In this document: piece after piece, positions 1 through 64,000 of the stretch
Position numbering within the stretch: the stretch's first letter is position 1
Layout of the letters: each line of letters begins with the position of its first letter
Source of the DNA: a virus
Lineage: Duplodnaviria > Heunggongvirae > Uroviricota > Caudoviricetes
Direction: 5' to 3' (one strand)
DNA: 64,000 nucleotides
IMG/VR virus record: IMGVR_UViG_3300010998_001290
Made by a program: the position numbers and the translations under genes
The notes under the pieces: model-generated
The model's database searches: none
What the model was told of the DNA's origin: nothing
The model's input: the letters and a program-made list of their open reading frames with translations, nothing else

Positions 1-1
1 G

Positions 2-463
2 GAGATAGGGTCTCATGCGTTCGCTCACACAAATCTCATAATAGTTGATGTTAAGGGGGCTAAATGCGGCGGAGGAACATTTGCTGGCTGCGAGCAACTC
101 AGAGCTCTTAAAATTTCCAAGCTATCGGCTGTTGCCTCAACAGTGATAAACAGATGTGAAATGTTTAGCCTTCTGGAAGTGAAGGACACTATAAGTCGCG
201 CTAAGGCGTTTCCTTTTGTAACGAGCAACTACACCTATAAAATCAAGTCCAAAGACGGCGAAATAGAGGTAATAGGGAATTGGAACGATTGTAAGTCATA
301 CAATATTCTTCAGAAAATAATCATAGATCCCGAATATAGTATTTACGTCGTTAAAGGCGGATATTTGGTTTGGTCTCACAGCAAAGACACCTTTATCTCG
401 CACGAAAAAGAAAGTTTGGATAAAGCTATGAAAGATATAGAATACGACAGAAAGCGCAGATGA
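2..463 (+). CDS. C-terminal part of a BspA-type LRR (LRR_5-like) paralogue; start lies upstream of the window
   Basis: Open frame from base 2 to the stop at 463. 'AFAHTNL..FAGCEQL' repeat and a C-terminal 'VVKGGYLVW' tail match the downstream paralogues. Confidence 0.6.
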   Translation, partial: EIGSHAFAHTNLIIVDVKGAKCGGGTFAGCEQLRALKISKLSAVASTVINRCEMFSLLEVKDTISRAKAFPFVTSNYTYKIKSKDGEIEVIGNWNDCKSYNILQKIIIDPEYSIYVVKGGYLVWSHSKDTFISHEKESLDKAMKDIEYDRKRR

Positions 464-523
464 TTACACCGAACAGCAGAAGGGGCTTCAAGAGAGGCTC
501 CTTTTGTTTTTATTTCCGAAATG

Positions 524-561
524 ATATACTATTGTTAAGTAAAATTTATTGACGAACGGAG
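524..561 (+). promoter_or_regulatory. promoter cassette: ATATACTA -10-like element plus downstream GACGAACGGAG box
   Basis: Follows a terminator-like T-tract and precedes gene 606. Confidence 0.55.
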
Positions 562-605
562 ACTTAAGGTGTTGAAGTTCGTATTATCGAAAGGATGTGT
601 ATATA

Positions 606-1541
606 GTGATTGTCGTAAAAGGAAATGTTGAATACATAGGAGCAGATGATGTAAAGCTCGGCGTTATTACTTTCCCAGAATGGGCAGAATATATTAGAGA
701 TGGCTGTACATTTGCCTTGACTCCGGCAGAAATGCACGAGGTCAAGTTGATAGATTTTGGCTCTGTTAAGTATATCGGTTCAAGATTCTATAACAAAAAC
801 CATCTGATGATAGGCGGCATGGATGCGCTGGAGAGAATATCGTTCTGCGAGATATTTGACAATCTCGAACGAGTTAATGCACCTGAGCTTGTGGAAATCA
901 ACGAAAATCAGTTTAAGGCGTGCAAAATGCTTGAAAGTGTGTCTATCCCAAAGGCACAGGTGATAGGACCTTGCGCTTTTGCATTATGCCCCAAGCTTAA
1001 GAATGTGACCTTTGGTAATATCCAAAGAATAATGTCAAGCGCATTTGACTCTTGCAGGTCACTCAAAACGATTGAACTTCCGGAAGACAGCGAGGTTATT
1101 ATCCAAACGCAAGCATTCGCAAGAACGGGTCTTGAAAAGGTTGATCTACATTCCTGTTCTCTGAGATCATCAGCATTTTTTGCTTGCAGTGACTTAAAAG
1201 AAGTCAAAATAGATGATTTATCTCGTGTTCCCGGAAATTCCTTTTCCTATTGCAATAATCTCAGCAGTATAACCTTACTCACGGCACCGAGAGAGTATAA
1301 CCTGCCGTACACAGGCGAATGCTGCGAATATGAGCTGCGGATTAGCGAAGATGCGTATATACTTCCGAGTGAACCTATGAAAACGGTATGTTACAACGGC
1401 ACGACGGGAGAATATGTACAGACAATACAGTTGTATAATAAAAAGGTATATGTGATGAAGGATGGCAGGTATGTAATGTCCGAACTCGGAGAAGCCTTTG
1501 AAATAAGCTTTGAACAGCTTAAAACGGAGCTCGGAGAGTAA
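606..1541 (+). CDS. BspA-type leucine-rich-repeat (LRR_5-like) protein, paralogue 1 (alternative GTG start 597)
   Basis: Repeated 'AF..C..L..V.LP' units. Conserved N-terminus (IVVKGNVEYIGADDV) and C-terminus (YVMKDGRYV). AAAGG RBS 10 nt upstream of GTG 606. Confidence 0.7.
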   Translation: MIVVKGNVEYIGADDVKLGVITFPEWAEYIRDGCTFALTPAEMHEVKLIDFGSVKYIGSRFYNKNHLMIGGMDALERISFCEIFDNLERVNAPELVEINENQFKACKMLESVSIPKAQVIGPCAFALCPKLKNVTFGNIQRIMSSAFDSCRSLKTIELPEDSEVIIQTQAFARTGLEKVDLHSCSLRSSAFFACSDLKEVKIDDLSRVPGNSFSYCNNLSSITLLTAPREYNLPYTGECCEYELRISEDAYILPSEPMKTVCYNGTTGEYVQTIQLYNKKVYVMKDGRYVMSELGEAFEISFEQLKTELGE

Positions 1542-1583
1542 TCATTCTCTTGATACCAACGAAAAATCAACACTTAAGCGGAA

Positions 1584-1611
1584 GGGGCACTCGGTTGCCC
1601 CTTTTGTTTTT
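1584..1611 (+). terminator. intrinsic terminator
   Basis: GGGGCAC-tcgg-TTGCCCC hairpin plus TTTTGTTTTT. Confidence 0.7.
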
Positions 1612-1624
1612 ATGCCCGAAATAG

Positions 1625-1660
1625 CATACTAATAATAGTATCATATCAAGATGAATGGAG
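1625..1660 (+). promoter_or_regulatory. promoter cassette: CATACTA plus GATGAATGGAG box
   Basis: Sits 14 nt after the terminator at 1584-1611, spacing 18 nt. Confidence 0.6.
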
Positions 1661-1713
1661 GTTCAGAGTGGTATTTAGTCAAAATATGAATAATATAGAA
1701 AGGTGTGTATGAA

Positions 1714-2907
1714 ATGATAATAGAAAATGGCGTTGTTATAAAAATCACAGATGCTGATGTAGCGTTTGATATGCAGCGCGAAGGATATGGAGTACTGAAC
1801 CTTCCTGATGAAGCGACAGTACTTAAGGCTGACGTTACCGGTATCTCACCGTCAATGAGGTCAAACATAAAGGAACTCAGAGGGAAAAACATTCAGTATA
1901 TAGAGGCTTTTACAGATCATTGCGGAGAAAAGTCGTCTTTGACGCCCACTTTTCCCGCTCTGGAGCTTTTCGATATGCCGAGCCTTAAAGAGATCCCAAA
2001 GGAGGCTTTTGTTCAGCATAATATGCTTAAAAAAGTAGACCTCCCAAGCGTTAAATATGTCAGGGAGATGGCTTTTGAGGATAGCAGTATCGAAACTGTC
2101 ATATTGCCTGAAGCAGTGACAATATACGAGTCTGCTTTTAACTTTTCGGATATCAGCTCTATATATGCAGATAAGGTCGAAATCATTGAAGAGCGGGCAT
2201 TTGACGAATGTAAGAAATTGGATAAGCTTCATATGCTTAATGTTCGGCTGATAGGGAAATACGCATTTCAGAATTGCAACAAACTTAGGCTTATATATTT
2301 CGCCAAAGTGACGAACATAGACGATGCTGCTTTTATGGGGTGTAAATCTCTTGAAGAAGCGAATCTTCCCTCTGTACAGTCCATTGGTGAATACGCTTTT
2401 TCTAACTGTAAAAAGTTGAGCAGGGTGCATTTAGGCGATGACCTTAAAGCTATTCAGTACATGGCATTTTACTCCTGCGCAATAACAAATCTAAAAATCG
2501 GAAAAGCTGCCATTGTAGAAGCAGAAGCTTTTGAAAACATACAGAAGGACGTGGATGTTTATTGCGATGTTCCGGAGCAAATCGATGGAGCATTCGGATT
2601 TTTCCCCAACGGGAGAAAGGTCAAAAATGTATATTTCGCGAAGAAATATACCGAAAGGCAAAAGCTTCCTTTCTTGACAAGTAACGAATGCAGTTATCTT
2701 GTATTTCCGAATAAGAGAATGAGAGCCCTTTCAGTGAATACTTCACAGGTCTTTGAGGTGGAGCAGGAGATTTCCTGTATAGACGGAAAAACCTTGTGGA
2801 TACTGCGTAACGGCTGTTATGCTGTTAAGGAGACATACGGCAAGGTGATAAAGTATTGTTCAGGCAAAGAAGAGCTTGAAAAGGCTTTGAATGCTCCGCC
2901 GTTTTGA
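1714..2907 (+). CDS. BspA-type LRR protein, paralogue 2
   Basis: 'MIIENGVVIKITDADV' N-terminus, many 'AF..C..L' repeats, C-terminal 'LWILRNGCYAV'. RBS AAAGG. Confidence 0.7.
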   Translation: MIIENGVVIKITDADVAFDMQREGYGVLNLPDEATVLKADVTGISPSMRSNIKELRGKNIQYIEAFTDHCGEKSSLTPTFPALELFDMPSLKEIPKEAFVQHNMLKKVDLPSVKYVREMAFEDSSIETVILPEAVTIYESAFNFSDISSIYADKVEIIEERAFDECKKLDKLHMLNVRLIGKYAFQNCNKLRLIYFAKVTNIDDAAFMGCKSLEEANLPSVQSIGEYAFSNCKKLSRVHLGDDLKAIQYMAFYSCAITNLKIGKAAIVEAEAFENIQKDVDVYCDVPEQIDGAFGFFPNGRKVKNVYFAKKYTERQKLPFLTSNECSYLVFPNKRMRALSVNTSQVFEVEQEISCIDGKTLWILRNGCYAVKETYGKVIKYCSGKEELEKALNAPPF

Positions 2908-2918
2908 TGGAGGTTAAT

Positions 2919-3833
2919 ATGATAATATACAATGGTTTAGTAAAAAGGATAGAAGCTCATGATTTCGTGGACAAAGAGATACGATTTCCGGACGAAGCTC
3001 GTCGTATATGCGAAGATGTTCAGATAAGCTTTGAAGTCCAGCTTTTATTTGAAACTGTAGAATACATTGATTTCAACAATATTGAGGGCATTGACAGGAA
3101 AATTGTTCTCAATAAGGTAAAGAAGATCGATGCACCTCAGCTTTATATTGTGTGGGAAGACCAATTCTCGTACTGTGAGAAGCTTATGGAAATCAATATT
3201 CCGAGAGTAGAAACGATCAAAAGGAGAGGGTTCTTTAACTGTCGCGCTTTAGAGAGCATCACGCTGTCTAATATAGCGAGGATTGATGAAGAAGCTTTCT
3301 ATTGCTGTGTTGCTCTTACAAAAGCAGAGCTTGGAGACAACATTAAGTTTGTTGGCACAAATGCTTTCAGAAATACGAATTTATCGTATATAGATCTGAA
3401 ACAGGCTGAAGAAGTAAGAACCGGTGCGTTTAAGAACTGTACTCATCTATTCCAAATCAGGGTAGCAAACCTGAATGTGCTGAAGAGTAAGGCTAATGTT
3501 CTTGAAGGATGTGAAGACCTCAGATGTATAACCTTAACTCAGGGCTCTGTCTCAGCTAAGAAGTATCCTTATACCAAAATAGGCTGTGAATACACCATTG
3601 AGAGCATAAAGGGAAACGAGCACATCAGGCTGCTATCGGGCAACAGTGCTGCCGACGTGTATCACATAAGCCAAAAGATAAGCGGGGAAAGCTTTGATGA
3701 TGAGGAATTTATGAGCGATATTTATGTTACGGACGGCGGTGATATGGTGGCTGTTAAGAAAAGTAAGACAACTGGATTTAAATATGTTTGTCGAGGAGAC
3801 ACTGCAAAAATCAGGCAGTTTTTAGAAGCGTAG
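2919..3833 (+). CDS. BspA-type LRR protein, paralogue 3
   Basis: GGAGG RBS 5 nt upstream. 'MIIYNGLVKRIEAHDF' N-terminus and LRR repeats. Confidence 0.7.
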   Translation: MIIYNGLVKRIEAHDFVDKEIRFPDEARRICEDVQISFEVQLLFETVEYIDFNNIEGIDRKIVLNKVKKIDAPQLYIVWEDQFSYCEKLMEINIPRVETIKRRGFFNCRALESITLSNIARIDEEAFYCCVALTKAELGDNIKFVGTNAFRNTNLSYIDLKQAEEVRTGAFKNCTHLFQIRVANLNVLKSKANVLEGCEDLRCITLTQGSVSAKKYPYTKIGCEYTIESIKGNEHIRLLSGNSAADVYHISQKISGESFDDEEFMSDIYVTDGGDMVAVKKSKTTGFKYVCRGDTAKIRQFLEA

Positions 3834-3842
3834 GAGGAATAT

Positions 3843-4784
3843 ATGGTCATAGATAACGGATGTGTAATCGATATAGATAAGACTGATATTATCGAAGGAG
3901 TCCTTACATTCCCAGCTGGAGCAAAGATGCTTGGGTCAAAATCTCAAATATTAGAAGTTTGCAACGAACGGGGCGAATTAACGCGATATTTGGACGGGAA
4001 AAAGTATATTTGTCGGAATTTGCAGGAAGAAAATACTGTAAAAAGATTTACCCCGTTTTTACCTGAGATAAAAGAAATAAATTTTTCTGGCATAGAGAAT
4101 ATAGCGCTCCCAATAGCGCGAATTGCTCCACGGATTCAAACAGTGCATGGAGAAAACATATTATCTATATGCGATTGTTGTTTTGAAGATTGTGAAAAAT
4201 TAAAGGCTATAGATCTTTCAAATGCAAATACGATAGGGAAATACGCTTTTGCTGGTGCAGGGCTTGAAATAGTACTTTTTGGAACATCGATAAAAAATAT
4301 AGACTTTGGTGCATTTTCTTATACAATGCTTGAATCCGTAAATATTCAAAACGCTAAAATAGCTACTCATGCATTTCGGGGCTGCGATTGCCTTCAAACG
4401 GTTTACATGAATTCAACAGATTTATGCGAAACTTGGTCTTTTTATCAATGTGAGGCAATAAATGAAATATATGTAAAAGAATACAATGTTTCGAATATAC
4501 CATATATAGATTCGGGGTATGAGTACAGCATATGTGAATGTAACGGGAATGGAACAATGCATAACATCATATGTGGAGACGATGAGGTCAGTGAAGAGAT
4601 AGTGTATGAATATGTTCAAAAAATGAAATGTCAGGGGGTTGACGGCAACTTATACATTTTGAAGGATGGAAGAATTATTCATATTTACCAGTATGAGACT
4701 TATGACGGAATTGAAAATAAGGTAAGTCCTGAGTTCAGCAGCATAGATGAGTTTAAAGATTATATGGATATGGAGGGAAGTTAA
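3843..4784 (+). CDS. BspA-type LRR protein, paralogue 4
   Basis: GGAGG RBS. 'MVIDNGCVIDIDKTDI' N-terminus, LRR repeats, C-terminal 'LYILKDGRIIHIY'. Confidence 0.7.
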   Translation: MVIDNGCVIDIDKTDIIEGVLTFPAGAKMLGSKSQILEVCNERGELTRYLDGKKYICRNLQEENTVKRFTPFLPEIKEINFSGIENIALPIARIAPRIQTVHGENILSICDCCFEDCEKLKAIDLSNANTIGKYAFAGAGLEIVLFGTSIKNIDFGAFSYTMLESVNIQNAKIATHAFRGCDCLQTVYMNSTDLCETWSFYQCEAINEIYVKEYNVSNIPYIDSGYEYSICECNGNGTMHNIICGDDEVSEEIVYEYVQKMKCQGVDGNLYILKDGRIIHIYQYETYDGIENKVSPEFSSIDEFKDYMDMEGS

Positions 4785-5731
4785 TGATTCTTTCAGGAAA
4801 AGTTTTGTACGGAATAAACGAAGATGATGTAAATGTGAAGGAAAAGACCCTTCGTATTGGCAACGGCGTTAAAGAGATGTCGGATAGGTGTAATGTCAAT
4901 ATAAGAAAAGAAATCAGGGAACAGATAAAAACCATTGACTTTAATGAACTTGTAGCAGTAGATCATTTGAGTGGATGTACTGTTCACGATGTTTTCCCGA
5001 ACGTAGAAGTCGTACTGATGCCTAAAGCAAAGACGGTATATGCTAATATGTTTGAGAAGTGTCAAAAGCTCAAGAAAGTAGACATGAAAAACGTAGAAAG
5101 AGTACACGAAGCGGCGTTTAAGGGCTGTACCAAACTACAACAAGTTCTTCTTCCTAACGTCATATTTATTGGGAAGGAAGCTTTTGCCGGTTGCGAACGA
5201 CTTGAAACTATCTCCTTAAGGAAAGAGAGAAAGGTAATCCAATACTTTGCGTTCAGCGAAACAGCTGTTGAGACTATCGATCTTGGAGATGCAAAAGTTG
5301 ATCTTGGCGCGTTTAAATGGTGTGGATATTTGCAATCGTTAAGTATAGACACTTTACGGGATTTCGACAGAAGAGCATTAGCAGAGTGTTATGCCTTCAA
5401 AGAGATTTTGGTCAGGGACAAGGAATATGCCTATATAGAAAAGGCACCATGTATAGCAAGAGGTAAGACGTATTCCCTTGTGTATGACGATGAAGAGTCT
5501 CCATTTGCGCCAGATGAAAAACATATGATATGTGGAGTCGAGAAATATGATCATGATCGCGTTTATCCCGTGTTTGAGTACATACAAGCAATAGATACAA
5601 AGTCTGTTAATTCCGGTACATTTTCCAGATTGTACGTTCTGAAAAACGGGAAATATATTGCAGTGTTCACAAACGGAAAGATAAGTCTTGTAAGCGATTC
5701 CGTATCATCGCTCGTTGAAGCAAAAGACTAA
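4784..5731 (+). CDS. BspA-type LRR protein, paralogue 5
   Basis: TAATG overlap with the previous gene. GGAGGG RBS. LRR repeats and C-terminal 'LYVLKNGKYIAVF'. Confidence 0.7.
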   Translation: MILSGKVLYGINEDDVNVKEKTLRIGNGVKEMSDRCNVNIRKEIREQIKTIDFNELVAVDHLSGCTVHDVFPNVEVVLMPKAKTVYANMFEKCQKLKKVDMKNVERVHEAAFKGCTKLQQVLLPNVIFIGKEAFAGCERLETISLRKERKVIQYFAFSETAVETIDLGDAKVDLGAFKWCGYLQSLSIDTLRDFDRRALAECYAFKEILVRDKEYAYIEKAPCIARGKTYSLVYDDEESPFAPDEKHMICGVEKYDHDRVYPVFEYIQAIDTKSVNSGTFSRLYVLKNGKYIAVFTNGKISLVSDSVSSLVEAKD

Positions 5732-5745
5732 AAATACCCAAAAGT

Positions 5746-5780
5746 AAGAGAGAGCAGCAATGCTCTCTTTTATTTTTTTG
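5746..5780 (+). terminator. intrinsic terminator
   Basis: AGAGAGC-agcaat-GCTCTCT hairpin plus a T-tract. Confidence 0.7.
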
Positions 5781-5786
5781 AAAAGA

Positions 5787-5836
5787 TGTGTACGAAAGAC
5801 AATAGTTTTTCTTTTTCCTTCTGCTTAATCATACTA
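5787..5836 (+). promoter_or_regulatory. promoter cassette: TGTGTACGAAAGACAATAGTTT upstream box, 21 nt, CATACTAATAGT
   Basis: Motif shared with four other sites. Follows the terminator at 5746-5780. Confidence 0.6.
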
Positions 5837-5867
5837 ATAGTGACACACTTAAGGAAGGGGGATAAAA

Positions 5868-6527
5868 GTGAAAATTGAAGTAAAGGAGTACCTCAGGTCA
5901 AGGTCAGAAAGCTATGAATACGCTGTGAGGCACGCCAGCAGGCTTAATCTGAACATTGCATTGGTCTTAAGTGCAGTTACAGGTGAATTTTACACACAGC
6001 ACGCTTCGTACATAGACTTGATACCGACAGAAGACATCGTTATATGTCAGTTCACCGAACACGAAGAGGCTTCCGAGGATGAAACACTTCCCGGAAAACT
6101 GCTCCTGAAAGCAGAAGGACTCATAGATACAGATGAGGTTGAGAAGAACCAGAAGAAGGGAAAGCTTATATATATGTATGAGTTTGAGCTTTATGGTTCG
6201 GGACGAATGACAGAAGCACAAACGAGTGGACTTGAAACGGTTGTAAGGTTTACCGGTCCTATCACACAGGTACAGCTTGATAACGCTTACAAAATCGCAA
6301 AAGATTATATGACTGCTCGCAAAACAAACGAAGCTGCTAAGCGTCTCATCTTCGATATTGAGGTAGTCAATCGACCGGGAAACGTCATAAAGCCGGATGA
6401 GGAGCGAGACTATTGCACTTGTCCCAATTGCGGTCATCAGCTTACAGGCAGCGAATATAGTCTGTTCGGTGAACACAACGGCAAAAACTTCTGTGAAAAC
6501 TGTGGGCAGAAGCTTGTTTGGACATAA
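5868..6527 (+). CDS. hypothetical protein with C-terminal CxxC..CxxC zinc ribbon
   Basis: GTG start after a GGAAGGGGG RBS. 'CTCPNCGHQ...CENCGQK' motif. Confidence 0.6.
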   Translation: MKIEVKEYLRSRSESYEYAVRHASRLNLNIALVLSAVTGEFYTQHASYIDLIPTEDIVICQFTEHEEASEDETLPGKLLLKAEGLIDTDEVEKNQKKGKLIYMYEFELYGSGRMTEAQTSGLETVVRFTGPITQVQLDNAYKIAKDYMTARKTNEAAKRLIFDIEVVNRPGNVIKPDEERDYCTCPNCGHQLTGSEYSLFGEHNGKNFCENCGQKLVWT

Positions 6528-6577
6528 GATTATACACATCCTTTCACTTAAGAACGAGCGTTTTCCTTCTGAACAAT

Positions 6578-6584
6578 CATACTA
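6578..6584 (+). promoter_or_regulatory. CATACTA -10-like promoter element
   Basis: 'caATCATACTAaatat' between genes. Confidence 0.45.
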
Positions 6585-6614
6585 AATATGACGGTTCTGA
6601 AGGAGGTGAGAAAG

Positions 6615-6989
6615 ATGCACGATTTATGTCACGAACTGGATCTGATATGCAAACACATCCCTTATATAAAGGGAGAAAACGAGAAGCATGAGAAAGCTAT
6701 AGTATTTAAGGTAGGAAAGATGATCGGCAAGGTCGAATTCTTGGAATCCGACTATGTCGAAGAAGCGTATGACAGACTTAAGGTGTCAATAATACACCCC
6801 GAAGTCGGGACTATTGACCATATTGAAATCGAATTCAGGTATATTCTTGACAGCGAATGTTACCTGAAAATTGATGAATTATCGGCTGACTGGCATACCA
6901 GTAGGAAGATTTGCAGAGAGTTATCGGAAGACGACTACAAGCTTATCGCCGAGGTTGCCTTGTCATATCTGAAGGAATTTGACTATTGA
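6615..6989 (+). CDS. hypothetical protein
   Basis: GAAGGAGG RBS 7 nt upstream. The track start at 6588 lies inside the promoter element. Confidence 0.6.
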   Translation: MHDLCHELDLICKHIPYIKGENEKHEKAIVFKVGKMIGKVEFLESDYVEEAYDRLKVSIIHPEVGTIDHIEIEFRYILDSECYLKIDELSADWHTSRKICRELSEDDYKLIAEVALSYLKEFDY

Positions 6990-7004
6990 TAATCAGGAGG
7001 AATA

Positions 7005-8753
7005 ATGATGATTAAGGAACTGTTAAAGAAGTATTCGTACGATGATGTATGCGCATCTATAATAAGGTATGTGTACCGAAATATGGAATGTGCGCCTAAT
7101 GCAAGCTCTGACTTTATGGCGGAACTCAAGAAGGGCAAGGATGAGATCGTAGAGTACTTCGAGGAGGAAAAGGTAGACCAGAGCATCCAGAATGTTCTGT
7201 CTATGTTTGAAGAGGTCGCCAGCGAGAGAAGCAGGGGTGTCGTATACACACCTTTCAAGGTTTCCAAGCTCATGTTTGATAAGATAGAGGACTATAATAC
7301 CGGCATCAAGTTTATGGATCCCTCCTGCGGCAGCGGCGCAATACTCGTTAATCTGGTGGATTATATCCATAACAAGTTTATGATTTCGCCTATCGACATC
7401 ATCAACAACAGCATTTACGGCATGGACAATGACTATTTCAGCACTAAGCATTGCAAGTTTCTTCTTGAACTGCTTTGCCTCAAGCTCGGATATCACGCTG
7501 ATGGGCTCAAGATGCACATAGTCAATAACAACAGTATGCTCGTTGATTGGGATACCCTCGGCGTAAGAAAGTTTGACTACATCTTCGGCAATCCGCCTTA
7601 TATCGCTTTAAGGGATATGGATAAGGAAGAGCGCGAGCAGTATGAGAAGCAGTATGAAGTCGCTAAGGGAACATACAATATGGCGCATCTGTTCCTTGAA
7701 AAGGCTATAAAATATGTTAAGCCTAACGGCACTATATCATTCCTTGTCATCAATAATCTTTTCACACACATCTCATCGAAACCGGTAAGAGAACTCATAA
7801 TGCGCACAGGCTATCTTCACGAGGTTATTGAGTTCAATAAGATAAGGTTGTTTGAGAATGCCGAGGTGCTTACCACGCTTATCACATTAAAGGCTGCGTC
7901 GCATACCAAATTCGGCTATGCGAGACCTGAAGCTCTTAATAAGATAGTTCTTGTACAGCTTCCGCTGTCGGAACTTAAGGCTGAAGAATGGGTGTTTGCG
8001 AACGCAAAACAGAAGGAATACCTTGAGCATATCAGGTCTTTTGATACTAAGCTTAAGCCCTATATGAGCGGTTGTATAGCAACTCTTGCCGATAAGGTGT
8101 TCATTCTTGACGATGACGGAAAGACAAGAAGCAACCCCAAGAGACAGAGAGCCATAAAAATCGAGGATGGTATAATCAAGGAAATGTATCGTCCTCGCAA
8201 TATGGAAGGTGAAAAGGCTAAGAAGCTGAAGGTACTGTTTCCGTATGACGAAGACTTTAACACGCTGAGTCTCGATGATATTAAAGAAAGGTTCCCTAAG
8301 GCTTATCAGTATCTTAAAAACAACGAGGAAAAGCTGAAGCAGAGAAGCTGGCAGGATCAGTGGTACGCGTTCGGCAGAAGACAGGGGCTTGCAGTGGAGC
8401 ATAAGGCTGTTCTATTCGGCTGCTATTCCAGAAAGCCGAGATTTATCGTTCCTGATGACGATACGGCACTTCTTCTTAGCGGCGCGTACATAAGCAGCAA
8501 CATACCGGTGAAGCCTGATGTGCTTGCGGTTATCCTGAATTCCGATGTAATGGCGTGGTATATTAAGAAGGTATCGTTCCCCATTTACGGAGACTATTAC
8601 TACTACGGCAAGAAGGTCGTGGGCGACTTCTCGATACCTCCGCTTACCGAGGAAGAGGAAAAGGCGCTGCTTTCTATGACGAAGAGCGAGGTTAACGAAT
8701 TCCTTATCAAGAAGTACGATATAGAGGGTATCGAACTCGAAGAAACGGCATAA
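7005..8753 (+). CDS. N6-adenine DNA methyltransferase (gamma-class, Eco57I/TaqI-like), orphan
   Basis: Motif I '[13 protein letters not shown]' and motif IV 'IFGNPPY'. AGGAGG RBS. 582 aa with a C-terminal target-recognition-like region and no nuclease domain. Confidence 0.85.
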
Positions 8754-8763
8754 GGAGGCTTTT

Positions 8764-9207
8764 ATGAGTACGGTATATATATACAGTGACGGCGCATGTT
8801 CGGGCAACCCCGGTCCCGGAGGATACGGGGTTCTGCTCCGGCAGAAAGACAAGGAACTTGAGCTTTCAGGCGGCGAACCGGAGACAACCAATAACAGGAT
8901 GGAGCTTATGGGCGTTATTACGGGGCTTGAAGCTCTCAAAAAGCCCTGCAAGGTAATCGTCCAGACTGACTCTAAGTATGTTGTTGACGGCATAATGAAG
9001 GGCTGGGCTAAGTCTTGGAAGAAGAATGGCTGGGTTAAAGGCGATAAGAAGCCTGCGCTCAACGCAGATCTATGGGACAGACTCCTAAACCTGCTTGAAA
9101 AACACGAGGTAGAGTTTAACTGGATCAAAGGTCATGCAGGGCATCCTGAGAACGAAAGATGTGACAAACTGGCTGTAGCGGCACGCAAGAAATATGTACA
9201 CAAGTAA
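8764..9207 (+). CDS. rnhA: ribonuclease HI
   Basis: '[14 protein letters not shown]', 'TNNRMEL', 'QTDSKYV', 'WKKNGW', '[14 protein letters not shown]' are the canonical RNase H catalytic motifs. AAGGAGG RBS. Confidence 0.9.
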
Positions 9208-9222
9208 GAGGAGGAAATACAT

Positions 9223-9942
9223 ATGAATGTAAAGCAGCTTATTGACAAATGTGACGTCACCCTTCTTACCGACCAGTATCTCAATATGAACCCTGTTCCT
9301 ATTGCGGAGAGGGAAGATGAGGCGAGAGCGTTCTTAGATTTCCTGACAAGGCTTAAGGAAATAAAACCGTCTGTATCTGAGAACTACATACTTGTGTATA
9401 AGGGTTATGACGGAGATAAAGAGTTCCTGAACGCCGCTATGTTCGAGGCATCCGACATTCGAGAAAAAGTACATGATGTGTACGAATTCGATAAGCTTTT
9501 ATTCCCTGAAGACCTTTCGGATGAAGGATTTGAGGGCTTAAGAGAAATATGTAACGACTTTTTACATAATAACTATGCCATTGACTTCATCGAATGGGAT
9601 AGAGTTCTCGGCTTCAATACTGACGAAGACAACATAAAGGAGTTCGGAGCTGAAGCTGTTGCAGTAGCTATCCTCACCGAAATGACCTTTGTTTCGTTCT
9701 ACGAAGAGGATATAAAAGCCAAAAGACAGGAGATCGATGATGCTTTATCGGAGGTCGAAGAGCTTTGTGCGTCATCTTTAGAAGAAAGTAAGCTCAAAGA
9801 ACATGATCTTTTCGAGTTTAAGGACAATCGGACAGAGGAAGAAAAAGAAGTTGACAGGAAAAAGGCGCTTAAGGAGTATGTTCTTACGACGATAAGTATG
9901 TATAAGGCGTTGAAGCCTGTACATAAAAGGCTTAACGGCTGA
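9223..9942 (+). CDS. hypothetical acidic protein
   Basis: GAGGAGG RBS. Continuous ORF with codon usage like its neighbours. Confidence 0.6.
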   Translation: MNVKQLIDKCDVTLLTDQYLNMNPVPIAEREDEARAFLDFLTRLKEIKPSVSENYILVYKGYDGDKEFLNAAMFEASDIREKVHDVYEFDKLLFPEDLSDEGFEGLREICNDFLHNNYAIDFIEWDRVLGFNTDEDNIKEFGAEAVAVAILTEMTFVSFYEEDIKAKRQEIDDALSEVEELCASSLEESKLKEHDLFEFKDNRTEEEKEVDRKKALKEYVLTTISMYKALKPVHKRLNG

Positions 9943-9993
9943 TATATCAGATAGCAGCCCAATGTCATTAAGTTAAGAAAAGGGGGATAAAAT

Positions 9994-10257
9994 ATGAAAA
10001 TATCAGAAGCAAAAGAGATAATAACAAGCCTTAAAAAATTATCGGTAAATTTAGAGAAATTACGCGCTTTATCAACAGGCAATATGGGGTCAATGGTAGG
10101 CGAAGTTAAGGCTCGTGAATGGTGCAAGAACATAGAAAGTATGGCAGATATATATAATACTCCACTCCCGCTTGTTTTTCAAGAAGCCAAAAATGTCGTT
10201 GATAATGAAATCAATAGACTGAATGATTTGATTGATAACACGGACATAAATCCTTAG
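9994..10257 (+). CDS. hypothetical small protein, flanked by 18-bp inverted repeats
   Basis: AAGGGGGA RBS. The stop codon lies inside the right inverted repeat. Confidence 0.55.
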   Translation: MKISEAKEIITSLKKLSVNLEKLRALSTGNMGSMVGEVKAREWCKNIESMADIYNTPLPLVFQEAKNVVDNEINRLNDLIDNTDINP

Positions 10258-10328
10258 CTTAATGACATTGTATAGCACCCGCCGGTTCACATGAACTGAC
10301 GGGGCTTTTTATTTTCAAAATAAAATAT

Positions 10329-10335
10329 CATACTA
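10329..10335 (+). promoter_or_regulatory. CATACTA -10-like promoter element
   Basis: 'atatCATACTAttatt' after a T-tract. Confidence 0.45.
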
Positions 10336-10388
10336 TTATTATACAACCTAAACGAAGGTTGCAAAATGTACGGTAAAGGAGCATTATA

Positions 10389-10955
10389 ATGTTTAAGAAG
10401 AACGAAATCAAGAAGGCTCTTCATACAATATGTAAGAGCGAAACAATCAGCAAATCTATTCTTTCCGGTAAAACAGACGCCGAACAGTCCGATGCGGCGT
10501 TTATCAAAGGATATTCGGCTAAGATGTACTCAGACGAACTTTACGAATTCCTTAACGATGAGGCAATATCAGAACTTAAGTGTATAGAGTTTGGCGACAC
10601 TGCTGACCTTGGTGTTCTCGGCGAATGTGTATCTCACACCAATACATCTGTTAATCTGAATACTGAAATGTATGGCAACAGTAACAGAGTAGAGCGCGTC
10701 TGCAAGATAGGAACATCGAGCAAGACGGGTAGTGGTGAAACTGAAGAGACCGACGCGTTCAGGGTACAGCAGGATGAAACGACTTACATTACCGAGAACG
10801 GCAATGTGCTGACAGTAAAGGAAATCACCTATATGAAGGGCAACAAGGCGCTTGTTACGGTAAGAATCCCCGATGCTGCCATCGCACCGTCCTTCAACTT
10901 GATAAGCGGGTTACTCTCGGCTGAAGACGCAGAAGCAGAAGAAGTATCAGATTGA
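10389..10955 (+). CDS. hypothetical protein
   Basis: AAAGGAG RBS. Preceded by a CATACTA promoter element. Confidence 0.6.
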   Translation: MFKKNEIKKALHTICKSETISKSILSGKTDAEQSDAAFIKGYSAKMYSDELYEFLNDEAISELKCIEFGDTADLGVLGECVSHTNTSVNLNTEMYGNSNRVERVCKIGTSSKTGSGETEETDAFRVQQDETTYITENGNVLTVKEITYMKGNKALVTVRIPDAAIAPSFNLISGLLSAEDAEAEEVSD

Positions 10956-11031
10956 GCCATTTGCCGGGGTCAATATAATCTTAATGACTAATGGAATTGA
11001 GAGTACGATAACACTTAAGTATCGGTAAGAC

Positions 11032-11120
11032 ATGGTTACAGCGGCAATAATGGTCGCGGGAATACCTGCGGCTGCGGCAGTGACGGCGTTTGAAAAGGAT
11101 TCCGGCAAATGTTCAATAGT
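11032..11120 (+). repeat. GC-rich ~90-nt non-coding element, copy 1 (homologous to 19505-19625), ending in the shared CCCCTC..GAGGGG terminator
   Basis: Blocks 'cggcaataatggtcgcgg', 'gcggcagtgacggcg', 'tttgaaaagga' align with the second copy. GC is well above the local average. Confidence 0.5.
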
Positions 11121-11146
11121 CCCCTCTTCGGAGGGGATTTTTGCTT
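11121..11146 (+). terminator. intrinsic terminator
   Basis: CCCCTC-ttcg-GAGGGG plus a T-tract. Confidence 0.7.
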
Positions 11147-11167
11147 TCCGATTTCCAAATAAACAAT

Positions 11168-11174
11168 CATACTA
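11168..11174 (+). promoter_or_regulatory. CATACTAATAGT promoter element
   Basis: After the terminator at 11121-11146. Confidence 0.55.
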
Positions 11175-11210
11175 ATAGTAAGCTTTTTAGAAAGGAAGGT
11201 TTTTAAAACT

Positions 11211-11951
11211 ATGAAAAAGCGTACAGTAGGCGCTCTTTTAGCGAGCGCTTTAATGGCAATAATGACAGTAAGCGGATGCTCAGGGCAGAGCTCGGATAGG
11301 ACTCCGACAGGAACTCTTGCATCTACGACAACAACCAAGGCTACAACAAAGGCGACGACAGAAGAAACGGAGGAAACAACCGTGGAAGTTGAAGAGACAG
11401 AGATCGAGACCGAAGCGACGATAGAGGAAGAAGAGGAAAGCGCAGAGCCTACCGAGAAGCAGGCGGAGCTTATTGCCTTCCTTATGGAAGATCTGGACGA
11501 GAACCCTAACTCAAAGGAAAATAAGACGGCAGAGCTTAAGGAGAGTGGCTGGACGGACGAAGATATTGAGTTCGCGTTTGATTATCTTCAGGTAGATTGG
11601 GGGTATGTAGCGTCTATCAAAATGTTCAGTCTTATGGCGGATACCGAAAATCTTTCCGCGCAGGCTGTAGTAAACGAACTCAGCGGGCTCGGCTTTACAA
11701 ACGAGGAAATCGAGACAGCAATCAACGATGATATGATTGACTGGCACGAACAGGCGTTCTTTGCGGCAACCTCACTTATAGAGGATGATATGTCAATGGA
11801 AGACCTTAAGAAGAAAATGGTCGAAGATTATCTGTTTACCGAAGAGGAAGCAGACTACGCAATCAAGACCCTTGAAGATTCTGATTTCAGTTTTGAGTAC
11901 GACGGCGACATAGAAATCGGGGATGTATTCTATCCCGAAGAAGAGGAATAA
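11211..11951 (+). CDS. acidic lipoprotein
   Basis: Signal peptide with lipobox 'TVSGC', Thr/Glu low-complexity linker. AAAGGAAGG RBS. Confidence 0.7.
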   Translation: MKKRTVGALLASALMAIMTVSGCSGQSSDRTPTGTLASTTTTKATTKATTEETEETTVEVEETEIETEATIEEEEESAEPTEKQAELIAFLMEDLDENPNSKENKTAELKESGWTDEDIEFAFDYLQVDWGYVASIKMFSLMADTENLSAQAVVNELSGLGFTNEEIETAINDDMIDWHEQAFFAATSLIEDDMSMEDLKKKMVEDYLFTEEEADYAIKTLEDSDFSFEYDGDIEIGDVFYPEEEE

Positions 11952-12003
11952 TTAACATTAAGCCTTCCGTTTGGAGGGCTTTTTGTTTTTGCAACTACTC
12001 TGT

Positions 12004-12010
12004 CATACTA
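12004..12010 (+). promoter_or_regulatory. extended -10-like TGtCATACTA promoter element followed by a ~165-nt leader
   Basis: 'gcaactactcTGtCATACTAtat' after a terminator. Confidence 0.55.
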
Positions 12011-12176
12011 TATAAGCAAACACTCTTGACGCTTATATGTGATGAGCCTTCCCAGCGCTCCTTTTAGGATTATTAGAGTAAGTGTAAATGAGAAGTAGTT
12101 CGCATTTTCTCAAATAATCTGTGCTCATCAATGAAGCATTGAGAAGTTTGAATAATACTTAAAGGAGGAATTAGCA

Positions 12177-13634
12177 ATGGTTAATTCAAGAAAGTCGGTT
12201 TTTACGAAAGCCGCAGCGATAGCAATGTCTATCACAATGCTTACATCAGCGTTATCGTTTGGTGTTAACGCATCAGCAGCAGACCTCGAAAGTACAGCAA
12301 CAGTTGCATCATCCGGACCTGTAGTATCGTGTCCGATTGAAGATGGTGTTCTTTACATAACTATCGAGGGCGGTCAGTGGAAACACTGGATTGAGTACGC
12401 CTCCGGCGAAGCAACATCGGGATACGGCACGCTTGATATCAAGACAATCAACGGAGTTGAAACATTCATTTATTCGGATACTGACGGAAATGTAATTCTT
12501 CAGTGGGATGAAGAGGCTCCCTCTAATTCCGGCGGCAGAGGCGATATCACTGATGGCGAAGAAGAGGAGAACGAAGAGGAGACCGGTGCGGTTGACCTCA
12601 AAATCGCGGAAAAGCTTCTGAATATGCTTTATGCAGAACAGAGTGCGTTGAGCGAGGAAGCGGGCTACTTCAACGATATGTACAAGGAACTGAAGTCGTC
12701 AATATCTGAAGCTACAACGATAAAATCAGTTCTGAGAAACACGATGTCCAACGATGAACTGGCTGACATCACAGAGTATATCAAAGCCGCTAATAAGCAG
12801 AAGACATATGCTTATAATCAGTATAAGCGTTTCAATTCTGCTGCTACAAGATGCGGGAATGAGATAAGACTTATCGAAAAACGTCTCGGCAAGAGTAATT
12901 CCGTAGTAGATGTATCCGGTGGAGAAGGCACTTCGTCTAAGAGCGCAGGCACAGGCGGTCTGTCCTTCTGGAAGAGCAGTGCTTATCAGAACGCGGCATC
13001 TAACGGCTATGGTGATGCAACAGATAAGATCGTTACATTCTCCGATGACGAAAAACTGTTCCTTAAGGCGATAAACGAGTATAAGCAGAGTTATTCCACT
13101 AAGGTTTATGCTGTAATTACAGTAAGAAGCAAGACGGAGACTTACTACCTTAAGTATTTCCCCAAGGATAAGGCTGTGTACAGAGTAACTGTAAAGGGCA
13201 CGAAGCTCAGTAATACGCCTGAATACAGTTCGGCGGATATAGCGAAGGGACTGCTCAAGAATTATAAGTTCGCTTATGATAAGCTGAAACAGATCCTTAA
13301 CTATGATTACGCGGTATATACGGCTGCTACCTCTTTCTATGAAGAAAAGGGCAAGCTGTTAAACGAGAAGTATAACGCCATAAAGGACTATAAGACGGAA
13401 CACAAAAAGGATTTTTCTGTAGCTGAACGCGAAACTGTTGATGCAATCATCAACACGTTGGGAGGCAGCGGCACACATCATTATAGGGTTATGGCTGTAA
13501 AGACCGGTAAGATATACCAATCTGGTCCCATAAGCCTTTACAAGTATGCTGCGAAGGAAGTTGAAAAGACAGCGAAATCTATGGGTGTAACGCTTACGTC
13601 TACCGCGACCTCTGGCGATACAGCTAACGGATAA
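12177..13634 (+). CDS. secreted protein, paralogue family member A
   Basis: Sec signal peptide 'AAAIAMSITMLTSALSFGVNASA'. Paralogous to 14328..15920. AAAGGAGG RBS. Confidence 0.75.
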   Translation: MVNSRKSVFTKAAAIAMSITMLTSALSFGVNASAADLESTATVASSGPVVSCPIEDGVLYITIEGGQWKHWIEYASGEATSGYGTLDIKTINGVETFIYSDTDGNVILQWDEEAPSNSGGRGDITDGEEEENEEETGAVDLKIAEKLLNMLYAEQSALSEEAGYFNDMYKELKSSISEATTIKSVLRNTMSNDELADITEYIKAANKQKTYAYNQYKRFNSAATRCGNEIRLIEKRLGKSNSVVDVSGGEGTSSKSAGTGGLSFWKSSAYQNAASNGYGDATDKIVTFSDDEKLFLKAINEYKQSYSTKVYAVITVRSKTETYYLKYFPKDKAVYRVTVKGTKLSNTPEYSSADIAKGLLKNYKFAYDKLKQILNYDYAVYTAATSFYEEKGKLLNEKYNAIKDYKTEHKKDFSVAERETVDAIINTLGGSGTHHYRVMAVKTGKIYQSGPISLYKYAAKEVEKTAKSMGVTLTSTATSGDTANG

Positions 13635-13660
13635 GGCTTTTATCACCGACATATTACAAG

Positions 13661-13690
13661 ACCCCGTTCTATACGGGGTTTTGTTTTTGC
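13661..13690 (+). terminator. intrinsic terminator
   Basis: CCCCG-ttctata-CGGGG plus TTTTGTTTTT. Confidence 0.7.
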
Positions 13691-13701
13691 AACTGCTCTG
13701 T

Positions 13702-13708
13702 CATACTA
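13702..13708 (+). promoter_or_regulatory. extended -10-like TGtCATACTA promoter element
   Basis: 'gcaactgctcTGtCATACTAat' after the terminator at 13661-13690. Confidence 0.55.
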
Positions 13709-13762
13709 ATCTCACAGGCTTTAAAGGCTTGGAATTATTTTATTATTAAGGAGGAGATAACA

Positions 13763-14209
13763 ATGGTTAATCTCAAGAAAACGGTAGCATCGCTTTTAGC
13801 GGTAACGGCAATCATTTCGTCCATGTCAGTAGGGGCAAGTGCGGCGACGGTTTATTCGTCCGGCGGCACAAGTAGCTCGTCAAGCAGCTCATCTAACTCG
13901 TCCTCCAGCAGCGGTACAAACAGCGGTTCAGGGTCAAGCTCAGGCAGCTCATGGAACGGCGGAGTATCACGCAGTTCAGGACTGAATATTGACGCCAAAA
14001 GTATGACCGGTAGCGGTACATTTAAATCACCTTATAAGGCAGTGAAGGGAACTCTTACTGTAAGAGCACCCGGCAAACTCACAAAGACCACAAAGACTAC
14101 CGTAAACGGCAGGAAGGTCACTGTTCTGACCTACAAAGGTGCTAACAGCAACGATACCGTTTATGTACAGAAGGGTTCAATACTCTACAAGTACGTACTT
14201 ACTAAGTAA
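13763..14209 (+). CDS. secreted Ser/Gly-rich protein, signal peptide related to the flanking paralogues
   Basis: Signal peptide 'LLAVTAIISSMSVGASAATVYSSG' matches 14328's 'LTSALSVGASAATIYSSG'. AAGGAGGAG RBS. Confidence 0.7.
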   Translation: MVNLKKTVASLLAVTAIISSMSVGASAATVYSSGGTSSSSSSSSNSSSSSGTNSGSGSSSGSSWNGGVSRSSGLNIDAKSMTGSGTFKSPYKAVKGTLTVRAPGKLTKTTKTTVNGRKVTVLTYKGANSNDTVYVQKGSILYKYVLTK

Positions 14210-14267
14210 ATCATAACACAAACAAAGCTCCTCCTCTGAGGGGCTTTTGTTTTTTGTATTAGTCTGT

Positions 14268-14294
14268 CATACTAATACATGCGAATGATGACAT
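14268..14294 (+). promoter_or_regulatory. TGtCATACTA promoter element plus the 16-bp perfect palindrome CGAATGATGACATTCG
   Basis: The palindrome begins 5 nt after the -10-like element. Confidence 0.5.
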
Positions 14295-14327
14295 TCGTAT
14301 ACATTATTAAAGAAGGAGGAGTTAACG

Positions 14328-15920
14328 ATGGTTACTTCAAAGAAAAACGCGATGATAAGAGCGGCGGCTATAGCTATGTCTTTGACGATGCTTACATCTG
14401 CTTTATCTGTCGGAGCAAGCGCGGCAACTATCTATTCAAGTGGTTCTGCTTCAAGTTCAAACAACGAATCAAGAGACAATGATATTGGACCTGCAATCAT
14501 TGCTTTCCCGTTAGCGGAAGGTGTTCTCCATATCACTACGGGGAATTCGACAGGTTCTTGGACGCAGCATTGGATAGAAGCTTATCCGGAAGGGGCTATG
14601 TCGGCAGACGAGCTTTATGTCCTCACACAAGTGGAAGGCAATAAGGGTATTGATTATGCGCTTACCGATCCTTCGGGCAATATCGTTCAGCAATGGACGG
14701 AAGAGTATTCCTATCCTACAGGGGGCGTACTCGAAGCAGAGGCGATAGAACTTACTGAAGAGGAAGCCGAAAGGATTACAAGTTCCTTAAGGAAAGACTA
14801 TGCAGCGGCCGGAGAGATCGATAACGAGCTCGGTTATCAGCTTCTCGATGCTCTTTACGAGGAACAGACGGTATTGACAAAAGCTGTAAACTTCTATAAG
14901 GAGTTATCAACCTCGCGCAGGGAATCGGCAAAGGGCGCGGCTAATGTCAAGGTAAAGCTTTCAGCGGCGCTTTCCAGTGCTCAGAAGAACGACCTTACAG
15001 ATTACATCAACAATTGTAATAAGGAAGCGTCATACTTCACGAGACGGGCAACCACGCTTAATAGTATGCTTTCTCAGACAAAAACGGAGATAAAGAGACT
15101 TACAAAGGCTCTGGGCAACATCTCTAAGAAATATGGCTCCGGTGACGAAAAAGAGTATTTTATTCCGGTGTATGGCGGCTTAAGTGAGAATATAGACACT
15201 TCTACAACAAGAATGAGCAACGATGGCTACTTCGCATTCTGGAACAGCTATCATATAGGTAATGCTCTCGGAGTTGACACAAGCTCAGGAATGTATCTCG
15301 TTATAGGCAAGCCGATAGTAGGTATTTCGGGGGATATGGCACTTCTCTTAGCACTTTGCAACAATCCCGGCAAGCCTTATGACCTTACGAACTCAAAAGG
15401 TGAGACTGTTTATGTTGCTTACATAGGCGGCAAGGTCTATAATGTGGACGCAAAGGGCAAAAAGCTCAGCAAGAAGGAAGCATTTGACATCAGCGATACC
15501 GTTAAGCATATCGTAGGTCGTTATTCCTTAAGCAGCAGCGAGGCAGCTCTTAACGCTTCACTTGAGGAAAAGCTGGTCTATGAGACGGCGGCGGACTTCT
15601 ATAAGACAAAATCCGAAGAAATCAAGGAAATTGTATCTCTTCTGAAGAAGTATAAGAACGATAATTCCAAGACATTATCTTCTACCGACAAATCTAAGCT
15701 TACAGCTTATATTAACGCTTATAACAGCTCAGCAACCTACTTCACGAGAAGAAAGAACTCGTACACAAGTATGTCGAAGACGGCGAATACTGAGGCAAAG
15801 AGACTTTCTAAGCTTCTTGAGGTAACAGGCGACAGTTCCGGCAAGACAGGCGACTTCGGCTTCTGGAAGACGGCTCTTACAGAGGGAAGATTCGTTCCGA
15901 CATATATGTACGCTTCGTAA
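14328..15920 (+). CDS. secreted protein, paralogue family member B, with an internal duplication
   Basis: Signal peptide almost identical to 12177's. Internal repeats 'YINNCNKEASYFTRR' and 'YINAYNSSATYFTRR'. GAAGGAGGAG RBS. Confidence 0.75.
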   Translation: MVTSKKNAMIRAAAIAMSLTMLTSALSVGASAATIYSSGSASSSNNESRDNDIGPAIIAFPLAEGVLHITTGNSTGSWTQHWIEAYPEGAMSADELYVLTQVEGNKGIDYALTDPSGNIVQQWTEEYSYPTGGVLEAEAIELTEEEAERITSSLRKDYAAAGEIDNELGYQLLDALYEEQTVLTKAVNFYKELSTSRRESAKGAANVKVKLSAALSSAQKNDLTDYINNCNKEASYFTRRATTLNSMLSQTKTEIKRLTKALGNISKKYGSGDEKEYFIPVYGGLSENIDTSTTRMSNDGYFAFWNSYHIGNALGVDTSSGMYLVIGKPIVGISGDMALLLALCNNPGKPYDLTNSKGETVYVAYIGGKVYNVDAKGKKLSKKEAFDISDTVKHIVGRYSLSSSEAALNASLEEKLVYETAADFYKTKSEEIKEIVSLLKKYKNDNSKTLSSTDKSKLTAYINAYNSSATYFTRRKNSYTSMSKTANTEAKRLSKLLEVTGDSSGKTGDFGFWKTALTEGRFVPTYMYAS

Positions 15921-15945
15921 GCGGCTACTATACGAATGAAATAAC

Positions 15946-15976
15946 AGAGCTTTGTGAACGCAAGGCTCTGTTTTTC
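15946..15976 (+). terminator. intrinsic terminator
   Basis: CAGAGC-tttgtgaacgcaag-GCTCTG plus TTTTTCTT. Confidence 0.65.
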
Positions 15977-15977
15977 T

Positions 15978-16058
15978 TGTGTACGAAAGACATAAGTTTC
16001 CATTTTTACCTCTGAACTATCATACTATTATTAGAATCATTATCTGAGACGAACGGAG
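15978..16058 (+). promoter_or_regulatory. full tripartite cassette: TGTGTACGAAAGACATAAGTTT, 21 nt, CATACTA, 20 nt, GACGAACGGAG
   Basis: All three boxes present, after the terminator at 15946-15976. Confidence 0.6.
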
Positions 16059-16126
16059 TTTCTGATATGGTTTGACAAGATTATCTTAAGGATAACAATT
16101 TTAATTCAAGAAAGGAAAGAAAGATT

Positions 16127-16786
16127 ATGAACTACGAAATGCCTATACGCTTTTTTGACGCACAGGGCGGAAGAGTATTCTCGCTTATCGGAGAGATAAA
16201 CGAATCTGTGTACGAAAACAGGGCGAAAATCATCGACAAGAGGCTGTACGACATTCCGACTGTAAACGAAGGGGCTACAGCTAAACTCTCAAATGAACTT
16301 TCTGCAAAGGATAGGAGCTGGATAACAGAGCTTTTCACAGTAAAGTTCATTTATTGGGCAAAGAAGGGTATCCTTGGTGTAGCAGGAGCCGCTGCTGAGA
16401 TAGAAAATTTCAGCGTTCCTTCAAGCGCAGTCATCTTCCAGAACGGATACGACCGCGATTATGCGTGCGAGTCTTATCCTAAACTTCCGTTCTTTCAGGT
16501 TATGATCCAGAGGAACAGGGAGCTTTCGGTCGAAGATATACGTCGGATTGCCAACAGAACCGCCGATGAAAGCGAGGACTACGTCAACATCGTCGTGCGT
16601 GATACATATCTCTACGATTGTATCGAAAGCGAACTCGAAATTCCTGCTATCATCGCCGGAACAGAAGGCGAAAGCTTTGAAACTATCAGCATCAATGCTC
16701 TTAACAGCTTTGATAAGGTCAAGACCGTAGAAAAGATGGTCTATGACTACATCTATCGTGAGCAGTTAAGACGCGAGCTTAAGTAA
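16127..16786 (+). CDS. hypothetical protein
   Basis: AAAGGAAAG RBS region. Preceded by a full tripartite promoter cassette. Confidence 0.6.
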   Translation: MNYEMPIRFFDAQGGRVFSLIGEINESVYENRAKIIDKRLYDIPTVNEGATAKLSNELSAKDRSWITELFTVKFIYWAKKGILGVAGAAAEIENFSVPSSAVIFQNGYDRDYACESYPKLPFFQVMIQRNRELSVEDIRRIANRTADESEDYVNIVVRDTYLYDCIESELEIPAIIAGTEGESFETISINALNSFDKVKTVEKMVYDYIYREQLRRELK

Positions 16787-16796
16787 TGGGGGTTAT

Positions 16797-17456
16797 ATGA
16801 ACTGTAATAAGAAAATTGATAACGGGATAATAAAGCTTACACGCCCTGAGCTTCAGGAAAACGAGCGATATTGTCCCGCTTGTGATGGCTACGGCTATGT
16901 AATGAACGGATATGGGTGGTTTCAGCCTTGCCCTAAATGCGATTGGGGCAAAGTCTACTTATGCCCTCATGGAAATATGACAAGCAATGTCAATAACTGT
17001 TCCTGCTTCTTATGTGTCAAAGACCGTAACGAAAAAAGCTTTAAAAGCCAAATTAAGATCACAAAAGCCAGACCTCTCGAAGAAGTACCTGAAGATGAGA
17101 AGATAATGTTCTTCTCGGAATATATGGGTGAGTATGGCGACTATTTCAGTGACATTGAAGAGCTGGTCGATTACTGTTTGACCAACAGCAAGGATATTCC
17201 TGATTATGTGTGGCCGACGGTGAAGAGTACTATTGCAACTGAGCTTAACGCATATAGCATCATTGAGGAGGCGTGTGAAAACTTACACACAGATGCGATG
17301 GATTTCATATCCAATGATGATATTAAGGCTCTTGACACAAAGCTTCAGGAATGGGCAAGTGGTATAACCGGCACTGAAACCTATTATCAGCTCGATTATT
17401 ACCGCATAGATATAAAAGATGCGGTAAAAGAGATACTTGAGAGAAGAAAGGACTAA
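16797..17456 (+). CDS. hypothetical protein with a DnaJ-CR-like zinc finger (CxxCxGxG) and extra Cys clusters
   Basis: 'CPACDGYGYV...CPKCDWG...CPHG'. GGGGG RBS. Confidence 0.6.
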   Translation: MNCNKKIDNGIIKLTRPELQENERYCPACDGYGYVMNGYGWFQPCPKCDWGKVYLCPHGNMTSNVNNCSCFLCVKDRNEKSFKSQIKITKARPLEEVPEDEKIMFFSEYMGEYGDYFSDIEELVDYCLTNSKDIPDYVWPTVKSTIATELNAYSIIEEACENLHTDAMDFISNDDIKALDTKLQEWASGITGTETYYQLDYYRIDIKDAVKEILERRKD

Positions 17457-17461
17457 GACGA

Positions 17462-17707
17462 ATGCTTTCGGAAAGACTTCATGAATTGAGAAAGATTAAA
17501 AACCTTACACAGAATGAAGCTGCTGAAGCGATGGGCATTGTATCAAGAACATATGGCGGTTACGAGCGCGGAGAAAGGGAGCCTGATATCAAAACAATGA
17601 TAAAAATGGCTGATTATTTCAACTGCACCCTTGACTACCTTGTAGGAAGATCATTTAAGCCCAAATATGTTGTAAAGGTAAAGGTCAGAAAGTCAAAAAA
17701 GAGGTGA
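17462..17707 (+). CDS. XRE-family helix-turn-helix transcriptional regulator
   Basis: 'LRKIKNLTQNEAAEAMGIVSRTYGGYERGEREPDIKTMIKMADYFNCTLDYLVGR' is the canonical Cro/C1-type HTH. Confidence 0.85.
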   Translation: MLSERLHELRKIKNLTQNEAAEAMGIVSRTYGGYERGEREPDIKTMIKMADYFNCTLDYLVGRSFKPKYVVKVKVRKSKKR

Positions 17708-17719
17708 AAATCAGAAAGA

Positions 17720-18175
17720 ATGGAAACACTTGAAGCGAGAAAAGCTAAAGCAGCAACTCTCTTGAAGAACATAAAGAACGAGTATGAAGTCGAAATCCAA
17801 CAGGTATGTACAGAACTTAAAGCCGGGTACGAACAGGCAGACGATATACAAAGCGTTGTTGATGAGGCTCAATGGATAATGTGCCTTGATTGGGTCAAGA
17901 AACAAATCATTGACCGCGAAGGCGATATGTTTTGGGCTTTTCAAAGAGGTTATGAAGACGGAAATTATCTGTTTTGGATTGATGATGACGACATTATGAT
18001 GATGTTAGCCCTCAAAGATAAGTGGATAAGAAAACTGTTCTTTGTGACAATGCTTGAGTGCGGAAGCATTTACGGTTTAACCGATGTGAATGAAACATCC
18101 ATCGGGCGACTAATGTTTACTGCTCTTGATGCAGTAATGTATAAGCAAAATACGGAAATCTTTCAAATCGTCTGA
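17720..18175 (+). CDS. hypothetical protein
   Basis: AGAGGTGA RBS region. Continuous ORF. Confidence 0.55.
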   Translation: METLEARKAKAATLLKNIKNEYEVEIQQVCTELKAGYEQADDIQSVVDEAQWIMCLDWVKKQIIDREGDMFWAFQRGYEDGNYLFWIDDDDIMMMLALKDKWIRKLFFVTMLECGSIYGLTDVNETSIGRLMFTALDAVMYKQNTEIFQIV

Positions 18176-18200
18176 GCTAATCAGGAAGGAGAATATAATA

Positions 18201-18737
18201 ATGAACAATGAAGTAACATACGCAAACAGAATGACAGTAGGTCAGCTTGCCGATGAGCTTAAGAAGCACAACCCGGAATTATATGTGGTTGTTTCCCAGA
18301 GTAAAGGAAGCTACACATTTTTACAGTCGATTTCGGTTGAGCACGACGACAACGAGGATATAAAGGACGTTCTCGCTCTCACGGCTAATCCTATGACCTT
18401 TGTTGACGGCAAGCCTGTCACAACAGGGGGAGTTAAGTACAAAATCGGCAAGGATGGCGCTCTCGTGTTAGGCAAGGAAGGCGAAGACTCCGAAAGCGAC
18501 GCTATAGCCGCTCGTATCAATGAGCTTGAGGACAATTATCTCGCTCAGGGAGCTGAGCTGGAAATCGATTGGGACGATGACCGTAAGGCGTGGATGGCGA
18601 TGAACTATTACAGTGCTATGGGTCAGGCTTCTCCTATCGAAGATAAAGACGGCAATCCCATAATCGCTTTCTCTGGGGTAAACCACAGCCTTGCTATCAA
18701 TGTTCTTGACAACTTCGAGATATACTATGTTTATTAA
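18201..18737 (+). CDS. hypothetical protein
   Basis: GGAAGGAG RBS. Confidence 0.6.
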   Translation: MNNEVTYANRMTVGQLADELKKHNPELYVVVSQSKGSYTFLQSISVEHDDNEDIKDVLALTANPMTFVDGKPVTTGGVKYKIGKDGALVLGKEGEDSESDAIAARINELEDNYLAQGAELEIDWDDDRKAWMAMNYYSAMGQASPIEDKDGNPIIAFSGVNHSLAINVLDNFEIYYVY

Positions 18738-18813
18738 AGATCATCTATGGTAATACCATATCAACTTCAAAGACCCCTTGTATAAGGGGTTTTTGTTTTT
18801 CTTGGGCAACAAT

Positions 18814-18820
18814 CATACTA
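18814..18820 (+). promoter_or_regulatory. CATACTAATAGT promoter element
   Basis: After the terminator at 18772-18800. Confidence 0.55.
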
Positions 18821-18866
18821 ATAGTAGCAGGGAAACCTGAAATCAACAAGAAGGAGGAAAACGGCA

Positions 18867-19004
18867 ATGGTTAAGTCCAATAAGGTCAAGGCAGCGCTCA
18901 TCGGCGGAGCTATTGTGCTTGTAGTTGCGGCGGCAGCTGTATTTGCAGGAACAATGGGCGTTGAGATGCCCAAGGCGGTGCTTGCCAGCATTTGTCCTAA
19001 GTAA
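18867..19004 (+). CDS. small hydrophobic (single-TM) peptide, 45 aa; not in the ORF track
   Basis: GAAGGAGGAAAA RBS 7 nt before ATG 18867. 'MVKSNKVKAALIGGAIVLVVAAAAVFAGTMGVEMPKAVLASICPK'. Sits between a promoter element and a terminator. Confidence 0.55.
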   Translation: MVKSNKVKAALIGGAIVLVVAAAAVFAGTMGVEMPKAVLASICPK

Positions 19005-19072
19005 ATTGCTCAATTTCAGAGTGATTGTTAACCCCTCCGAGCGAGGGGTTTTTGTTTTCTCTTCTAAACTGT

Positions 19073-19110
19073 CATACTATGTTTATGAGAATCGAATAAG
19101 ACGAATGGAG
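19073..19110 (+). promoter_or_regulatory. TGtCATACTA plus GACGAATGGAG cassette
   Basis: After the terminator at 19032-19058. Confidence 0.6.
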
Positions 19111-19153
19111 TTTTATTACGGTTCTTAATAATCAGAAAGGAAAGGTAATTGTT

Positions 19154-19468
19154 ATGATCAAAACAATTGACAATGTGAATGTCACCATCAATGGCGATGA
19201 TACCATGTCTGACGAGGAAGTAAAGGCTTACATCGACCGTGGTCGCGAGCAGAAGAAGCATATGAAGCTTCTCGAAATCGAGGTTACAGTAGACGGCGAT
19301 GAAGTTGACCTCAAGTACAGATATGAAGATCAGCCTTTTGAACGCATCCGCAGAATAACGGGTTATCTGGTCGGAACACTTGACCGCTTTAACAACGCAA
19401 AACGCGCTGAGGTCAACGACAGAGTAAAGCATACTATTCAGGATGACTGCGAGGACGTTTACATCTAA
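19154..19468 (+). CDS. hypothetical protein
   Basis: AAAGGAAAGG RBS. Preceded by a CATACTA plus GACGAATGGAG cassette. Confidence 0.6.
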   Translation: MIKTIDNVNVTINGDDTMSDEEVKAYIDRGREQKKHMKLLEIEVTVDGDEVDLKYRYEDQPFERIRRITGYLVGTLDRFNNAKRAEVNDRVKHTIQDDCEDVYI

Positions 19469-19504
19469 ACAGAAGAAGAAATACAGACGAATAAGGAACT
19501 GAAA

Positions 19505-19625
19505 GCGGCTTTCGGCATTGTTCCGGAGGCGTCGCCGCAATAGTGGCGGCAGGCGGTGACAGCGGCGAGTCGGCAGGCTGATCACTAAGGTTTTGAAAGT
19601 ACTGACAAAAAGAATCGTAAACAGA
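19505..19625 (+). repeat. GC-rich non-coding element, copy 2, with hairpin GCCGC-aatagtg-GCGGC
   Basis: No ORF in any frame. Aligns block-wise with 11032-11120. Directly precedes the terminator and dnaG. Confidence 0.5.
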
Positions 19626-19650
19626 CCCCTCTGCGGAGGGGTTTTGTTTT
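19626..19650 (+). terminator. intrinsic terminator immediately upstream of dnaG, with no promoter element between
   Basis: CCCCTC-tgcg-GAGGGG plus TTTTGTTTT. Confidence 0.65.
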
Positions 19651-19666
19651 AGGGGGAAGTGATAAT

Positions 19667-20659
19667 ATGAGTGAAGAGCTTTCTACACAGGGTTCGAATG
19701 CAAAGGAAATAACAAGACTTCTTGAAATGAATAGGGAAGCGGCAAGGTACTTCAGGGATACTCTTCTCTCTCCCAATGGAAGTGAAGGACTTGAGTATCT
19801 GAAGGAAAGGCAGCTAACTTCCGGCACTATAAGAAAGTACGGTCTTGGTTATGCTACCGATGAATGGCACGGTCTTCATTATTATCTTCGTAAAAAAGGC
19901 TACTCTGACTCCGAGATGGAGGAAGCCGCATTGGTTTCGAGAGGTAAAAAGGGTGTTTATGACAAGTTCAGACAACGAGTAATATTCCCTATAATTGACA
20001 GATGCGGCAATGTTGTTGCTTTTGGCGGCAGAGCTCTTGATAAAGAGGCTAAGGCAAAGTACATCAATAGCGATGAAACGCCTTTGTTTCATAAGAGAAT
20101 GAGCTTGTTTTCGCTGAATTTTGCCCAAAAGACAAAGAAAAGGTATCTTATACTGTGCGAAGGATATATGGATGTGATTTCTTTAAATCAGGCGGGCTAC
20201 GATAACGCCATAGCAACGCTTGGTACATCTATGACTTTGCAGCAGGCTGAAATTATGAAGCATTATGCTGAAGAAATCATTATTTCATACGATTCTGATG
20301 AAGCAGGACAAAACGCCACCAAAAAGGCAATCAGGCTTCTTAATGAGGTTGATTTACCTTCACGGGTGATAAAAGTCCCTAACGCAAAGGATCCTGATGA
20401 GTTTATCAAGGCGTATGGAGCTAAAAGCTTTGAGGAAGTGATAAACGCATCGATATCCTTGGTAAGCTTTGAGTTTGAGATACTTAAGAACAGTTTCGAT
20501 GTCAAGACAGCTAACGGAAAGGCAGAATTTCTGAAGGAAGCCATTGCTTTCCTTGCGAGTTATAGAGACAAGTATGATTGTTCAGCTTATATGTATGTGA
20601 TATCCGATATGACCGGGATCCCGTACAACGCAATCAATGAGCTTGTTGAAATGGCATAA
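19667..20659 (+). CDS. dnaG: DnaG-type DNA primase, TOPRIM core only; lacks the N-terminal zinc-binding and C-terminal helicase-binding domains
   Basis: 'FRQRVIFPIIDRCGNVVAFGGRAL...KYINSDETPLFHK', 'LILCEGYMDVISLNQAGYDNAIATLGTSMT', 'IISYDSDEAGQNATKKA' match the DnaG RNA-polymerase/TOPRIM region. AGGGGGAAG RBS. Confidence 0.8.
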   Translation: MSEELSTQGSNAKEITRLLEMNREAARYFRDTLLSPNGSEGLEYLKERQLTSGTIRKYGLGYATDEWHGLHYYLRKKGYSDSEMEEAALVSRGKKGVYDKFRQRVIFPIIDRCGNVVAFGGRALDKEAKAKYINSDETPLFHKRMSLFSLNFAQKTKKRYLILCEGYMDVISLNQAGYDNAIATLGTSMTLQQAEIMKHYAEEIIISYDSDEAGQNATKKAIRLLNEVDLPSRVIKVPNAKDPDEFIKAYGAKSFEEVINASISLVSFEFEILKNSFDVKTANGKAEFLKEAIAFLASYRDKYDCSAYMYVISDMTGIPYNAINELVEMA

Positions 20660-20731
20660 GAACCGGAATACAAACAACTCCTCTTAAGGTGATATACCTT
20701 AGGGGAGTTTTTGTTTTTCTTTCAGTTATAT

Positions 20732-20773
20732 CATACTAAAATATAGAATCATTATCTGAGACGAATGGAGTTT
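20732..20773 (+). promoter_or_regulatory. CATACTA plus GACGAATGGAG cassette; leader 29/30 identical to the 16032-16061 copy
   Basis: After the terminator at 20677-20718. Confidence 0.6.
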
Positions 20774-20813
20774 TGGAATGGTTTTATTATTATTTTGAAA
20801 GGAATGAGTAAGT

Positions 20814-20981
20814 ATGACGAAAGAAAATATTACAAAGGAGAAGTATAATACTTTTCTTGAGGCAGTCGATACCGTGTGTGGCGAATGTATCAGGTGTGGC
20901 GAAGAGACTTGCACGTTTTGCCCGGTCAGAGAGACTACTGACCATATAAACGAAACAGCAAAGGAAGCTGGTGTGAGATAA
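20814..20981 (+). CDS. small zinc-ribbon protein, 55 aa; not in the ORF track
   Basis: AAAGGA RBS 11 nt upstream. 'CGECIRCGEETCTFCPV'. TAATG-coupled to the next gene. Confidence 0.5.
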   Translation: MTKENITKEKYNTFLEAVDTVCGECIRCGEETCTFCPVRETTDHINETAKEAGVR

Positions 20982-21322
20982 TGGGCTGGAATGCCGGTTA
21001 TACCGTGATGGAAGCTCAAGTCATTGCTCTTTACGACAAGGGTGTTTTGACGGCTGAACTGCTTGATACAGTCATGGAGCCTTATAAGTACACCGATTGC
21101 GATGAAGGCGGCAGTAAAAATCTTAAAACAAAAGATGGGCTGCCTGTCGAGCTGGTAATCTGTAAGGTCATGAAACCTGACGAATATCAAAAGGCAATCG
21201 ATAACCCCGATTGGAAGGATTTACCTTACCAGTATGATAAATCATTAGACAATTGGGCTAACAACGAAAAGCTATGGGACTTGTACTGGTCCATATGGAA
21301 CGGTATGTGGGAAATCTGTTGA
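20981..21322 (+). CDS. hypothetical protein
   Basis: Translationally coupled ORF. Confidence 0.55.
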   Translation: MGWNAGYTVMEAQVIALYDKGVLTAELLDTVMEPYKYTDCDEGGSKNLKTKDGLPVELVICKVMKPDEYQKAIDNPDWKDLPYQYDKSLDNWANNEKLWDLYWSIWNGMWEIC

Positions 21323-21359
21323 ACGAACATGGAACAAACAACATCGAAAGGAGCTAAAG

Positions 21360-21602
21360 ATGATAAGAAAATCTGGTGTTATCCCCGAAGTGGATGTAAT
21401 CCTGCACTCTATGTATGACAGGTTTCAGAAAGATGAGAATGAGAGTGTAGAAATACGCAAAAAGTACAGAGATTTTGAGTTCTTTGTCAACGATGTGGCA
21501 ATACAGGCTGACGGCATAAGGGATTATTGCACTCCCGAAGAAGCTGCCGTCTTAAATGCCTATCTTGACAATTACTTCAAAAACTGTAAAGATGTTGCTT
21601 GA
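21360..21602 (+). CDS. hypothetical protein
   Basis: AAAGGAG RBS. Confidence 0.55.
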   Translation: MIRKSGVIPEVDVILHSMYDRFQKDENESVEIRKKYRDFEFFVNDVAIQADGIRDYCTPEEAAVLNAYLDNYFKNCKDVA

Positions 21603-21623
21603 TTAAGCAGAAAGGAAAAGAAT

Positions 21624-21923
21624 ATGGGCGTTTTATACGAAGAAATGTATCCGCAGGTAGAGCTGAAACCGGGAGTTGACTATGTTTTTCCTATTAAGGA
21701 TGGCTGTCTTAACATCAATGTCAGCATAGACCCCGATTATCCGGGTGTAGACATTGAGTATATCCCTAACAACAGCACAAGTGTGCCTTGTACGCGTCCT
21801 CGTGTGCTTATTGAGGCACCTGTGGATGATGCAACGGGAAAACCCGGAAAGCTGAGAACTCTTATATGGAGTGATCCGAACGGAGAGGACTATACCGAAA
21901 AGGTTGAGTTTGAAGATTTATAA
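21624..21923 (+). CDS. hypothetical protein
   Basis: AAAGGAAAAG RBS. Confidence 0.55.
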   Translation: MGVLYEEMYPQVELKPGVDYVFPIKDGCLNINVSIDPDYPGVDIEYIPNNSTSVPCTRPRVLIEAPVDDATGKPGKLRTLIWSDPNGEDYTEKVEFEDL

Positions 21924-21937
21924 GAAGGAGAGATACA

Positions 21938-22219
21938 ATGGGCATTAAAAGGACTAACAAAAGGAAACAGGCAACCTTCCTCGTTTTTGTTAACAGCAGT
22001 GATGAAATCAAGAAGGAAATATCGTTATCCGGACTTGCATTCGTGCGCGATTACAATATGGGCTGGTTTGAAGTCCCTTATTCAATGGTCGAGAAGTTCA
22101 CCGAAAGGTTTGGACTTAAGGTCGATACAAGGGAAGACTCCTCGATTTGTGATCTCGATGTCACTGAAGAAGGCATTATAGCATCGAATATGAGCAGATG
22201 GGGAGGCTGCATAGCATGA
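21938..22219 (+). CDS. hypothetical protein
   Basis: AAGGAGAG RBS. Confidence 0.55.
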   Translation: MGIKRTNKRKQATFLVFVNSSDEIKKEISLSGLAFVRDYNMGWFEVPYSMVEKFTERFGLKVDTREDSSICDLDVTEEGIIASNMSRWGGCIA

Positions 22220-22593
22220 ATAAATCTGATTTCAAAGTGGGACAGACGGTGTATATCCGCATAATCCCCGGTTCAAACGCCGCGAGATCGCAGTCCGACA
22301 AGGATCCGCTTAAATGGGTCTTTGCCAGAAAGGTCAAGTCCATAGGCAGAAAGTATATCTCTTTAGATGATGGATTATACGACATCCGCTTTAACATAAG
22401 CGACTTTAAGCATGAGGACTACCAATACGAGCTTTTCCTTACGGAAGAACAGGCTATAGATAAAGCTAAGGCTGTTTCTGTAGGGCTTGGCATCTCTCAG
22501 AAATTTGCTAAACATGTAAGCTGGCGGGATACCGACATTTCCTACACAGATCTTATGACAATAAACGGCATACTTGATAAGTATGAAAAGTGA
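22216..22593 (+). CDS. hypothetical protein
   Basis: GGGGAGG RBS 9 nt before ATG 22216. The track start at 22198 includes the RBS. Confidence 0.55.
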   Translation: MNKSDFKVGQTVYIRIIPGSNAARSQSDKDPLKWVFARKVKSIGRKYISLDDGLYDIRFNISDFKHEDYQYELFLTEEQAIDKAKAVSVGLGISQKFAKHVSWRDTDISYTDLMTINGILDKYEK

Positions 22594-22612
22594 TGGGGGT
22601 ATAAGAACTGAA

Positions 22613-22852
22613 ATGAACGAGATAAAGAACTTAAAGACAGCGCTTACTAATTTTAAGGGCAGAAACTGGAAAGGTCGCACCAAATGCGGAAATTGGGCTG
22701 TAGCCAACGGGGGATATGACCTTTGGTTCGAGGTGTACTTCAACGATGTGTCCGTTATGCAATGCATAGCAGGCGAACTTAGCTGGTGTACCGATGAACA
22801 GTCCTTTACAGAGGAAGCTCTTGCTGTCACGAAGAAAATTATGAATCTATGA
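22613..22852 (+). CDS. hypothetical protein (alternative start 22574)
   Basis: GGGGG RBS about 13 nt before ATG 22613. Confidence 0.5.
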   Translation: MNEIKNLKTALTNFKGRNWKGRTKCGNWAVANGGYDLWFEVYFNDVSVMQCIAGELSWCTDEQSFTEEALAVTKKIMNL

Positions 22853-22864
22853 GGAGGATGACAG

Positions 22865-23656
22865 ATGATTACAAAACAGGTAATGAATCATCTTGAACTG
22901 AATATCGGAACGGATTTCTCTAAGGCTTGTGACAAGTTCGGTTACAAAAATGTCAAGCAGTATTCAGCTGAATACCGCGAAAACGCCGAACGCGTCTTGG
23001 CTGCGAGACTTTCGTTCTTCGATTGGTGCAAGATGCGCAATCGCGGCGCAGAAGGCTTTTCATTTGAGGATGCCATCAAGCACATGAAGAAGACATACAC
23101 ACCCGGAACTCGTGTAAAGCTTGTGTATGCTCAGCATAATGGCAATCCGCCGATAGGGAGCAAAGGCTCGGTTATTTCGGTTACTGATGAAGGTAACATT
23201 GAAGTTGAATGGGATGCATGGAAGAGGAGCTACAGCAATGTTTCTGTAATAGTCTTCGGTGCGGACAGTGTAGCTTTGCTGACCCCAGCGGAAATTAAGG
23301 CTGAAACTTTCAGCAAGAAGGATGCGGTTGCACATTCCACTGAAAAATGCTTAGGCTCCTATGTATGTTACACTTGTGCCAGACGAATCCCTTCGGGAGA
23401 AACGATAAACAAGTATACATTTGAGAAACGCTTTGACCGCATCTGTGTCAACATGTGCGAAGACTGCGCCAGCTATATCCGAAATCACAACATACGCTTT
23501 GGAGCCAAATCGCTCAAGGATAAGTTCGGTGAATATATCGAGAAGCTTGAAGGTATGACATTGTGCATCGAATCAGACGGGACTGAAATAGATACCCCTA
23601 TGTCGTTAGAGGACGCTGAAGCCTATATCGAGAATATGGGTAAGCCGGTCGTATGA
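22865..23656 (+). CDS. hypothetical protein with a Cys cluster (CYTCARR...CVNMCEDC)
   Basis: GAGGAGG RBS. Confidence 0.6.
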   Translation: MITKQVMNHLELNIGTDFSKACDKFGYKNVKQYSAEYRENAERVLAARLSFFDWCKMRNRGAEGFSFEDAIKHMKKTYTPGTRVKLVYAQHNGNPPIGSKGSVISVTDEGNIEVEWDAWKRSYSNVSVIVFGADSVALLTPAEIKAETFSKKDAVAHSTEKCLGSYVCYTCARRIPSGETINKYTFEKRFDRICVNMCEDCASYIRNHNIRFGAKSLKDKFGEYIEKLEGMTLCIESDGTEIDTPMSLEDAEAYIENMGKPVV

Positions 23657-23685
23657 GTTGCCAAGCTTAAGAGAAAAGGAGAAAA

Positions 23686-23892
23686 ATGATGAATAGACCT
23701 ATAAAGGTTCGTGTATTTAAGGCATCCACCTGTTCAGAGCTTGAAAACAAGCTCAACGAGTTTCTCTCGTCAAGCGAAACCTATGAAATCAACAGCATAC
23801 AGTATGCTACCGCGAGCGGCTCTGCGTCTTCCGTAGAGCCTCCTACGGTATATACAGCGATGGTTGTGTACGAAGTCAGTGTATACAGATAA
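23686..23892 (+). CDS. hypothetical small protein
   Basis: AAAGGAGAAAA RBS. Confidence 0.5.
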   Translation: MMNRPIKVRVFKASTCSELENKLNEFLSSSETYEINSIQYATASGSASSVEPPTVYTAMVVYEVSVYR

Positions 23893-23909
23893 TCAGAAAG
23901 GAAAAAGAA

Positions 23910-24236
23910 ATGCAGATACTTATCAATAAAGTCGTTTATGGTTCGGATTTCGCCGCTATGCTTACGGGAAAGTACCCTATGAATTGTGATACCCTTGCTG
24001 AGGTCAAGGATTATCTCCGTACAGAAGGCATTTATATCGGCGACGGCAGTGAGCTCATAAATATACCGGGCGAGCTTGCAAAGTCCAGCAGTGAGGATAA
24101 GAACTTTGTGTTTGTTGAGTTCTCCAAGGAAGAGGACTATACACAGCACGAAGTAAGGCTGATGACTATTCAGAAGAGATACCTTTCTCGCGTGAAGAAG
24201 TTCATCGCGGAGCATCTTGAAGAAGAAGGAGAATGA
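23910..24236 (+). CDS. hypothetical protein
   Basis: AAAGGAAAAAG RBS. Confidence 0.55.
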   Translation: MQILINKVVYGSDFAAMLTGKYPMNCDTLAEVKDYLRTEGIYIGDGSELINIPGELAKSSSEDKNFVFVEFSKEEDYTQHEVRLMTIQKRYLSRVKKFIAEHLEEEGE

Positions 24237-24238
24237 AT

Positions 24239-24763
24239 ATGAGTAAGAAGTTTGTAGACAGCCTGTTTGAGATCAAGAATACGAAGGGCAATCTGATAGC
24301 TATTACGGACTCGGCTGATAAGGTTAAGGATATCGCAGACAACTGCGGCGAAGCAACATTAACGGAGCTTATAAAGCCTGTTGACTGTAAATACCCTGAG
24401 TTCTCTATTATTGAGAACGATGAGGAGTTCGATTATGGCTACTCGTATGCCTACTGGAAGGATGACGCCGGAATGGATGTCACCACTTGTAAGCAACGAT
24501 TAAGAGTTGATCCTGATGAAGATTGGGCGTTAATTCTTGATGAATATCTGGAAAATGCTGATCAGTACTGGAGCGATGGGCATAAGACGGTCAACAGCGC
24601 TATCAATGCGCACCTTGACTGGTGGATGAGAGCTAACGAAGCTTTATCCGATGAGGAGAATGTTCCTATTTTCAAACTCGCCAATGAGCAGATTAAGATA
24701 TTACTGCTTACCGGCTTTGAGGCTGACAGAATAGTTCTTCTTGATAACGATTGCACAGAATAA
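24239..24763 (+). CDS. hypothetical protein
   Basis: GAAGGAG RBS 7 nt before ATG 24239. Confidence 0.55.
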   Translation: MSKKFVDSLFEIKNTKGNLIAITDSADKVKDIADNCGEATLTELIKPVDCKYPEFSIIENDEEFDYGYSYAYWKDDAGMDVTTCKQRLRVDPDEDWALILDEYLENADQYWSDGHKTVNSAINAHLDWWMRANEALSDEENVPIFKLANEQIKILLLTGFEADRIVLLDNDCTE

Positions 24764-24790
24764 GTTGAATAGGAGATTAAACAAAACAAT

Positions 24791-25057
24791 ATGGCTAAAA
24801 ACACTATACGCGAAATAGGCGATGGTACACAGATTCGTGCAAGAAACAAAAACATTGACATAAACACAGATCTCTTCGACGATCTCGAAAATGATTGCTG
24901 GAAATTATTCAAGCAATATGCAGCCGCATTTGATGTGGAACTCAAATTAAAAGATCCTAATGATGTGGACTTCTATATCGCGAAGACAATTCAGGACACA
25001 ATCCTTGACATTTTCACGGAAGCTGGATTCCATCTGAAGTTTGAAGAAACCAACTAA
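24791..25057 (+). CDS. hypothetical protein
   Basis: Weak RBS (AGGAGA). Last gene before the terminator at 25079. Confidence 0.5.
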   Translation: MAKNTIREIGDGTQIRARNKNIDINTDLFDDLENDCWKLFKQYAAAFDVELKLKDPNDVDFYIAKTIQDTILDIFTEAGFHLKFEETN

Positions 25058-25078
25058 TAACAAAACCATACAAAGCAA

Positions 25079-25107
25079 GCCCCTCTTCGGAGGGGCTTTG
25101 TTTTTTT
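25079..25107 (+). terminator. intrinsic terminator
   Basis: GCCCCTC-ttcg-GAGGGGC plus TTTGTTTTTTT. Confidence 0.75.
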
Positions 25108-25121
25108 GAGTAGCGGGAAAT

Positions 25122-25128
25122 CATACTA
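25122..25128 (+). promoter_or_regulatory. CATACTA -10-like promoter element
   Basis: After the terminator at 25079-25107. Confidence 0.5.
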
Positions 25129-25156
25129 TTATATATAGAGAAAAGGCGGTGAGGGT

Positions 25157-25750
25157 GTGTATAAATCGTGGGTACAGACACCTATAGGATATGAATTATA
25201 TGCTCAAGGACAGTACGAACGTGAATTTCTGGCATTTATGTATGGAGGTGTGTACGACGGCTGGTTTTTCTATATCCCATACCATTCCGATAAAGAGATA
25301 CTCCTTAAGGCGGGTAGCCTTAAAGAAGCTAAACGGGAAGTAGAACAGCGGATGCAGAGAAATATCCTGAATGAAAGAAACAGATACGAACATTATATAA
25401 ACGAGACATCAAGCCGTTACGGGTGGCTTGAATACAACGACGACTCCTATGAATTAAAGGTTAAGTCCCCGGAGAAGGAAATGGTAACAGCCGCAAGGGT
25501 CGAAAAGGACGAATGGTACGGCTATAAGTACAGCACATTGTTCGAACCTTGCTTTACCCGTCATGTTCTGCTTTTACACACGGATGTTCAGAGATTGGCA
25601 ATTGACAGTATAAAGGAATACGGCGAGCGTCAAATAGATATATGCGAAATGCTTATCCTTATGCTCGAAGAAGAAGCTCCGGTAAAAAATATTGTGTACG
25701 AACAGCAAAAACACTGCCAAATAGGAAATAAAAAGTCATACTATGTATAA
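25157..25750 (+). CDS. hypothetical protein; start uncertain
   Basis: The GTG at 25157 sits only 1-2 nt after GGTGAGGG. No better in-frame start was found. Follows a CATACTA promoter. Confidence 0.45.
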   Translation: MYKSWVQTPIGYELYAQGQYEREFLAFMYGGVYDGWFFYIPYHSDKEILLKAGSLKEAKREVEQRMQRNILNERNRYEHYINETSSRYGWLEYNDDSYELKVKSPEKEMVTAARVEKDEWYGYKYSTLFEPCFTRHVLLLHTDVQRLAIDSIKEYGERQIDICEMLILMLEEEAPVKNIVYEQQKHCQIGNKKSYYV

Positions 25751-25840
25751 AAAGAGAGAAAGAGGTGGGTCCAATGGCTCATTGAGATGTCAAAAAAACA
25801 AGAAACCTGCGTAATGATGCAAGGTTTTGAAGCTTAAGTA

Positions 25841-25870
25841 TTGACAATGTATATGCTTTTATGCTATACT
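25841..25870 (+). promoter_or_regulatory. consensus sigma-70/sigma-A-type promoter TTGACA-18 nt-TATACT
   Basis: Canonical -35 and -10 hexamers upstream of 25893. It is the only copy with a clear -35. Confidence 0.7.
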
Positions 25871-25892
25871 AAACTAAGGGAAGTGTTTGTGT

Positions 25893-26252
25893 ATGAGAAA
25901 GTTTATTTATTTTGGTGAAGGAATGTGCCCTTCGTACTTAGCAGACCAGCTCCGTTCCTGTGGAGTTAAGGTAGAAACTGACATTAGGCGCATACCGGAG
26001 AAAGACATTGATGAGAAACATAAGGCGCAGGTCGAGTTCTTCAAGAAATACGGAGCATACTCGGCTGACTTTGAAAGCCTTGGAAGAGAAATGATGGTGA
26101 CGATCTTATTCAAGAAAGGCGTTAAGTTCGATAAAGACGCTATTGAAAAGATCAGAATAATGACAAAGGATGACGTGAGAGGTTTGGCAATTGACAATGC
26201 CGGCTCAAATGAAAGGGAGTTTGCGATTACTTACTGCTATCCTTTGCAGTGA
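25893..26252 (+). CDS. hypothetical protein expressed from the consensus sigma-70-type promoter
   Basis: GGGAAG RBS. TTGACA-18-TATACT promoter immediately upstream. Confidence 0.55.
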   Translation: MRKFIYFGEGMCPSYLADQLRSCGVKVETDIRRIPEKDIDEKHKAQVEFFKKYGAYSADFESLGREMMVTILFKKGVKFDKDAIEKIRIMTKDDVRGLAIDNAGSNEREFAITYCYPLQ

Positions 26253-26268
26253 CACACGGAGGTATCAT

Positions 26269-26631
26269 ATGGGTAACGCGAAAGAAAAGGAAAAGAACGT
26301 ACTTTTACGTAGTTCGGATGCAGAACTGAACGAACACAGACCACCAGAGCCGAATATGGCTTACGAGCTTAATGAAACCAAGCTCCAGACGATATTCTCA
26401 ATGATCAAGACTGTCATGGAGAATACAAAGAATTCATTCTATGGGTTTCAAGTGACACCGGATGGGTTGGACGCAGTAATAACCTTCAAGACCGATATGT
26501 TTACAGCAGAATGTCTTGATGAAATTCTCCCGGAGATATCGGAGTTGATTATTATTCCGATAGACTCACTCTTTGCTGTACAGTTCAGAGTGAGTGATGC
26601 GGTAGATATATTATCGTCCGACTTAATATAA
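26269..26631 (+). CDS. hypothetical protein
   Basis: GGAGG RBS 7 nt before ATG 26269. The track start at 26191 overlaps the previous gene. Confidence 0.55.
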   Translation: MGNAKEKEKNVLLRSSDAELNEHRPPEPNMAYELNETKLQTIFSMIKTVMENTKNSFYGFQVTPDGLDAVITFKTDMFTAECLDEILPEISELIIIPIDSLFAVQFRVSDAVDILSSDLI

Positions 26632-26651
26632 GCGATAATGCTACATGGGAA

Positions 26652-26686
26652 AAAGGCTTGCTTCGGCAAGCCTTTATTATTTTCGG
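26652..26686 (+). terminator. intrinsic terminator
   Basis: AAGGCTTGC-ttcg-GCAAGCCTT plus a T-rich tail. Confidence 0.7.
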
Positions 26687-26690
26687 CAAT

Positions 26691-26697
26691 CATACTA
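26691..26697 (+). promoter_or_regulatory. CATACTAATAGT promoter element upstream of the ABC transporter genes
   Basis: After the terminator at 26652-26686. Confidence 0.55.
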
Positions 26698-26765
26698 ATA
26701 GTAGCCAAATTCAGCGATTGCGGGATTTCGGAGGCTATTACAGATATAGAAAGAGAGACTATATT

Positions 26766-27491
26766 ATGCTTAATGTTAAGGATATATCGAAGAGTTTCGG
26801 CACAAATAAAGTGCTTAACAGGGTCTCATTGGATGTCAATGAAGGCGAAATAGTAGGGATACTCGGTGAGAACGGAGCAGGAAAGTCAACTTTGATGCGT
26901 ATCTTAAGCACGATGCTTAGCTTTGATAGCGGTGAAGCAAGTGTAAACGGACACTATATAGGGAAAGATGACATAGAAGTAAGGAAGTCGATAGGAGTAC
27001 TGTTCGGAAGCGAAGTAGGACTTTACGGAAATCTTACTGCGAGAGAGAATATCGACTATTTTGGTAGGCTTAATGGGATGAAATCGACTAAAATACAGAT
27101 CGATAGACTGGCGGAGGTACTTGGTTTCGGAGATTATCTTGACAAACAGGCGCGGCATCTGTCAAGGGGTATGAAACAGAAGGTATCCTTTGCAAGGGCT
27201 GTAGTACACGATCCACCGGTCATACTGCTTGATGAGCCTGAAACAGGACTTGATTTTGTAGCTGCTAAGACCGTATTTGATTTTATGCTTTCCTGTAAAA
27301 AGCAGGGTAAAGCTGTGTTCTTCAGCAGTCATTCTATGGAGAATATAAGATATTGCAGTGACCGTATCATTCTCCTTAGGAATGGCATAATCCAATACAG
27401 CGGAGATATGCATCAGATAAACGAAAATAAATCCGACAGCGAAATAAGGACAATGTTCTATAATATGATACTCGGCGAGGAGGTATACTGA
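26766..27491 (+). CDS. ABC transporter ATP-binding protein
   Basis: Walker A 'GENGAGKST', ABC signature 'LSRGMKQKVSFARA', Walker B 'ILLDEPETGLD'. Confidence 0.85.
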   Translation: MLNVKDISKSFGTNKVLNRVSLDVNEGEIVGILGENGAGKSTLMRILSTMLSFDSGEASVNGHYIGKDDIEVRKSIGVLFGSEVGLYGNLTARENIDYFGRLNGMKSTKIQIDRLAEVLGFGDYLDKQARHLSRGMKQKVSFARAVVHDPPVILLDEPETGLDFVAAKTVFDFMLSCKKQGKAVFFSSHSMENIRYCSDRIILLRNGIIQYSGDMHQINENKSDSEIRTMFYNMILGEEVY

Positions 27492-28633
27492 TGCTTGCTG
27501 TATATTTAAAAGAACTCAAAGAGATGGTAAGGGACAGGAAAACGCTCTTCATTACGGTAGCTACACCGCTTATCGTAATAATGTTCATGATATCTATCAT
27601 CTCATTTTCAACAAATGAGCTGACTACAAGTATTGTAAACAACATTACCATAGGTGTAGAGGATACAAACAGCGACTTTGCTCAATTGCTTGCGGCAGCG
27701 GACGGCATAAAGGTCGTAGAAAGCAAGGAACCTCTTAAGGATATGAGAGCCGGATCCATCGGAGCATATCTTGAAGCTCCGGATAATATGACAGAGCTTA
27801 TGCGGTCGGACGAGGAGATACCGGTCGAGATAACATATAACAACGGGTTATTGGAATCTCAGGCAGCAGTATCAGTCTTAAGTGAGTTTATCAACACACT
27901 AAACGATACTTATCTCACAAATAAGCTTGATGAAAATGGGCTGCCTCATACATATGCGGCGAAGTATTCTACCGAACTCAACAATGTAGAAGTAAAGACA
28001 AATGGCTCTATAATGCTTACTATGTTCCCTATGTTGCTAATCACATATTGTCTGTTCGGCGTATCAGCAATAGCCAATGACCTTGGAACAGGGGAGAAGG
28101 AGAGAGGAACGCTTGAGTCTCTCCTTGCAACAGGCGTAAAGAGAAACTCTATAATGGCAGGCAAATACCTTGCTATATGTACATCGGGCATCTTATGTGC
28201 TGCCAGCTCACTGTTGGGTTTTGTTTTCTCGTCCGGATTAAATCCCATGTTATCGCTTGATATATCGTTTACGGATGGTTTGATAATACTGTTTCTGGCG
28301 CTTTTGGTAGCAAGTGCGTTTGCTGGATTATGCTTTGCATTAAGTATTTTCGCCAAGACCAACAGGGAGGCGCAAATGTACAGCACAATAATCACATCTA
28401 TATCTATTCTTCCTTCGATAACTATGTCTTCGGTTGATGTAGCAAGGCTTAGCGCTGCGGACTTCATCGCACCTTTATATAATGTGGTATATTGCCTTAA
28501 GGAAATATTACAACATTCAATAAACCCTGTACATATCCTGATTACCGCAATCTCAATGGCAGTTTGCGTGGGGTTGTGTTTCTTCTTAACAAAGGTAATG
28601 TTCAACAACGAGAGGTTTTTGTTCAGAAAATAA
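27491..28633 (+). CDS. ABC-2 type transporter permease
   Basis: ATGA-coupled to the ATPase. N-terminal TM, large extracytoplasmic loop, then five more TM segments, which is the ABC-2/NatB-like topology. Confidence 0.75.
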   Translation: MLAVYLKELKEMVRDRKTLFITVATPLIVIMFMISIISFSTNELTTSIVNNITIGVEDTNSDFAQLLAAADGIKVVESKEPLKDMRAGSIGAYLEAPDNMTELMRSDEEIPVEITYNNGLLESQAAVSVLSEFINTLNDTYLTNKLDENGLPHTYAAKYSTELNNVEVKTNGSIMLTMFPMLLITYCLFGVSAIANDLGTGEKERGTLESLLATGVKRNSIMAGKYLAICTSGILCAASSLLGFVFSSGLNPMLSLDISFTDGLIILFLALLVASAFAGLCFALSIFAKTNREAQMYSTIITSISILPSITMSSVDVARLSAADFIAPLYNVVYCLKEILQHSINPVHILITAISMAVCVGLCFFLTKVMFNNERFLFRK

Positions 28634-28696
28634 GAGGATATGTACAAGTAAGAGCTGCTGCTTTGCGGCTCTTTTTTGTATGGGACTGGTTTCTTT

Positions 28697-28732
28697 CATA
28701 CTAATTATAGGTGCATTTTATGACGAATGGAG
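28697..28732 (+). promoter_or_regulatory. CATACTA plus GACGAATGGAG cassette upstream of the second MTase
   Basis: After the terminator at 28651-28678. Confidence 0.6.
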
Positions 28733-28770
28733 TTTTATGCACGAATGAGAATTGAAAGGAACTGAAAAAT

Positions 28771-30462
28771 ATGATGAAATTACCGGATAATTACTATCCA
28801 ATACCGGAAGAGCTGGCTTTTAAAATGGCTCAGAAGGCATTTAAGAACTACAAACCCGGCGATACTGCTTATGTCCTTGAGCCGTCCGCCGGAACAGGAG
28901 ACATGATTAAGGGTATTGAGAAGTTCTCAGACAGGCAGCATCCATATTGTTGCCGATATGACATTGACTGCATCGAGATCAACCCTGAGCTTGCCGCTAT
29001 ACTTAAGGAAAGATACTGTGAGTATGGCGAAGAACGGGTGAGAGTTGTGTATGACGATTTTCTTACATTTAAGACAGATAAGGTCTATACACACATACTG
29101 ATGAACCCGCCATTTGATGAAGGAGAAAAACATCTGCTGAAAGCTCTTGACATCTTGAAGAACGGCGGGGTCGTTGTGTGTCTCTTGAATGCTGAAACAT
29201 TAAGAAATCCGTACACAAACACAAGAAAAGAGTTGACAGATCGTCTTCTTGAGCTCGGCGCTGATATCGAGTATATCGAGCACGCCTTTTCTGAAGCGGA
29301 GCGTCCGACTGATGTTGAGGTAGCAATGATTACAGTAACGATAGAGTCAAAGCCTTATACAAGCTTCTTCTTTGATGATATGAAGAACTATAGGGATGAA
29401 GACGAGCCTATAGACGAGAATGTTACGGACATAATAGAAGGCTCCGGAACTATCAGAGCAGCAATTGTTTCCTACCGCAACGAGTTAATTCTCGGAAAGC
29501 GCTTCATAAGAGAGTATTATGGACTTCGGAAGTACATACCTGTAAATTTCTGTTCTTCCGATGCAGAAGAGTGGGAGAAAGAAATGTCAAGTGCGCCTAT
29601 CATCGATATCAAAATTGATGGCAATGAGGCGATAAGAAGTACTTATCCTGAAATGCTCAACGCCTTTATAAAACTCCTTAGAAATAAGTATTGGAAAGAA
29701 TTCTTCAAGAACAAGGAGCTTACTGACAAGTTTACCTCAAATCTCATTAAGTCCTTCTCATCTCAGGTGGAACGGCTCGAAAATTACGATTTTAATGAGC
29801 ATAACATAGCCGAGATACGCAATCAAATGATCAATCAACTTACCAAAGGTGTTGAAGATGCGGTCATAGGGATATTCGACAAGCTCTCAGCCCAGCATTC
29901 GTGGTTTCCGGAATGCAGCAAGAATATTCATTATTACAATGGATGGGCATCCAATAAAGCACACAAGATAAACGATAAGGTAGTGCTGCCTACGGAGAGC
30001 AGATACGGCGGGTCGAGTTGGATCTATACAGATAGCTGGCGCAATGAAGCCTTTGATGTGTACGAAGCGTACGGAATGTTGTCAAATATCGAAAAGGTTT
30101 GCTCTTATTTCTGCGTAGAAGGAAAATCTTACCTTGACTTAAGTACACAGCTTTCGATTGCATCTAAGAGAATGATCACGAAGAACATTGAGTGCCGCTA
30201 CTTTGATATCACAATCTATAAGAAAGGAACTGTACATATCAAGTTCACCTCAAAAGAGGCTCTTGAAGCACTCAATATTTACGGCTCAAAGATGAAAGGT
30301 TGGCTTCCTCCGAGTTATGGAAAGAAGCACTACAAGGATATGAATGAAGATGAAAGAATAGTAATTGACGCTTTTCAGGGAGAAGAAGCCTATGAAAAGG
30401 AGCTGGCTGACCCTAAGGGCGTTATCGGAGCAGGAAACGGTGCAATAGCATTGTTATCATAA
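28771..30462 (+). CDS. N6-adenine (amino-) DNA methyltransferase, second orphan MTase, with a C-terminal extension of unknown function
   Basis: Motif I 'YVLEPSAGTGDM' and motif IV 'ILMNPPFDEGEKH'. AAAGGAA RBS. Confidence 0.75.
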   Translation: MMKLPDNYYPIPEELAFKMAQKAFKNYKPGDTAYVLEPSAGTGDMIKGIEKFSDRQHPYCCRYDIDCIEINPELAAILKERYCEYGEERVRVVYDDFLTFKTDKVYTHILMNPPFDEGEKHLLKALDILKNGGVVVCLLNAETLRNPYTNTRKELTDRLLELGADIEYIEHAFSEAERPTDVEVAMITVTIESKPYTSFFFDDMKNYRDEDEPIDENVTDIIEGSGTIRAAIVSYRNELILGKRFIREYYGLRKYIPVNFCSSDAEEWEKEMSSAPIIDIKIDGNEAIRSTYPEMLNAFIKLLRNKYWKEFFKNKELTDKFTSNLIKSFSSQVERLENYDFNEHNIAEIRNQMINQLTKGVEDAVIGIFDKLSAQHSWFPECSKNIHYYNGWASNKAHKINDKVVLPTESRYGGSSWIYTDSWRNEAFDVYEAYGMLSNIEKVCSYFCVEGKSYLDLSTQLSIASKRMITKNIECRYFDITIYKKGTVHIKFTSKEALEALNIYGSKMKGWLPPSYGKKHYKDMNEDERIVIDAFQGEEAYEKELADPKGVIGAGNGAIALLS

Positions 30463-30487
30463 TTAAAAATAATGAAAGGAAAATGAT

Positions 30488-30691
30488 ATGAAGAAGGTAT
30501 TTTTAGTGTGGGCGAGCAACGAGGAAACAGAACCTATGCTTTTCGCCGTAACAAGCACAAAAGAAAAAGCAGAAGCTGCTATCCGTAAGTCTGTAGAAGT
30601 ATTTGAGGAAGGCGAAAGTAACCTTGATTACGATATAGACGAAGTATCACTTGACACAATCAACATAAACGATACAGAATATGAACTGTAA
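30488..30691 (+). CDS. hypothetical small acidic protein
   Basis: AAAGGAAAA RBS. Confidence 0.5.
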   Translation: MKKVFLVWASNEETEPMLFAVTSTKEKAEAAIRKSVEVFEEGESNLDYDIDEVSLDTININDTEYEL

Positions 30692-30715
30692 ACACAAACA
30701 GAAAGGTGATGTAAT

Positions 30716-31000
30716 ATGACAAAAACTCAATTTCCTATCTATGTAAGGGATAAAGATTACGATAAGACCGGCTGGAAAAACACTTCCGAAGCTATACTCT
30801 GGGATCCGTGGACAGACCAAGCGAATTGGGATCCAAACGATAAAAACTGGAGAAAGTTTCACTCAAGCAAAATACCTGAATATATATATAAGATGCTTGA
30901 AGAAAAAGTTATCTCGCGTTACGGTACAATTATTACCGACGTAAAAGTCTATGCAGAGATAAATGAAGCGTGTCGCGCACTGTATGTGACAGTATCGTGA
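30716..31000 (+). CDS. hypothetical protein
   Basis: AAAGGTGATG RBS region. Confidence 0.5.
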   Translation: MTKTQFPIYVRDKDYDKTGWKNTSEAILWDPWTDQANWDPNDKNWRKFHSSKIPEYIYKMLEEKVISRYGTIITDVKVYAEINEACRALYVTVS

Positions 31001-31123
31001 ACTACATGGCATTTGAATTGCCGAGGATTCCCGCCCGGAAATTGCAACTGAGGCAAATATTATAATTCTCATTCTTAAGGAAAGCTCACAGAAATGTGGG
31101 CTTTTTCTTATTTGAAAATAGGC

Positions 31124-31173
31124 TGTGTACGAAAAACAATAGTTTGTGATTTTCCTCACCAAAAATCATACTA
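31124..31173 (+). promoter_or_regulatory. TGTGTACGAAAAACAATAGTTT upstream box, 21 nt, CATACTA, upstream of the flotillin gene
   Basis: After the terminator at 31081-31108. Confidence 0.6.
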
Positions 31174-31220
31174 TTTACAGGGCATAGACCCAATGAAAAA
31201 TACTAAAGGAGGGCAATAAT

Positions 31221-32807
31221 ATGCCAGATTTTGAAGTAAATCCCGCAATCGTAATCGGTGTAATCGCGGTTATAGTGGTAGCAATCATTATTTCGCTTGG
31301 TTACATCAAGGTCCCACCCGACAAGGCTTATATCATCACAGGTATAAAGCGTCGTAGGGTAATCGGAAAAGCAACGATAAGGATCCCATTCCTTGAGCGT
31401 CTCGACAAACTCAACCTTGCCGCTATGCAGGTCGATGTTGTCACAAGGACACCGGTTCCTACCGCCGACTACATCAACATAAGGGTAGACTCCGTAGTCA
31501 ATATCAAGATACCAACTGAAGATATTGTACTGGAACACCTCAATGAAAACGGCGAAGCAGTAACAGTGACCTATCCGGCTGATAAATGTCTTGAGAAGGC
31601 TCAGCAGAACTTCCTTAACAGAGACCAGCAGTACATCGTAAAGATAGCATCTGAGGTGCTTGAAGGTAATGTCCGCGAGATTATCGGACAGATGAAGCTC
31701 GAAGAAATGGTATCCAACCGTCAGAGATTCGCGGAGCTTGTAAGGCAGAATGCTGCGCCTGACCTTGCTGAACTCGGTTTGTCGATAGTGTCGTTCAATG
31801 TCCAGAACTTCTCTGATGACAACAATATTATCACCGATATGGGTATCGACAATACTATGCAGATCAAGAAGAGAGCGGCTATATCCAAGGCACAGGCTGA
31901 AAGAGATATATCTATAGCTCAGTCCGAAGCAAACAGGGAGTCGAACGACGCTCAGGTCAACTCCGAAACAGCTATCGCAGAACGCCAGAACGAACTGGCT
32001 ATCAAACAGGCAGAGCTTAAGAAACTCTCTGACATCAAGAAGGCGGAATCCGATGCAGCTTATAAGATTCAGGAAGAAGAGCAGAGAAAGACCATAGAAA
32101 TCACAGCTGCGAACGCTAACCTTGCAAAGCAGGAGAAGGAAGTCGAGATAAAAGCTAAGGAAGCTCAGGTAAGAGAACAGGCGCTTGAGGCTGAGGTCAA
32201 GAAGACGGCTGAAGCTGAAAAGTATGCGGCACAGCAGAGAGCGGACGCAGAACTGTACACAACCGCTAAGAAGGCAGAGGCTGACCTTATAAGAACCCAG
32301 AAGGCAGCGGAAGCAAAGAAAGCGGAAGCAGAAGCGGCAAGGTTTGCGGCTGAACAGGAAGCTGAAGGTATCAAAGCAAAGGGTCTCGCGGATGCAGAGG
32401 CTATCAAGGCGGCGGCATTGGCTGAGGCTGAAGGTCTCGACAGAAAAGCAGAGGCTATGCTTAAGATGCAGCAGGCGGCGGTACTTCAGATGTACTTTGA
32501 TAAGCTGCCCGATATTGCAAAGGCTGTGGCTGAACCTCTTTCTAAGACAGATAAGATCATTATGTACGGCGAAGGCAACTCTTCTAAGCTGGTAGGAGAC
32601 ATCACAAAGTCAATAAGCCAGATAAACGAAGGTATGCTCGAAGGCACAGGTATAAGCTTACAGAGTCTGCTGAACGCTTTCGTATCGGGTAAGGCGGCAG
32701 GTACGGCTGTAGCCAATGCTGTACAGAGCAGCGGCGAGACGAAGAGTGCATCTGTGGCAGACGAAGCTGATACAAGTGGCGTATACGAAGCTACGGAAGA
32801 AGAATAA
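31221..32807 (+). CDS. flotillin-like SPFH/band-7 domain membrane protein
   Basis: N-terminal TM helix, SPFH core 'YIITGIKRRRVIGKATIRIPFLERLDKLNLAAMQVDV', long Ala/Glu coiled coil typical of flotillins (FloT/YqiK). AAAGGAGGG RBS. Confidence 0.8.
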   Translation: MPDFEVNPAIVIGVIAVIVVAIIISLGYIKVPPDKAYIITGIKRRRVIGKATIRIPFLERLDKLNLAAMQVDVVTRTPVPTADYINIRVDSVVNIKIPTEDIVLEHLNENGEAVTVTYPADKCLEKAQQNFLNRDQQYIVKIASEVLEGNVREIIGQMKLEEMVSNRQRFAELVRQNAAPDLAELGLSIVSFNVQNFSDDNNIITDMGIDNTMQIKKRAAISKAQAERDISIAQSEANRESNDAQVNSETAIAERQNELAIKQAELKKLSDIKKAESDAAYKIQEEEQRKTIEITAANANLAKQEKEVEIKAKEAQVREQALEAEVKKTAEAEKYAAQQRADAELYTTAKKAEADLIRTQKAAEAKKAEAEAARFAAEQEAEGIKAKGLADAEAIKAAALAEAEGLDRKAEAMLKMQQAAVLQMYFDKLPDIAKAVAEPLSKTDKIIMYGEGNSSKLVGDITKSISQINEGMLEGTGISLQSLLNAFVSGKAAGTAVANAVQSSGETKSASVADEADTSGVYEATEEE

Positions 32808-32857
32808 GATGTAAAAGCAATGGCAGACGGCGGTAAGATTTTTCCGATTCCAGCAAT

Positions 32858-32864
32858 CATACTA
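32858..32864 (+). promoter_or_regulatory. CATACTAATAGT promoter element followed 45 nt later by a strong terminator (small-RNA candidate)
   Basis: No ORF lies between the promoter and the terminator at 32908-32950. Confidence 0.5.
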
Positions 32865-32907
32865 ATAGTGTAGAATTTCTTACTGCCATTGGAAATTATA
32901 CATATAA

Positions 32908-32950
32908 AACGGGGTTTCTCTGAAGAGGGGACCCCGTTTTTGTTTTTGCA
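32908..32950 (+). terminator. intrinsic terminator
   Basis: AACGGGGT-ttctctgaagagggg-ACCCCGTT plus TTTTGTTTTT. Confidence 0.7.
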
Positions 32951-32960
32951 CTTACTCTGT

Positions 32961-32997
32961 CATACTATCTACAGATATAAATTTTTGACGAATGGAG
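32961..32997 (+). promoter_or_regulatory. TGtCATACTA plus GACGAATGGAG cassette
   Basis: After the terminator at 32908-32950. Upstream of 33114. Confidence 0.6.
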
Positions 32998-33113
32998 CTA
33001 TTCCTAATGTGCATTTGCGCAGAGATAGTTTTGAAGTTCGTCTATTTTTATGTCTAAATAGTACGACTGCCGTGTGCAGTAAAACACATTTAACATAAAA
33101 AGGAGTAATCACT

Positions 33114-33479
33114 ATGACAAACGTAAGAACTACCACCGACACAATGACCAAGAACACTCTCAGACTGCTCGCTAACCTCGCAGCATCTGATGCTCAGTCC
33201 GCTGAGATGAGACAGAAGAAGATGAACGCTCGTTCTTTCTTCCGTACTCTCGGCAAGCGTGTATGGCTTCAGGACGTAATTGAGTCCGAATCCCGTACAT
33301 CCCGCGACGTTGAACGTAAGGACTCCGCTAAGCGTAGCCTTAAGTTCTGCGAATCTCAGCTTAGCGCTGCGTGCTTCGCATACTGCCTCCCCAAGGACTA
33401 CAATATCCTTGATGACGCTGTATGGGACCTTTTTGGCTGCCATGCCGATACATTTGCTAATCGCATAGGCTGCCGTTAA
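33114..33479 (+). CDS. hypothetical protein with strongly biased, high-expression-type codon usage
   Basis: AAAGGAG RBS. Arg is CGT, Ser TCC, Leu CTC throughout, unlike neighbouring genes. Confidence 0.6.
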   Translation: MTNVRTTTDTMTKNTLRLLANLAASDAQSAEMRQKKMNARSFFRTLGKRVWLQDVIESESRTSRDVERKDSAKRSLKFCESQLSAACFAYCLPKDYNILDDAVWDLFGCHADTFANRIGCR

Positions 33480-33591
33480 TTTTCACCATTGCCATTGGTG
33501 AATTCTTTCCTCCGTTATTGATGTCCTGCGTAAATGCAGGAGAACTCTCCGTTCCGTGTGAATGGAGAGTTTTCTTTTTTGCGCACAAATT

Positions 33592-33641
33592 CTGTGTACG
33601 AAAGACATAAGTTTCGAGTTTTCCGCTTAGGCAATCATACT
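33592..33641 (+). promoter_or_regulatory. TGTGTACGAAAGACATAAGTTT upstream box, 21 nt, CATACTA
   Basis: After the terminator at 33544-33580. Confidence 0.6.
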
Positions 33642-33794
33642 ATTATTAGATATACGGGGCGACTCGACGTCCTTGGAACGATGAAGTACCTATCAATCAT
33701 AGGCAACTCTCGTTAAGGTTAATCCTTCCATAATATTCCGGGAGGCGCTTGTTGAAGTGCGAGAGTTTTCATGTTTGTTTGCGAAGAGGTGCTT

Positions 33795-34229
33795 ATGAAA
33801 AAGAGACAAAAAGGCGGCTCAATGCCAGAACATTTGAAAATCATCTCAACCAAAAAGAAGAATACAGAGAATGATTACGGTGTTAAGTATAAATGGAATA
33901 AAGAAGTCTATGTGATCATAGACAAGGATACCGGAGCTGTGTACGACGACGCAGATGGTGAAGGCTATAAATCATATGAAGCGGCGGAATCTGCTTTGAT
34001 ATTCTTGGAACAGCCGAGAGTAAAGAAAAAGGAAAGGCATCATCTTAAGAAAGGTGTATCAAAGTGGTGCGAGACGCATCCGACAATCGTAGACAAGATA
34101 TATCGTGCTCTTTTTGACGCAGCTCAGAACGGCAAGGAACTGTCTGATGAAGATATACTTAAGCTTATACCTACAGAGGCGCAAGAAGAGATGTCTTTTT
34201 CCGTACATGAGCTTATGAGTAACTGGTAA
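33795..34229 (+). CDS. hypothetical basic protein
   Basis: GAAGAGGTG RBS before ATG 33795. Confidence 0.5.
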   Translation: MKKRQKGGSMPEHLKIISTKKKNTENDYGVKYKWNKEVYVIIDKDTGAVYDDADGEGYKSYEAAESALIFLEQPRVKKKERHHLKKGVSKWCETHPTIVDKIYRALFDAAQNGKELSDEDILKLIPTEAQEEMSFSVHELMSNW

Positions 34230-34232
34230 GGG

Positions 34233-34460
34233 GTGAGAAAGATGATACCTGTGGGTACATACGTTCAGCTTAAGGAACCCGAAAACGGAAGGCGCTTTCC
34301 CGGAAAGGTAGCCAAAAATACCGATGAAGGGGTAAAAGTCGTGTTTCCTACGGGATATTATGTGATTTTCCCGGAAGAAAGATGGGAAATTTTAAAGAAA
34401 AGCACTGTAAAGGAGGGAGAAATCAATGAAGACGACGGATCCGAAGGAGAAGATGCTTAA
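34233..34460 (+). CDS. hypothetical small protein
   Basis: GGGGTGAGAAAG RBS. Confidence 0.5.
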   Translation: MRKMIPVGTYVQLKEPENGRRFPGKVAKNTDEGVKVVFPTGYYVIFPEERWEILKKSTVKEGEINEDDGSEGEDA

Positions 34461-35130
34461 TGAAATAGCTCGAACGAATGCAAATGGGGCTTTTATAGTT
34501 CCTGAAGGCATTGAGATCATAACAGGGGATGTTACCTATCCCTCTGACTTAAGGAAGCTTATACTCCCTGAAAGCGTAAAATCCGTTGAAAGGCTTGCTT
34601 TTCAAGGCTGTACCACACTTGAGTCTGTTGAAGGCGGGAACATCAGCAAGATAGGGGCTTATTCCTTCTCCGGCTGTACAAGTCTTAGCAGGTTTGATTT
34701 CGTACACAACTGTGAAATAGGAAACGGAGCGTTCTCGGAATGTGCCTTTACTAATCTGTCATTCGAGAATTGCAGGCTTCAGAGCAAGGCTTTTGAAAGC
34801 TGCAAAAGACTTAAGCGCGTCGTAATGGACGAAAGCACGACTGCCGAATACGATACATTCGATGAATGTACCGCGATAGAAAGCTTTATTTATTCAGGTA
34901 AAGAGTATGAAGCTTTTTGTATAAAAGGGACATGCCTTATAATAAAAGAGCGGTATATCGTTGACGGCATAGATGTTATCGAGGCGATGCACCCCGATGA
35001 TTTAAGCAATCCCACAACACGGATATTTGTCTGCTCAAAAGACGGTGTGTGGGAAAGCGACAACAATATTCGAGGCTGTATTCGTAAGCTTGAAAGGAAA
35101 ATAGGCATAAGCAGCCTCTACAGCGAGTAA
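34426..35130 (+). CDS. BspA-type LRR protein, seventh, dispersed paralogue
   Basis: AAGGAGGGAG RBS. 'LAFQGCTTLESV...AYSFSGCTSLSRF...GAFSECAFTNLSF' repeats. Confidence 0.65.
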   Translation: MKTTDPKEKMLNEIARTNANGAFIVPEGIEIITGDVTYPSDLRKLILPESVKSVERLAFQGCTTLESVEGGNISKIGAYSFSGCTSLSRFDFVHNCEIGNGAFSECAFTNLSFENCRLQSKAFESCKRLKRVVMDESTTAEYDTFDECTAIESFIYSGKEYEAFCIKGTCLIIKERYIVDGIDVIEAMHPDDLSNPTTRIFVCSKDGVWESDNNIRGCIRKLERKIGISSLYSE

Positions 35131-35157
35131 ATTATTTTGTTTTCCTTTTCACTATTT

Positions 35158-35194
35158 CATACTAATATTAGCATTTATATTAAGACGAATGGAG
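35158..35194 (+). promoter_or_regulatory. CATACTA plus GACGAATGGAG cassette
   Basis: Upstream of 35236. Confidence 0.55.
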
Positions 35195-35235
35195 CGTATA
35201 GGTGCTGATACTTATTATGAATAGGAGGATTACGA

Positions 35236-35817
35236 ATGAATCGTACAAAATATGTACATCTGCTGATTGACTCAGTGTGCAATCTTGCAGAGATAGACAG
35301 CGTGGCTTTAAAAGCGGCTTATGACAAAATGGAAGTTAAACCCGACAACTTTGATGCCGGATACCCTATCAGATACATAGTAGCTGATGGGAAAATAGGC
35401 AGTCTTGGGGAGCTTCTTGAAGTATTCTACGCCAATACATTCAAATATGAGGAATCAACATACTGCGAAGGCTATGGCAAGCTTATTGAATTCCTTTATG
35501 CGATAGATGTCGGCGAAGACTGCGATGTCAACGAAATCGTTGAAAGGCTTGACGATCTCACCAACGAGAACGCCTTATTCGATATCGAAGGCGAGAAAAT
35601 CAATGATGATGACGATATCCGCATTATGAGGAACGTGAACACGCTCTTCGGACTTAAGCAGCTGCTTAACAGAGATACCTCTGAAGAGAGTATCTGGCAG
35701 TTTATGAACGCTGACTATCGCGATCACAGAAAGGTAATGCGTCTGCTTGAAGAGAGTAAAGCGGGCGATGCGGACGAAATACTTTCCGAATGGTTAGTAT
35801 GCTGCGAAGGAGTGTAA
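35236..35817 (+). CDS. hypothetical acidic protein, paralogue of 43807..44376
   Basis: AGGAGG RBS. Shared 'KVKPDNF', 'TFKYEES', 'ADEILSEWLVCCE' blocks. Confidence 0.65.
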   Translation: MNRTKYVHLLIDSVCNLAEIDSVALKAAYDKMEVKPDNFDAGYPIRYIVADGKIGSLGELLEVFYANTFKYEESTYCEGYGKLIEFLYAIDVGEDCDVNEIVERLDDLTNENALFDIEGEKINDDDDIRIMRNVNTLFGLKQLLNRDTSEESIWQFMNADYRDHRKVMRLLEESKAGDADEILSEWLVCCEGV

Positions 35818-35820
35818 AAT

Positions 35821-37350
35821 ATGTGCAGAAAAGCGGTTGAAAAAACGATCTGGGAAAAAGCATTGGACAAGATTGATGTTGCGTTTACACCTGACGGACT
35901 TAAGTACCTTACAGACTATCGTGCTAAAAAAGGTGAGATAAAGATTACGTCGGATGCAACTACGGCAAACATTAAAATCTGTGCCTTTATAATGGGTACT
36001 ATTCTTGAGGCTGCCCAGAGCGGATATCTTGTATCCCTTGTCTTATCTTCAACAGAATATGCGCCAAGAGAATTCGTAAATATATGCGATTTCTGTGAGC
36101 AGATCTTGGATGAGCTTGACAAGAACACCTACGGCAATAACCTTGGAGAAGCCGGAATAGGAATTTCGGCTAACGAGAATTACCCTCCGGTCGTTATTGT
36201 CAATAAACGAGCTGGGGAATCACACCCTGTCCTTCTTGCAGACAATCTTAATGAGTTGTTTGTGGAGGAAGATGGCAAACTCACTCTTAGAAAGAAAAAC
36301 TCGACAGCTCTTTGGAGAGCTTCTCTTGGTTCGTTAAACCCTGCTTACACTTTCGAATATCTTGGCGAACTGGCAACGAAAACCGGTTCAAAGGGAAAAA
36401 GAGGGCAGTTTCCTTTCGAATACAGCAGATACCTTTGCAAGCTGGTTGCACTTACTCTTGACCTCTGCACGAGAAAGGATGAAGACGACGTATCTGTTGA
36501 ATTCTTTGTTAAAGGCGATTTCAAATCTCATTTCATGGCTTTGTCGGAGTTTCGTAAGGAAGAGAAGTTCAAAGGTCTGGGTATGGGCTCTCGCAACAAG
36601 GATATAAAGTTTTACAGAACTTTTGACTTTTTTGACAGAGAGTGCGAGCGCTTTAAGATAACAGCAAAAATCAACGAGAAGGTCTTTACGCTGTTCTTTA
36701 AGAAAGCGAAAGATAATAATATCTATATCAATCGTTCTAACATACTTAGGCTCGTAAAGGATTGCACATCGCCTGAGGATTTCGAATACTACACCGACAG
36801 CAAGACTGACACTCACAAGGTCGCTGCGGATAAGGTTTCCGAACCTTCTGTTACGATCAAGGCAAAAACCGAAGATACAGAGGAAATTGAGGTGCTGAAT
36901 GTTTCGGTTACGGAAACAGGCAACGCTGAAATCGAGTTCAAGGCAACTCCCAAGAAGAAAAAAGGTAAAACAGCTCAGAAAGATACGGATAATGTGACGG
37001 TTTCAAAAGAAAAGAACAGGGAAAAGGCTCTTCTTGAGGGACTTATCAATGCTACATCCGATATGCTTCTTCCTGCCGACTATTATCGGTTACTTAAGGG
37101 TATTGGTTTTGCCGAAGATGAGATGCTTGAGTACGGCATAACGGTTCCAAAAATCATCAACTTGATGAAAGATGCTTTTACCGGATACCCCGAAAAGCTT
37201 ATGAACGCGATGTTTTTCACGAAGGACGGGGAGCTTTCTCCGTTTACTCTGAATGTCGTAACTAAGGTGACGAATAACAACAACTATACCGCCGAGTATA
37301 TAAGAGAACTCGTTGCGGATGCGATCACAGGAGGACTCAATGCAGGTTAA
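35821..37350 (+). CDS. hypothetical protein, 509 aa
   Basis: Coupled to the previous gene. Continuous ORF. Confidence 0.6.
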   Translation: MCRKAVEKTIWEKALDKIDVAFTPDGLKYLTDYRAKKGEIKITSDATTANIKICAFIMGTILEAAQSGYLVSLVLSSTEYAPREFVNICDFCEQILDELDKNTYGNNLGEAGIGISANENYPPVVIVNKRAGESHPVLLADNLNELFVEEDGKLTLRKKNSTALWRASLGSLNPAYTFEYLGELATKTGSKGKRGQFPFEYSRYLCKLVALTLDLCTRKDEDDVSVEFFVKGDFKSHFMALSEFRKEEKFKGLGMGSRNKDIKFYRTFDFFDRECERFKITAKINEKVFTLFFKKAKDNNIYINRSNILRLVKDCTSPEDFEYYTDSKTDTHKVAADKVSEPSVTIKAKTEDTEEIEVLNVSVTETGNAEIEFKATPKKKKGKTAQKDTDNVTVSKEKNREKALLEGLINATSDMLLPADYYRLLKGIGFAEDEMLEYGITVPKIINLMKDAFTGYPEKLMNAMFFTKDGELSPFTLNVVTKVTNNNNYTAEYIRELVADAITGGLNAG

Positions 37351-37561
37351 GTATTACGAAGTGATATTCGATGCCGACGGGACTTCTATCTGCATCAAGG
37401 GAAAGAAGCCGCCTACTACAGAAGAGGCAGCTGCTTTTCTCGCAAAAGATATGAAGGAACTCGGCTTCAATAAGGTCGAACAGGTTCGCGAAATCTCCGT
37501 TGAAGAAGCTGAAAGCAGCTTTGACATGGAGAACGAAGCACGCTGGCCAGTCTTCGGCTGA
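37340..37561 (+). CDS. hypothetical small protein
   Basis: GGAGG RBS 6 nt before ATG 37340. Confidence 0.5.
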   Translation: MQVKYYEVIFDADGTSICIKGKKPPTTEEAAAFLAKDMKELGFNKVEQVREISVEEAESSFDMENEARWPVFG

Positions 37562-37578
37562 TGAGAGGTAAATGAAAT

Positions 37579-37794
37579 ATGAAGGACTACAAATATGATA
37601 AGGAATTTATCGAAAGTATGTTTCCGGTGGGAACGCGTATCGTAGTCGATCACATGGACGACCCTCGCCCTGTTGAGAGCGGAACCGGCGGGACAGTAGA
37701 ATGTGTCGATGATATCGGACAGATACACTGCGCATTTGATAACGGGCGCTGTATAGCTCTTATCTATGGACTGGATAAATTCCACAAAGAATAA
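37579..37794 (+). CDS. hypothetical small protein
   Basis: GAGAGGTAAATG RBS region. Confidence 0.5.
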   Translation: MKDYKYDKEFIESMFPVGTRIVVDHMDDPRPVESGTGGTVECVDDIGQIHCAFDNGRCIALIYGLDKFHKE

Positions 37795-37818
37795 CGATAA
37801 GTACAAAGCACAAGCAAA

Positions 37819-37846
37819 GGGCACTTCAGTGCCCTTTTTGTTTTAC
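37819..37846 (+). terminator. intrinsic terminator
   Basis: GGGCAC-ttca-GTGCCC plus TTTTTGTTTT. Confidence 0.75.
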
Positions 37847-37900
37847 TAATAACACTTAAGAATGCAAATTGTTCAACTTTTGTTTTGTCCTTAGCTCTGT

Positions 37901-37937
37901 CATACTAACTTATAGCAAATTATTAAGATGAATGGAG
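37901..37937 (+). promoter_or_regulatory. TGtCATACTA plus GATGAATGGAG cassette
   Basis: After the terminator at 37819-37846. Confidence 0.6.
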
Positions 37938-37999
37938 TATTACGAATATTGTTATCTTATGATTTGACTGATTTTCAAATATGAAAGGAAGATTTAAGA

Positions 38000-38242
38000 A
38001 TGATACTGGATGCAACATTTACAAGCGTATGGAACGGCGGATCCACGACAATCACCACTGGTTGTAAAGTCAATACAGAAACTCGTGAGGTTTTTGACAT
38101 TGAAGTATCTGATGATGCTGACTATGTTGATGTCCTTGACGAAGAGTATGTAACTATCAGCGGCGTTATGGTTCCGGCTGTCCAGAAGGATAATTTCGAT
38201 GAAGATGATGAGGACTGCGAGTACACCTACTGGTACGAATAA
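38000..38242 (+). CDS. hypothetical small acidic protein
   Basis: AAAGGAAG RBS. First gene after a promoter cassette. Confidence 0.55.
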   Translation: MILDATFTSVWNGGSTTITTGCKVNTETREVFDIEVSDDADYVDVLDEEYVTISGVMVPAVQKDNFDEDDEDCEYTYWYE

Positions 38243-38255
38243 GAAGGAGGAAGTC

Positions 38256-38660
38256 ATGGAGAACACCATAAAGAAGATAAAGGAACTCACAGCTAAGGTC
38301 GAAAACAGCGGCAATATCAATGACGCTGAAGAGCTGATGGCTGAAGTCTATCTGCTTATGCTGAAGATTGATCCGAAATTCATTCCCAAAACGGCGTATA
38401 TCCACTATCTTGCTAAGGAGAGGCAGTATTTCGATGATGAGTTTGAAACGGTTATGGAGACAAACCAGACCGAAGACTGCGTGAAATACTATAAAGGGCT
38501 TCCGGCGGATGATAAGGAGAAGTTTAAGGACACCATTCTTGAAAATATCAAGAGAGCTCGTCCTTATACAGTTGCCGACGATACGGAGATATTCACAGCT
38601 GTATCAGATGCTTATGATGAGTTCATGGAGCGTGAAGAAGCTAAGGCATTATTAGACTAA
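38256..38660 (+). CDS. hypothetical protein
   Basis: AAGGAGGAAG RBS before ATG 38256. Confidence 0.55.
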   Translation: MENTIKKIKELTAKVENSGNINDAEELMAEVYLLMLKIDPKFIPKTAYIHYLAKERQYFDDEFETVMETNQTEDCVKYYKGLPADDKEKFKDTILENIKRARPYTVADDTEIFTAVSDAYDEFMEREEAKALLD

Positions 38661-38673
38661 TAAGGAGGATTTT

Positions 38674-39141
38674 ATGTATCAGTATTGGGAAATATCAAGA
38701 ACTAACACCTTTTCCGGAGACAAGGAAAAGCTTCGTAAGATAATCAGCGCAGTTTCCTGCGAGGGAGATGCTGACATCTTCGATGATGAGAGGGACAGCA
38801 ATAAGTTCGGCTTCTACATTGATGGATGCTTTTCCGGCGTCCTTTTCGACAAAGAAGGCAACCTTATTGATGCCAGCGATACCGGCAACGAAGATTACGA
38901 TTATGCCGAAAATATGGACGGTGCTGAGCGCTTTAAGGGTTTCCTGAAGCTGCTCCAAACCGTTGTAGCTGAAGATGATGCCATTATAATGATGGGTATC
39001 GGCTATGAGGATACATCTTTCGTATCCGGCGGCGTAAACGTAATTACCCGTGACAGCATAGAGCGTCTGACGCTTGATGAATGGGGTACTGAGGTTGCTC
39101 GAATCAAGCTTAAGAACCCGGACTGGAAATTTACTTCGTGA
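38674..39141 (+). CDS. hypothetical protein
   Basis: AAGGAGG RBS. Confidence 0.55.
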   Translation: MYQYWEISRTNTFSGDKEKLRKIISAVSCEGDADIFDDERDSNKFGFYIDGCFSGVLFDKEGNLIDASDTGNEDYDYAENMDGAERFKGFLKLLQTVVAEDDAIIMMGIGYEDTSFVSGGVNVITRDSIERLTLDEWGTEVARIKLKNPDWKFTS

Positions 39142-39156
39142 AAGGAAAAAAAGAAA

Positions 39157-39471
39157 ATGACAAGAAGAGAGTGCCTTGAAAAGGCTATAGCTGCCGTTGG
39201 CGGTACTGACGGCGAGCACAACTACGGGAACGGTAAGCCTGAGAATAACTTCCAGACTATAGCCGGCTTATGGTCAACATATGTAAATGCGGCTTACAGT
39301 AAGGATGTTGAGTTCACGGCGAAGGATGTATCTATGATGATGATACTTCTTAAGGTCGCTCGTGCGGCTTCCAATAACAAAGAAGACACACTTGTAGACC
39401 TTGCTGGATACGCCGCTTGTGCCTGCGAAATGCTTTCGATAGCAGATAAGCCTACTAAGAATAAGGAGTAA
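39157..39471 (+). CDS. hypothetical protein
   Basis: AAAGGAAAAAAAG RBS. Confidence 0.55.
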   Translation: MTRRECLEKAIAAVGGTDGEHNYGNGKPENNFQTIAGLWSTYVNAAYSKDVEFTAKDVSMMMILLKVARAASNNKEDTLVDLAGYAACACEMLSIADKPTKNKE

Positions 39472-39474
39472 TAC

Positions 39475-39876
39475 ATGAATAAGAAAAGTTTCAGAGAAGC
39501 CCTTGCTTTATGCAGGGGTCTTCTCGATCACATTGAGAAGGAACCTGACATTGCTTACGTTGATAAGCTGGTCGAAAATTCTGTCAAGCTCGGCGAATCT
39601 ATTCGGAACAACTATCTGCCTACAGATGTGTATCTGAAGCTGAGAGACAGAGCTGATGGGGTTTACGCAGAGGAAAGGTTCGATGCTATCATGGAAACGA
39701 TGCATAGCGACATTCAGATGGCGTTTAATGCTCTTCCGGACGGCAAAAAGAAGGAGTTTAAGGACGAATGCTTAAGTGAAGCCGAGTATATGGTGGAACG
39801 CGAGTGTAAAGAACTTGATTCCGCTCTTTCTGAGGCTATCCTCAAAGAATATAACTTCTTGGATACAGATGAATAA
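39475..39876 (+). CDS. hypothetical protein
   Basis: AAGGAG RBS. Confidence 0.55.
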   Translation: MNKKSFREALALCRGLLDHIEKEPDIAYVDKLVENSVKLGESIRNNYLPTDVYLKLRDRADGVYAEERFDAIMETMHSDIQMAFNALPDGKKKEFKDECLSEAEYMVERECKELDSALSEAILKEYNFLDTDE

Positions 39877-39890
39877 GAAAGGAAAATGAT

Positions 39891-40271
39891 ATGAAGATAA
39901 GAGAGCTTTGCTATGAGCTTTACAAGATCGACTGGATGCGTCGTATTAGCGCAGACCGAATAGCTGACAGTCTGAAGACCTATTATCAGGAGTGCAACGA
40001 CTGCACTGATTACAGTTACGAAGATTTTATTTTCGAGAACGGGTATGACGGCGAGATCTATGTTTGTTACGATGAGTTCCTTGGCGCAGAATACACTGAT
40101 GAGGAGTATATGAAAGAACTTCTCGATAACGATATGCTCTTCGCTGAGTATGTGCAGGATTTCCACGATATGTATCTCGAAGATTTCGAGGAAGATTCGG
40201 ATGATGACGAAGGCGCTTACGACATCTATGACGATGATGCCGACGCAATGTACAATGACGACGATGAATAA
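39891..40271 (+). CDS. hypothetical protein with a poly-acidic C-terminal tail
   Basis: AAAGGAAAATG RBS. The C-terminus is 'DFEEDSDDDEGAYDIYDDDADAMYNDDDE'. Confidence 0.55.
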   Translation: MKIRELCYELYKIDWMRRISADRIADSLKTYYQECNDCTDYSYEDFIFENGYDGEIYVCYDEFLGAEYTDEEYMKELLDNDMLFAEYVQDFHDMYLEDFEEDSDDDEGAYDIYDDDADAMYNDDDE

Positions 40272-40281
40272 GGAGGATAAT

Positions 40282-40716
40282 ATGGGAACAAATACGTCTT
40301 ACGACAAGGCTTACGCATATCTTAAGCGTGCCGCTGAGAAGGACTTAACTCATCCCCCCTATGAAATAGTGGAGGATACTTACAAGTTCGAGAACGGACT
40401 GCTCCTTATCGTGTATAAGGATAGCGAACACAAGGAAGAGGATTGGCACATGTGTGTCAATATCGATGACTTCACAGATGATGCAGAAGCTAAGCGCTAT
40501 GATAAGGCTTTTGAGTATCTTAAGGGAATCGCCAAGGAAGAAGGCGAAGAGAACTATCAGATACTTGAAGACTTTACAAGCACTGATGGCAAGGATTATT
40601 CAGGTACAGACGGCGAGAGACGGCTTGTTCTTACCGTTTACACCGATGAAAGCTGCCAGTACGAGAAGTTCGTGACTTGGGCATCGCTTGATGACTATGT
40701 GGAGGATGTAGCATGA
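40282..40716 (+). CDS. hypothetical protein with an internal duplication
   Basis: AAGGAGG RBS. Repeated 'YDKAYAYLKRAAE' and 'YDKAFEYLKGIAK' blocks. Confidence 0.55.
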   Translation: MGTNTSYDKAYAYLKRAAEKDLTHPPYEIVEDTYKFENGLLLIVYKDSEHKEEDWHMCVNIDDFTDDAEAKRYDKAFEYLKGIAKEEGEENYQILEDFTSTDGKDYSGTDGERRLVLTVYTDESCQYEKFVTWASLDDYVEDVA

Positions 40717-41207
40717 AGAATATAACTAAGGAAGATAAGGTTTGCGGCTGCATAATAAAGAGCTGGGATGAGTTTGAAAAGCTCGTCAAGCAGCTTTGCG
40801 GCAAAGGGATGGACATCGAAAACGAATTTTCGTGTTTATTTTTCGAACCTGACGACGAAGACATTGAAGATCCGAGAGAGTACGTTTATGATAAGCTTTC
40901 GGAATACTATGGTGTCACGGTAACAAACATTCACGCTGTTGTCTGGAACGAGTATAATACGGATATTTGGATATCTTATTCCACTCCTTATGAGCTTGTC
41001 GCTTCAGACGGTTATTCCATAGAGCGCACGGTGTATGCCACAAAAGCACTCGCAAACGAAATGATGTGCAGGGCATATAAAGAGTATGACAACAACGAAC
41101 CCGGCGATGAATGGGACGAAGAGTCTTATCTTGTTGATGGTTCTGCGCTTCTTTATGCAGGCGGCGAAAATGTGTATGCTTGGGAAGTTTTCCCTTGTAT
41201 TGAGTAA
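40713..41207 (+). CDS. hypothetical protein
   Basis: ATGA overlap coupling. Confidence 0.55.
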   Translation: MKNITKEDKVCGCIIKSWDEFEKLVKQLCGKGMDIENEFSCLFFEPDDEDIEDPREYVYDKLSEYYGVTVTNIHAVVWNEYNTDIWISYSTPYELVASDGYSIERTVYATKALANEMMCRAYKEYDNNEPGDEWDEESYLVDGSALLYAGGENVYAWEVFPCIE

Positions 41208-41286
41208 GGAACGAAAAACTTGTACACATCCGAGCTCAAAGCGGGTGTGTACAAAATTCTTAAGTGAATGAGAAAGGAACAGAACA

Positions 41287-41721
41287 ATGGTTGCTAAGGA
41301 TATTATCAATGATGTAAAGACAAACGCTGCAAAGATATGCGGCAGAGAGCTTACTGAAGATGAGCTTAACGAGAACGTACAGGCTATGCTTGATTACTAT
41401 GAGATGTGCCTTGAGGACAGCGAAGGTGACGAAGTAGCGGCAAAGGACTTCTTTGACGAGACTTTTTACGAACACCTTAAGGAAATCCTTGTAGATGAAC
41501 AGGAAACTGTTCGTGTGAGCTTCAATGTATGGTGTCAGGCGGTTTACACTACCGGCTTGGACGTACCAAAGTCACTTGCACGCAAAGATCGTGAAGATGA
41601 GCTTATAGCGTACATCAAGGCTCACCTTGACAAAGCACCTCTGGGTACTCTGGATTATGTTCAGGATTCCGATGACCTTGACACGGAGTCCATTGAACTT
41701 CCGGAAGAAGACGGGGAATAA
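41287..41721 (+). CDS. hypothetical acidic protein
   Basis: AAAGGAACAG RBS. A TGTACA palindrome lies upstream. Confidence 0.55.
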   Translation: MVAKDIINDVKTNAAKICGRELTEDELNENVQAMLDYYEMCLEDSEGDEVAAKDFFDETFYEHLKEILVDEQETVRVSFNVWCQAVYTTGLDVPKSLARKDREDELIAYIKAHLDKAPLGTLDYVQDSDDLDTESIELPEEDGE

Positions 41722-41764
41722 CTCAGACTGATATATGTATATGTGTGTATGAAAGGAATATAAA

Positions 41765-42358
41765 ATGAAAGCTACGAAAAAGGCGATGAATCCGAGAACT
41801 ATTGTCTACGGAATACTGTATGGCATAGGAGCTATAATTCTTCTGATTATCTTTGTGAACTATGTGGTAGCGCCGTTCTTTCTGGATACAGTTCAGATGA
41901 CTGTCACCGAAAAGAACATCAAGCGTACCCCTTACAGCAACAAGGATAGATATCTTATCTACGGCAAGACTGCTAATGATGAGATTGTGGTGTTTGAGAA
42001 CACCGACCAGCTCCTCTGGGGTAAATTTGACTCCACGTATGTGTATGGCGGTATAGAGGTCGGCAAAAAATACGAATTCACAGTCGGTGGGTTCAGGATA
42101 CCTTTCCTGTCTTGGCATCAGAATATCAAGGAGTATAAGCTCGTTGAAGAAGATACAAAGACAGATACGGTCGATGAGAGTGATGATAAAACATCTTCAT
42201 CTATTGAAAAGGAAACAACGATACGCTTAACCTGCAAGGACTGCGGAGAAAGTTTCGAACTTACACAGTCTGAAATAGACTGGTACAAGGAGAAGGGATT
42301 TACACTTCCGAAAAGGTGTGAGTCTTGCAGAGCGAAGAACAAAGCAGAAAATGCTTAA
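41765..42358 (+). CDS. membrane-anchored protein with a C-terminal zinc ribbon
   Basis: N-terminal TM 'IVYGILYGIGAIILLIIFVNYVVAPFF'. C-terminal 'CKDCGESF...CESCRAKNK'. Confidence 0.55.
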   Translation: MKATKKAMNPRTIVYGILYGIGAIILLIIFVNYVVAPFFLDTVQMTVTEKNIKRTPYSNKDRYLIYGKTANDEIVVFENTDQLLWGKFDSTYVYGGIEVGKKYEFTVGGFRIPFLSWHQNIKEYKLVEEDTKTDTVDESDDKTSSSIEKETTIRLTCKDCGESFELTQSEIDWYKEKGFTLPKRCESCRAKNKAENA

Positions 42359-42372
42359 GAAAGAGGTATCTT

Positions 42373-42615
42373 ATGGATTATAAAGGTTATGAAATCAATC
42401 TTGTATGCGCTAACAACGTGTCGCACGACGACGGCTCGTCTCCGGTCTACGGAGATATCTACGACAACTACTACGAATGCGTAGAGGAACATCCCGACGA
42501 TGAGGTAATCTATGGTTTCTTCGTTGATGATGATGAAGCTCCGGATTGGTTCTATGATGTTGAGGATGCTATCGACTGGATAGATGAACAGATATCAAAG
42601 GAGGAGAACGCATGA
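42373..42615 (+). CDS. hypothetical small acidic protein
   Basis: AAGAGG RBS before ATG 42373. Confidence 0.5.
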   Translation: MDYKGYEINLVCANNVSHDDGSSPVYGDIYDNYYECVEEHPDDEVIYGFFVDDDEAPDWFYDVEDAIDWIDEQISKEENA

Positions 42616-42938
42616 TACGTAATGTTGTTGCTGTAGAAAGGGACGGTTTTGATGTAAGAACACTTACTGTTTCGTTCGAAGTGCCGGATGAGAGTTTTGA
42701 TATTCTTGCTGCTATAGAAAGAGCAGTAGAGGACTATGTTAAAACTGAAGAAGGCAAGAAAACATACGAATACACCGGCGGGTACTTCAATCTGGCTGAT
42801 TTCGATATGAATGTACCGAATGAAATATGCGAAAACCACGGCTTTAAGAAAGTTGATTCGCTGATGCAGGATATCGAGATCGATTGGGATCATGATTTTT
42901 CATGTGGAATTGAAGAAGATGAGGAGGATGAAGAATGA
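42612..42938 (+). CDS. hypothetical acidic protein
   Basis: ATGA overlap coupling. Confidence 0.5.
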   Translation: MIRNVVAVERDGFDVRTLTVSFEVPDESFDILAAIERAVEDYVKTEEGKKTYEYTGGYFNLADFDMNVPNEICENHGFKKVDSLMQDIEIDWDHDFSCGIEEDEEDEE

Positions 42939-43186
42939 AGAAGATGTATGTAGTTGTGTCTGCTGATAATGTATCAATGGACGTTGATACCACTGATATC
43001 TATACGACCCTTAAGGCTGCAAGAAAAGCTCTTAATGCTAAGTATAAGTATATAGTTTCCAGCTTCAGCAGAAGAGAGATTGAGGAAAAGAACAAAACTT
43101 CAAACGGATTTTCGGTTTTGGTAGTAGGCGATGACCTGTTTTATGCCAATATCAAGGAAGTCAAGTTTGCGGAGGCTGCGGAATGA
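42935..43186 (+). CDS. hypothetical small protein
   Basis: ATGA overlap coupling. Confidence 0.5.
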   Translation: MKKMYVVVSADNVSMDVDTTDIYTTLKAARKALNAKYKYIVSSFSRREIEEKNKTSNGFSVLVVGDDLFYANIKEVKFAEAAE

Positions 43187-43383
43187 AATTCAATGTTGAA
43201 AACTGGACTTTCAGCTTTACCGTTGACGGCAAAAAGTATTTGCTGACCGTTGACGATGAGAGCTGCGAGCTCGGATGCACATTTTCCGTCGTAATAAGAG
43301 ATTCTGCCGGCATCGAAGACCTCAAAGAGAGGTTAGCTAAGCGTAATCTTAAATATTGCCTCTATGAGGTAAACAAAATCTAA
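43183..43383 (+). CDS. hypothetical small protein
   Basis: ATGA overlap coupling. Confidence 0.5.
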   Translation: MKFNVENWTFSFTVDGKKYLLTVDDESCELGCTFSVVIRDSAGIEDLKERLAKRNLKYCLYEVNKI

Positions 43384-43402
43384 ATCACAGGAGGAACAAA
43401 TC

Positions 43403-43660
43403 ATGGAAACTATGGAAGAGAAGGTTATATATGCGGAGAACGAGACATTAGAGTTATGTACTTTCCCGCACGAAGCTGAGGACTATTGTAAAGTGTATGC
43501 TGTTCCGCGTGTATGGTTCTCTTCCAAGATAGAGAGCACCACGCCGAAGGGCAGGAAGCTTTATCCGAGTTTCGACAAACAGAATTGGTCTGATACATAC
43601 TTCCTTTACAGAGATGCCAAAAATGAGGGCGTAATTCTTAAGGAGTATGAAGTTAGATAA
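43403..43660 (+). CDS. hypothetical small protein
   Basis: CAGGAGG RBS. Confidence 0.5.
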   Translation: METMEEKVIYAENETLELCTFPHEAEDYCKVYAVPRVWFSSKIESTTPKGRKLYPSFDKQNWSDTYFLYRDAKNEGVILKEYEVR

Positions 43661-43715
43661 CAATATAACAACAAAGGGCGCTGCGGCGTCCTTTTTGTTT
43701 TTCTGTCTGTTCTCA

Positions 43716-43754
43716 CATACTATTATTAGCATTGTATTTTTATGACGATTGGAG
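43716..43754 (+). promoter_or_regulatory. CATACTA plus GACGATTGGAG cassette
   Basis: After the terminator at 43675-43703. Confidence 0.55.
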
Positions 43755-43806
43755 TTATATGAATAATTGCTAATATGATATTTTGATACAGGAGGATGTT
43801 TTTAAA

Positions 43807-44376
43807 ATGAATACACTTAGAGGAGAAAGCCTTATAGACAGAGTTTGCTACCTCACGAATATGGGAACACACTCAAAAACGATAAGAAAGATTTATCGCG
43901 ATATGAAAGTTAAGCCGGACAACTTCAGCGAGCGCGTTTGCTTCGGCGACAACAGCGGCACTGAGTATAGTTTAAACTCTATACTCGCTGATTACTATGG
44001 CGAAACATTCAAATATCCGGAATCGGTTGAATGTGCGGCATTTGAGAAGCTTAAGTCGTTCCTTTGCGGCATTCCCTGTGATGCTACAGCGGATATGGTA
44101 GAGGAGCTTGATGCGCTGAACGAGATGAACGTAATCAGAGACAGAGATGATGAAATCGTTCGCAGCGATGACGAAATCGCCCTTCTCCGGAACGCCAAGA
44201 TACTCTTCTCGCTGTATGAAATGCAGTACGGGCAGAGTTCTGATATGGACTTCTGGACGTTCTACGATGAAGTATATCCTGACTGTCTTGAGATGAAAGA
44301 GCTTATCGAGAACAGCGAAGCAGATGATGCCGATGAGATCATGAGCGAGTTTCTGCGCTGTGCGGAGATGCTCTGA
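43807..44376 (+). CDS. hypothetical acidic protein, paralogue of 35236..35817
   Basis: AGGAGG RBS. N-terminus aligns with the paralogue's 'MNRTKYVHLLIDSVCNL'. Confidence 0.6.
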   Translation: MNTLRGESLIDRVCYLTNMGTHSKTIRKIYRDMKVKPDNFSERVCFGDNSGTEYSLNSILADYYGETFKYPESVECAAFEKLKSFLCGIPCDATADMVEELDALNEMNVIRDRDDEIVRSDDEIALLRNAKILFSLYEMQYGQSSDMDFWTFYDEVYPDCLEMKELIENSEADDADEIMSEFLRCAEML

Positions 44377-44387
44377 AAGGAGTAGAA

Positions 44388-45365
44388 ATGAGTATTGATA
44401 CTGCGAAGATAAGAGAATATCTTGATACGAAGTATTGGGATAGCGAAAACGGCGAAGGTGAAAGCAAGACGTATTCTTATGAAACATCAGCTAATTATGA
44501 CGAGGAATTGTCAGACGGCGACATCAAGAAAATCTTAGGAGCCAAGTATGACTATATGGAGGTCTTCTATGAGATTCTTGATGAAGCATACCGCGATTAT
44601 GAGTGGGAACTTCTGAAGGATCTTGCATATGATATTTACAAGAAACTGGAGCTTGACACCGAAGGCTATCATGAGGTTAAGGAGTATCTTGAGGATCATG
44701 TCTTTTATAGTCCTGATTATGACCACTTCCTTAATCAGACGGTCTATGTCAATATAATGATGGATACCGGCGATGGCAACTATGATTACGTTCTCAACTC
44801 TGTATATCCGCATTATGACGGCGAACAGGGCGAAGAGATAGACCCCAAGGCATCTATAGTATGGCTTGCGGAGACGCAGGGCTATACTAAAGAGCAGCTT
44901 GAGAAAGCACTTGACGAAGGTGATATGAGTAAGCCTAAGGGATTTCTTGAGTCTATGAGAACCGAGGTCGCCAATATGTCAACACATATGAACACAGTGA
45001 CATTCCTTGTAAAGATGACACTTAAGGAACTCTTCGAGCTTAATAAGCTCATCAAGCTTCAGGAACCGGATGGAAAGCCAATATACGATGCGACCAAAAA
45101 GCCTGATTGTGGGTACATAGTGCTCGACAAATCTGCTGAATGCGGTCTGTTTGACCCGTGGAACGGCGGCGGTTCTGTCTTTGAGATAGAGCTTGAGAAG
45201 GATGTCAATGTTCCTATACGCTTCATACGCTCCGCAGTTCCTGATGGAATGGACGGGTACGGTGTTGACAGTGTGTATGGAATGTGTGAAAGTGCTTGGA
45301 GAGAGGTACTTAAGGAAGTACATGGACCCGAAAAAGCACCTGAAGAAACACTTTTGGCATCATAA
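44388..45365 (+). CDS. hypothetical acidic protein
   Basis: AAAGGAG RBS. Confidence 0.55.
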   Translation: MSIDTAKIREYLDTKYWDSENGEGESKTYSYETSANYDEELSDGDIKKILGAKYDYMEVFYEILDEAYRDYEWELLKDLAYDIYKKLELDTEGYHEVKEYLEDHVFYSPDYDHFLNQTVYVNIMMDTGDGNYDYVLNSVYPHYDGEQGEEIDPKASIVWLAETQGYTKEQLEKALDEGDMSKPKGFLESMRTEVANMSTHMNTVTFLVKMTLKELFELNKLIKLQEPDGKPIYDATKKPDCGYIVLDKSAECGLFDPWNGGGSVFEIELEKDVNVPIRFIRSAVPDGMDGYGVDSVYGMCESAWREVLKEVHGPEKAPEETLLAS

Positions 45366-45399
45366 AAAGAAGCTTATTATAATAGAAAGGACGAACGAT

Positions 45400-45669
45400 A
45401 TGACAAAAGAAATAATTAAGCCCACAAGAGCCGAAAAAGCAGAATGGAAAGAATACCTGTGGAATGCACTGTATGAGCTTTCCACAGAAAGACCTGAGTT
45501 CTATCCCAGAAAGCGCGACAGTCTTGCGACTATGCTCGCTTCTTTCTTAAGCTGGGCAGAAAACTACAATGAAGGTTACTTTCCTGAGCGCGATGACGCA
45601 GATACTGACAGATACTGCGCTTGGCTTGTACAGGAATATGAAGCCAGATACGGCGAATATGAGGCTTGA
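45400..45669 (+). CDS. hypothetical protein
   Basis: AAAGGA RBS before ATG 45400. The longer track ORF overlaps the previous gene out of frame. Confidence 0.5.
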   Translation: MTKEIIKPTRAEKAEWKEYLWNALYELSTERPEFYPRKRDSLATMLASFLSWAENYNEGYFPERDDADTDRYCAWLVQEYEARYGEYEA

Positions 45670-45748
45670 CATCTGAAAGGAAGCAATTATTGTACAATCG
45701 GGCGGCATTTTGTCGTCCGATTTCGTACACAAACATAGGAGGATTATT

Positions 45749-46099
45749 ATGAACGGATTAGCAGAAGCGATGATAAAGAGAATAACGGAAGGTGCGCTGT
45801 CGGATATGGTTTCCATCATAAGTGACTACAAAAACAGCTTTATAACGGGAACCGATGGATTTGTCGTTCTTCCTTATGAAGAGAGTGCAAACATCAGGGC
45901 GGAAATCGTTATGCCCGAAGACGAATCGGCATACCTTAAGATTTCCTTCCGTAACAAGAAGGGCTGGGAGATATGCTGCAATGGCGACATTGAAAACAGT
46001 TCAGAGGTTATTATGAGAGCAGCTGACACACTCTGCAAGTTCTATGTAAGCGGTCATTTACAGACGGTTAAGCAGAAGAGCACAGTTTGCTGTGTGTGA
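45749..46099 (+). CDS. hypothetical protein
   Basis: GGAGG RBS 6 nt before ATG 45749. An imperfect TGTACA palindrome lies upstream. Confidence 0.55.
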   Translation: MNGLAEAMIKRITEGALSDMVSIISDYKNSFITGTDGFVVLPYEESANIRAEIVMPEDESAYLKISFRNKKGWEICCNGDIENSSEVIMRAADTLCKFYVSGHLQTVKQKSTVCCV

Positions 46100-46114
46100 A
46101 GGAGAGTGTAGATG

Positions 46115-46501
46115 ATGATATATAGCCATCGTGCAAAATCAACGGATACCGGCAAATGGGTATTCGGCGACCTTATACATCATAAGCGCGGAATGTACTT
46201 GTACAACAAGGATAAAGATTTCTTGGAAATCAAGTACGAAACGCTTGATAAGTATATAGGAAGCTATGACGATAATAAGCTCCCCATATTTGAGGAGGAT
46301 TTCGTCAAACTGACCTGCGTTAAGGGTAATCAGACAAGATATTTTATCGAAATGGTTATCTTTGATCCCGAAAACTGCCTTTACGTACCATTCTTCCTGA
46401 AGAATACGGTAGGACAGTGGGGCTGGAAGGTAAAGGAAATTGTCGTCATCGGCAATAAGCAGGACAATCCCGATATAAAAACCGGGTGGACTAACGGATA
46501 A
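46115..46501 (+). CDS. hypothetical protein
   Basis: GAAGGAGAG RBS. Confidence 0.55.
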   Translation: MIYSHRAKSTDTGKWVFGDLIHHKRGMYLYNKDKDFLEIKYETLDKYIGSYDDNKLPIFEEDFVKLTCVKGNQTRYFIEMVIFDPENCLYVPFFLKNTVGQWGWKVKEIVVIGNKQDNPDIKTGWTNG

Positions 46502-46515
46502 AGAAGGAGAAACGT

Positions 46516-47415
46516 ATGTACGAATTTAAAGACAAAGACGAATTTATCATCTGTGATGCATATTCTTATATACCGGAAATCACAGGCAAGCTCACAAGAG
46601 AGGGAGCGGCGCTTATCGAAGAGTTTAAGCGTAACGGAAAAGACTTTCAGGGAATTGACGTTCTTTTGCCTTCCGGTGAGGAGAAGTATGTGGAGATAAG
46701 AATCATACACACCTCGTATGAAGATTACGAAAAGGGAAAAAGAGTTGATGACCCTCCCTTTATTGATTATCGGTTCTGGGATGACAATGAGAAGGAAGTT
46801 TACAGCAATCACGATTTCGGACATCAGCTGATTGCGGCTAAGGACTTGGCGCAGCAGTTGTTCCTGAAGTATGTATTCGGAAAGGCTGAATATGTAGCTG
46901 AATATATGATACAGAACTCGATGAACCTTGTTGTTAAGAAGATCGCAGGAGATGACTGTGGCAAGCTTAAGAAAATCATAGAAAGTGATTTAAGCAAGAC
47001 AGCACTCAAAAAGTTTCTCATTCCAAACGGCACAAGAGTCTATTTGGAGGTGACAATCGAGGGAAAGAACGGGACCGAGGATTCTTATACTCAGACATAT
47101 CTCAGAAGAGGCGATACGCTGCACGAAGTTCTTGAAGACAAGACCATTGAAACGCCTGATATATATGGTATCGACATGTATATTGACAGCGGAACTGATT
47201 GCTCCGAGGTACACATTTCAGGAATAGACCTTGATGAGCTCAAAGAAAAGGTAAAGCCGGCGTTAGAGAACAACATCAAGGAGAACTTTCCCATCGCTGC
47301 GAAGAGTGGCGTGCCGTTCACTGTGAATATCACAATCACCAAGAGTGATGAGTACTTTGACTCTGACGAGTGTACTTTCAATATAATTGGAGGCAAGCTT
47401 GTCGGAGAGATATAA
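46516..47415 (+). CDS. hypothetical protein
   Basis: AAGGAG RBS. Confidence 0.55.
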   Translation: MYEFKDKDEFIICDAYSYIPEITGKLTREGAALIEEFKRNGKDFQGIDVLLPSGEEKYVEIRIIHTSYEDYEKGKRVDDPPFIDYRFWDDNEKEVYSNHDFGHQLIAAKDLAQQLFLKYVFGKAEYVAEYMIQNSMNLVVKKIAGDDCGKLKKIIESDLSKTALKKFLIPNGTRVYLEVTIEGKNGTEDSYTQTYLRRGDTLHEVLEDKTIETPDIYGIDMYIDSGTDCSEVHISGIDLDELKEKVKPALENNIKENFPIAAKSGVPFTVNITITKSDEYFDSDECTFNIIGGKLVGEI

Positions 47416-47441
47416 TTACAGTGCTGAAAGGAGGAAGTTTT

Positions 47442-47591
47442 ATGGATGGTAGGTTCGAAAGCTATGACGAGTTTTATGCTTATGTAGATGAGCTGGTAGC
47501 TGACGGGTACAGCGAAGAAGACGCGTACGAGATAGCTGAGAATGAGCTCGGCGCTATCGACCCTTTCAACAATGGAAACACTATCATTTAG
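47442..47591 (+). CDS. hypothetical small acidic protein, 49 aa
   Basis: AAAGGAGGAAG RBS before ATG 47442. Confidence 0.45.
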   Translation: MDGRFESYDEFYAYVDELVADGYSEEDAYEIAENELGAIDPFNNGNTII

Positions 47592-47602
47592 CAATGACAA
47601 GA

Positions 47603-47632
47603 AGGACGCTTCGGCGTCCTTTTTGTTTTTCT
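47603..47632 (+). terminator. intrinsic terminator (GGACGC-ttcg-GCGTCC family, repeated at 48191 and 43675)
   Basis: Perfect hairpin plus TTTTTGTTTTT. Confidence 0.75.
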
Positions 47633-47643
47633 TTCAGGTCTTT

Positions 47644-47678
47644 CATACTATATATGCGGTTCATTATGACGAATGGAG
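47644..47678 (+). promoter_or_regulatory. CATACTA plus GACGAATGGAG cassette
   Basis: After the terminator at 47603-47632. Confidence 0.6.
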
Positions 47679-47723
47679 TAATGAATGGCTATTATTATGC
47701 TATTATGAGGAGGATAGACTTTC

Positions 47724-48161
47724 ATGATTAAATTATCGGAAAGAAAACCGGTTGATCAGCGCTCAAAAGCCGAAAAGACATTGCTGGACTATTATTCTAA
47801 TTCCCAAAATGTCGATTTAAGCTTTTCGGACATAGGTTTTCCGGTCAAGACGGTTAAACCGGGGCAGATAGGTATGTATATAAACATCATGTATATGCCT
47901 GACCCGAATGATTATTCATCAATCGAAACGGCAGTTGACAACAAGCTGCGTGAGTATAGCTGTGTACAGGGGTATGTGGCACAGGAGGGCTATAAAGCCT
48001 ACATCTGTATTGCATATAGTGATGACCTTAAAACACTTGAACTCAACGAAAAGCGGATTGCCGAGAATGTAAGAAAGCTCTGTGGCTGTGGTTCTAAGGT
48101 GTATATTCTTACCAAGACCCGCGACGGCTTAAAGCTTGAAAAGCATACGGAAGCCGATTGA
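47724..48161 (+). CDS. hypothetical protein
   Basis: GAGGAGG RBS. Flanked by promoter and terminator cassettes on both sides. Confidence 0.6.
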   Translation: MIKLSERKPVDQRSKAEKTLLDYYSNSQNVDLSFSDIGFPVKTVKPGQIGMYINIMYMPDPNDYSSIETAVDNKLREYSCVQGYVAQEGYKAYICIAYSDDLKTLELNEKRIAENVRKLCGCGSKVYILTKTRDGLKLEKHTEAD

Positions 48162-48190
48162 TGCGAGCAAGCATATAATAGCTATTGAAA

Positions 48191-48221
48191 AGGGCGCTTC
48201 GGCGTCCTTTTTTGTTTTTCT
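48191..48221 (+). terminator. intrinsic terminator
   Basis: GGGCGC-ttcg-GCGTCC plus TTTTTTGTTTTT. Confidence 0.75.
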
Positions 48222-48232
48222 CTCCATTCAAT

Positions 48233-48268
48233 CATACTAACTATAGCATTATTTTCAGACGAATGGAG
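48233..48268 (+). promoter_or_regulatory. CATACTA plus GACGAATGGAG cassette
   Basis: After the terminator at 48191-48221. Confidence 0.6.
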
Positions 48269-48318
48269 TGATAATGAAATGCTGAAATTCTATTATATGT
48301 ATAGGAGGAGAATATGTG

Positions 48319-48633
48319 ATGCAGGATTTTAATAATGCAGACATGGACGGATTCGTCCTGTTTGGCAATTCTGCGTTGTTTACCGAGGAGCGAGTCAATC
48401 GAAACACTGTGCCAAAGAGCTTATACGCCTACGATATCGGCTCAGACGAGAATGATGACCCTACTATGGTAGCCAATTCAATAAGAGTAGATTTTCTTGG
48501 AACGGTATTTCTTAAGAAACCGCTCGAAGGAGATTTGACAAGAGGAAAGCAGCTTACAGAGGAAGATTGGTCTTTTGAAAGCTGGACAGAACAAATGATT
48601 AAGACGTTTATATCGTCTGCTAAGGTGGTGTGA
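48319..48633 (+). CDS. hypothetical protein
   Basis: GGAGGAG RBS 8 nt before ATG 48319. Confidence 0.55.
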   Translation: MQDFNNADMDGFVLFGNSALFTEERVNRNTVPKSLYAYDIGSDENDDPTMVANSIRVDFLGTVFLKKPLEGDLTRGKQLTEEDWSFESWTEQMIKTFISSAKVV

Positions 48634-48634
48634 T

Positions 48635-49339
48635 ATGGCATATCAAGTATTCAATGATGTTGTTTTTACGGGGAATGTTGACCTCATAAAAGCGGCTATT
48701 GGAGATGAACGAAATGCGATTGATTTTGAGAAGCTCATACCTATGCCGAAGGAACTTTCGGTTATAGAGAACGGACATGCGGCAGAGGCGGTCAGTGCAT
48801 ATCTATCCGCAGTCAATCCTGAAAACGAGGCTATTGTCTATGAGAAATACAGAATAAATGATTACAATGATCTGTACTACGAACTGAGTACATCATTTGT
48901 AGCACTCAGGGATGACCTTGAAAGCGTTGACTTCAGGAATGTACTGTTTGGCAAAAGGTATGCCCATAATGTCAGAAAATACGGGTTTATTACTTGGTAT
49001 GACTGGCGTATAGCTAAGTGGGGTACTGCAAAAGCTGCTTTCGAAGCTGCTTGGAACGGATCCACTCTGACCTTTTCAACTGCTGAAAACTGTTGTGAGC
49101 CTATCATTCAAAAGATCGCATTGATGTTTCCTGATGCCGAAATAAGATACAATTGGGTCTCTGAAGAACCCGGCGCTTTATACGGCGAAGCAACAATGAA
49201 AGGGAAGAAGATCAAGAGAAAAGAACTGCTCGGATACTCGAAAGAGGCGTTTGAGGCGTTCGCAAAGTATTTTGACGTAGACTTAGCCGATTACGGCTAT
49301 GTTTATGATATAAAGCGGGGAACATATATAATCCCGTAA
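48635..49339 (+). CDS. hypothetical protein
   Basis: Overlap coupling to the previous gene. Continuous 234-aa ORF. Confidence 0.55.
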   Translation: MAYQVFNDVVFTGNVDLIKAAIGDERNAIDFEKLIPMPKELSVIENGHAAEAVSAYLSAVNPENEAIVYEKYRINDYNDLYYELSTSFVALRDDLESVDFRNVLFGKRYAHNVRKYGFITWYDWRIAKWGTAKAAFEAAWNGSTLTFSTAENCCEPIIQKIALMFPDAEIRYNWVSEEPGALYGEATMKGKKIKRKELLGYSKEAFEAFAKYFDVDLADYGYVYDIKRGTYIIP

Positions 49340-49382
49340 AACAAAGGAAGGAGAGACAGCATAAAGCTGTCGGTTATGAGAA

Positions 49383-49607
49383 ATGAGCACAGAAGTAATC
49401 AACAAGATGACTTCAATTGTCAACAATATCGTTGACAACGAACGCAAGGCAGAGGGCGTTGCGGCAGATTCGTCTTTATTCAGACGCAATATGACCGCAT
49501 TCTTATGCGACCACTCGGCTATGAAGGAAAAGTTTGAGGCTGCCGGGCTTGATATGACCGATTGGGAAACCAATTATCGTCAGGCTCTTAGCTGCGTCTC
49601 ACTTTAA
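49383..49607 (+). CDS. hypothetical small protein; RBS weak
   Basis: ORF with codon usage like its neighbours. Start uncertain. Confidence 0.4.
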   Translation: MSTEVINKMTSIVNNIVDNERKAEGVAADSSLFRRNMTAFLCDHSAMKEKFEAAGLDMTDWETNYRQALSCVSL

Positions 49608-49667
49608 GCGGCACGGGGTACGTTCATCAACGAGCGTATCCCTTGTTTCTTATCAGGAGGTAAAATA

Positions 49668-50288
49668 ATGTCAAAAAGATGGACAAAGGCTGAGCTTGAT
49701 GCTATGAGCAACCGCGAGTTTCTTCTTGCATTCCTTGAGGAAGCACAGAAAGAGCGCACTTGGGGTTCACCTGTGGGCAAAAAGCTCGGAGAGGTTATCG
49801 AAGAGCTTACTAAGGACGAAATAAGTAACGGCGGCTTCGTTGCTTACAAGAGTTATGAAAATGACAGCGAATATGCCGGTATCAGTATCGACTACAAAGC
49901 GGCGGATGGTAATGTTATTCCTATAGCTACCGCTGAAAACACGCCTGAGGGTACACTTCAGGTAAGGATATATGAGGACGCTTATTGCGATGAGCCGACG
50001 CATATAGGTACTATAAACATGACCGACCCGGCTGACGTGGTCGTACACATCCCCGATGATGCTACCGCAATTCAGGTGACATATCCTGAATGTGGCGCGT
50101 GGGACACACGCTTGGAAAAAGCGATTCCGGGCGGTAAGCCTATAGAGTACAGAAAGGTAAATCCGGCGTGTCCGTTGGCTAAGTACGGTGACTGGTATAA
50201 TGCTGCTGATGGCACTTCTATACTTACAGAGGATATTGAAAAACTTGCATGTAAGATAGTTGTGCTTAAGTCTGAGGAAAACAAGTGA
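49668..50288 (+). CDS. hypothetical protein
   Basis: CAGGAGG RBS. Confidence 0.6.
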   Translation: MSKRWTKAELDAMSNREFLLAFLEEAQKERTWGSPVGKKLGEVIEELTKDEISNGGFVAYKSYENDSEYAGISIDYKAADGNVIPIATAENTPEGTLQVRIYEDAYCDEPTHIGTINMTDPADVVVHIPDDATAIQVTYPECGAWDTRLEKAIPGGKPIEYRKVNPACPLAKYGDWYNAADGTSILTEDIEKLACKIVVLKSEENK

Positions 50289-50318
50289 AATAACAAACAC
50301 AATAGGAGGAAAACATAT

Positions 50319-51413
50319 ATGAATATCAGTGAATTGTTATTTGCTGTAAAAGAAGAGGTTCGTTGCTGCCGCGATGGTAGTGGGGCAAAATATTTTGTGG
50401 GCGATACATTTTCTGAATATCGCTCATCGGCTCGTCCTAAAACAGCAGCGGCGAGGACAGCAAAAAGCAAACTTAACGCAGTTGCACTTCTCATGGACGC
50501 CATGCTTGTTGATAAGAAGATCTTTATCGGAACAATCAACGAAGGCGAGTACGGCTACGCTGAGTATCACGATAATGAAACTATTTTTGCAGCTATATGT
50601 GACGGCAATCAAATTGTATGGCTTAATCGCAATATTCCCAGCAACAGAGCGGCAAGACTTGCGCCGTTATTTGCATTTGCTCTTGGAGCTAACGCCGGAG
50701 ATAATCACACATATAAAGAGTTTTGTGGTGTTGTAAACTTCGCAAACATATTTGATAATAAATGTAGCGTAGCCCTTGTTACAATGCTTTGTGATGCTTT
50801 TTACTACGAATTTGTGAAATCAGCATTCGATGATATTCCCGAAGATGTCAAAATGACGAAAACGGAGTTTGATAGGATTGTAAAGAAGGGAAAGGTCTCA
50901 TATCTTCCTGATCTTTTGACAATAGGTATGCGCCCGACGTATATCAATGTTGATAAAGATGCACCTATCAAAATTATGGGACTTAAGAGCTATACTATAC
51001 CTATGTATGGCAACAGCAGACTCATGCCCTACGGAACACTTGAGGTTGAAATGAACGGGAAGCGCTATTTCGTTGACATTAAGGAAGAAGGCGCAGAACA
51101 GTATGTTACTGTAAATCGCAAGAGATATTATATCATCAACATCGGCGGGCATCACAATCCGAATTTCATCTTAAAGGACGACTATGAAGAGATGAAAAAG
51201 GCTGTAGCTAAAGCAAAAAGAGTGATGTATGAAGCGATGAAAGAGGCATTTAAAAAGTGCGGCGTAAATGTCGATGATTATGCGGCTAAGATAAACCGCG
51301 TTATTAACAATTGTCTCAACAAACGCGAAAAAGAGCTTGATTCCAGCAACTTGGACGAAAAATATCTGAAGCAAATAGCTGCTGAGGAGCTGCTTAACAG
51401 TCTCTCTGACTAA
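50319..51413 (+). CDS. hypothetical protein
   Basis: TAGGAGGAAAA RBS. Confidence 0.6.
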   Translation: MNISELLFAVKEEVRCCRDGSGAKYFVGDTFSEYRSSARPKTAAARTAKSKLNAVALLMDAMLVDKKIFIGTINEGEYGYAEYHDNETIFAAICDGNQIVWLNRNIPSNRAARLAPLFAFALGANAGDNHTYKEFCGVVNFANIFDNKCSVALVTMLCDAFYYEFVKSAFDDIPEDVKMTKTEFDRIVKKGKVSYLPDLLTIGMRPTYINVDKDAPIKIMGLKSYTIPMYGNSRLMPYGTLEVEMNGKRYFVDIKEEGAEQYVTVNRKRYYIINIGGHHNPNFILKDDYEEMKKAVAKAKRVMYEAMKEAFKKCGVNVDDYAAKINRVINNCLNKREKELDSSNLDEKYLKQIAAEELLNSLSD

Positions 51414-51423
51414 GAGGTATAGT

Positions 51424-51804
51424 ATGTCATTAATGAGAAGATGTGGAAGTAAGCCAATGAAATCTTATTGGTTTACTGTCAAGCACAGAGGAGAATTTAC
51501 AGAAGTAGTTAAAGCTGAAGGAGAGAATTTCCCTGAAGCTCAATACAATGCGGCTATGGGTGCTATGAGCAAGTATAACAGCTATAATGTTCAGGTCAAG
51601 AGATTTTTTGAGCCTGTTGATATGCTTGTCAGACTTAACCCTTGCCCGGAATGTGGAACTGAAGCTATACTTGTAATGAAGCATGTAAAGTCTCCAAATC
51701 CGAGCAGAATGCACTACTTTGTATGCTGCTGTAACTGTAAATACAGGAAAAATAATGAGTACAACAAGCCTGAAAAGGCTATTGCTGACTGGAATTCATA
51801 CTGA
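51424..51804 (+). CDS. hypothetical protein with a zinc ribbon
   Basis: AAGAGG RBS. 'CPECGTE...CCCNCKYRK'. Confidence 0.55.
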   Translation: MSLMRRCGSKPMKSYWFTVKHRGEFTEVVKAEGENFPEAQYNAAMGAMSKYNSYNVQVKRFFEPVDMLVRLNPCPECGTEAILVMKHVKSPNPSRMHYFVCCCNCKYRKNNEYNKPEKAIADWNSY

Positions 51805-51817
51805 AAGGAATAAAGAT

Positions 51818-52003
51818 ATGGCACTGATATGTAAAATCTGCGGTTATAAGCAGAGTGATGATGATACCGTAGAGTATTTCAAGAAGAAATTTTCCGGCAG
51901 GGAAGAGTACGATATACCGTACTACTGCGGTGCGTGTCTCAATAATATGTCGAATGATGAATATGACGCTGCAACAGACGAAATGTATGTTGTCAAGCAG
52001 TAA
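51818..52003 (+). CDS. small zinc-ribbon protein
   Basis: AAAGGAATAAAG RBS. 'CKICGYK...CGACLNN'. Confidence 0.5.
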   Translation: MALICKICGYKQSDDDTVEYFKKKFSGREEYDIPYYCGACLNNMSNDEYDAATDEMYVVKQ

Positions 52004-52023
52004 GAAGAAAGGAAGGAAATAAT

Positions 52024-52629
52024 ATGGGATGCTTTTCATGGTTAAAGGCGGTAGAATGCGCTGAATCAATCGAGGGTGAGTACAGGAATGTATATAGCGG
52101 CGCTCCCTTCAAGTGCTTGATACCTGAGAAATTCGGAGGAGGTTCAATCGTAGATAACAACTATCAACAGTACGGACGCATCGGCTATAAACCTGATGGC
52201 AGCCCGAAGTATGATATGTACGAGCTTCTTGCTATCTGGAATGCAGATACGCTTGTTGAAGATGGTGTAGTCACCTTTGATGGTGAGTTACATAAAGTTC
52301 CGGTCAAGTCTCTTCTTAAGGGTGTGGATTGGAACAATCCTCTCAAGGAGATAGATGAGAACACCGACCACAACAGAAGGCTCGGCATTGATATCGGCTG
52401 TTACGATGATCAGATAGACAGGCTCTTGTATCCGCTGAAGCTTGTTGATGTTGAATACTTCGGCGACTACGGAGACTGCGATGGCGTTTCATACGGAGAT
52501 CCCGATCAGGGGTTCTATCCGGTTCGTTGGGATGGCACTAATCCCGACGATGACGATGACGATGACTATTTCGACGAAGACGAAGACGATTATTTTGATG
52601 AATACGAGGAGGACGAAGAAGATGAGTAA
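52024..52629 (+). CDS. hypothetical protein with a poly-acidic C-terminal tail
   Basis: AAAGGAAGGAAA RBS. The C-terminus is 'DDDDDDDYFDEDEDDYFDEYEEDEEDE'. Confidence 0.55.
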   Translation: MGCFSWLKAVECAESIEGEYRNVYSGAPFKCLIPEKFGGGSIVDNNYQQYGRIGYKPDGSPKYDMYELLAIWNADTLVEDGVVTFDGELHKVPVKSLLKGVDWNNPLKEIDENTDHNRRLGIDIGCYDDQIDRLLYPLKLVDVEYFGDYGDCDGVSYGDPDQGFYPVRWDGTNPDDDDDDDYFDEDEDDYFDEYEEDEEDE

Positions 52630-52987
52630 AACAAACCTTAAAGCGCTTAAGGCGGCTATGCAGGAAGCGAAAGAACAGCTTATATCGGATATTGATGCAA
52701 TAGATTTCTCTATAGCAGGCGTGAAGCCTATATCCGACTCTCCGAGATGCTTTACGGTAAGCTTCAGCTCTATTGCGAGCAACAACTTCATTCTTTCGGC
52801 TGAGTACTATGATGTCAAGGCTCAGAAGCAGCATATTCTTGACATCGTAGACAGCAACAAGGATGTGTTTGCGACACTGGAGCAGCTTAAGGCTGTAAAT
52901 GATAAAAAGAAGTTCAAGGACGGCACTCCGATACATCCGGAGGTCGCCGCTGCTTTGAGTAGCTATCTCGTATCTGTCAATGTATAA
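52622..52987 (+). CDS. hypothetical protein
   Basis: Overlaps the previous stop. GGAGG RBS 10 nt upstream. Confidence 0.5.
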   Translation: MSKTNLKALKAAMQEAKEQLISDIDAIDFSIAGVKPISDSPRCFTVSFSSIASNNFILSAEYYDVKAQKQHILDIVDSNKDVFATLEQLKAVNDKKKFKDGTPIHPEVAAALSSYLVSVNV

Positions 52988-52997
52988 GGAGGACAAT

Positions 52998-53603
52998 ATG
53001 GAAAACAAAGAACTGAAGACGCTTGATGACGTTGTCGCTGAGTTTTACAGCGGTACTGATGAGACTGATGTTTCAAACGGCATATGGACAATCACCCCTG
53101 TCGCAGGAGAGGCTAAGTTATACCACAACGGCACGTATGAGTGTACTATACAGAAGTCTCCCGAAGGCGACTTTACTGTTGTACGTCATACACAACTGAG
53201 CTCGATACCGGCTATGGCTGTGAGAGCGCTGTGTGGAATGGCTCCGGATAAGAAGGTAATTCTTCTTGATGTTGAGAAGACATTCGACTCACCTCTCGAT
53301 GAAGCAAAGTACTATATCGACAGCTTTTGTGAAGCCGAATACGGCGGCAAAGCTGACTACAGCGACCTCAAAAACGTAGGTATAGCGTATACAACGCTTA
53401 CGGATGATGAACTTCCTGTTCAGATATCGGTAAATCTTATCGGATTTGAGGTTACTCATGAGTTCGATGGGGAAGTCTTTCTTACCGAAACATACGATAG
53501 CCTTGAGGACTTGATTGAGGATCAGCTTAAATGTCTGGACTTCAGCGATCTGGTCTATGTACCGGACGAAGTCCTTGAGAGGCACGGTATCAGCGTTGAA
53601 TAA
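52998..53603 (+). CDS. hypothetical protein
   Basis: AAGGAGG RBS before ATG 52998. Confidence 0.55.
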   Translation: MENKELKTLDDVVAEFYSGTDETDVSNGIWTITPVAGEAKLYHNGTYECTIQKSPEGDFTVVRHTQLSSIPAMAVRALCGMAPDKKVILLDVEKTFDSPLDEAKYYIDSFCEAEYGGKADYSDLKNVGIAYTTLTDDELPVQISVNLIGFEVTHEFDGEVFLTETYDSLEDLIEDQLKCLDFSDLVYVPDEVLERHGISVE

Positions 53604-53614
53604 GGAGAAACACT

Positions 53615-54463
53615 ATGTACATTTCAGATGAGATCAAGAACATTACCGTAACATTTACCGAATCGGTATATGTAAAGGAAATAAAGAAGAAGGTTCCCGC
53701 TAATACACCCATTTCCTTTAAGAGGTTGTTTTCCTCAGGAGCGTTTCCTTCAAATAAGTGGAGAAGTGAGGAATGCGGTGTGATGGATATGGATGACTTC
53801 GAGTCTTTGGGCGCTGTGATAACCCCCTCAGAGGAAGAAATCAGTATCAATGATCTTATATTCACAAGAACCGACTGTATACTTGACGGCGAATACCACA
53901 CAAGAGACCACGACTTTACATGGTATAAGGTAACTAATCAGAAAGAGCTTGATGTATTCAATTTCAATTTTGCGTACAAGAGCCCTTATACTGTTATTAG
54001 GTTTCCTGCGTTCTTTGCTGTTGATAATATGTGGAAAGTCATTCCTCTCACGGATTGCAACTCTGCTATAAAGGACTTCTACAGGGAGTTCGGAGTTAAA
54101 GTAAGCTTTGAAGAGAAGACTGAAATCAATGCCGATGCTCCTGCCTCAGTTTGCGAAATGGCAGGAAAAGAAGCTACTACAAAGGATTCGTTGCTTATCG
54201 AAGGACTTGATACGGCTCCTATGGACGGAGACACGCTCAATATAGACGACTCCACATTCAAGTGGTATAAGCTTCGTAACCAGAGGGAGTTGGATATATT
54301 CAATGCTTATATCGGCGGTATGATAAAGCTTAAGGACGAAGAGTTCCCTGCTTATTACTGCATAGTAAACGGGCTTGAAGACATGCCTATCTCTCTTACC
54401 GACTGCGAGAATGAAATCACAGATTTCTTTAAGCTATTCGGCAAAAAAGTAACAATAGAATAA
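53615..54463 (+). CDS. hypothetical protein with two repeated domains
   Basis: AAGGAG RBS. Repeated 'WYK..NQ.ELD.FN...FPA' and 'DC...I.DF...FG.KV' modules. Confidence 0.55.
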   Translation: MYISDEIKNITVTFTESVYVKEIKKKVPANTPISFKRLFSSGAFPSNKWRSEECGVMDMDDFESLGAVITPSEEEISINDLIFTRTDCILDGEYHTRDHDFTWYKVTNQKELDVFNFNFAYKSPYTVIRFPAFFAVDNMWKVIPLTDCNSAIKDFYREFGVKVSFEEKTEINADAPASVCEMAGKEATTKDSLLIEGLDTAPMDGDTLNIDDSTFKWYKLRNQRELDIFNAYIGGMIKLKDEEFPAYYCIVNGLEDMPISLTDCENEITDFFKLFGKKVTIE

Positions 54464-54520
54464 CAGCATAATGCAAAGGACGTCCTGCGTGGGCGTCTTT
54501 TGTTTTTCTGCGCTAAATTC

Positions 54521-54556
54521 CATACTAATAATAAGGTATATTATTGACGAACGGAG
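54521..54556 (+). promoter_or_regulatory. CATACTA plus GACGAACGGAG cassette
   Basis: After the terminator at 54477-54508. Confidence 0.6.
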
Positions 54557-54596
54557 AAATCTGAAATTGTTCGTTAACAGAAAGGAATGAATAGCG

Positions 54597-54830
54597 ATGA
54601 ATTATGAAGGCTATCTTGGCAAAACGATACTTATCAGGACCGATTACAGGGCGTACTATATACGCATCGACTATGTTTCTTCAGTTGATGGAAATATTGT
54701 CAGAGGCTATGCAGTTAACGACCTTAATCATCTTTATAAGTTTGAGTATGACTTCAGCAAAGAGACCGGCAAAGCACGATATGTAGCTCGCGGGGAATAT
54801 GTGAAGTCAGAAAGGAGCAATGAAGAATGA
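54597..54830 (+). CDS. hypothetical small protein
   Basis: AAAGGAATG RBS. First gene after a promoter cassette. Confidence 0.5.
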   Translation: MNYEGYLGKTILIRTDYRAYYIRIDYVSSVDGNIVRGYAVNDLNHLYKFEYDFSKETGKARYVARGEYVKSERSNEE

Positions 54831-55054
54831 CTAAACAGGAGAAGTATGACCTTGTTGATATGGTCGTCCGAGATTATATAGACGCTAAGAAGAAGTCTAT
54901 TGAATGGCAAATCAAAGACGCCGGCATCTCATTCAAGGCAGGAAAGATGGTAGGGGTACTTATGGCATTTGGATTAGAGTTGGAAGAGACTCAAAACCAG
55001 ATTAAAGTCTATTATCCCGACAAGAAGAGGCTTTTCTATGTAGCATCAAAATAA
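54827..55054 (+). CDS. hypothetical small protein
   Basis: ATGA coupling. Confidence 0.5.
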   Translation: MTKQEKYDLVDMVVRDYIDAKKKSIEWQIKDAGISFKAGKMVGVLMAFGLELEETQNQIKVYYPDKKRLFYVASK

Positions 55055-55065
55055 GGAAGAAGGCA

Positions 55066-55287
55066 ATGAACGTGAAGAATGATGAAAAAGGCTCTATATT
55101 ATGTACATACCTCTATACACCAAGTAATAGCATTACGGAAAATCTTGACAATGAGCGGAGAATGATCTGTGATTTGCAAGCGCTTGCCGAACAGTGGAAA
55201 GAGAAGGGGTACATAAGTCGGTATTCTATCATCGACGACGAGCTGATAAGCACAAAGCTGCTTAAGGAAGCGAAACAGGAGGTGTAG
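55066..55287 (+). CDS. hypothetical small protein
   Basis: AAGGAAGAAGG RBS. Confidence 0.5.
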   Translation: MNVKNDEKGSILCTYLYTPSNSITENLDNERRMICDLQALAEQWKEKGYISRYSIIDDELISTKLLKEAKQEV

Positions 55288-55289
55288 AT

Positions 55290-55586
55290 ATGTACACAAT
55301 TGAGGTCAAAGGCAAGTATGGTAGTGTAGACTACCTGTCTTGTACGGATGAAGAGAAAAGTACAGTCAATATGGATGATCTCAGGAAAGTTCATAAAGAA
55401 TGTGAAGGCGATGTCTACACTCTTCGGGCGTTTATGGAAGAAATAGACAACGGGATCGTCAGTTCATATGACGGAGTCGGCTACTTCCATGATGGAAAGC
55501 ATCGAACTAACGTGAAGGTCTGGAACAATGACCTGACATGGAATGATGTCAAGGATTATCCTTATGTATGCTGGTATAACAAGTGA
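55290..55586 (+). CDS. hypothetical protein
   Basis: Coupled to the previous gene. GGAGG RBS. Confidence 0.5.
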   Translation: MYTIEVKGKYGSVDYLSCTDEEKSTVNMDDLRKVHKECEGDVYTLRAFMEEIDNGIVSSYDGVGYFHDGKHRTNVKVWNNDLTWNDVKDYPYVCWYNK

Positions 55587-55600
55587 GAAAGGAAGAGAAA

Positions 55601-55927
55601 ATGGATAACAGATGTTTTTATTACGCACCGGACAGTGAATATTCAGGGAAGGATACTTACCGTATAGAGTGCCGCATAGTAATCTATCGTCAGAAATTCG
55701 GCAAACATCCTGATTTTCTGAAAGATTACGAGGGTAACAAACACGGCGAAGGGTACAACACTAAATTTTTCTTCCTTATTGAAGACGGCATACCGGATGA
55801 AGACACCGCTAAGACAAAGGTCGATAAGTATAATAAAGACTATGCAGACATTATTTCGAAGTGCGAGAACAGCGGTGAATGGGATGATTTCCCGTTCAAG
55901 TCCAGTATGATCACCTACTATAAATAA
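55601..55927 (+). CDS. hypothetical protein
   Basis: AAAGGAAGAG RBS before ATG 55601. Confidence 0.5.
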   Translation: MDNRCFYYAPDSEYSGKDTYRIECRIVIYRQKFGKHPDFLKDYEGNKHGEGYNTKFFFLIEDGIPDEDTAKTKVDKYNKDYADIISKCENSGEWDDFPFKSSMITYYK

Positions 55928-55939
55928 GGAGGCGTTCCA

Positions 55940-56362
55940 GTGAGTATATCTATAAGTTGCAAGAAGACAGGACGCGATATAACCGTGGACACAGGTGGTT
56001 TTTTACGCTTAAGAAGGGATATTGCGCTTTACTGCTACAAAGAGTGGGGAGAGCATTACACTGAATTAATGTCATTTCCTTTGCTTAAAGGTAAGGAGTG
56101 GTATAAAGCCTTTGACCGCAAAACGCTGGAACTGATAAACAGACGTAAGGTAAGCAAAAAATTTGTATATTTTTGTTTGCAGCCTGATGCAGGCGGTTCA
56201 ATTGCTCCGGGAACTTGTAAAATGATATATGACAGAATAAAGGATTATGACAACGATGCTATATACGGGTATCATGGTAAACCTAATCCTTGCAAGCTGT
56301 GCGATTTCAAGAAAATATTGAAAGAATGCATAGACACGAAATCAAGGCTGGAGTGGTGGTAA
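55940..56362 (+). CDS. hypothetical protein (GTG start)
   Basis: GGAGG RBS 7 nt before GTG 55940. Confidence 0.5.
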   Translation: MSISISCKKTGRDITVDTGGFLRLRRDIALYCYKEWGEHYTELMSFPLLKGKEWYKAFDRKTLELINRRKVSKKFVYFCLQPDAGGSIAPGTCKMIYDRIKDYDNDAIYGYHGKPNPCKLCDFKKILKECIDTKSRLEWW

Positions 56363-56363
56363 T

Positions 56364-56427
56364 ATTTAAACTACCTTTAAATGGGCTTTAAATGGTCTTT
56401 AAATAGCATTAAAATCATTTTAAAACG
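56364..56427 (+). repeat. array of five TTTAAA-core direct repeats, three as tandem CTTTAAATRG units
   Basis: 'atatTTAAActacCTTTAAAtgggCTTTAAAtggtCTTTAAAtagc...TTTAAAacg' in the 78-nt gap before 56440. Confidence 0.6.
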
Positions 56428-56439
56428 AGGAGGATAAAT

Positions 56440-56634
56440 ATGAGAGTAAAGTATGTACACGCATCCGACCCTAACAAGGTGAAGGTTTATGATATAGAGG
56501 AAGCATACAAGAAATGCCCTTTCTTGGATCCTTTAAACCGTCCGACGTTGGATGACTGGACGAGAAGGGAGCTTGATTATTTCGCTTCCGATAAGAAGAA
56601 AGGTATAATACTCACATACGAGATATGCGAATAA
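56440..56634 (+). CDS. hypothetical small protein downstream of a CTTTAAAT direct-repeat array
   Basis: GAGGAGG RBS. Confidence 0.5.
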   Translation: MRVKYVHASDPNKVKVYDIEEAYKKCPFLDPLNRPTLDDWTRRELDYFASDKKKGIILTYEICE

Positions 56635-56655
56635 TAACTGAAAGGAAAAGATGAT

Positions 56656-57069
56656 ATGAGTAACATTAGTCTCGAAGAGAAGAAAAGGGAAGCTGTAAGC
56701 AGGATGAAATCTATGAAGATGTTCCCTGAGGTTATAAAGCAGTTTTCCGAAGATGGGCTCGTAATGAAGACCGAAGGCTACTTAGGCGGCTGCTACTATC
56801 TTAACGATGAGCAGAAGAAGAGGGTCTCGGACTTCGAGAACAAGCATAATGCCCTTGTGTACCACGTCATTATGGCGCATACAACTGACGGGATAATGGA
56901 AAGCTACGTCTATGTAAGTGACAACAAGAAAGATTGGGCATCTGACCGTGATGATATTAACAACCGGCGGTTGTTTACTTATACTTATGTGTACGACGAC
57001 CCTATCTGCTCTGAATTTGGCACTATCGGATACAAGCTTTCACCCGGCGCGGGGCTTCAGAGATTGTAA
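56656..57069 (+). CDS. hypothetical protein
   Basis: AAAGGAAAAG RBS. Confidence 0.55.
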   Translation: MSNISLEEKKREAVSRMKSMKMFPEVIKQFSEDGLVMKTEGYLGGCYYLNDEQKKRVSDFENKHNALVYHVIMAHTTDGIMESYVYVSDNKKDWASDRDDINNRRLFTYTYVYDDPICSEFGTIGYKLSPGAGLQRL

Positions 57070-57110
57070 ATTACCCAACAATAACTATATAATGAAAAAG
57101 GAGTAAAAAT

Positions 57111-57800
57111 ATGATTTACAGAGAGACTATCGTAGTGGATAAGAATACCGCAGATTTCATCAACAACGCTCTTAACATCGAGCCTGATTGCGAGAGCAAC
57201 TGCTTTGGCGAAGACGAGAAGATCTCGTACACAGCTACTTTCAGCAACGGATTTCAGGCTGATATCGAGTGCATCGGCGTACAGTACGACGAGGGCGGCT
57301 GCAATACCGCTTGGACACAGGCTGTTCTTTTCAATCCGGATGGCGGTGAGGTCAATTGTTCAGCTCCCGACAGCTCTTTCTTTGATGAGTGGTGGCTTAC
57401 GGATAGTGATGGGAATGAGTACTATATCAATGTCGTAACCGACAACGATAACGACGGAGATACCGACGACGGCGATGATGATGCTGAGTTCATCACGAAG
57501 AACCGTAACCGTGCCGAAAGAAGACGCGCAAGACGGAACAGTATAGCTCGCAGGTCGAGAGAAACTGTTGAAAAGTGTCGTGTCGGCAACCCTGAGATAC
57601 TTGAGGATCTCGGAGAACGCAGAGTAGGACAGCTGGCGAAGGGTTCTTGGATCCACAGCAGCGTAGCTTATGATTGGGACTTCTTCGGCGTAGGTCGTCT
57701 TCTCAGATATAAGCCTTCTACTATGCGGAGACTTGACAAGGCTCGTTATGCTATGTCTGACTATTCTGCATATGCCGAGGATGACAAGGAGGCAGTATAA
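57111..57800 (+). CDS. hypothetical protein with an acidic 'DNDNDGDTDDGDDD' stretch followed by an Arg-rich stretch
   Basis: AAAGGAG RBS. Confidence 0.55.
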   Translation: MIYRETIVVDKNTADFINNALNIEPDCESNCFGEDEKISYTATFSNGFQADIECIGVQYDEGGCNTAWTQAVLFNPDGGEVNCSAPDSSFFDEWWLTDSDGNEYYINVVTDNDNDGDTDDGDDDAEFITKNRNRAERRRARRNSIARRSRETVEKCRVGNPEILEDLGERRVGQLAKGSWIHSSVAYDWDFFGVGRLLRYKPSTMRRLDKARYAMSDYSAYAEDDKEAV

Positions 57801-58294
57801 TGGGAATGACTCTTGCACAGCTTAAGAGAGATGCCAATAGTGGCTCTCTCGTACTTGAGATGATCGAGCGCTACGGCGATACCGGCGAAGCAATTCCTGA
57901 AAGGCTCAGAGGAAAGAGAAAGGTACTTAAGGCTAACAGCGTTGGGCTTATTCTCTTGAATGCTGATGGCAAGGAAAGCACGTTGGATATTGACAGCGCC
58001 AAGCTCATAGACTACACTGATGACACGCTTGTCGTATACAATCCCGGCTTAAGAGAACCTACCGATGAAGAAAAGAGGGTTCTTGATGGGATACACAGCA
58101 TCTATCAGAAGTACGCTGATACATACAACGGCGGTTATTGGCAGGGAAAGGACTTCGGAATGAAGAGCTCTTGCCCTTGGATGCTTGGATACGACAAGAT
58201 AAGAGGTAAGCGGTACGAATCTCACAGCGGAATGGTAAGAGACAATTCCGTAAGAGGCGAACAGTGCCTTAAGTATAAGGTGTATCGCGCTTAA
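57800..58294 (+). CDS. hypothetical protein
   Basis: TAATG coupling. Confidence 0.55.
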   Translation: MGMTLAQLKRDANSGSLVLEMIERYGDTGEAIPERLRGKRKVLKANSVGLILLNADGKESTLDIDSAKLIDYTDDTLVVYNPGLREPTDEEKRVLDGIHSIYQKYADTYNGGYWQGKDFGMKSSCPWMLGYDKIRGKRYESHSGMVRDNSVRGEQCLKYKVYRA

Positions 58295-58305
58295 CGAACA
58301 ATTAA

Positions 58306-58337
58306 ACATCAAGAAGAGAGTGTCCGCATGGCACTCT
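58306..58337 (+). terminator. intrinsic terminator
   Basis: AGAGTG-tccgcatgg-CACTCT plus TTTTCTTTTTT. Confidence 0.65.
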
Positions 58338-58338
58338 T

Positions 58339-58389
58339 TTCTTTTTTCTGTGTACGAGAAGTAAAATCGTATTCAATTTCCGTCCGTGC
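58339..58389 (+). promoter_or_regulatory. TGTGTACGAGAAGTAAAATCGT (diverged upstream box), 22 nt, CATACTA
   Basis: After the terminator at 58306-58337. Confidence 0.5.
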
Positions 58390-58597
58390 AATCATACTAT
58401 CTATAGAAACGTAAGATAATTACTTGCATCGGGCTGGCTCGACAGCCTTGTAGTGACGTAGTGGCAGCTATACGCTGTTAACTCTCACTAAGGTAAATCC
58501 CGCAATAGTATTCCTGCGGGCGCTTATAGTAGTGCGAGACCGCACACCCGGAGTTATGATAAGGCGACATCGAATGTGAGATGAAATAGGAGGTTCT

Positions 58598-59137
58598 ATG
58601 GAATTTACAGGAAGAATTATAGGAATAAAAGTAGATGGAAAGCCGGAAATAACGCTTACCATCAACGAAACAGAAGACGCAAAGGCAGCTTATGACGAGT
58701 TCAATCAGGAAAACATACTGTCCATAGAGATAGATAAGTTTCGTCCGAAGAGGTCATACAGCGCCAATGCTTACTTCTGGCTGCTTTGCGGTAAGCTTGC
58801 CGCTAAGATAGGGCAGAAAAAGACAGATGTGTACAAGGAACTCATCCGGGAGATAGGGGACAACTATAAAATCTTAAGAATAGAGAATGATGCCGTCGAT
58901 GACTTCATACACAGCTGGCAGGAAGGTCGTACAGGCTGGATATGTGATATCTTGGGAGATAGCGATATACAAGGGTACACGGATGTATGCGCTTATTTCG
59001 GAAGCAGTACATATAACAGTAAGCAGATGAGCAATCTCATCAATTTGGCTTTGCAGGAGTGTGAGGCGCAGGGCATACAGACGGAACCTCCGGAAGAAAT
59101 AAAGAAAATGAAGGAACAGTGGAGAAAGACCGCTTAA
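58598..59137 (+). CDS. hypothetical protein preceded by a ~210-nt GC-rich structured leader
   Basis: TAGGAGG RBS. Confidence 0.6.
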   Translation: MEFTGRIIGIKVDGKPEITLTINETEDAKAAYDEFNQENILSIEIDKFRPKRSYSANAYFWLLCGKLAAKIGQKKTDVYKELIREIGDNYKILRIENDAVDDFIHSWQEGRTGWICDILGDSDIQGYTDVCAYFGSSTYNSKQMSNLINLALQECEAQGIQTEPPEEIKKMKEQWRKTA

Positions 59138-59208
59138 CAAAATATAGAGCCTACTCGATATATTTCGGGTGGGCTTTATATGATTTTTTGTTTTTCCTCC
59201 TACTCTTA

Positions 59209-59245
59209 CATACTAAATTGTAGATAGCTTTTCAGACGACTGGAG
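59209..59245 (+). promoter_or_regulatory. CATACTA plus GACGACTGGAG cassette upstream of recJ
   Basis: After the terminator at 59148-59196. Confidence 0.55.
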
Positions 59246-59280
59246 AAATTTGAGCTATTCAGAAGGGATGATAATAATCA

Positions 59281-60966
59281 ATGAAATGGACGAAGCGTGA
59301 CGCTTCTACCACCATTGATGAAGTAGTGAAGCGTAACGTGGGCGGTGAACTCTCCGATATAACGGAGGAGACACCGATAGTTAACTTAGACAAGGCAGTA
59401 AACCGTATTGCCGATGCAATATCAGCAAAAGAAAAGATCACTATATTCGGAGATTACGATGTCGATGGAGTGACCTCTTCTTCTATCCTTTGGACGACAA
59501 TCAACGTATTAAGCGGTGTTGCGCCCAATATCAGGCTTCCGAGACGCTTTTCAGAGGGCTTTGGGTTTTCACTTAAGGCTGCCGATGAAATCAGCGAGGG
59601 ACTTCTGATAACTGTTGATAACGGAATAGCCGCAGTCGAGGCGATAAAAGCTGTCAAAGCTAAGGGAGTAGATGTTCTTGTAATAGACCATCATCTTCCC
59701 GGCGAGACAATGCCTGATGCGGACATAATCGTGGATCCTCACTGTTTTAAGGCTAATCCCGATGATTTCGAGGATTGGTGCGGTGCGGGTCTTGCTTATC
59801 GTATATGCAAAGAGCTGATCGAGAAAACGGATAATGACAGGCTTAAGAAAGGCACCTTGTCTTATATTATCCAGCTTGCTGCACTTGGTACGATATGTGA
59901 TGTTATGCCTCTCGTGAAGGATAACAGAGCGATTGTGATATCCGGACTTGATGCGGTAAACACAAAGCCTTGCAGAGGGTTAAAAGCTATATGCGAGCTC
60001 ACTGAGACCGAGGTGGTAGATGAAACTACCTGTGGCTTTTTAATAGGTCCAACTATTAATGCCGCCGGTAGAATGAAGGATGACGGAGCTATGATGGCAT
60101 TCGATGTTATAACAGCTTGTAACAGAGCAGGTGCCGGACAGCTTTCGCAAACAGCCAAAGAACTTATCGAGCTTAACGAATTGAGGAAGGCTAAGGTAAG
60201 TTCAGCTACAGAAACAGCAAAGGAAATCATATCCAATGAGTGCTTATACGGCAATTATCCTCTGGTAATTGCGTCTGATGAGATAAGTGAGGGCATCGTC
60301 GGTATAGTAGCAGGAAAGCTTGCCGAAGAGTATCATGTCCCCACTATAGTTCTCGCTAAGACAGATGATGGGCTGTATAAGGGTAGTGCCAGAAGCTATG
60401 GCGATGTAAATGTCAAGGCTATGATGGATGCGGCAAGTGACTGCATCGTAAAGTATGGCGGACATGAAGGAGCCGGAGGACTTACGGTAGCACCTGAGCG
60501 CTTAGACGATATGTACGACAAAATGAATGAGTATCTGGGAGATTACGAGTTCAAAACAACGGACGAACTGTTTTATGACCTTGAAATCGAGGCAGCCGAT
60601 ATGGAAAGCGCTATACAGGAGCTTAAGAAGTATAAGCCCTTTGGTGAAGGTAATGCGCCTATTGTTTTCAAGATAAAGAAGTTCGGCTTATCTCCCCGCG
60701 CAGGAGCTTTCTATAAGCTTATGGGAAAGAATAACGAACACGTTAAGCTGTTTGGGAACGGCTTTTCAGCCATAGGCTTTAACCTTGCAAATAAATTAAA
60801 CGATGAGAGCAAGGAAATTACATGTGTAGGAACACTGTCGGAAAACAGTTTCAGAGGCAAAACCGAAATTCAGGTCGAAATGGCTGATTTCGAGTATGTT
60901 TATGGGACTAATGAAACACAGCTTACCCGCCTTCTTCGCGAACGGCTTAGAGGAATGGGTATATGA
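59281..60966 (+). CDS. recJ: RecJ-like single-stranded-DNA exonuclease (DHH/DHHA1 phosphoesterase)
   Basis: DHH motifs 'FGDYDVDG', 'TVDNG', 'VIDHHLP'. DHHA1 'GGHEGAGG' motif. 561 aa. Confidence 0.8.
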   Translation: MKWTKRDASTTIDEVVKRNVGGELSDITEETPIVNLDKAVNRIADAISAKEKITIFGDYDVDGVTSSSILWTTINVLSGVAPNIRLPRRFSEGFGFSLKAADEISEGLLITVDNGIAAVEAIKAVKAKGVDVLVIDHHLPGETMPDADIIVDPHCFKANPDDFEDWCGAGLAYRICKELIEKTDNDRLKKGTLSYIIQLAALGTICDVMPLVKDNRAIVISGLDAVNTKPCRGLKAICELTETEVVDETTCGFLIGPTINAAGRMKDDGAMMAFDVITACNRAGAGQLSQTAKELIELNELRKAKVSSATETAKEIISNECLYGNYPLVIASDEISEGIVGIVAGKLAEEYHVPTIVLAKTDDGLYKGSARSYGDVNVKAMMDAASDCIVKYGGHEGAGGLTVAPERLDDMYDKMNEYLGDYEFKTTDELFYDLEIEAADMESAIQELKKYKPFGEGNAPIVFKIKKFGLSPRAGAFYKLMGKNNEHVKLFGNGFSAIGFNLANKLNDESKEITCVGTLSENSFRGKTEIQVEMADFEYVYGTNETQLTRLLRERLRGMGI

Positions 60967-60973
60967 AGAAAGG

Positions 60974-61903
60974 ATGAATATAGTGGAAGAAAAGAAGAAT
61001 TCAAGAGAGGAGTATCCTAATCAGATCCTCAGTTTCGGAAGAAAAAACCTTATATTTGCTGTAGACTGTCATCTGTATAAGCCGGCAGCTACAGACTCTC
61101 CGCTCCAGATGCACGCAGGCTATTCTCGCTTGGCGATAAATCTGATCGATAAGACAAAGGGCAGCACCTTCGTGGTTACAGGAAATATTCCTGCTACCGA
61201 CGTTCCTTATATGGTTCATAAGATAAAAGCCATAGAGGATGATTATATGTTCAACAGGAAGAAGATGCTTTCCGCTAAGGCAAAGCTGGGAACAGATGAT
61301 GTTACCCTTGCTTTCTCGGAGACATTTAAGATGGGTAATCTGAAGGGTAAGACTCCCGGCGAGGTAGTTACCGAAGAGAAGGGCGTTGAAACGGTAAAAT
61401 CTCAGGCTGAGTTCTTAAAGACCAACCTTGAGAAGTATCCGGCGAACAAGCGCATAATCGACGCTTGTGAGGCTGCAATCAGAGCATATGGTGAAGGCAA
61501 GATAAAGCCCGGTATGACCGGCGGGGTTTCACTCGTCAGATTCGCTTACCAGACGCCCTTAAAGTATCTGGCTTCAAGGAAAGATGAGACTACCGGAAAG
61601 TACTTTGCTTACAAGATCTCTATCAGCTGCGACTATGAGAAGGATACTAATCCGTGGACTATCAGTATAATCAACGGATATGCTGAAGTAACTCCTCAGG
61701 CGGATAAAACTGTAAGAATAAATCCGATGCTCGAAAATCAGAAGCAGAGTGCTATAAACCTCACCTCAGAGGAAGCATTCGCTTTTGCAGACAGATGCAG
61801 CAAGACTCTTACAGAGTTCGAGACCTGCAACTTCAGAGAACTGCATAAGATCGTTGACGCAATAAGAGAGGAAAATCGTAAGAAATACGGCTCTTCTAAC
61901 TAA
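60974..61903 (+). CDS. hypothetical protein adjacent to recJ (alternative GTG start 60983)
   Basis: AAAGGA RBS. Continuous ORF with no recognisable motifs. Confidence 0.5.
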   Translation: MNIVEEKKNSREEYPNQILSFGRKNLIFAVDCHLYKPAATDSPLQMHAGYSRLAINLIDKTKGSTFVVTGNIPATDVPYMVHKIKAIEDDYMFNRKKMLSAKAKLGTDDVTLAFSETFKMGNLKGKTPGEVVTEEKGVETVKSQAEFLKTNLEKYPANKRIIDACEAAIRAYGEGKIKPGMTGGVSLVRFAYQTPLKYLASRKDETTGKYFAYKISISCDYEKDTNPWTISIINGYAEVTPQADKTVRINPMLENQKQSAINLTSEEAFAFADRCSKTLTEFETCNFRELHKIVDAIREENRKKYGSSN

Positions 61904-61961
61904 GCTCATAAACGCAAAAGGACTCCGAAAGGAGCCCTTTTTGCTTTATCGTTTGAAAAAT

Positions 61962-61968
61962 CATACTA
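61962..61968 (+). promoter_or_regulatory. CATACTA -10-like promoter element
   Basis: After the terminator at 61917-61946. Confidence 0.5.
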
Positions 61969-61993
61969 ATATATTGAGAGGGGAGAGTGTGAA

Positions 61994-62800
61994 ATGTCCT
62001 ATAAAAAAGCATTATCAGCGGTTCTTATTGCAGCTGTATTGTGTCTTGGTTCCTGCTCCGAGGAAGAAGCGGCTCTTCAAAAGTATGTAGAGACACAGCC
62101 AAAGGAAACAACAGCGGCAATCACTGTTGAAACAGAAGTTCCTTTCAACGCATTGGGCGTGTATGTGGAAACAGAGGAAGAAGAACCGATTATTATAGAT
62201 TATGAATCATACAGAATGAGACCTACTCCGAATTGTATTAAGGTGTCTCATATCATCGATTACACACAGCAGGAAGGCTACGAGGGAACACAAAGGCAGG
62301 ACTGCAATTTTACTAATCTGTGTGTAAAGTTCAACGGCATAACGCTGAACTCTGCTACAGAGGAAGAGTTTGAAAGATTTATCCATTCGAGCGGATATTT
62401 TGTAAGATTTAAGGAAGATGCTGAGACCGGGATAAAAGAGTATGTACTTAAGTCCGGCACTGTCACTTTCTGCAACGGTATGCTCCAACATTTTGACGCT
62501 TTTGGCAATATCCAGATAAATGGGTATGCGATAGGCGACAGAATAGAGAGACTGAACAGTATAGGAAAGTTCAACTTCGAGGAAGATGGTCTTGAATATA
62601 TACTTTTGTTTGACCCTCTGAATAGCGCTACGATAAGGCTTGGCATCTCTGAGGGGGCTATATCGAGTATTGAATTCAATGTTGTCGCATCTGAAATCGA
62701 GAGGCTGTATAATTCTCTTGAAGATATCGGGTACGCTCCGATCATCACGATTTCAGAGCCAGAACCCCATCAGAATCCGACTGATAATACTTTACATTAA
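61994..62800 (+). CDS. lipoprotein
   Basis: Signal peptide with lipobox 'LGSC'. GGGGAGAG RBS. Confidence 0.65.
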   Translation: MSYKKALSAVLIAAVLCLGSCSEEEAALQKYVETQPKETTAAITVETEVPFNALGVYVETEEEEPIIIDYESYRMRPTPNCIKVSHIIDYTQQEGYEGTQRQDCNFTNLCVKFNGITLNSATEEEFERFIHSSGYFVRFKEDAETGIKEYVLKSGTVTFCNGMLQHFDAFGNIQINGYAIGDRIERLNSIGKFNFEEDGLEYILLFDPLNSATIRLGISEGAISSIEFNVVASEIERLYNSLEDIGYAPIITISEPEPHQNPTDNTLH

Positions 62801-63965
62801 CGGTATAAGTATTGGAACGACCAAAAGCGGATACAGTGACAGTAGCCCTACCCGGCTTTAACCCGTATACAACTCCGAATTCATCTATGGAAATAATGTC
62901 TGTATCTTTTGTGGAATACTTGACCTGTGCTCCACACTTATATTCGGTACTTGCCATTGAAGTGACGAATGTACACTCATTTACACTAATATTCTTCTTG
63001 TAACTGGTAAGTTCAAGCTTTTTAGATGAGCCTAAGGAGCCGCATTTGCCCTCTGAAGTCACATACATGAGAGCGTACTTGTCTATTCCGAACCAAGAGA
63101 GCGGGGCATTAAGGTTGGTCGTGCGTCCGCTGATATATTTAGGCTCAAGCGAGAAGGCAAAGTCCGAGTTAAGCTTTGCGAGCGTACTTACAGCATTTGT
63201 TGCAGCGTCATACACACGTATTTCCTTTTTCCAGTCGAAGTATAACTTACCGTTGTTATCATATACGGTCGATGATGGACACCATCCATCAAACTCGTAC
63301 ACAAGTGTCGCAGATTTCTTCTGGAAATCGGATGAAACGGTGTAGATGCCATCGGGAGTATATGCGTACCATTGTTTGTTGAATTCGAAGAACCTTATTC
63401 CTTTTGCGGATACATAAGGAGATTCGGCTTCAACTGTAGGAAGTTCTTTATTATAAGCGGCATTATCGCCGCCCCTTAAGAAATGTCCTCCATCACAGTC
63501 AATTTCATACCACTTTCCGTTTACATTGACCACATTTATGCTGTGATGGCTTATATATGAGCCATTTATGCCGGAGCCTGTGACAGATTTAGACTCGATT
63601 CCTACAGCATCACACACTTCGTTGAAGGTATCCGAGAAGTTATTACAGTCGCTGCAACCTCTGAAAAGGATCCCAAATGTGCCATTTTCGTTGCCGGTAT
63701 GTCTTCCTTGATTGCTTATATATGAGTAAATATAAGCGATTTTCTGCTCAACAGTCCATTCGGGATTGATATTGTTGGTTATCCGCTTTATTACTTCTTT
63801 GTTCACCATGTTCAGTATCGACTTGGACTGACCTATTGAATACTCGGACTTATAGCTTTCAAGCATCTGCTTGTCATAATTATAAGCACGAGCATTGACG
63901 GTGAGCGAGAAAGCGGCAAGGATGGATAAAATAACAGATATTACTTTTTTCATAAAGACCTCCAA
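62745..63965 (-). CDS. secreted transglutaminase-like cysteine-protease-domain protein with a C-terminal Big_2 Ig-like domain
   Basis: Signal peptide 'KKVISVILSILAAFSLTVNARA'. Transglutaminase core 'GCSDCNNFSDTF..CDAVGI...YISHHSINVVNVNGKWYEIDCD'. Big_2-like 'GLKPGRATVTVSAFG'. Its own CATACTA promoter is on the minus strand. Confidence 0.7.
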   Translation of the reverse strand: MEVFMKKVISVILSILAAFSLTVNARAYNYDKQMLESYKSEYSIGQSKSILNMVNKEVIKRITNNINPEWTVEQKIAYIYSYISNQGRHTGNENGTFGILFRGCSDCNNFSDTFNEVCDAVGIESKSVTGSGINGSYISHHSINVVNVNGKWYEIDCDGGHFLRGGDNAAYNKELPTVEAESPYVSAKGIRFFEFNKQWYAYTPDGIYTVSSDFQKKSATLVYEFDGWCPSSTVYDNNGKLYFDWKKEIRVYDAATNAVSTLAKLNSDFAFSLEPKYISGRTTNLNAPLSWFGIDKYALMYVTSEGKCGSLGSSKKLELTSYKKNISVNECTFVTSMASTEYKCGAQVKYSTKDTDIISIDEFGVVYGLKPGRATVTVSAFGRSNTYTVNVKYYQSDSDGVLALKS

Positions 63966-63980
63966 AATCTTCTTTATATT

Positions 63981-63987
63981 TAGTATG
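63981..63987 (-). promoter_or_regulatory. CATACTA promoter element on the minus strand, driving 62745..63965
   Basis: The reverse complement reads 'caATCATACTAaatat', then an RBS and the ATG. Confidence 0.55.
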
Positions 63988-64000
63988 ATTGCCCGTTATA

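Follow-up and report, generated by a model that had tools for sequence, protein, structure and literature searches.

An island of predicted exported-protein cassettes beside an Ltp-type gene on an uncultured mobile element of ~302 kb

Morons are autonomous promoter-gene-terminator units that are present in some members of a group of related genomes and absent from others, a concept that came from comparisons of HK97 and HK022. A different kind of modularity is seen in the Vlp and Vsp proteins of Mycoplasma and in the Erp and Mlp proteins of the Borrelia cp32 prophage, where divergent mature parts follow a 5' region and a signal peptide that are conserved; all of these are lipoproteins with mechanisms for phase or antigenic variation. 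Enterococcal plasmids exercise surface exclusion by PrgA/Sea1, and PrgA is built on a long helical stalk. The Ltp protein of Streptococcus thermophilus phage TP-J34 consists of an anchor, a Ser-rich spacer and a repeat domain, and its gene has been given moron status (PMC3952083). CwpV of Clostridioides difficile is a phage-resistance protein of the envelope (PMC4737114).

The DNA analysed here is a window of 64,000 nucleotides, to which all coordinates below refer, from an uncultured mobile element of ~302 kb, phage or plasmid. Its host is probably a Gram-positive Clostridia bacterium (Oscillospirales or Ruminococcus-like) of gut or rumen, as suggested by the best plasmid matches of the primase, which fall in Subdoligranulum, Monoglobus and Ruminococcus; in distance, the primase is equally far from Clostridia plasmids and from phage contigs. 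The samples also appear gut- or rumen-like. Genes of phage type are present on the element (NinB, YopX, Lar and a ProQ_C-like domain), and no phage structural genes were found within the 64-kb window.

Four single-gene units for exported proteins follow one another at positions 11118-15972 of the + strand and make up an island. Such proteins are few in the 64 kb, and four of them sit side by side here. The order in each unit is a promoter-like box specific to the element (TCATACTA after a T-tract), a Shine-Dalgarno site, an N-terminal export signal, the gene and a strong intrinsic terminator. The product of unit 1 is an exclusion lipoprotein of the Ltp type. Units 2 and 4 carry the genes for two old paralogues within an orphan family, and unit 3 encodes a small basic protein, unrelated to these, behind the same kind of leader. 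It is likely that these units are autonomous exported-protein cassettes. The initial annotation of this locus had listed three + strand ORFs (12177-13634, 13763-14209 and 14328-15920), all of which are found as described, and had left out the gene directly upstream; because the product of that gene is an Ltp-type lipoprotein, the island counts four genes.

The island opens with the intrinsic terminator that closes the preceding unit (11118-11139; 9 pairs and a T-tract, dG -17.1 kcal/mol, z -4.3). The TCATACTA promoter-like box of unit 1 (11167-11174) lies 36 nt 5' of the ATG of the gene at 11211-11951, and a second intrinsic terminator follows the gene (11960-11981; dG -17.1 kcal/mol, z -4.65). 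The predicted product is a surface lipoprotein of 246 aa in which a lipobox (TVSG↓C) and a Thr/Glu-rich spacer precede three Ltp repeats of ~48 aa. It scores 30 bits against Pfam PF07553, above the gathering cut-off of 23.2, and matches phrog_4980 'superinfection exclusion' with an E-value of 7.8e-17, while tblastn matches come from phages of Streptococcus and Lactobacillus and include one annotated as sie. With both the Ltp repeat and the lipobox present it belongs to the Ltp family and is a candidate superinfection-exclusion protein. Downstream, none of the three proteins matches PF07553 or PHROG sie or has a Cys at the cleavage site.

The first and the last of these three, protein A (485 aa, 12177-13634) and protein C (530 aa, 14328-15920), both recognised from the ORF, a predicted signal peptide and their homology, the latter also from a predicted model, are homologous over their full length with 33% identity (tblastn E 1e-42; phmmer E 6.5e-23 to the 530-aa cluster), and synonymous sites between the two genes are saturated. 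Protein A is organised as a beta domain, an acidic linker, a helical hairpin, the motif GLSFW, an alpha/beta domain and a diverged helical hairpin, and its mature form is acidic (pI 5.3). Protein C (mature pI 5.5) carries after its signal a Ser-rich spacer, a beta domain (residues 57-126) and helical hairpin 1 (166-263). GYFAFW lies between this hairpin and an alpha/beta domain (335-400), and helical hairpin 2 (404-496) comes next, with GDFGFW after it. The hairpin is duplicated within protein C (BLASTP E 3e-15, 38% identity), which is visible also in the DNA as repeats D5 and D9 with a spacing of 705 nt, and the predicted model cited for protein C contains two long helical hairpins with pLDDT 70-89. 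The GVL[YH]IT beta region reported earlier near the N-terminus is present in both proteins, whereas the proposed modules Y.YIN..N......YFTRR occur in exact form only in protein C, twice, and in protein A as degenerate versions. The large genes are conserved in independent assemblies, and protein C is, judged from a dN/dS of 0.13 against the relative L001, under purifying selection. The most hydrophobic stretch of mature protein C is unconserved in protein A.

The protein family is an orphan, with 3 clusters among 1.84 billion representatives. Searches with the three proteins gave no Pfam, PHROG, NCBIfam, PADLOC, PDB or fold match, and at the level of sequence no relatives were detected outside this lineage of elements. 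Structure matches are to generic bundles only, with TM-scores <=0.26, and an NCBIfam match to ESAT6_3 is weak and sub-threshold (E 0.09). This last match, together with the adjacency of Sec-dependent paralogues with long predicted helical hairpins, might suggest secreted helical toxins against competitors, pore-forming or bacteriocin-like, in which the paralogues act jointly as in the tripartite toxins of the Hbl/Nhe type. However, such a role is very improbable, as there is neither a hydrophobic hairpin nor a beta-tongue (the hydrophobic stretch of protein C is not shared by protein A), no Pfam or NCBIfam match to HBL- or ClyA-type families, no fold match more specific than the generic bundles and no evident immunity gene.

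Protein B (148 aa, 13763-14209), recognised from its ORF, a predicted signal peptide and a start region of a repeat family, carries after the signal a Ser/Gly-rich spacer of ~45 aa and then a basic, beta-rich C-terminal domain of ~70 aa; its mature pI is 10.3. It had been taken for a short form among three paralogues. Paralogy holds for proteins A and C, but protein B shares with them only the 5' leader, i.e. the ribosome-binding site, MV(N/T)xKK, the end of the signal peptide and the Ser-rich spacer. In alignments with the two large proteins only the signal-peptide end is matched (E 5e-4 and 0.02), and its mature C-terminal domain resembles neither of them significantly and has no homologue anywhere in our searches. 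Mature similarity, as read from the sequences, unites proteins A and C only and places protein B outside the family. The public JGI gene call splits this ORF and retains only its last 68 codons, no orthologue of protein B is available for a check of conservation, and its model is poor (pLDDT 44), all of which could be read to mean that the 148-aa ORF is no gene, or more broadly that the ORFs or the shared leader arose by chance. We find this hardly credible, since the gene has the AAGGAGGAG-N6-ATGGTTA start region of its neighbours and a complete predicted signal peptide, lies between a box of its own and a strong terminator, and has a Ser-rich run written in mixed codons; the large genes, in turn, are under purifying selection in independent assemblies.

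Signal peptides and SPase-I sites were assessed by rule (n-region, h-region and AXA). The Sec signal peptides proposed earlier are predicted in all three proteins on this basis, each with a positive n-region, a hydrophobic region of 17-19 aa and ASA↓A, and a lipobox Cys or twin arginine is absent from the N-termini of all three. The predicted signals comprise residues 1-34 of protein A (NASA↓AD; K6, K11, AAAIAMSITMLTSALSFGV, ASA↓A at 34/35), 1-27 of protein B (GASA↓AT; K5, K6, VASLLAVTAIISSMSVG, ASA↓A at 27/28) and 1-32 of protein C (GASA↓AT; K5, K6, R11, AAAIAMSLTMLTSALSVG, ASA↓A at 32/33). The description of these signals as near-identical suits proteins A and C, which agree at 23/32 residues (72%), but not protein B, in which only the c-region and the first mature residues match (SVGASAAT[VI]YSSG, 11/18, E 5e-4).

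The signal of protein C is 59% identical to that of P0004, and identity in the mature domains is 24-51%. Between the paralogues dN rises from 0.24 in the signal peptide to 0.82 in the mature protein, synonymous sites being close to saturation. The h-region is rich in Ala, Ser and Thr, and its hydrophobicity is weak (19-residue Kyte-Doolittle mean 1.6-1.7). Because the signal is the best-conserved segment of the paralogues and a Ser-rich spacer comes directly after it, by analogy to the anchor and spacer of Ltp, a retained N-terminal anchor would fit these data at least as well as a disposable signal. The segment could then be a retained or releasable (SAR-like) membrane anchor with the Ser-rich stretch as a wall-spanning spacer, serving release or lysis timing, wall remodelling, mating or entry in the element's cycle, or tethered exclusion. 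We consider such an anchor quite unlikely, however: every member retains the canonical ASA↓A with a preceding Gly, a sign that the site is cleaved, the signal is not unusually conserved between close orthologues (3/32 changes versus 5% overall), and, with only 24 synonymous sites in the segment, an old 5' exchange may have taken place.

The box TCATACTA occurs in 25 copies in the window against 2.45 expected, a ~10-fold excess; all copies lie on the + strand and 23 of the 25 are intergenic. It does not match the consensus sigma-70 promoter. A conserved box is found 36-166 nt 5' of each ATG in the island, and a repeated cassette, TTTTGTTTTT..CTGTCATACTA, precedes each of the three genes. Cassette copy 1 (11974-12010; repeat families D2 and D3) contains a terminator tail, a T-tract and the CTGTCATACTA box. 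Copy 2 (13672-13708) is 86-92% identical to copy 1 and has its TCATACTA box at 13701-13708, 54 nt from the ATG, while copy 3 (14238-14274), delimited by the repeat families and a junction alignment, has it at 14267-14274, 53 nt from the ATG. Alignment, folding and a box-to-ATG distance of 166 nt define a structured leader of the gene for protein A (12011-12176), which holds a decayed second box (~12118-12135) and the Shine-Dalgarno sequence AAGGAGGA and whose first 140 nt fold with a dG of -36.8 kcal/mol (z -2.9). A strong Shine-Dalgarno site lies ahead of each of the three ORFs, and the start region AAGGAGGAG-N6-ATGGTTA (repeat family D1) is common to the three genes.

Behind each of the three genes lies, as had been noted, a terminator of its own, a strong hairpin with a U-tract (dG -16 to -21 kcal/mol, z -4.0 to -5.9): at 13656-13684 after the gene for protein A (dG -19.0 kcal/mol, z -5.85), at 14224-14247 after that for protein B (dG -16.3 kcal/mol, z -4.0) and at 15943-15972 after that for protein C (13 pairs; dG -20.6 kcal/mol, z -5.5), where the island ends. 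The cassette assigned to each gene is likewise real but not peculiar to these genes, given the 25 copies of TCATACTA. With so many copies in the window, the phrase 'independently promoted' applies to the whole element, and as a promoter-like box and a terminator of one's own are common across it, the three genes are not singled out by them. The argument drawn from 'three independently promoted units' is therefore weak, the layout of box and terminator being what punctuates the entire element.

Comparison with relatives (blastn and junction alignment) reveals that L001 (~90-95% nucleotide identity) and L002 are without positions ~11985-14250, a block of 2.26 kb. The genes for proteins A and B are missing from both, and those for protein C and the Ltp-type lipoprotein are kept in both; in L001, unit 1 is joined straight to unit 4 with clean boundaries. 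The left breakpoint is cassette copy 1 and the right one is copy 3, and the junction in L001 and L002 bears the copy 3 version. In a distant relative, L004, the family member adjoins an FtsH-like gene and not an Ltp gene. As a relative lacks two of the genes and the breakpoint falls in the repeated terminator/promoter cassette, the units behave like morons. The block missing from L001, together with the finding that this leader also precedes an unrelated cargo of 148 aa, suggests, though we would give it little weight, that the export leader (terminator tail, TCATACTA box, AAGGAGGAG-N6-ATGGTTA, MV(N/T)xKK...ASA↓A signal and Ser-rich spacer) is a plug-in socket, and that recombination between copies of the leader or cassette swaps, adds or deletes unrelated extracellular cargo. 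The conserved signal segment might in this case also be functional as a retained or SAR-like releasable membrane anchor. If true, this would be a promoter/terminator-bounded cassette system diversifying a surface-exposed repertoire.

What do the exported proteins do? The best overall explanation, which is plausible while falling short of probable, is that these are exported cassettes with an envelope role that protects the carrier. Each gene's mRNA would be made separately, and the proteins would leave the cytoplasm through Sec, with signal peptidase I cleaving them behind the predicted ASA. They would end in the cell wall or the medium, as their mature parts have no LP.T[GAS] motif and no conserved hydrophobic 19-mer, the N-termini have no lipobox, and Pfam shows no SLH, CWB2, LysM or choline-binding repeats in any of the three. 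Basic protein B would probably adhere to the anionic wall, and the two large acidic proteins would each form a four-helix bundle (two helical hairpins of 45 residues) with two small beta-containing domains. At the envelope they may keep competing phages or elements from adsorbing or from bringing in their DNA, or hide a receptor; such protection would pay off in a carrier state (lysogenic or plasmid), should the element have one. The guess that the carrier is protected comes from the co-location of the genes with Ltp and from their gain and loss like morons; as a functional clue, the adjacency to Ltp is guilt by association only. The cell-envelope role put forward in the initial annotation is reasonable and is strengthened by the Ltp-type neighbour, but no functional family or fold is matched. 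We infer an envelope-acting accessory role with exclusion as the leading guess; exclusion or defence as the actual function is possible, and we hold it with considerable doubt.

The same lack of anchoring motifs makes release plausible, so the proteins could instead be secreted factors for the surroundings that bind plant or host polymers, other cells or host molecules. Secreted immune-evasion proteins carried by Staphylococcus aureus prophages are an analogue among conversion genes. A multi-domain build such as the one predicted, in which small beta domains accompany a helical bundle, is reminiscent of binding proteins, the gut- or rumen-like samples would suit such a role, and at least 12 paralogues of another protein-binding family, the BspA-type LRR proteins, are present on the same element. 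This reading is unlikely, however, as Pfam and NCBIfam gave no adhesin, CBM, dockerin or Ig-type family, the BspA-like proteins are without signal peptides and not part of the export theme, and the Ltp neighbour suggests defence instead.

Among the known systems, the resemblance of the large proteins to WXG100/ESAT-6 is that of a generic bundle, and bundles of ferritin or BAR type match at least as well. The WXG motif is absent from the hairpin turns of both, a Sec signal peptide is predicted rather than type VII secretion, and the helical modules are embedded in multidomain proteins of 50 kDa, unlike the WXG100/ESAT-6 proteins of ~100 aa. PrgA/Sea1 and CwpV, which stop incoming DNA, are envelope proteins that Firmicutes or their mobile elements export by Sec, as the proteins described here appear to be; our proteins differ from them in having no LPXTG or CWB2 anchor and no sequence or fold match.

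The gene directly upstream of the three belongs to the family of TP-J34 Ltp (PF07553). The three proteins themselves have no Ltp repeat and no lipobox cysteine, and are 3-4 times larger than Ltp or unrelated to it in sequence; they share with it the N-terminal export or anchor signal, the Ser-rich spacer, the extracellular domain or domains and the moron-like behaviour (PMC3952083). The island resembles the morons of temperate phages in that every gene comes with a promoter-like box and a terminator to itself, and in that the units for proteins A and B are absent from a close relative with clean edges. Unlike morons, the island does not differ from its flanks in base composition (GC 0.44 versus 0.41-0.44), its promoter box is of the element's own general type and not foreign, and the element, at ~302 kb, may not be a temperate phage. 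Finally, only three copies are present here and no repeat-tract switch or invertible element is seen, in contrast to Vlp/Vsp and Erp/Mlp. As in those proteins, however, the module of promoter, ribosome-binding site and leader peptide is better conserved than the mature protein, and here the leader is shared even by the unrelated mature domain of protein B.

The three adjacent ORFs described in the initial annotation are found on the + strand at 12177–13634, 13763–14209 and 14328–15920, and encode proteins of 485, 148 and 530 aa. A strong Shine-Dalgarno sequence precedes all three, located inside a repeated start region, AAGGAGGA(G/A)NTA(A/G)C(A/G)ATGGTTA (repeat family D1, 71–100% identity). 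Each N-terminus is a canonical Gram-positive-type secretory signal, with 2–3 Lys/Arg in the n-region, a hydrophobic stretch of 17–19 residues and a cleavage site ASA|A (judged by rule) with Gly ahead of the cleavage region. Lipobox cysteine and twin arginine are absent from the signals of all three ORFs, and no LPXTG motif, conserved membrane segment or known wall-binding repeat is present in the mature proteins. From these sequence features we infer that the proteins are exported by Sec and cut after ASA; they would be placed in the wall or the medium and presumably act on the envelope. It is conceivable, though doubtful, that they are secreted factors for interaction with the environment or the host, a reading that we rank second.

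The 485- and 530-aa proteins are homologous end to end (tblastn E 1e-42; 33% identity), and exhaustive phmmer connects the 485-aa protein to the 530-aa cluster with E 6.5e-23. The description of the three as paralogues is therefore correct for this pair but not for the 148-aa protein, which has the leader alone in common with them. In both large proteins the signal peptide and a short Ser-rich linker lead into the beta-rich N-domain; an acidic linker, the first helical module and a Gly-rich linker with G.(F/S)FW come next, and then a small alpha/beta domain and the second helical module. The beta-rich N-domain with GVL[YH]IT, as noted initially, occurs in both, together with W.HWIE. Repeated helical modules had also been reported; the two modules of the 530-aa protein are clear duplicates (38% identity, E 3e-15; DNA repeats 705 nt apart), whereas the second module of the 485-aa protein has diverged. 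For the 530-aa protein, AlphaFold2 with an alignment of 5 sequences gives a medium-quality model (pLDDT 58.8), with two long helical hairpins (166–263 and 404–496, pLDDT 70–89) and the small alpha/beta domain at 335–400 predicted confidently. That these proteins are helical toxins is ranked fourth among the readings of their function, and we consider it very improbable. Synonymous sites between the 485- and 530-aa genes are saturated, which indicates that the duplication is old.

Exhaustive phmmer with the 485-aa protein against 1.84 billion representatives finds only 3 clusters, namely the query, the 530-aa type and a 575-aa member, P0004. The P0004 locus is a one-strand element like that of the window, adjoins an FtsH-like gene and has a terminator/ATCATACTA layout upstream. 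A word-indexed search of 5.8 billion proteins returns only two orthologues of the 530-aa protein, both near-identical. Scans of the three proteins and P0004 against Pfam, PHROGs, NCBIfam and PADLOC give no match above noise, the best sub-threshold matches being SIR2 (E 0.021), GA module (E 0.028) and ESAT6_3 (E 0.09). No match is found with the helical-module profile (A6) in the protein collection and PDB, with the full-length profile in PDB, or by tblastn in GenBank phages and PLSDB plasmids, and back-translated pattern scans reveal no relatives in IMG/VR, GTDB genomes and JGI metagenome contigs. The 485/530 family is a new, orphan protein family.

The 148-aa protein matches the 530-aa protein at the signal-peptide end and the first mature residues only (SVGASAAT[VI]YSSG, then a Ser-rich run; E 5e-4). 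Its C-terminal domain is basic (pI 10.3) and beta-rich, and matches only itself in the word-indexed search of 5.8 billion proteins. Because the leader is shared while the C-terminal domain matches nothing, this protein is not the short family member that had been proposed; the island contains two old paralogues and an unrelated protein with a common leader. Of this ORF, the JGI public annotation calls no more than the final 68 codons, and it adds a spurious 48-aa ORF in antisense; the signal peptide and Ser-rich spacer are absent from it. In favour of the full 148-aa ORF being genuine are the common RBS/start region, a complete signal peptide, its own promoter-like box and a strong terminator. 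A single-sequence model of the protein was too poor to use (pLDDT 44).

Within the family, conservation is highest in the signal peptide. It is 72% identical between the 530- and 485-aa proteins, compared with 24–36% for the mature domains and 43% for the short Ser-rich linker, and 59% identical between either protein and P0004, compared with 18–51% for the remaining segments. The near-identity claimed for the three signal peptides is thus approached by the 485/530 pair but not by the 148-aa protein, which matches at the signal end only. dN falls from 0.82 in the mature part to 0.24 in the signal peptide, and pS in the signal peptide is 0.67 (24 synonymous sites), i.e. nearly saturated. Since these sites are nearly saturated, recent gene conversion is rejected as the source of the similarity, and so is DNA-level constraint on this stretch; an ancient 5' exchange is a possible explanation. 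Among close orthologues, 3 of 32 signal-peptide residues are changed, so that the segment is not unusually conserved at this distance.

The gene directly upstream (11211–11951) encodes an Ltp-type lipoprotein, and with the three ORFs forms an island of four insulated single-gene units for exported proteins. A strong hairpin and U-tract follow every island gene (dG −16.3 to −20.6 kcal/mol, z −4.0 to −5.9), and the terminator tails lead into a repeated cassette, TTTTGTTTTT-N~10-CTGTCATACTA (families D2 and D3; 77–92% identity). The distance from the promoter-like box to the ATG is 53–54 nt for the 148- and 530-aa genes and 166 nt for the 485-aa gene. The box core, TCATACTA, is present in the window in 25 copies on the + strand and 1 on the − strand, against 2.45 expected (+ strand examples at 5829, 10328, 11167, 12003, 13701, 14267, 16020, 19072, 28696, 32960, 47643 and 61961). 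Intergenic sequence, about 17% of the window, holds 23 of the 25 + strand boxes. The consensus is gtTTTTgtTTTtcc-N10-caaTCATACTAata, usually placed directly after an intrinsic terminator and T-tract at fixed spacing, and the box is conserved in the close relative L001 and the distant relative L004. It does not fit the sigma-70 consensus, and genes for a sigma factor or an RNA polymerase were not seen within the window. A separate terminator and promoter cassette for each gene, as annotated, is borne out in structure by the hairpins and cassette copies. However, it does not reflect a special investment in these genes, because the box is element-wide and mostly intergenic. The element-wide promoter system is perhaps a more rewarding lead than the exported proteins.

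A second box, GACGAATGGAG (up to 1 mismatch), occurs in 14 copies, all on the + strand (551, 1650, 16048, 19100, 20760, 28722, 32987, 35184, 37927, 43744, 47668, 48258, 54546 and 59235), against 1.3 expected. About half of the TCATACTA boxes have it 17–22 nt further downstream, where it would fall in the 5' leader; the boxes of the four exported-protein genes do not. Promoters or leaders with the second box form a class of their own, to which these four genes do not belong; the box could mark a temporal class or be the target of an RNA-binding regulator. A third box, TGTGTACGAAAGACA, is located on the + strand at 5787, 15978, 25693, 31124 and 33593, about 42 nt upstream of some TCATACTA boxes; by position only, this is where an operator or activator site would be. 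The presumed mRNA leader of the 530-aa gene opens with a conserved 9-bp stem-loop, AUGCGAAUG-AUGA-CAUUCGUAU (14279–14300; dG −9.3 kcal/mol, z −2.6), of which the stem is identical in L001 (9955–9976).

The 485-aa gene leader (12011–12176) is 166 nt long, three times those of its neighbours, and its first 140 nt fold with dG −36.8 kcal/mol (z −2.9). At about 12118–12135 it contains a decayed second box copy, CTGTGCTCATCA, where the other two genes have their box; the position of this copy suggests that the 485-aa unit may have been joined to a new cassette by recombination. In a relative from Logan SRR27755830 (87.6-kb contig; flanks 88–95% nucleotide identity), the Ltp gene is joined directly to the 530-aa gene. 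The junction alignment reveals that the relative tracks the post-Ltp sequence of the window through the terminator stem, switches within the T-tract and then corresponds to the sequence upstream of the 530-aa gene. The 2.26-kb block concerned comprises the 485- and 148-aa units with homologous cassette copies at both ends, and the presence or absence of these units between relatives is thus cassette-bounded. The block was gained or lost through recombination between the cassette copies. A recent tandem duplication is excluded as its origin, since the 485/530 duplication is old. The 530-aa gene is under ordinary purifying selection (dN/dS 0.13 between the two elements, with similar values for its neighbours).

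The window lies within the JGI metagenome contig Ga0139362_1000266 (301,622 bp), which is absent from IMG/VR. The same genes occur in a second assembly of 301,926 bp, and nearly all window genes are on the + strand. The context includes orphan DNA methylases, RNase H, a DnaG-type primase and RecJ, the phage-type or other domains Lar, YopX, NinB, LPD28 and ProQ_C-like, and an ABC transporter, an SPFH/flotillin protein and a long BspA-type LRR array. The primase is 43% identical to gut phage contigs and 39–42% to Subdoligranulum, Monoglobus and Ruminococcus plasmids. With no virion or conjugation genes within the window and a primase about equally distant from both, we regard this as a large mobile element, phage or plasmid, of a probable Clostridia host. 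The Subdoligranulum 'plasmid' was rejected as a relative, as it has the primase in common but is otherwise unrelated. No match was obtained by megablast of a 25-kb part of the window against phages, or by Rfam and tRNA scans of the window.

The accessory load, at 28771–30462, 7005–8753, 31221–32807, 26658–28633 and 59281–60966, includes two orphan DNA methyltransferases (DUF4942-type and N6_Mtase/Eco57I-type), SPFH/flotillin, a RecJ-like exonuclease and a pair of ABC-2 transporter genes. In L004 there are genes for Fe-hydrogenase, FtsH, Ser/Thr kinase, PP2C and VWA proteins; if the elements are phages, the cargo of both is unusual. The BspA-type LRR_5 tandem array extends over 597–5731 and continues upstream of the window (L006 1–11889), with at least 12 paralogues of ~305–400 aa without signal peptides, an unusually large expansion for a mobile element. 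The bipartite TCATACTA-N21-GACGAATGGAG has one exact copy in L009, a rumen Ruminococcus sp. MAG contig (RUG12593, CACZGM010000004.1; 6320–6357), just before an ATG and in the terminator/T-tract context of the window. However, the bipartite motif has 5 matches in 596 Gb, about chance level, and L009 is without protein similarity to the window; host assignment by this motif was therefore dropped, and the copy hints weakly at the host lineage or at a common promoter type.

Exported or membrane proteins number only a handful in a heuristic scan of the 64 kb, and four are adjacent in the island; by our own estimate such a run has a probability near 5e-4 (~6 exported proteins placed randomly among ~88 genes). 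The product of 11211–11951 is a lipoprotein with a lipobox VSG|C, a Thr/Glu-rich spacer and three Ltp repeats, scoring above the gathering score for Pfam PF07553. It is matched by phrog_4980 'superinfection exclusion' (E 7.8e-17) and, by tblastn, it matches Streptococcus and Lactobacillus prophages. In L001, an IS605-type TnpB gene (OrfB_IS605, Cas12f1-like TNB; 7720–9099, − strand) lies just upstream of the Ltp gene, inserted between the equivalents of window positions 11158 and 11159. Past the window end (L005 12424–13872) lies a 482-aa protein with a weak Cas12f1-like TNB-domain (PF07282) match.

In view of the neighbouring Ltp gene and the moron-like behaviour, we tentatively rank first the reading that the exported proteins would protect at the envelope against incoming phages or elements. 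Should they indeed act at the envelope together with Ltp, they would be new, sequence-orphan factors for exclusion or surface conversion, encoded by the poorly known large mobile elements of anaerobic Clostridia from gut or rumen. How such elements reshuffle their exported repertoire is shown by the gain or loss of units between cassette copies. Each with its own promoter-like box and terminator, the three genes are clean candidates for heterologous expression and phage challenge. The initial finding is real, though in part mis-described.

The Ltp of phage TP-J34, a lipoprotein tethered to the membrane, has a Ser-rich spacer and a repeat domain; it stops DNA injection by incoming phages and is a moron in its authors' view (PMC3952083). 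Its anchor and spacer are mirrored in this family by a weakly hydrophobic h-region, rich in Ala/Ser/Thr, followed by a Ser-rich spacer, and it is therefore possible that the N-terminal segment is a retained or releasable anchor; however, conservation of the ASA|A site argues against such an anchor. A tethered role in the element's own cycle is ranked third and seems unlikely. Secreted, moron-like accessory genes beside an exclusion gene are of a kind already known.

Follow-up and report, generated by a model that had tools for sequence, protein, structure and literature searches.

The locus lies on the + strand of the window, by which we mean the whole stretch of DNA that was analysed (64,000 nucleotides). 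Its central gene, at 19667 to 20659, encodes a protein of 330 residues that Pfam, PDB and NCBIfam matches, together with alignment, identify as a DnaG-type primase that has only an RNA-polymerase domain (RPD). The first cistron of the primase unit is ORF104 (19154 to 19468), a stand-alone NrdD-type glycyl-radical C-terminal domain that is recognized by PF13597 (31.7 bits, for a cut-off of 26.2) and by NrdD C-terminal matches in NCBIfam, and that carries the motif FERIRRITGYLVGTLDRFNNAKRAEVxDRVKH. It has a dN/dS of 0.076, and its homologues form a large family of proteins of 90 to 146 residues. ORF104 and the primase gene are separated by a spacer of 198 nt (19469 to 19666). Downstream of the primase gene come the terminator that closes the unit (20681 to 20718, with its hairpin at 20681-20705 and its T-tail at 20708-20718), then the next promoter/leader cassette (20708 to 20770; CATACTA at 20732-20738 and GACGAATGGAG at 20760-20770), and the two genes served by this cassette, ORF55 (20814 to 20981), for a small cysteine-rich protein, and ORF113 (20981 to 21322).

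DnaG is a three-domain enzyme, in which a zinc-binding domain (ZBD) selects the start site, while a C-terminal domain docks on the helicase. The window primase had been described as reduced to the TOPRIM core; instead, all three subdomains of the RPD are kept, namely DNAG_N (19748-20125, residues 28-153; PF08275, E 6e-40), TOPRIM (20144-20422, with Toprim_2 at residues 162-247; PF13155, E 9e-27) and the helical subdomain (20465-20620, residues 267-318; PF10410, E 1e-5). Residues 25-313 align to the RPD-only crystal constructs 5guj (E 8e-57), 4e2k and 1dd9, from the DnaG of B. subtilis, S. aureus and E. coli, respectively. In NCBIfam, the match to TIGR01391 is confined to positions 104-410 of a profile of 414, whose positions 1-103 are the CHC2 part, and its score of 291.7 bits is barely above the cut-off of 283.6. 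Pfam, NCBIfam and the alignment to DnaG boundaries all uphold the original prediction that the zinc-binding and helicase-binding domains are absent, and the alignment places the cuts at domain linkers. The Pfam search found no PF01807 / zf-CHC2 domain; the C-terminal helicase-binding domain is missing too, full-length relatives running some 150 residues further, with a PF00772-like domain in P0002 and P0005. Aligned with these relatives, the protein begins in the ZBD-RPD linker and stops where the helical subdomain does. We found no remnant of a ZBD upstream or elsewhere in the window, either by tblastn or with a CxH...CxxC regular expression: using approximate E. coli and Geobacillus-like ZBD sequences and the ZBDs of the eight closest relatives as queries, all matches were at chance level.

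The catalytic part is intact. The motifs EGYMDV, YDSDEAG, KDPDE, KYINSDET, FGGR and RVIFPI are present, all catalytic and groove residues are kept (E165, D169, D209, D211, D242, D244, K131, Y132, N134, R122 and R104), and so are 40 out of 40 RPD positions with at least 93% conservation in a reference set of 167 full-length DnaGs. These profile matches and alignments show a complete three-subdomain RPD, in which no family-invariant residue of the catalytic site or of the template groove is missing, and we infer that RNA-primer synthesis has been retained.

An orthologue with the same architecture and synteny (P0001, 92% amino acid identity) was read on 24 contigs from several studies, the longest of about 400 kb, and the gene order ORF104 - spacer - primase - ORF55 - ORF113 is common to its loci and the window. 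The original prediction had named a complete ZBD in frame upstream in related genomes as a sign of a local deletion or assembly error; the domain boundaries are the same on all 24 contigs. The identical protein is encoded by two contigs, each about 301 kb long. Between the window and the P0001 lineage, the primase has a dN/dS of 0.076 at a dS of 0.55, which, together with the 40 conserved positions, refutes the suggestion that it may be non-functional. Three other proteins of 314 to 317 residues (P0028, P0032 and P0060), with 50 to 55% identity to the window primase, are likewise RPD-only; they have in common with it the derived residues T64, G69, S82, K158 and K302, and their loci carry the same terminator-CATACTA-GAATGGAG grammar. 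The RPD-only form thus appears to be ancient in this family of elements. The nearest neighbours of the primase are full-length DnaGs, and its identity to Clostridia chromosomal DnaGs ranges from 43 to 61%. The closest of them (P0002, 61%) is chromosomal, in a dGTPase-dnaG-sigA operon, and comes from the same metagenome sample. Judged by these sequence relationships, the window primase is a recent, close derivative of a bona fide Clostridia DnaG. It would trace back to the clade of chromosomal DnaGs in rumen Clostridia, and both accessory domains would have been lost at the linkers early in the element family. Since the GC content of the gene (41%) is near the element mean (42.5%), we consider it a long-term resident of the element.

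How does this protein compare with known primases? It shares with bacterial DnaG (5guj, 4e2k, 1dd9; TIGR01391) the three RPD subdomains and the invariant catalytic and groove residues, but it has neither the CHC2 ZBD nor the helicase-binding domain, and unlike chromosomal DnaG it resides on a mobile element and not in a dgt-dnaG-sigA operon. The helicase-binding domain is also missing from TtDnaG2 of Thermoanaerobacter tengcongensis, from the DnaG of pRUMAL01 of Ruminococcus albus 7, and from a cluster of DnaG paralogues of 443 to 489 residues in which the ZBD is kept (P0015, P0019 and P0063). According to the neighbour analysis, these accessory paralogues and the window primase belong to one clade of second, element- or paralogue-encoded Clostridia DnaG-type primases; unlike all of them, however, the window primase has lost the ZBD too. 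A natural primase polypeptide without a ZBD also exists in phage T7, as the 56-kDa form of gene 4 (gp4B). Yet gp4B stays fused to the helicase, and is found in mixed hexamers with gp4A, which comes from the same gene and carries the ZBD, whereas the window primase has no helicase or ZBD attached to it or encoded nearby. Finally, a DnaG/TOPRIM core devoid of zinc finger and helicase-binding domain is seen in the Mycoplasma 'DNA primase-related protein' MG_010 (TIGR00646) and in archaeal DnaG, but these are weak matches (33 bits for the MG010 model, against a 260-bit cut-off).

The primase is carried by a large mobile element of approximately 300 kb, as yet uncharacterised, that probably resides in a rumen Clostridia bacterium. 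The element had no match at useful identity in IMG/VR, GTDB genomes, INPHARED or PLSDB, none of the large ORFs was recognised by PHROGs as a structural phage protein, and the window has no tRNA genes. No replisome genes were seen in the window or in the 10 kb downstream; among the approximately 75 proteins scanned (64 kb of the approximately 300 kb, plus the 10 kb or so downstream), no helicase, polymerase or ZBD protein was seen. The genes around the primase encode orphan methylases, Lar, Ltp, a ProQ-like protein, LPD28, RNase H and RecJ, and resemble an entry and establishment set. This neighbourhood is also rich in host-interaction genes. PADLOC reported a similarity of the primase to the primase domains of defence reverse transcriptases, at the domain level only and out of any system context. 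No reverse transcriptase or defence partner lies near the gene.

The region upstream of the primase, about 200 nt, had been taken to be non-coding, and the spacer indeed has stops in all frames. It contains an intrinsic terminator (19623 to 19650; AGACCCCTC-tgcg-GAGGGGTTT plus TTTTGTTTT), with a stem at 19623-19644, a T-tail at 19642-19650 and a predicted dG of -13.7 kcal/mol, a value that falls among those of the other terminators. The ribosome binding site AGGGGGA follows immediately (19651 to 19657), at 9 nt from the primase ATG (19667), and is conserved in L002-L009. In the 92% sister lineage the terminator is identical, and the spacer and ribosome binding site are also conserved. A census of the + strand of the window gave 22 hairpin-plus-T-tail sites, 18 of which are followed by CATACTA, mostly at +23 to +25 after the T-tail (two at +56/+62), with a fixed spacing from T-tail to cassette motif. 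Among the four remaining sites, two have a CATACTA at about +64/+66, noted by hand, and one is inside a gene, leaving the 19623-19650 site as the only intergenic + strand terminator of the window without CATACTA. This census confirms the earlier placing of a terminator without CATACTA at 19626-19650. The motifs of the cassettes are frequent in the window: CATACTA is present 30 times on the + strand and 5 times on the - strand, ATCATACTA 16 times (15 on the + strand) for 0.67 expected, and GACGAATGGAG 14 times for 1.3 expected.

That the primase has no promoter is true of its own spacer: no CATACTA is present from the terminator ending at 19650 to the primase ATG, and no sigma-70-like site was found on the + strand between 19100 and 19666. 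It does not hold further upstream, where a cassette at 19049 to 19110 (T-tail, CATACTA at 19073-19079, GACGAATGGAG at 19100-19110) lies 594 nt ahead of the primase start codon and is conserved in L002. This cassette is opened by the T-tail TTTTTGTTTT of the intrinsic terminator (19030 to 19058, family D10) of the preceding unit, a 45-aa ORF, and is the sole promoter candidate of the ORF104-primase unit. The primase is probably transcribed from it, by read-through of the 19623-19650 terminator, because this terminator is real and is alone in having no promoter cassette after it; the regulatory grammar of the element itself thus supports the read-through that was originally predicted. Transcription of the primase would then be low, from a cassette shared with ORF104, and the conserved terminator would act as an attenuator. 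Speaking against read-through, this terminator seems no weaker than those ending other units.

In the sister lineage represented by L010 and L011, the primase gene is located inside a tight operon without an upstream terminator, so that the attenuator is lineage-specific, and outside the core design. A similar arrangement is described in E. coli, where dnaG lies behind an internal Rho-independent terminator placed after rpsU and is expressed by read-through (PMC13374519). In both the rpsU-terminator-dnaG-rpoD operon and the locus studied here, a primase gene without a promoter of its own follows a short gene and a Rho-independent terminator, with read-through predicted in our case. However, the promoter grammar is not the same, and the upstream gene here is one for an NrdD-type glycyl-radical domain: the likeness is one of analogy, not homology.

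The spacer also contains a non-coding GC-rich segment (19505 to 19587, 66% GC) with three predicted hairpins, which is nearly invariant between lineages. It had been called a repeat element, but is present as a single copy, with no second one within the window, and Rfam, run on 18700-21100 at E<=1, assigned it to no family. When it was examined as an antiterminator, with the 3' arm of the terminator blocked in folding, the GC-rich segment formed no helix able to compete. The two substitutions that distinguish the lineages are both at unpaired positions, so that covariation speaks neither for nor against. The hairpins preceding the terminator could be a cis-acting RNA that sets the read-through of polymerase into the primase gene. 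Two origins were considered for the segment. That it is a coding remnant of the ZBD was rejected, as it encodes no ZBD in any frame; that it is a native 3' UTR, arrived with ORF104, is unsupported, the one host homologue locus compared (L102) having a plain terminator only.

The question is then what an RPD could do without its two accessory domains. On balance, we lean towards a functional DnaG-type catalytic subunit, kept by selection and expressed by read-through, for which template recognition and recruitment are ensured in trans. Under this explanation, both template recognition and recruitment to the replisome would be supplied to the RPD by a partner, either the host DnaG ZBD or a protein of the element encoded outside the window, and not ORF55. 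That the primase acts with a different partner had been proposed at the outset, and we infer that it remains the best reading. Corn et al. in 2005 and Qimron et al. in 2006 are said to have provided precedents, in DnaG and T7 primases, in which a ZBD on one polypeptide serves the RPD of another. A partner in trans is most likely because isolated RPDs bind ssDNA poorly and ZBDs act across subunits: the B. subtilis RPD alone gives no stable complex with ssDNA (PMC5429622), and a ZBD can function in trans on the RPD of another primase (PMC2978363). Against this explanation, an untethered RPD without helicase-binding domain would have to reach a host ZBD by diffusion, attenuated expression argues against high primase concentrations, and no candidate partner was seen among the approximately 75 proteins scanned.

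A broader version, which we put forward only tentatively, is that this family of large Clostridia elements runs a two-component DnaG-type primase, in which a free RPD would be directed by a separate specificity or recruitment factor acting in trans. This factor could be either the host DnaG ZBD, at the host helicase, or an unrelated module encoded by the element. In the former case, the element would hijack the host primosome. The arrangement would then represent a natural form of ZBD/RPD action in trans, a mechanism that to our knowledge has been demonstrated so far with engineered or homo-oligomeric primases only.

Rather doubtful, in our opinion, is a self-sufficient RPD, serving as a helicase-independent primase or RNA polymerase of low specificity and priming for instance incoming or rolling-circle ssDNA of the element. 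An intact catalytic core and neighbours resembling an entry and establishment set would suit such a role, and TtDnaG2, an accessory primase without helicase-binding domain, is active with a loose specificity (PMC5634424); the 389-aa DnaG of the R. albus plasmid pRUMAL01 offers a parallel by annotation. However, these accessory primases keep their ZBD, stable binding to ssDNA is not seen with the isolated B. subtilis RPD, and the RPD-only proteins have no compensating positive charge (net -4 to +3, compared to a mean of +2.9 for the RPD of full-length DnaGs).

A role other than priming, such as interference with or modulation of the host replisome, sequestration of nucleotides or alarmones, or unrelated TOPRIM chemistry, seems improbable to us. 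Truncated and dispensable DnaG paralogues do exist, as exemplified by MG_010 of M. genitalium (TIGR00646; PMC4446450), host-interaction genes abound nearby, and a DnaG-like domain is present in defence reverse-transcriptase proteins (the domain-level PADLOC matches). But polymerisation and template-binding residues are all conserved across deeply diverged RPD-only lineages, which a mere binder or decoy would not require, and the reverse transcriptase or defence partner is absent.

We consider very unlikely a split primase of two genes, in which ORF55 would be the separated zinc-binding module and, by binding to the RPD, would give it back its ability to recognise the template. Such a module had been proposed as a C4 zinc ribbon encoded two genes downstream; ORF55 is in fact the next gene after the primase, a position that in itself favours the idea, and its five invariant cysteines (C22, C25, C28, C33 and C36) are spaced CxxCxxCx4CxxC. 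Purifying selection on ORF55 (dN/dS 0.08), the ability of ZBDs to act in trans, and the ORF downstream of the RPD-only primase of L011, which opens with CxxC...CxxxC, also plead for it, although this cysteine extension is missing in the close relative L010. The ZBD of CHC2 or T7 primases has two knuckles 15-17 residues apart, and a primase ZBD or zinc ribbon would in general be expected to have two zinc knuckles (CxH/CxxC ... CxxC) some 15 to 20 residues apart, in a beta-sheet zinc-ribbon fold. In ORF55, by contrast, all cysteines are within 15 residues, and the AF2 model, built on a 3-sequence alignment (pLDDT 74.6), is a helix-hairpin-helix, for which Foldseek found nothing in the PDB at E<=0.001 and no primase ZBD. 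Pfam, PHROG and NCBIfam gave no match to a ZBD or zinc ribbon. ORF55 is moreover an ORFan, with 2 clusters among 5.8 billion proteins and homologues in this lineage only, none of them beside other RPD-only primases. Lastly, it belongs to its own transcription unit: a terminator and a full promoter cassette separate it from the primase, and it is with the start of ORF113, rather than with the primase gene, that its stop codon overlaps. This overlap (TAATG) suggests translational coupling with ORF113, a gene that has a dN/dS of 0.074 and no family match in Pfam or PHROG; the single-sequence AF2 model of its product (pLDDT 43.7) is unusable. ORF55 probably binds a metal, but is not demonstrably related to primase.

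As for an artefact or decay (a gene fragment, an assembly or gene-calling error, or the loss of the ZBD by local deletion or frameshift), the database does contain chromosomal dnaG calls that are split by a frameshift or mis-started (P0093 is a 109-aa ZBD ORF overlapping a 481-aa RPD-HBD ORF, and P0057, P0071 and P0079 begin within the ZBD), but no frame upstream of the window primase holds a coding remnant of the ZBD, the boundaries recur on the 24 contigs from different studies, selection is strongly purifying, and a clean ribosome binding site and start codon are kept between lineages, so that this reading is effectively refuted.

The practical value of these observations is modest. The 'DNA primase' label that PGAP would give, on a score that only narrowly passes the TIGR01391 cut-off, conceals a protein that is probably unable to prime by itself. 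Work on engineered fragments has reportedly established that a zinc domain is able to serve the catalytic domain of a neighbouring subunit, and we know of no natural free-standing catalytic domain of a bacterial-type primase that has been characterised. An RPD that is kept under strong purifying selection across deeply diverged lineages of very large, unclassified elements, probably of rumen Clostridia, therefore lends itself to studying, in a natural setting, how primase specificity can act in trans, and the window primase may help to show how giant elements connect to the host primosome or do without it.

All convincing genes of the 64-kb window lie on the + strand, among them the 330-aa primase at 19667-20659. 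Pfam recognises DNAG_N (aa 28-153, E 6e-40), Toprim_2 (aa 162-247, E 9e-27) and PF10410 (aa 267-318, E 1e-5), the helical subdomain that closes the RNA-polymerase domain (RPD), and finds neither zf-CHC2 (PF01807) nor the C-terminal helicase-binding domain. The NCBIfam dnaG profile TIGR01391 is matched over positions 104-410 of 414 only, and its cut-off of 283.6 bits is barely passed (291.7 bits). When aligned to full-length relatives, the protein starts in the linker that follows the ZBD (the N-terminal zinc-binding domain) and ends at the last RPD helix, where the relatives run about 150 residues further. These three approaches agree with the original prediction that both accessory domains are absent. 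The term 'TOPRIM core', however, understates the protein, because the whole three-subdomain RPD (DNAG_N, TOPRIM and helical subdomain) is retained; the best structural matches (5guj, E 8e-57, aa 25-313, then 4e2k and 1dd9) are themselves RPD-only constructs.

A search of 1.84 billion cluster representatives returned 34,772 proteins matching the primase at E<=0.001, and among the best 150 matching clusters no more than about five have the size of an RPD: P0060 (317 aa), P0235 (338 aa), P0263 (340 aa), P0236 (365 aa) and P0244 (299 aa, possibly a fragment). P0028, P0032 and P0060, 50-55% identical to the window primase, are located in loci L010 and L011, which have the regulatory grammar of the window (terminator, T-tail, CATACTA, then ...GAATGGAG). 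Since the derived residues T64, G69, S82, K158 and K302 are common to all four proteins, the RPD-only form must be old in a single element family. Two further complete RPD-only genes, P0235 and P0263, have non-chromosomal contexts of other kinds; upstream of P0235 (L099:2-1530), two ORFs resemble, by eye, the C-terminal RecA-fold of DnaB-type helicases.

For both element lineages, the nearest neighbours are full-length DnaGs of Clostridia. The closest full-length relative of the window primase is P0002 (61% identity), a chromosomal dnaG whose operon has the canonical order Impact_N - dGTPase - dnaG - sigA, on a contig of 53% GC from the same metagenome sample (locus L105, JGI 3300011008, contig Ga0139362_1001362). 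The bacterium carrying it is a candidate host, or host relative, of the element. Intermediates of 443-489 aa, which have lost the helicase-binding domain but keep ZBD and RPD, group in the same clade as the element primases, and a DnaG of this kind is also present on pRUMAL01, a 420-kb plasmid of Ruminococcus albus 7.

Some dnaG gene calls are unusual in their own right. At L097:2724-4446, a chromosomal dnaG of a dGTPase-dnaG-sigA operon is called as two ORFs overlapping by 53 nt, a 109-aa ZBD (PF01807) and a 481-aa RPD-plus-helicase-binding part (P0093, which represents 27 sequences, located on 3 contigs of different studies). Either a frameshift error or programmed frameshifting could explain this, or the primase may truly be split. 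Several DnaG calls of about 510-520 aa (P0057, P0071 and P0079), on contigs of 52 to 478 kb, have one common start directly after the second ZBD cysteine pair (M[VI]SFI...); this may be a recurrent gene-calling or sequence problem, or a genuine N-terminal truncation.

The window primase is a complete and conserved catalytic RPD of host descent, long kept without both accessory domains. How may it work? Both Corn et al. (2005) and Qimron et al. (2006) reportedly saw the ZBD of one primase serve the RPD of another in trans. The isolated RPD of B. subtilis primase forms no stable complex with ssDNA, and template binding needs an intact ZBD plus RPD (PMC5429622); a ZBD can act in trans on another primase's RPD (PMC2978363). 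We regard as probable, with some reserve, that the element RPD would act as a catalytic subunit, with template recognition and recruitment supplied from elsewhere. The supplier could be the ZBD of the host DnaG at the host helicase, which is plausible because the element primase is of host-clade origin, or an element protein encoded beyond the 64-kb window. A self-sufficient primase with loose specificity seems unlikely; it has a partial precedent in TtDnaG2, which nevertheless retains a ZBD (PMC5634424). A non-priming role, in favour of which the dispensable truncated DnaG paralogue MG_010 may be cited (PMC4446450), we consider quite improbable.

It had also been proposed that a C4 zinc ribbon encoded two genes downstream could act as a split ZBD. 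The protein concerned, ORF55 (20814-20981, + strand), is in fact encoded directly 3' of the primase gene, and its dN/dS of 0.08 indicates a real gene. In zinc ribbons and primase ZBDs, two knuckles lie some 15-17 residues apart. The five invariant cysteines of ORF55 (C22, C25, C28, C33 and C36) form a compact CxxCxxCx4CxxC cluster, and therefore fit neither. No family was matched in Pfam, PHROG or NCBIfam, and the AF2 model (helix - short hairpin - helix, pLDDT 74.6, from an alignment of three sequences only) had no Foldseek match in the PDB at E<=0.001. Among 5.8 billion proteins searched, homologues form 2 clusters confined to this lineage, and none lies beside the other RPD-only primases (L010, L011 and the P0235 and P0263 loci). 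A terminator and a full promoter cassette separate ORF55 from the primase, and its stop overlaps the start of ORF113 (TAATG). In L011, the ORF directly 3' of the RPD-only primase (3640-3760) has an N-terminal CxxC-x11-CxxxC extension, but the close relative L010:2152 lacks it. The present analysis thus gives no support to a zinc ribbon acting in trans, and it is very improbable that ORF55 is a detached ZBD serving the RPD.

Using tblastn with the ZBDs of the eight closest relatives, and with E. coli and Geobacillus-like ZBDs, we found no ZBD remnant in the 198-nt spacer or elsewhere in the window; DnaG homology begins at about 19685, within the linker. The identical primase is present on two contigs of about 301 kb each, and P0001, its 92% identical orthologue in a sister lineage, on 24 contigs read, which come from independent studies and reach about 400 kb, in the same order as in the window: ORF104 - spacer - primase - ORF55 - ORF113. 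Between the two lineages, dN/dS is 0.076 (dS 0.55), and the primase keeps 40/40 RPD positions that are at least 93% conserved among 167 full-length DnaGs, including the TOPRIM Glu, DxD, DPD, KYxNSxET, FGGR and RVxFP motifs. Its gene has 41% GC (element mean 42.5%). On this evidence neither an artefact nor a local deletion nor a pseudogene is tenable: the suggestion of a non-functional primase is refuted, and an artefact or pseudogene has next to no probability.

The spacer ahead of the primase (19469-19666) has stop codons in all three frames and is indeed non-coding. It contains a textbook intrinsic terminator at 19623-19650 (+ strand; AGACCCCTC-tgcg-GAGGGGTTT, T-tail TTTTGTTTT), followed by the RBS AGGGGGA, 9 nt 5' of the ATG on the same strand; the sister lineage has conserved the spacer together with its terminator and RBS. 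CATACTA is likewise a real element, with 30 copies on the + strand and 5 on the - strand, and ATCATACTA occurs 16 times in the window (15 on +) against 0.67 expected. In the element's standard cassette, a terminator hairpin is followed by the T-tail TTTTTGTTTTT, by CATACTA at +23 to +25 from the T-tail start and, about 27 nt beyond, by GACGAATGGAG (14 copies against 1.3 expected); examples are found at 19030-19110, 20681-20770, 47600-47678 and 48188-48268, and at L011:1160-1250. As the TTG within the T-tail sits about 17 nt 5' of TACTA(T/A), the tail of the terminator might also serve as a -35 element; at one host homologue locus, an ordinary TTGCAT-17-TATAAT promoter stands in place of the cassette. 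About 30 nt 5' of some CATACTA motifs there is another box, TGTGTACGAAA(G/A)ACA (5 copies against 0.19 expected: 5787-5801, 15978-15992, 31124-31138, 33593-33607 and, with 2 mismatches, 25693-25707), which could serve as an operator or be the sign of a separate class of promoter.

CATACTA is present at 18/22 hairpin-plus-T-tail sites of the + strand. Two of the remaining four have it at about +64/+66 (by hand) and one is intragenic, leaving the pre-primase terminator as the sole intergenic site without it. A generic scan found no sigma-70-like + strand site between 19100 and 19666. A complete + strand cassette (19049-19110, with T-tail, CATACTA at 19073 and GACGAATGGAG at 19100) stands in front of ORF104, and a + strand terminator at 20681-20718 closes the primase unit. 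We infer from these motifs a unit composed of cassette, ORF104, GC-rich hairpins, terminator, primase and terminator; as the cassette precedes ORF104 and none follows the terminator at 19623-19650, the primase would be expressed by read-through. The primase gene thus lacks a promoter only as far as its own spacer is concerned. In E. coli, too, a Rho-independent terminator separates rpsU from dnaG, whose transcription occurs by read-through (PMC13374519). The terminator-preceded, promoter-less arrangement holds up, although it represents a well-known means of keeping primase levels low. In L010 and L011 the RPD-only primase belongs to a tight operon with no terminator ahead, hence the attenuator is a lineage feature rather than core design.

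Segment 19505-19587 of the spacer is 66% GC, against 42.5% in the element, with three predicted hairpins (fold of the spacer, z = -2.6). Its description as a repeat element does not hold: there is no second copy in the window, and resemblance to other terminators is limited to the spacer's terminator part. No Rfam family was matched, and no antiterminator fold alternative to the terminator was found. The segment lies in a block with sharp bounds (19083-19660) whose identity to the sister lineage (L002) is 95-98%, against 82-91% in the flanks; synonymous divergence is 0.16 in ORF104 and 0.5-1.1 in adjacent genes. Only two substitutions separate the lineages in the GC-rich segment, both at unpaired positions. 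Because the block extends from directly past the promoter motif up to the terminator, its bounds suggest cassette-wise recombination between lineages, or RNA-level constraint.

ORF104 (19154-19468, + strand) is a stand-alone NrdD-type glycyl-radical C-terminal domain with the invariant motif FERIRRITGYLVGTLDRFNNAKRAEVxDRVKH. Its family is large, with members of 90-146 aa on Clostridia contigs of chromosomal size; the member whose context was inspected did not adjoin nrdD. As small 'spare-part' proteins are known, among glycyl-radical enzymes, only for formate lyases (2026 review, PMC13450708), ORF104 may play such a role, not yet described, for class III ribonucleotide reductase.

ORFans abound in the window. 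Recognised genes encode BspA-type LRR paralogues, orphan DNA methylases, RNase H, RecJ, Lar, Ltp, a ProQ-C-like protein, LPD28, YopX, DUF4314, a DUF4942 methyltransferase, an ABC transporter and flotillin; no virion, conjugation or replisome gene was recognised within the 64 kb. Five of the BspA-type leucine-rich-repeat paralogues (309-400 aa each) form a tandem array at 597-5731, and a sixth copy lies 29 kb away (34426-35130). Two paralogous ORFs, 12177-13634 (485 aa) and 14328-15920 (530 aa), have a common N-terminal repeat (family D13); the sister lineage is without the 485-aa gene and carries, slightly upstream of that position and on the opposite strand, an IS605-type TnpB (L002:3255-4373). 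Near the primase, two 219-aa ORFs adjoin (16127-16786 and 16797-17456), the second being another cysteine-motif protein, in which a DnaJ/anti-TRAP-like CxxCxGxG zinc-finger region scores weakly and below threshold.

No relatives at useful identity were found in GTDB genomes, INPHARED or PLSDB, and the element may be either a giant phage or a megaplasmid; the host group of its family is probably the rumen Clostridia. Within this family of very large mobile elements, the primase is a real and conserved, if rare, domain-architecture variant of DnaG.

Follow-up and report, generated by a model that had tools for sequence, protein, structure and literature searches.

A full-length flotillin encoded as a separately promoted single-gene unit on a plausibly mobile 300 kb element

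Flotillins are membrane organisers that have been studied in depth, and a stabilising effect of NfeD on their oligomers is assumed for Firmicutes. On why mobile genomes carry flotillins, we found almost nothing in the literature. The question is raised here by a stretch of 64,000 nucleotides (the window), in which a gene initially annotated as an unpartnered flotillin lies on a contig of roughly 300 kb, and concerns what a flotillin without its usual partner would do on such an element. The features of the locus are listed in Table 1.

Table 1. Features of the flotillin locus (window coordinates; the coding sequence includes the stop codon).
Feature	Position	Strand	Basis
Intrinsic terminator closing the preceding unit	31079..31106	+	terminator scan; RNA fold -16.8 kcal/mol, z=-5.07, then T-run
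TGTGTACGA box (TGTGTACGAAAAACA), upstream promoter element	31124..31138	+	one of six copies exactly 42-43 nt before TCATACTA
Core promoter of a family found across the window: T-rich TTTTCC, 12-13 nt, TCATACTAW; TCATACTA at 31166-31173	31143..31176	+	repeat family D1/D4/D6
Ribosome-binding site AAGGAGG, 8 nt 5' of ATG	31206..31212	+	read straight from sequence
Flotillin (FloT-type, SPFH2) coding sequence	31221..32807	+	ORF, profile matches, AF2 model, fold matches
N-terminal membrane helix (predicted), aa 8-26	31242..31298	+	hydrophobic segment; helix 8-26 in AF2 model
SPFH/Band_7 domain, aa 28-227	31302..31901	+	PF01145 residues 30-227; modelled alpha/beta domain 28-199; mouse flotillin-2 Band 7 domain 1win, TM 0.75
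20-aa SPFH insertion, aa 102-121, predicted beta-hairpin	31524..31583	+	alignment; modelled strands 102-107, 113-118
Ala/Glu-rich coiled-coil helix, aa 212-368	31854..32324	+	AF2 helix H212-368; alignment to flotillin-1 coiled coil
Flotillin C-terminal (oligomerisation) region, aa 377-492	32349..32696	+	weak Pfam Flot 377-492; second flotillin-1 stretch, query 368-482
Extra core-promoter copy between flotillin stop and terminator; unit membership uncertain	32831..32869	+	TCATACTA at 32857; family D16
Intrinsic terminator closing the flotillin unit	32906..32940	+	14-bp stem, 6 GC pairs, T-run; -20.3 kcal/mol, z=-4.59

The open reading frame begins with ATG, and its 528-residue product is confirmed as an intact FloT-type flotillin and member of the SPFH superfamily. 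In the profile search the expected Pfam Band_7/SPFH match (PF01145) was clear (E=8.8e-19), its 68.7 bits lying above the cut-off of 23.6, whereas the Flot match, also anticipated by the initial annotation, reached 20.7 bits and stayed under its cut-off of 27; PF15975 is present in close homologues. The NCBIfam FloT model (NF058507) aligns end to end, residues 16-488 with model positions 8-476/477, at 234.5 bits. As this falls well below the equivalog cut-off of 700 bits, the protein is, by profile score, a member of the flotillin family and not a FloT orthologue. No PHROG family and no PADLOC defence-system model matched it.

The best solved-structure relatives, by sequence and by fold, belong to the human flotillin-1/2 complex (9bq2, 9l3g). 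The match to human flotillin-1 (E=6.6e-43) runs across the SPFH domain, the coiled coil and the C-terminal region, with flotillin-1 residues 79-312 and 298-418 as the aligned stretches, and the same complex is the top fold match of the AF2 model (E about 1e-18, 26-28% identity over 433-460 columns), next to the further SPFH proteins stomatin, HflK/C and prohibitin. The model comprises a TM helix, the SPFH domain and a helix of 157 residues, while its C-terminal third is of low confidence (pLDDT below 50); the N-terminal segment is a predicted membrane anchor. Alignment with chromosomal relatives shows that 237 of 279 columns with at least 90% conservation are kept, and that the tail (aa 493-528) is non-conserved. 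The dN values are 0.22-0.32; as dS is saturated, dN/dS is not computable.

Compared with FloT/YuaG of the SPFH2 type (B. subtilis FloT, E. coli YqiK), the protein has the same membrane anchor, SPFH domain, EA-rich coiled coil and C-terminal region, but it lacks the NfeD2 partner (YuaF/YqiJ), has a 20-residue insertion in the SPFH domain and is encoded on a large element whose genes often lack known relatives, under an element-type promoter. Where a TM helix is predicted here, eukaryotic flotillins use a hairpin together with acylation; two paralogues jointly build a 44-mer (PMC13000311), whereas a single flotillin gene is seen here.

The arrangement of the locus supports the view that the gene is its own single-gene transcription unit, as initially annotated: it is enclosed by two strong intrinsic terminators and is the only credible ORF within this interval. 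The additional core-promoter copy behind the stop codon is 74% identical to a copy at 26664-26702. TGTGTAC, seen here at 31124, occurs 34 times in the window against 4.2 expected, and the 9-mer TGTGTACGA 19 times against an expected 0.25. The -10-like element TCATACTA was counted 25 times on the plus and once on the minus strand (2.45 expected), and the spaced combination TGTGTACGA-N33/34-TCATACTA six times (0 expected), an arrangement that the flotillin unit has in common with five other units of the window. Because these counts and the spacing between box and TCATACTA far exceed expectation, the proposed TGTGTAC/TGTGTACGA-box promoter class is real. The label of an activator box, which came with that proposal, is less secure; the box may act as a regulatory site, but the 9-mer is strongly enriched within genes too, on both strands. 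An HTH protein of the element (17462-17707) is a candidate for binding TGTGTACGA, and transcription would be expected to begin some 7 nt behind TCATACTAW, near 31180.

Outside the window, neither the 15-mer TGTGTACGAAAGACA nor a generic promoter pattern matched any IMG/VR contig more than once, which is what chance would give. One contig (L145) that appeared enriched in the promoter motif was rejected, its signal being an unrelated CATACTA tandem repeat. In metagenomes, the box-plus-(-10) pattern had no match. The composite of promoter and leader occurred on four other contigs, which have hardly any proteins in common with the window; one of them has a CBM_2 protein and integrases. The R. albus plasmid stretch (L132) lacks the motifs. 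Scanning the window with Rfam and for tRNA genes gave no match.

The carrier, JGI 3300011008 Ga0139362_1000266, is a gene-dense contig of 301,622 bp from a gut Clostridia bacterium, of which positions 20,380-93,179 (~73 kb) were read, with ~228 kb beyond. The roughly 110 genes of this region are small, almost all of them share one strand, and most lack a Pfam match; they include orphan methyltransferases, Lar, a faint YopX, a ProQ_C-like phage domain and RecJ. The best match of the RecJ-like protein is on the Ruminococcus albus 7 megaplasmid pRUMAL01, where a neighbouring gene is syntenic (40.9% and 26.7% identity). In contig positions 20,380-93,179 we found neither capsid, terminase, portal or tail genes nor relaxase, T4SS, replication initiator or partition genes. 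The phage record collection contained no near-DNA match to the window, and the contig itself is absent from IMG/VR. A window protein of 530 aa without known relatives had none in IMG/VR either, and another of 509 aa had none in the plasmid or phage collections. The carrier is plausibly a mobile element, a candidate jumbo phage or megaplasmid.

In agreement with the initial annotation, NfeD is missing beside the gene, and a wider search within the carrier gave the same result: NfeD (PF01957) had no match among the about 110 called genes of the ~73 kb read, and no small multi-TM ORF offers a candidate. An NfeD2 HMM, which was built from only two Bacilli sequences so that a divergent partner could escape it, matched its own positive controls only; NfeD2 proteins are poorly conserved (PMC2636767). 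The annotation had, however, regarded the missing partner as peculiar to a mobile element, and this was not supported. No NfeD was detected in the 80 chromosomal Oscillospiraceae loci or in the precomputed Pfam matches of the relatives, and 39 of these loci instead carry an Hpt-domain gene directly upstream of the flotillin gene, a gene that is absent beside the window flotillin. As the 80 chromosomal relatives also lack NfeD, its absence appears to be a trait of the clade and nothing special to this carrier. An earlier study had reported 17 genomes with NfeD-free flotillins, and single-gene SPFH2 units are known exceptions (PMC2636767). Eukaryotic flotillins likewise work without NfeD (PMC11222466).

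The nearest chromosomal relatives, from Oscillospiraceae/Ruminococcus MAGs, are 55-64% identical. These flotillins (for example P0017, P0053, L051-L130) equal the window protein in length and domains but lack its SPFH insertion, which is absent from the main chromosomal clade and common to the window protein and P0002-P0006. The sister sequence P0002 (71-72% identity) lies on another element-like contig, with D5 primase, PIF1, FtsH and PspA genes near the flotillin gene. At 48% against 43%, the GC content of the window gene is raised, but a recent acquisition was rejected, as the excess reflects the Ala/Glu-rich composition while codon usage matches that of the element and GC3 lies within 1 sd.

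Relatives are encoded on at least 104 IMG/VR contigs, mostly of 90-400 kb; by this count, flotillins on large elements are not rare. Like the window gene, those on phage-like IMG/VR contigs (L013, L015, L196-L271) and on the element-like P0002/L002 and P0004/L134 are full-length and lack NfeD and Hpt, and the genomes, 90-400 kb in size, come from gut-type samples. Apart from P0002, these flotillins are 42-55% identical to the window protein, and RNase H is the only other gene shared with the window element. Their neighbours vary (NAD+ salvage genes, a vault-like MVP protein, LemA or FtsH). In the L212 group of ~165 kb, which has phage-only PHROG families, NAD+ salvage genes adjoin flotillin; judged by gene content, this lineage is clearly phage. 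Large Bacilli plasmids also carry annotated flotillin genes, and those copies keep NfeD. Vi01-like and other cultured phages encode SPFH proteins without an assigned function (PMC3220722, PMC13239085), which, at about 260 aa, are stomatin-like or lipoproteins rather than full-length flotillins.

On balance we favour, as somewhat better than an even bet, the explanation that a host-derived flotillin is supplied by the element as an NfeD-independent scaffold from a unit with its own promoter and terminator. The large element would have captured a working FloT-type flotillin from a Clostridia (Oscillospiraceae-like) lineage long ago, and the stereotyped element promoter with its additional TGTGTACGA box would drive transcription of the gene alone, up to its own terminator. 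From flotillin biology, the N-terminal helix is expected to anchor the protein in the cytoplasmic membrane of the host, where the long coiled coil and the C-terminal region may mediate oligomerisation into SPFH cages or scaffolds. Such assemblies could keep the membrane and its protein complexes working during the residence or multiplication of the element. The protein would be able to work without NfeD, because the entire donor clade does so. By analogy, the most likely role is that of a membrane scaffold or holdase that the element provides for the host membrane: on its own, flotillin lowers the aggregation of clients in vitro (PMC11222466), and membrane fluidity is under flotillin control (PMC7360373).

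A broader reading, which we put forward as tentative and rather doubtful, is that gut Clostridia phages and phage-like elements of 100-400 kb as a rule encode an NfeD-independent flotillin that serves in host takeover, the window gene included. The protein would then build or stabilise membrane platforms for replication, assembly or the timing of lysis of the element, and the TGTGTACGA box would wire it into a temporal promoter class. Modulation of FtsH, which the initial annotation had mentioned, is unlikely. In that case the flotillin would cage or tune a host or element FtsH in the manner of HflK/C, and so protect element proteins or reprogram the turnover of membrane proteins. HflK/C-FtsH cages are indeed among the fold matches (7wi3, 9cz2), and Yepes and colleagues (2012) reportedly linked flotillin to FtsH in B. 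subtilis. The gene order of the closest relative, P0002 (locus L002), reads S26 peptidase, FtsH, a 191-aa protein, VWA and flotillin, and that of the 290 kb IMG/VR contig L015 reads SecY, a 226-aa protein, flotillin and FtsH. These are, however, the only two of ~86 element loci with FtsH within two genes of flotillin (one of 83 IMG/VR loci, plus L002); none of the 80 chromosomal loci has it nearby, and the ~73 kb read around the window gene contain no AAA/Peptidase_M41 gene. A general element module of flotillin, FtsH, PspA and SecY was rejected with local HMMs across the 83 IMG/VR loci, where FtsH and SecY occur only in L015, and PspA, S26 and VWA, seen in L002, do not occur at all.

We regard as similarly improbable an ordinary accessory or housekeeping function on the megaplasmid or chromid of a Ruminococcus-like bacterium, in which the gene would serve the host just like a chromosomal flotillin, with no role specific to the element. 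The synteny with pRUMAL01, the plasmid-borne flotillins of Bacilli and the presence of the promoter-plus-leader motif on four other metagenome contigs, one of them with a CBM_2 protein and integrases, would fit such a function. Against it stand the missing Hpt partner, the retention of NfeD by the Bacilli plasmid copies, the element-type promoter of the window copy and its neighbourhood of small, unidirectional genes, most of them without known relatives and some with phage-type domains; the number of relatives on large phage-like contigs further points to selection on mobile genomes. A function in superinfection exclusion or defence, in which an SPFH assembly blocks the entry of competing phages or acts as membrane effector or sensor, seems very unlikely. 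In Vi01-like phages the annotation places an SPFH/Band 7 protein immediately next to a superinfection exclusion protein (PMC3220722, gene table), and restriction-related genes, the orphan methyltransferases and Lar, are among the neighbours here, but the lack of a PADLOC match and of any fused or adjacent effector domain argues against this function, as do the canonical full-length architecture and the conserved columns. Least credible of all, to the point of being nearly dismissed, is a decaying or neutral passenger acquired by chance. Missing partner genes and the non-conserved tail would be expected of it, whereas an intact ORF, preceded by a strong ribosome-binding site and equipped with a promoter and terminator of its own, complete codon adaptation to the element, dN far under the saturated dS and recurrence of relatives on many large elements would not.

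The family and its likely biochemistry are ordinary, and the carrier is the unusual part. What is added is a full-length flotillin that forms a self-contained unit with a separate promoter on a 300 kb element, the presence of relatives on more than 100 large IMG/VR contigs, and a clade that dispenses with NfeD in parallel to the eukaryotic flotillins. If the takeover reading were true, SPFH scaffolds would form a class of phage auxiliary genes that has not been described before. The finding is of value for ecology and comparative biology and not as a new mechanism: the locus offers a natural system for what flotillin does alone, and for whether large phages and plasmids manipulate the organisation of the host membrane.

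The open reading frame at 31221-32807 (+) spans exactly the interval given in the initial annotation (ORF listing) and is preceded by an AAGGAGG ribosome-binding site 8 nt 5' of its ATG. In the window protein, Pfam Band_7/SPFH was detected with E=8.8e-19 (68.7 bits, cut-off 23.6), and Pfam Flot, on residues 377-492, stayed below threshold. The NCBIfam FloT model aligns end to end (residues 16-488 to positions 8-476 of 477). The score of 234 bits is far below the 700-bit equivalog cut-off, so the protein is not a strict FloT orthologue. Human flotillin-1 (E=6.6e-43) and flotillin-2 (E=1.2e-38) are the best sequence relatives among solved structures, with alignments spanning the SPFH domain, the coiled coil and the C-terminal region. 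An AlphaFold2 model from 50 homologues (mean pLDDT 69, confidence high up to residue ~340 and low past ~370) predicts a membrane helix (8-26), an alpha/beta SPFH domain (28-199) and one 157-residue helix (212-368). In the fold search, the flotillin complexes 9l3g and 9bq2 ranked first (E about 1e-18), followed by stomatin, HflK/C, prohibitin, erlin and vault proteins. The domain assignment of the initial annotation is thus confirmed, and the protein is a member of the flotillin (SPFH2) family.

The annotation as a single-gene unit also holds, as the gene is the sole ORF between two terminator hairpins with T-runs. Of the 8-mer TCATACTA, the (+) strand of the window has 25 copies and the (-) strand one, with 2.45 expected. 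Near-variants included, the family TTTTTGTTTTT-N12/13-(T)CATACTAWW has at least 28 members, nearly all of them on the (+) strand and most directly 3' of a GC-rich terminator hairpin. The invariance and strand bias of TCATACTA suggest that these promoters are read by a sigma factor or RNA polymerase of their own and are not of the ordinary sigma-A type. In six promoter copies, including that of the flotillin gene, TGTGTACGA lies exactly 42-43 nt 5' of TCATACTA; because none is expected at this fixed spacing by chance, the proposed TGTGTAC-box promoter class is real.

The 9-mer TGTGTACGA is not restricted to promoters. The window holds 19 copies (0.25 expected), of which 13 fall within called genes, with both strands represented; one of these 13, at 25693 in a gene's 3' end, doubles as one of the six promoter boxes. 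All eight coding-strand copies are in the single reading frame nnT GTG TAC GAn, encoding x-V-Y-E/D. Synonymous-codon shuffles gave 0.73 +/- 0.78 intragenic copies compared with the 13 observed, and TGTGTACGA is therefore under DNA-level selection well beyond promoters. This fits a candidate site for a sequence-specific binding protein. Hence, the promoter class behind the annotated "activator box" stands, but the motif, also intragenic on both strands, does not identify an activator.

Several further elements accompany these promoters. A complete copy with TCATACTA at 32857 lies 3' of the flotillin stop codon and 5' of the terminator; the ~70-nt transcript predicted from it would form two hairpins (-28.3 kcal/mol, z=-4.2) and is a possible small RNA, for which Rfam gave no match. 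Many TCATACTA elements are followed after 17-21 nt by a conserved leader, GACGAATGGAG, which includes a GGAG Shine-Dalgarno sequence. The composite of promoter and leader is also found on four metagenome contigs (L189-L192), one of which encodes a CBM_2 protein, a serine recombinase and an integrase. Long 5' leaders that align with each other lie 3' of two TGTGTACGA-box promoters and have the common pattern CTCGAC...CCTTG...AACTCTC..TAAGGT..ATTCC..GGGCGCTT..AGTGCGAGA. These may be structured RNA, and all Rfam families scored under the gathering threshold.

Coordinates of the features (window positions unless a locus is named)
Feature	Position	Detail
Flotillin gene	31221-32807 (+)	528 aa
Terminator, 5' side of flotillin	31079-31106	-16.8 kcal/mol, z=-5.07
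Terminator, 3' side of flotillin	32906-32940	-20.3 kcal/mol, z=-4.59
Promoter-family copies (examples)	11980-12013, 18790-18823, 47620-47653	
TGTGTACGA-box promoter starts	5787, 15978, 25693, 31124 (flotillin), 33593, 58349	
Other twelve intragenic TGTGTACGA	9477, 15759, 16207, 23865, 25249, 30057, 33938, 34700, 45723, 50041, 56988, 57225	
GACGAATGGAG leaders (examples)	20760-20770, 28723-28733, 33000-33010, 47668-47678, 48259-48269	
Candidate small RNA	32831-32945	
Long 5' leaders	33643-33770, 58400-58600	130-200 nt
Six tandem LRR_5 genes	143-5731	BspA-type, paralogous
Further LRR_5 gene	34426-35130	
Putative secreted paralogues	12177-13634, 13763-14209, 14328-15920	
Synteny with pRUMAL01	59281-61903	L132 20001-22661
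Chromosomal Hpt genes (examples)	L051 3602-3967, L007 5605-5967	5' of flotillin
L212, phage	5756-9591	NAD+ salvage genes, flotillin
L013, IMG/VR contig	12110-14629	MVP-like gene
L002, contig encoding P0002	2206-8401, 16195-16905	S26 signal peptidase, FtsH, VWA, flotillin; PspA further along
L015, IMG/VR contig	7695-13323	SecY, 226-aa protein, flotillin, FtsH

Bacterial flotillin is normally the second gene in an NfeD operon (PMC11222466), and the initial annotation stressed that NfeD is missing here. Among the about 110 genes of the window and 9 kb beyond, Pfam NfeD found no match, the window holds no small multi-TM ORF, and neither NfeD nor Hpt was detected in the immediate flotillin neighbours at E up to 1. 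As a positive control, NfeD was found 15-20 nt 5' of flotillin on Enterococcus faecium and Priestia megaterium plasmids. An HMM built from these two proteins, run against six-frame translations of the window, its flanks, five element loci and 80 chromosomal loci, recovered just its two source sequences, and gave no match in 83 IMG/VR loci. The 80 chromosomal loci carry the closest chromosomal relatives (55-64% identity), nearly all in Oscillospiraceae/Ruminococcus MAGs, and are likewise free of NfeD; moreover, 17 genomes have been reported with an SPFH2 gene but no NfeD2, which is poorly conserved (PMC2636767). The absence therefore stands for the part read, but it is a clade trait explained by ancestry and not a peculiarity of the mobile element.

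Directly 5' of flotillin, 34 of 77 chromosomal loci encode on the same strand a protein of ~120 residues with a HALKGLSGN motif, an Hpt (histidine phosphotransfer) domain (PF01627). With a local HMM, Hpt was detected in 39/80 chromosomal loci, 11-90 nt from flotillin, and in 0/83 viral loci; the window has no Hpt gene. In these Oscillospiraceae loci the Hpt gene holds the position taken by NfeD in other Firmicutes, and it is this neighbour that the element lost or never captured. The flotillin literature examined holds no mention of the pairing.

P0002 (71-72% identity) is the sister of the window protein in a neighbour-joining tree, and both join the homologues P0003-P0006 outside the dense Oscillospiraceae chromosomal clade. 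All six share an SPFH-domain insertion of 17-24 residues (window residues 102-121), a predicted beta-hairpin. Their carriers are mixed: P0006 is chromosomal, adjoining sigE/spoIIGA-type genes, P0004 comes from a run of co-oriented genes that lack known relatives, together with HD and TerD genes, and P0002 is encoded on a 134.7 kb contig (35.8% GC) with D5 primase, S26 peptidase, FtsH, VWA, EAL, HD, PIF1 and PspA, which has nothing else in common with the window. The capture of flotillin is old, and its codon usage and GC3 are those of the element. The gene is under purifying selection (dN 0.22-0.32, dS saturated), and the protein keeps 237 of 279 columns conserved at >=90% in the chromosomal relatives.

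The JGI contig Ga0139362_1000266 (301,622 bp) encodes an identical flotillin, and the window corresponds to about 20,380-84,379 of it. The called genes of the window and 9 kb beyond lie nearly all on one strand, the majority without Pfam match. Annotated are six tandem BspA-type LRR proteins, two N6-adenine-type methyltransferases (one with DUF4942), RNase H, a DnaG-like primase, an XRE-type HTH protein, an ABC-2 exporter, DUF4314, DUF6378, a phage ProQ_C-like domain, Lar, YopX (faint), LPD28, a RecJ-like exonuclease and a TnpB-like protein. Three neighbouring genes have near-identical signal-peptide-like N termini (MV.SKK...AAAIAMS.TMLTSALS) and match nothing in Pfam or PHROGs; they resemble a family of secreted paralogues. 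Capsid, terminase, relaxase and replication-initiator genes were not seen in this region. The window has no tRNA or Rfam family, and the contig no relative in the phage record collection or IMG/VR. The RecJ-like gene has its best match on the Ruminococcus albus 7 megaplasmid pRUMAL01, where synteny extends over the DHH exonuclease (40.9% identity) and the next gene of ~330 residues (26.7%), the only clue to the host genus. The carrier is clearly not an ordinary chromosome; it may be a jumbo phage or a megaplasmid.

With a profile-guided scan, flotillin relatives (42-55% identity) were found on at least 104 IMG/VR contigs, of which 80 were kept, mostly of 90-400 kb; six, counting L015 from an earlier scan, exceed 200 kb. 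The heavily sampled L212 lineage (~165 kb) is clearly phage, as its flotillin neighbours score up to 882 bits against PHROG families restricted to phages. Its flotillin follows ribose-phosphate pyrophosphokinase, NAMPT and NAD synthetase. LemA occurs in some other neighbourhoods, and a vault-like MVP protein in seven (L013, L226, L227, L229, L248, L251, L265), with MVP shoulder and vault repeat domains, a fold itself SPFH-related. L015 (290 kb) also carries thymidine kinase and GyrB/GyrA, and a 1727-aa LRR protein two genes 3' of flotillin, after FtsH. PHROGs contains no family matching flotillin, and matching deposited phage records are confined to metagenomic 'Bacteriophage sp.' contigs and to short fragments that probably come from hosts. 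In the literature searched, phage SPFH proteins have been annotated without explanation (PMC3220722, PMC13239085), and the word flotillin was not found among the best-ranked papers on jumbo phages and megaplasmids.

Flotillins form membrane-attached oligomeric cages via the coiled coil and C-terminal region (PMC11260169, PMC13000311), control membrane fluidity (PMC7360373) and stabilise unfolded membrane-associated clients, with flotillin alone active in vitro (PMC11222466). Most economically, the element would give the host membrane extra scaffold or holdase capacity from a regulated promoter, which may help during element gene expression, when many secreted and membrane proteins would be made; the window encodes several signal-peptide proteins besides the exporter. 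The initial annotation proposed modulation of FtsH. Membrane-proteostasis genes adjoin flotillin on two large element-like contigs, L002 and L015, but as FtsH is near flotillin in these two only, its specific control is a minority alternative, if the weightiest of four. It is followed in weight by an ordinary megaplasmid accessory gene, then by superinfection exclusion and, last, by a neutral passenger.

Hence, the flotillin itself is confirmed and its initial interpretation partly supported. The protein adds to a known family on a carrier of a little studied kind, and its interest comes not from any new mechanism but from the repeated occurrence of flotillins on large phage-like genomes of the gut and from a natural NfeD-independent clade of bacterial flotillins.
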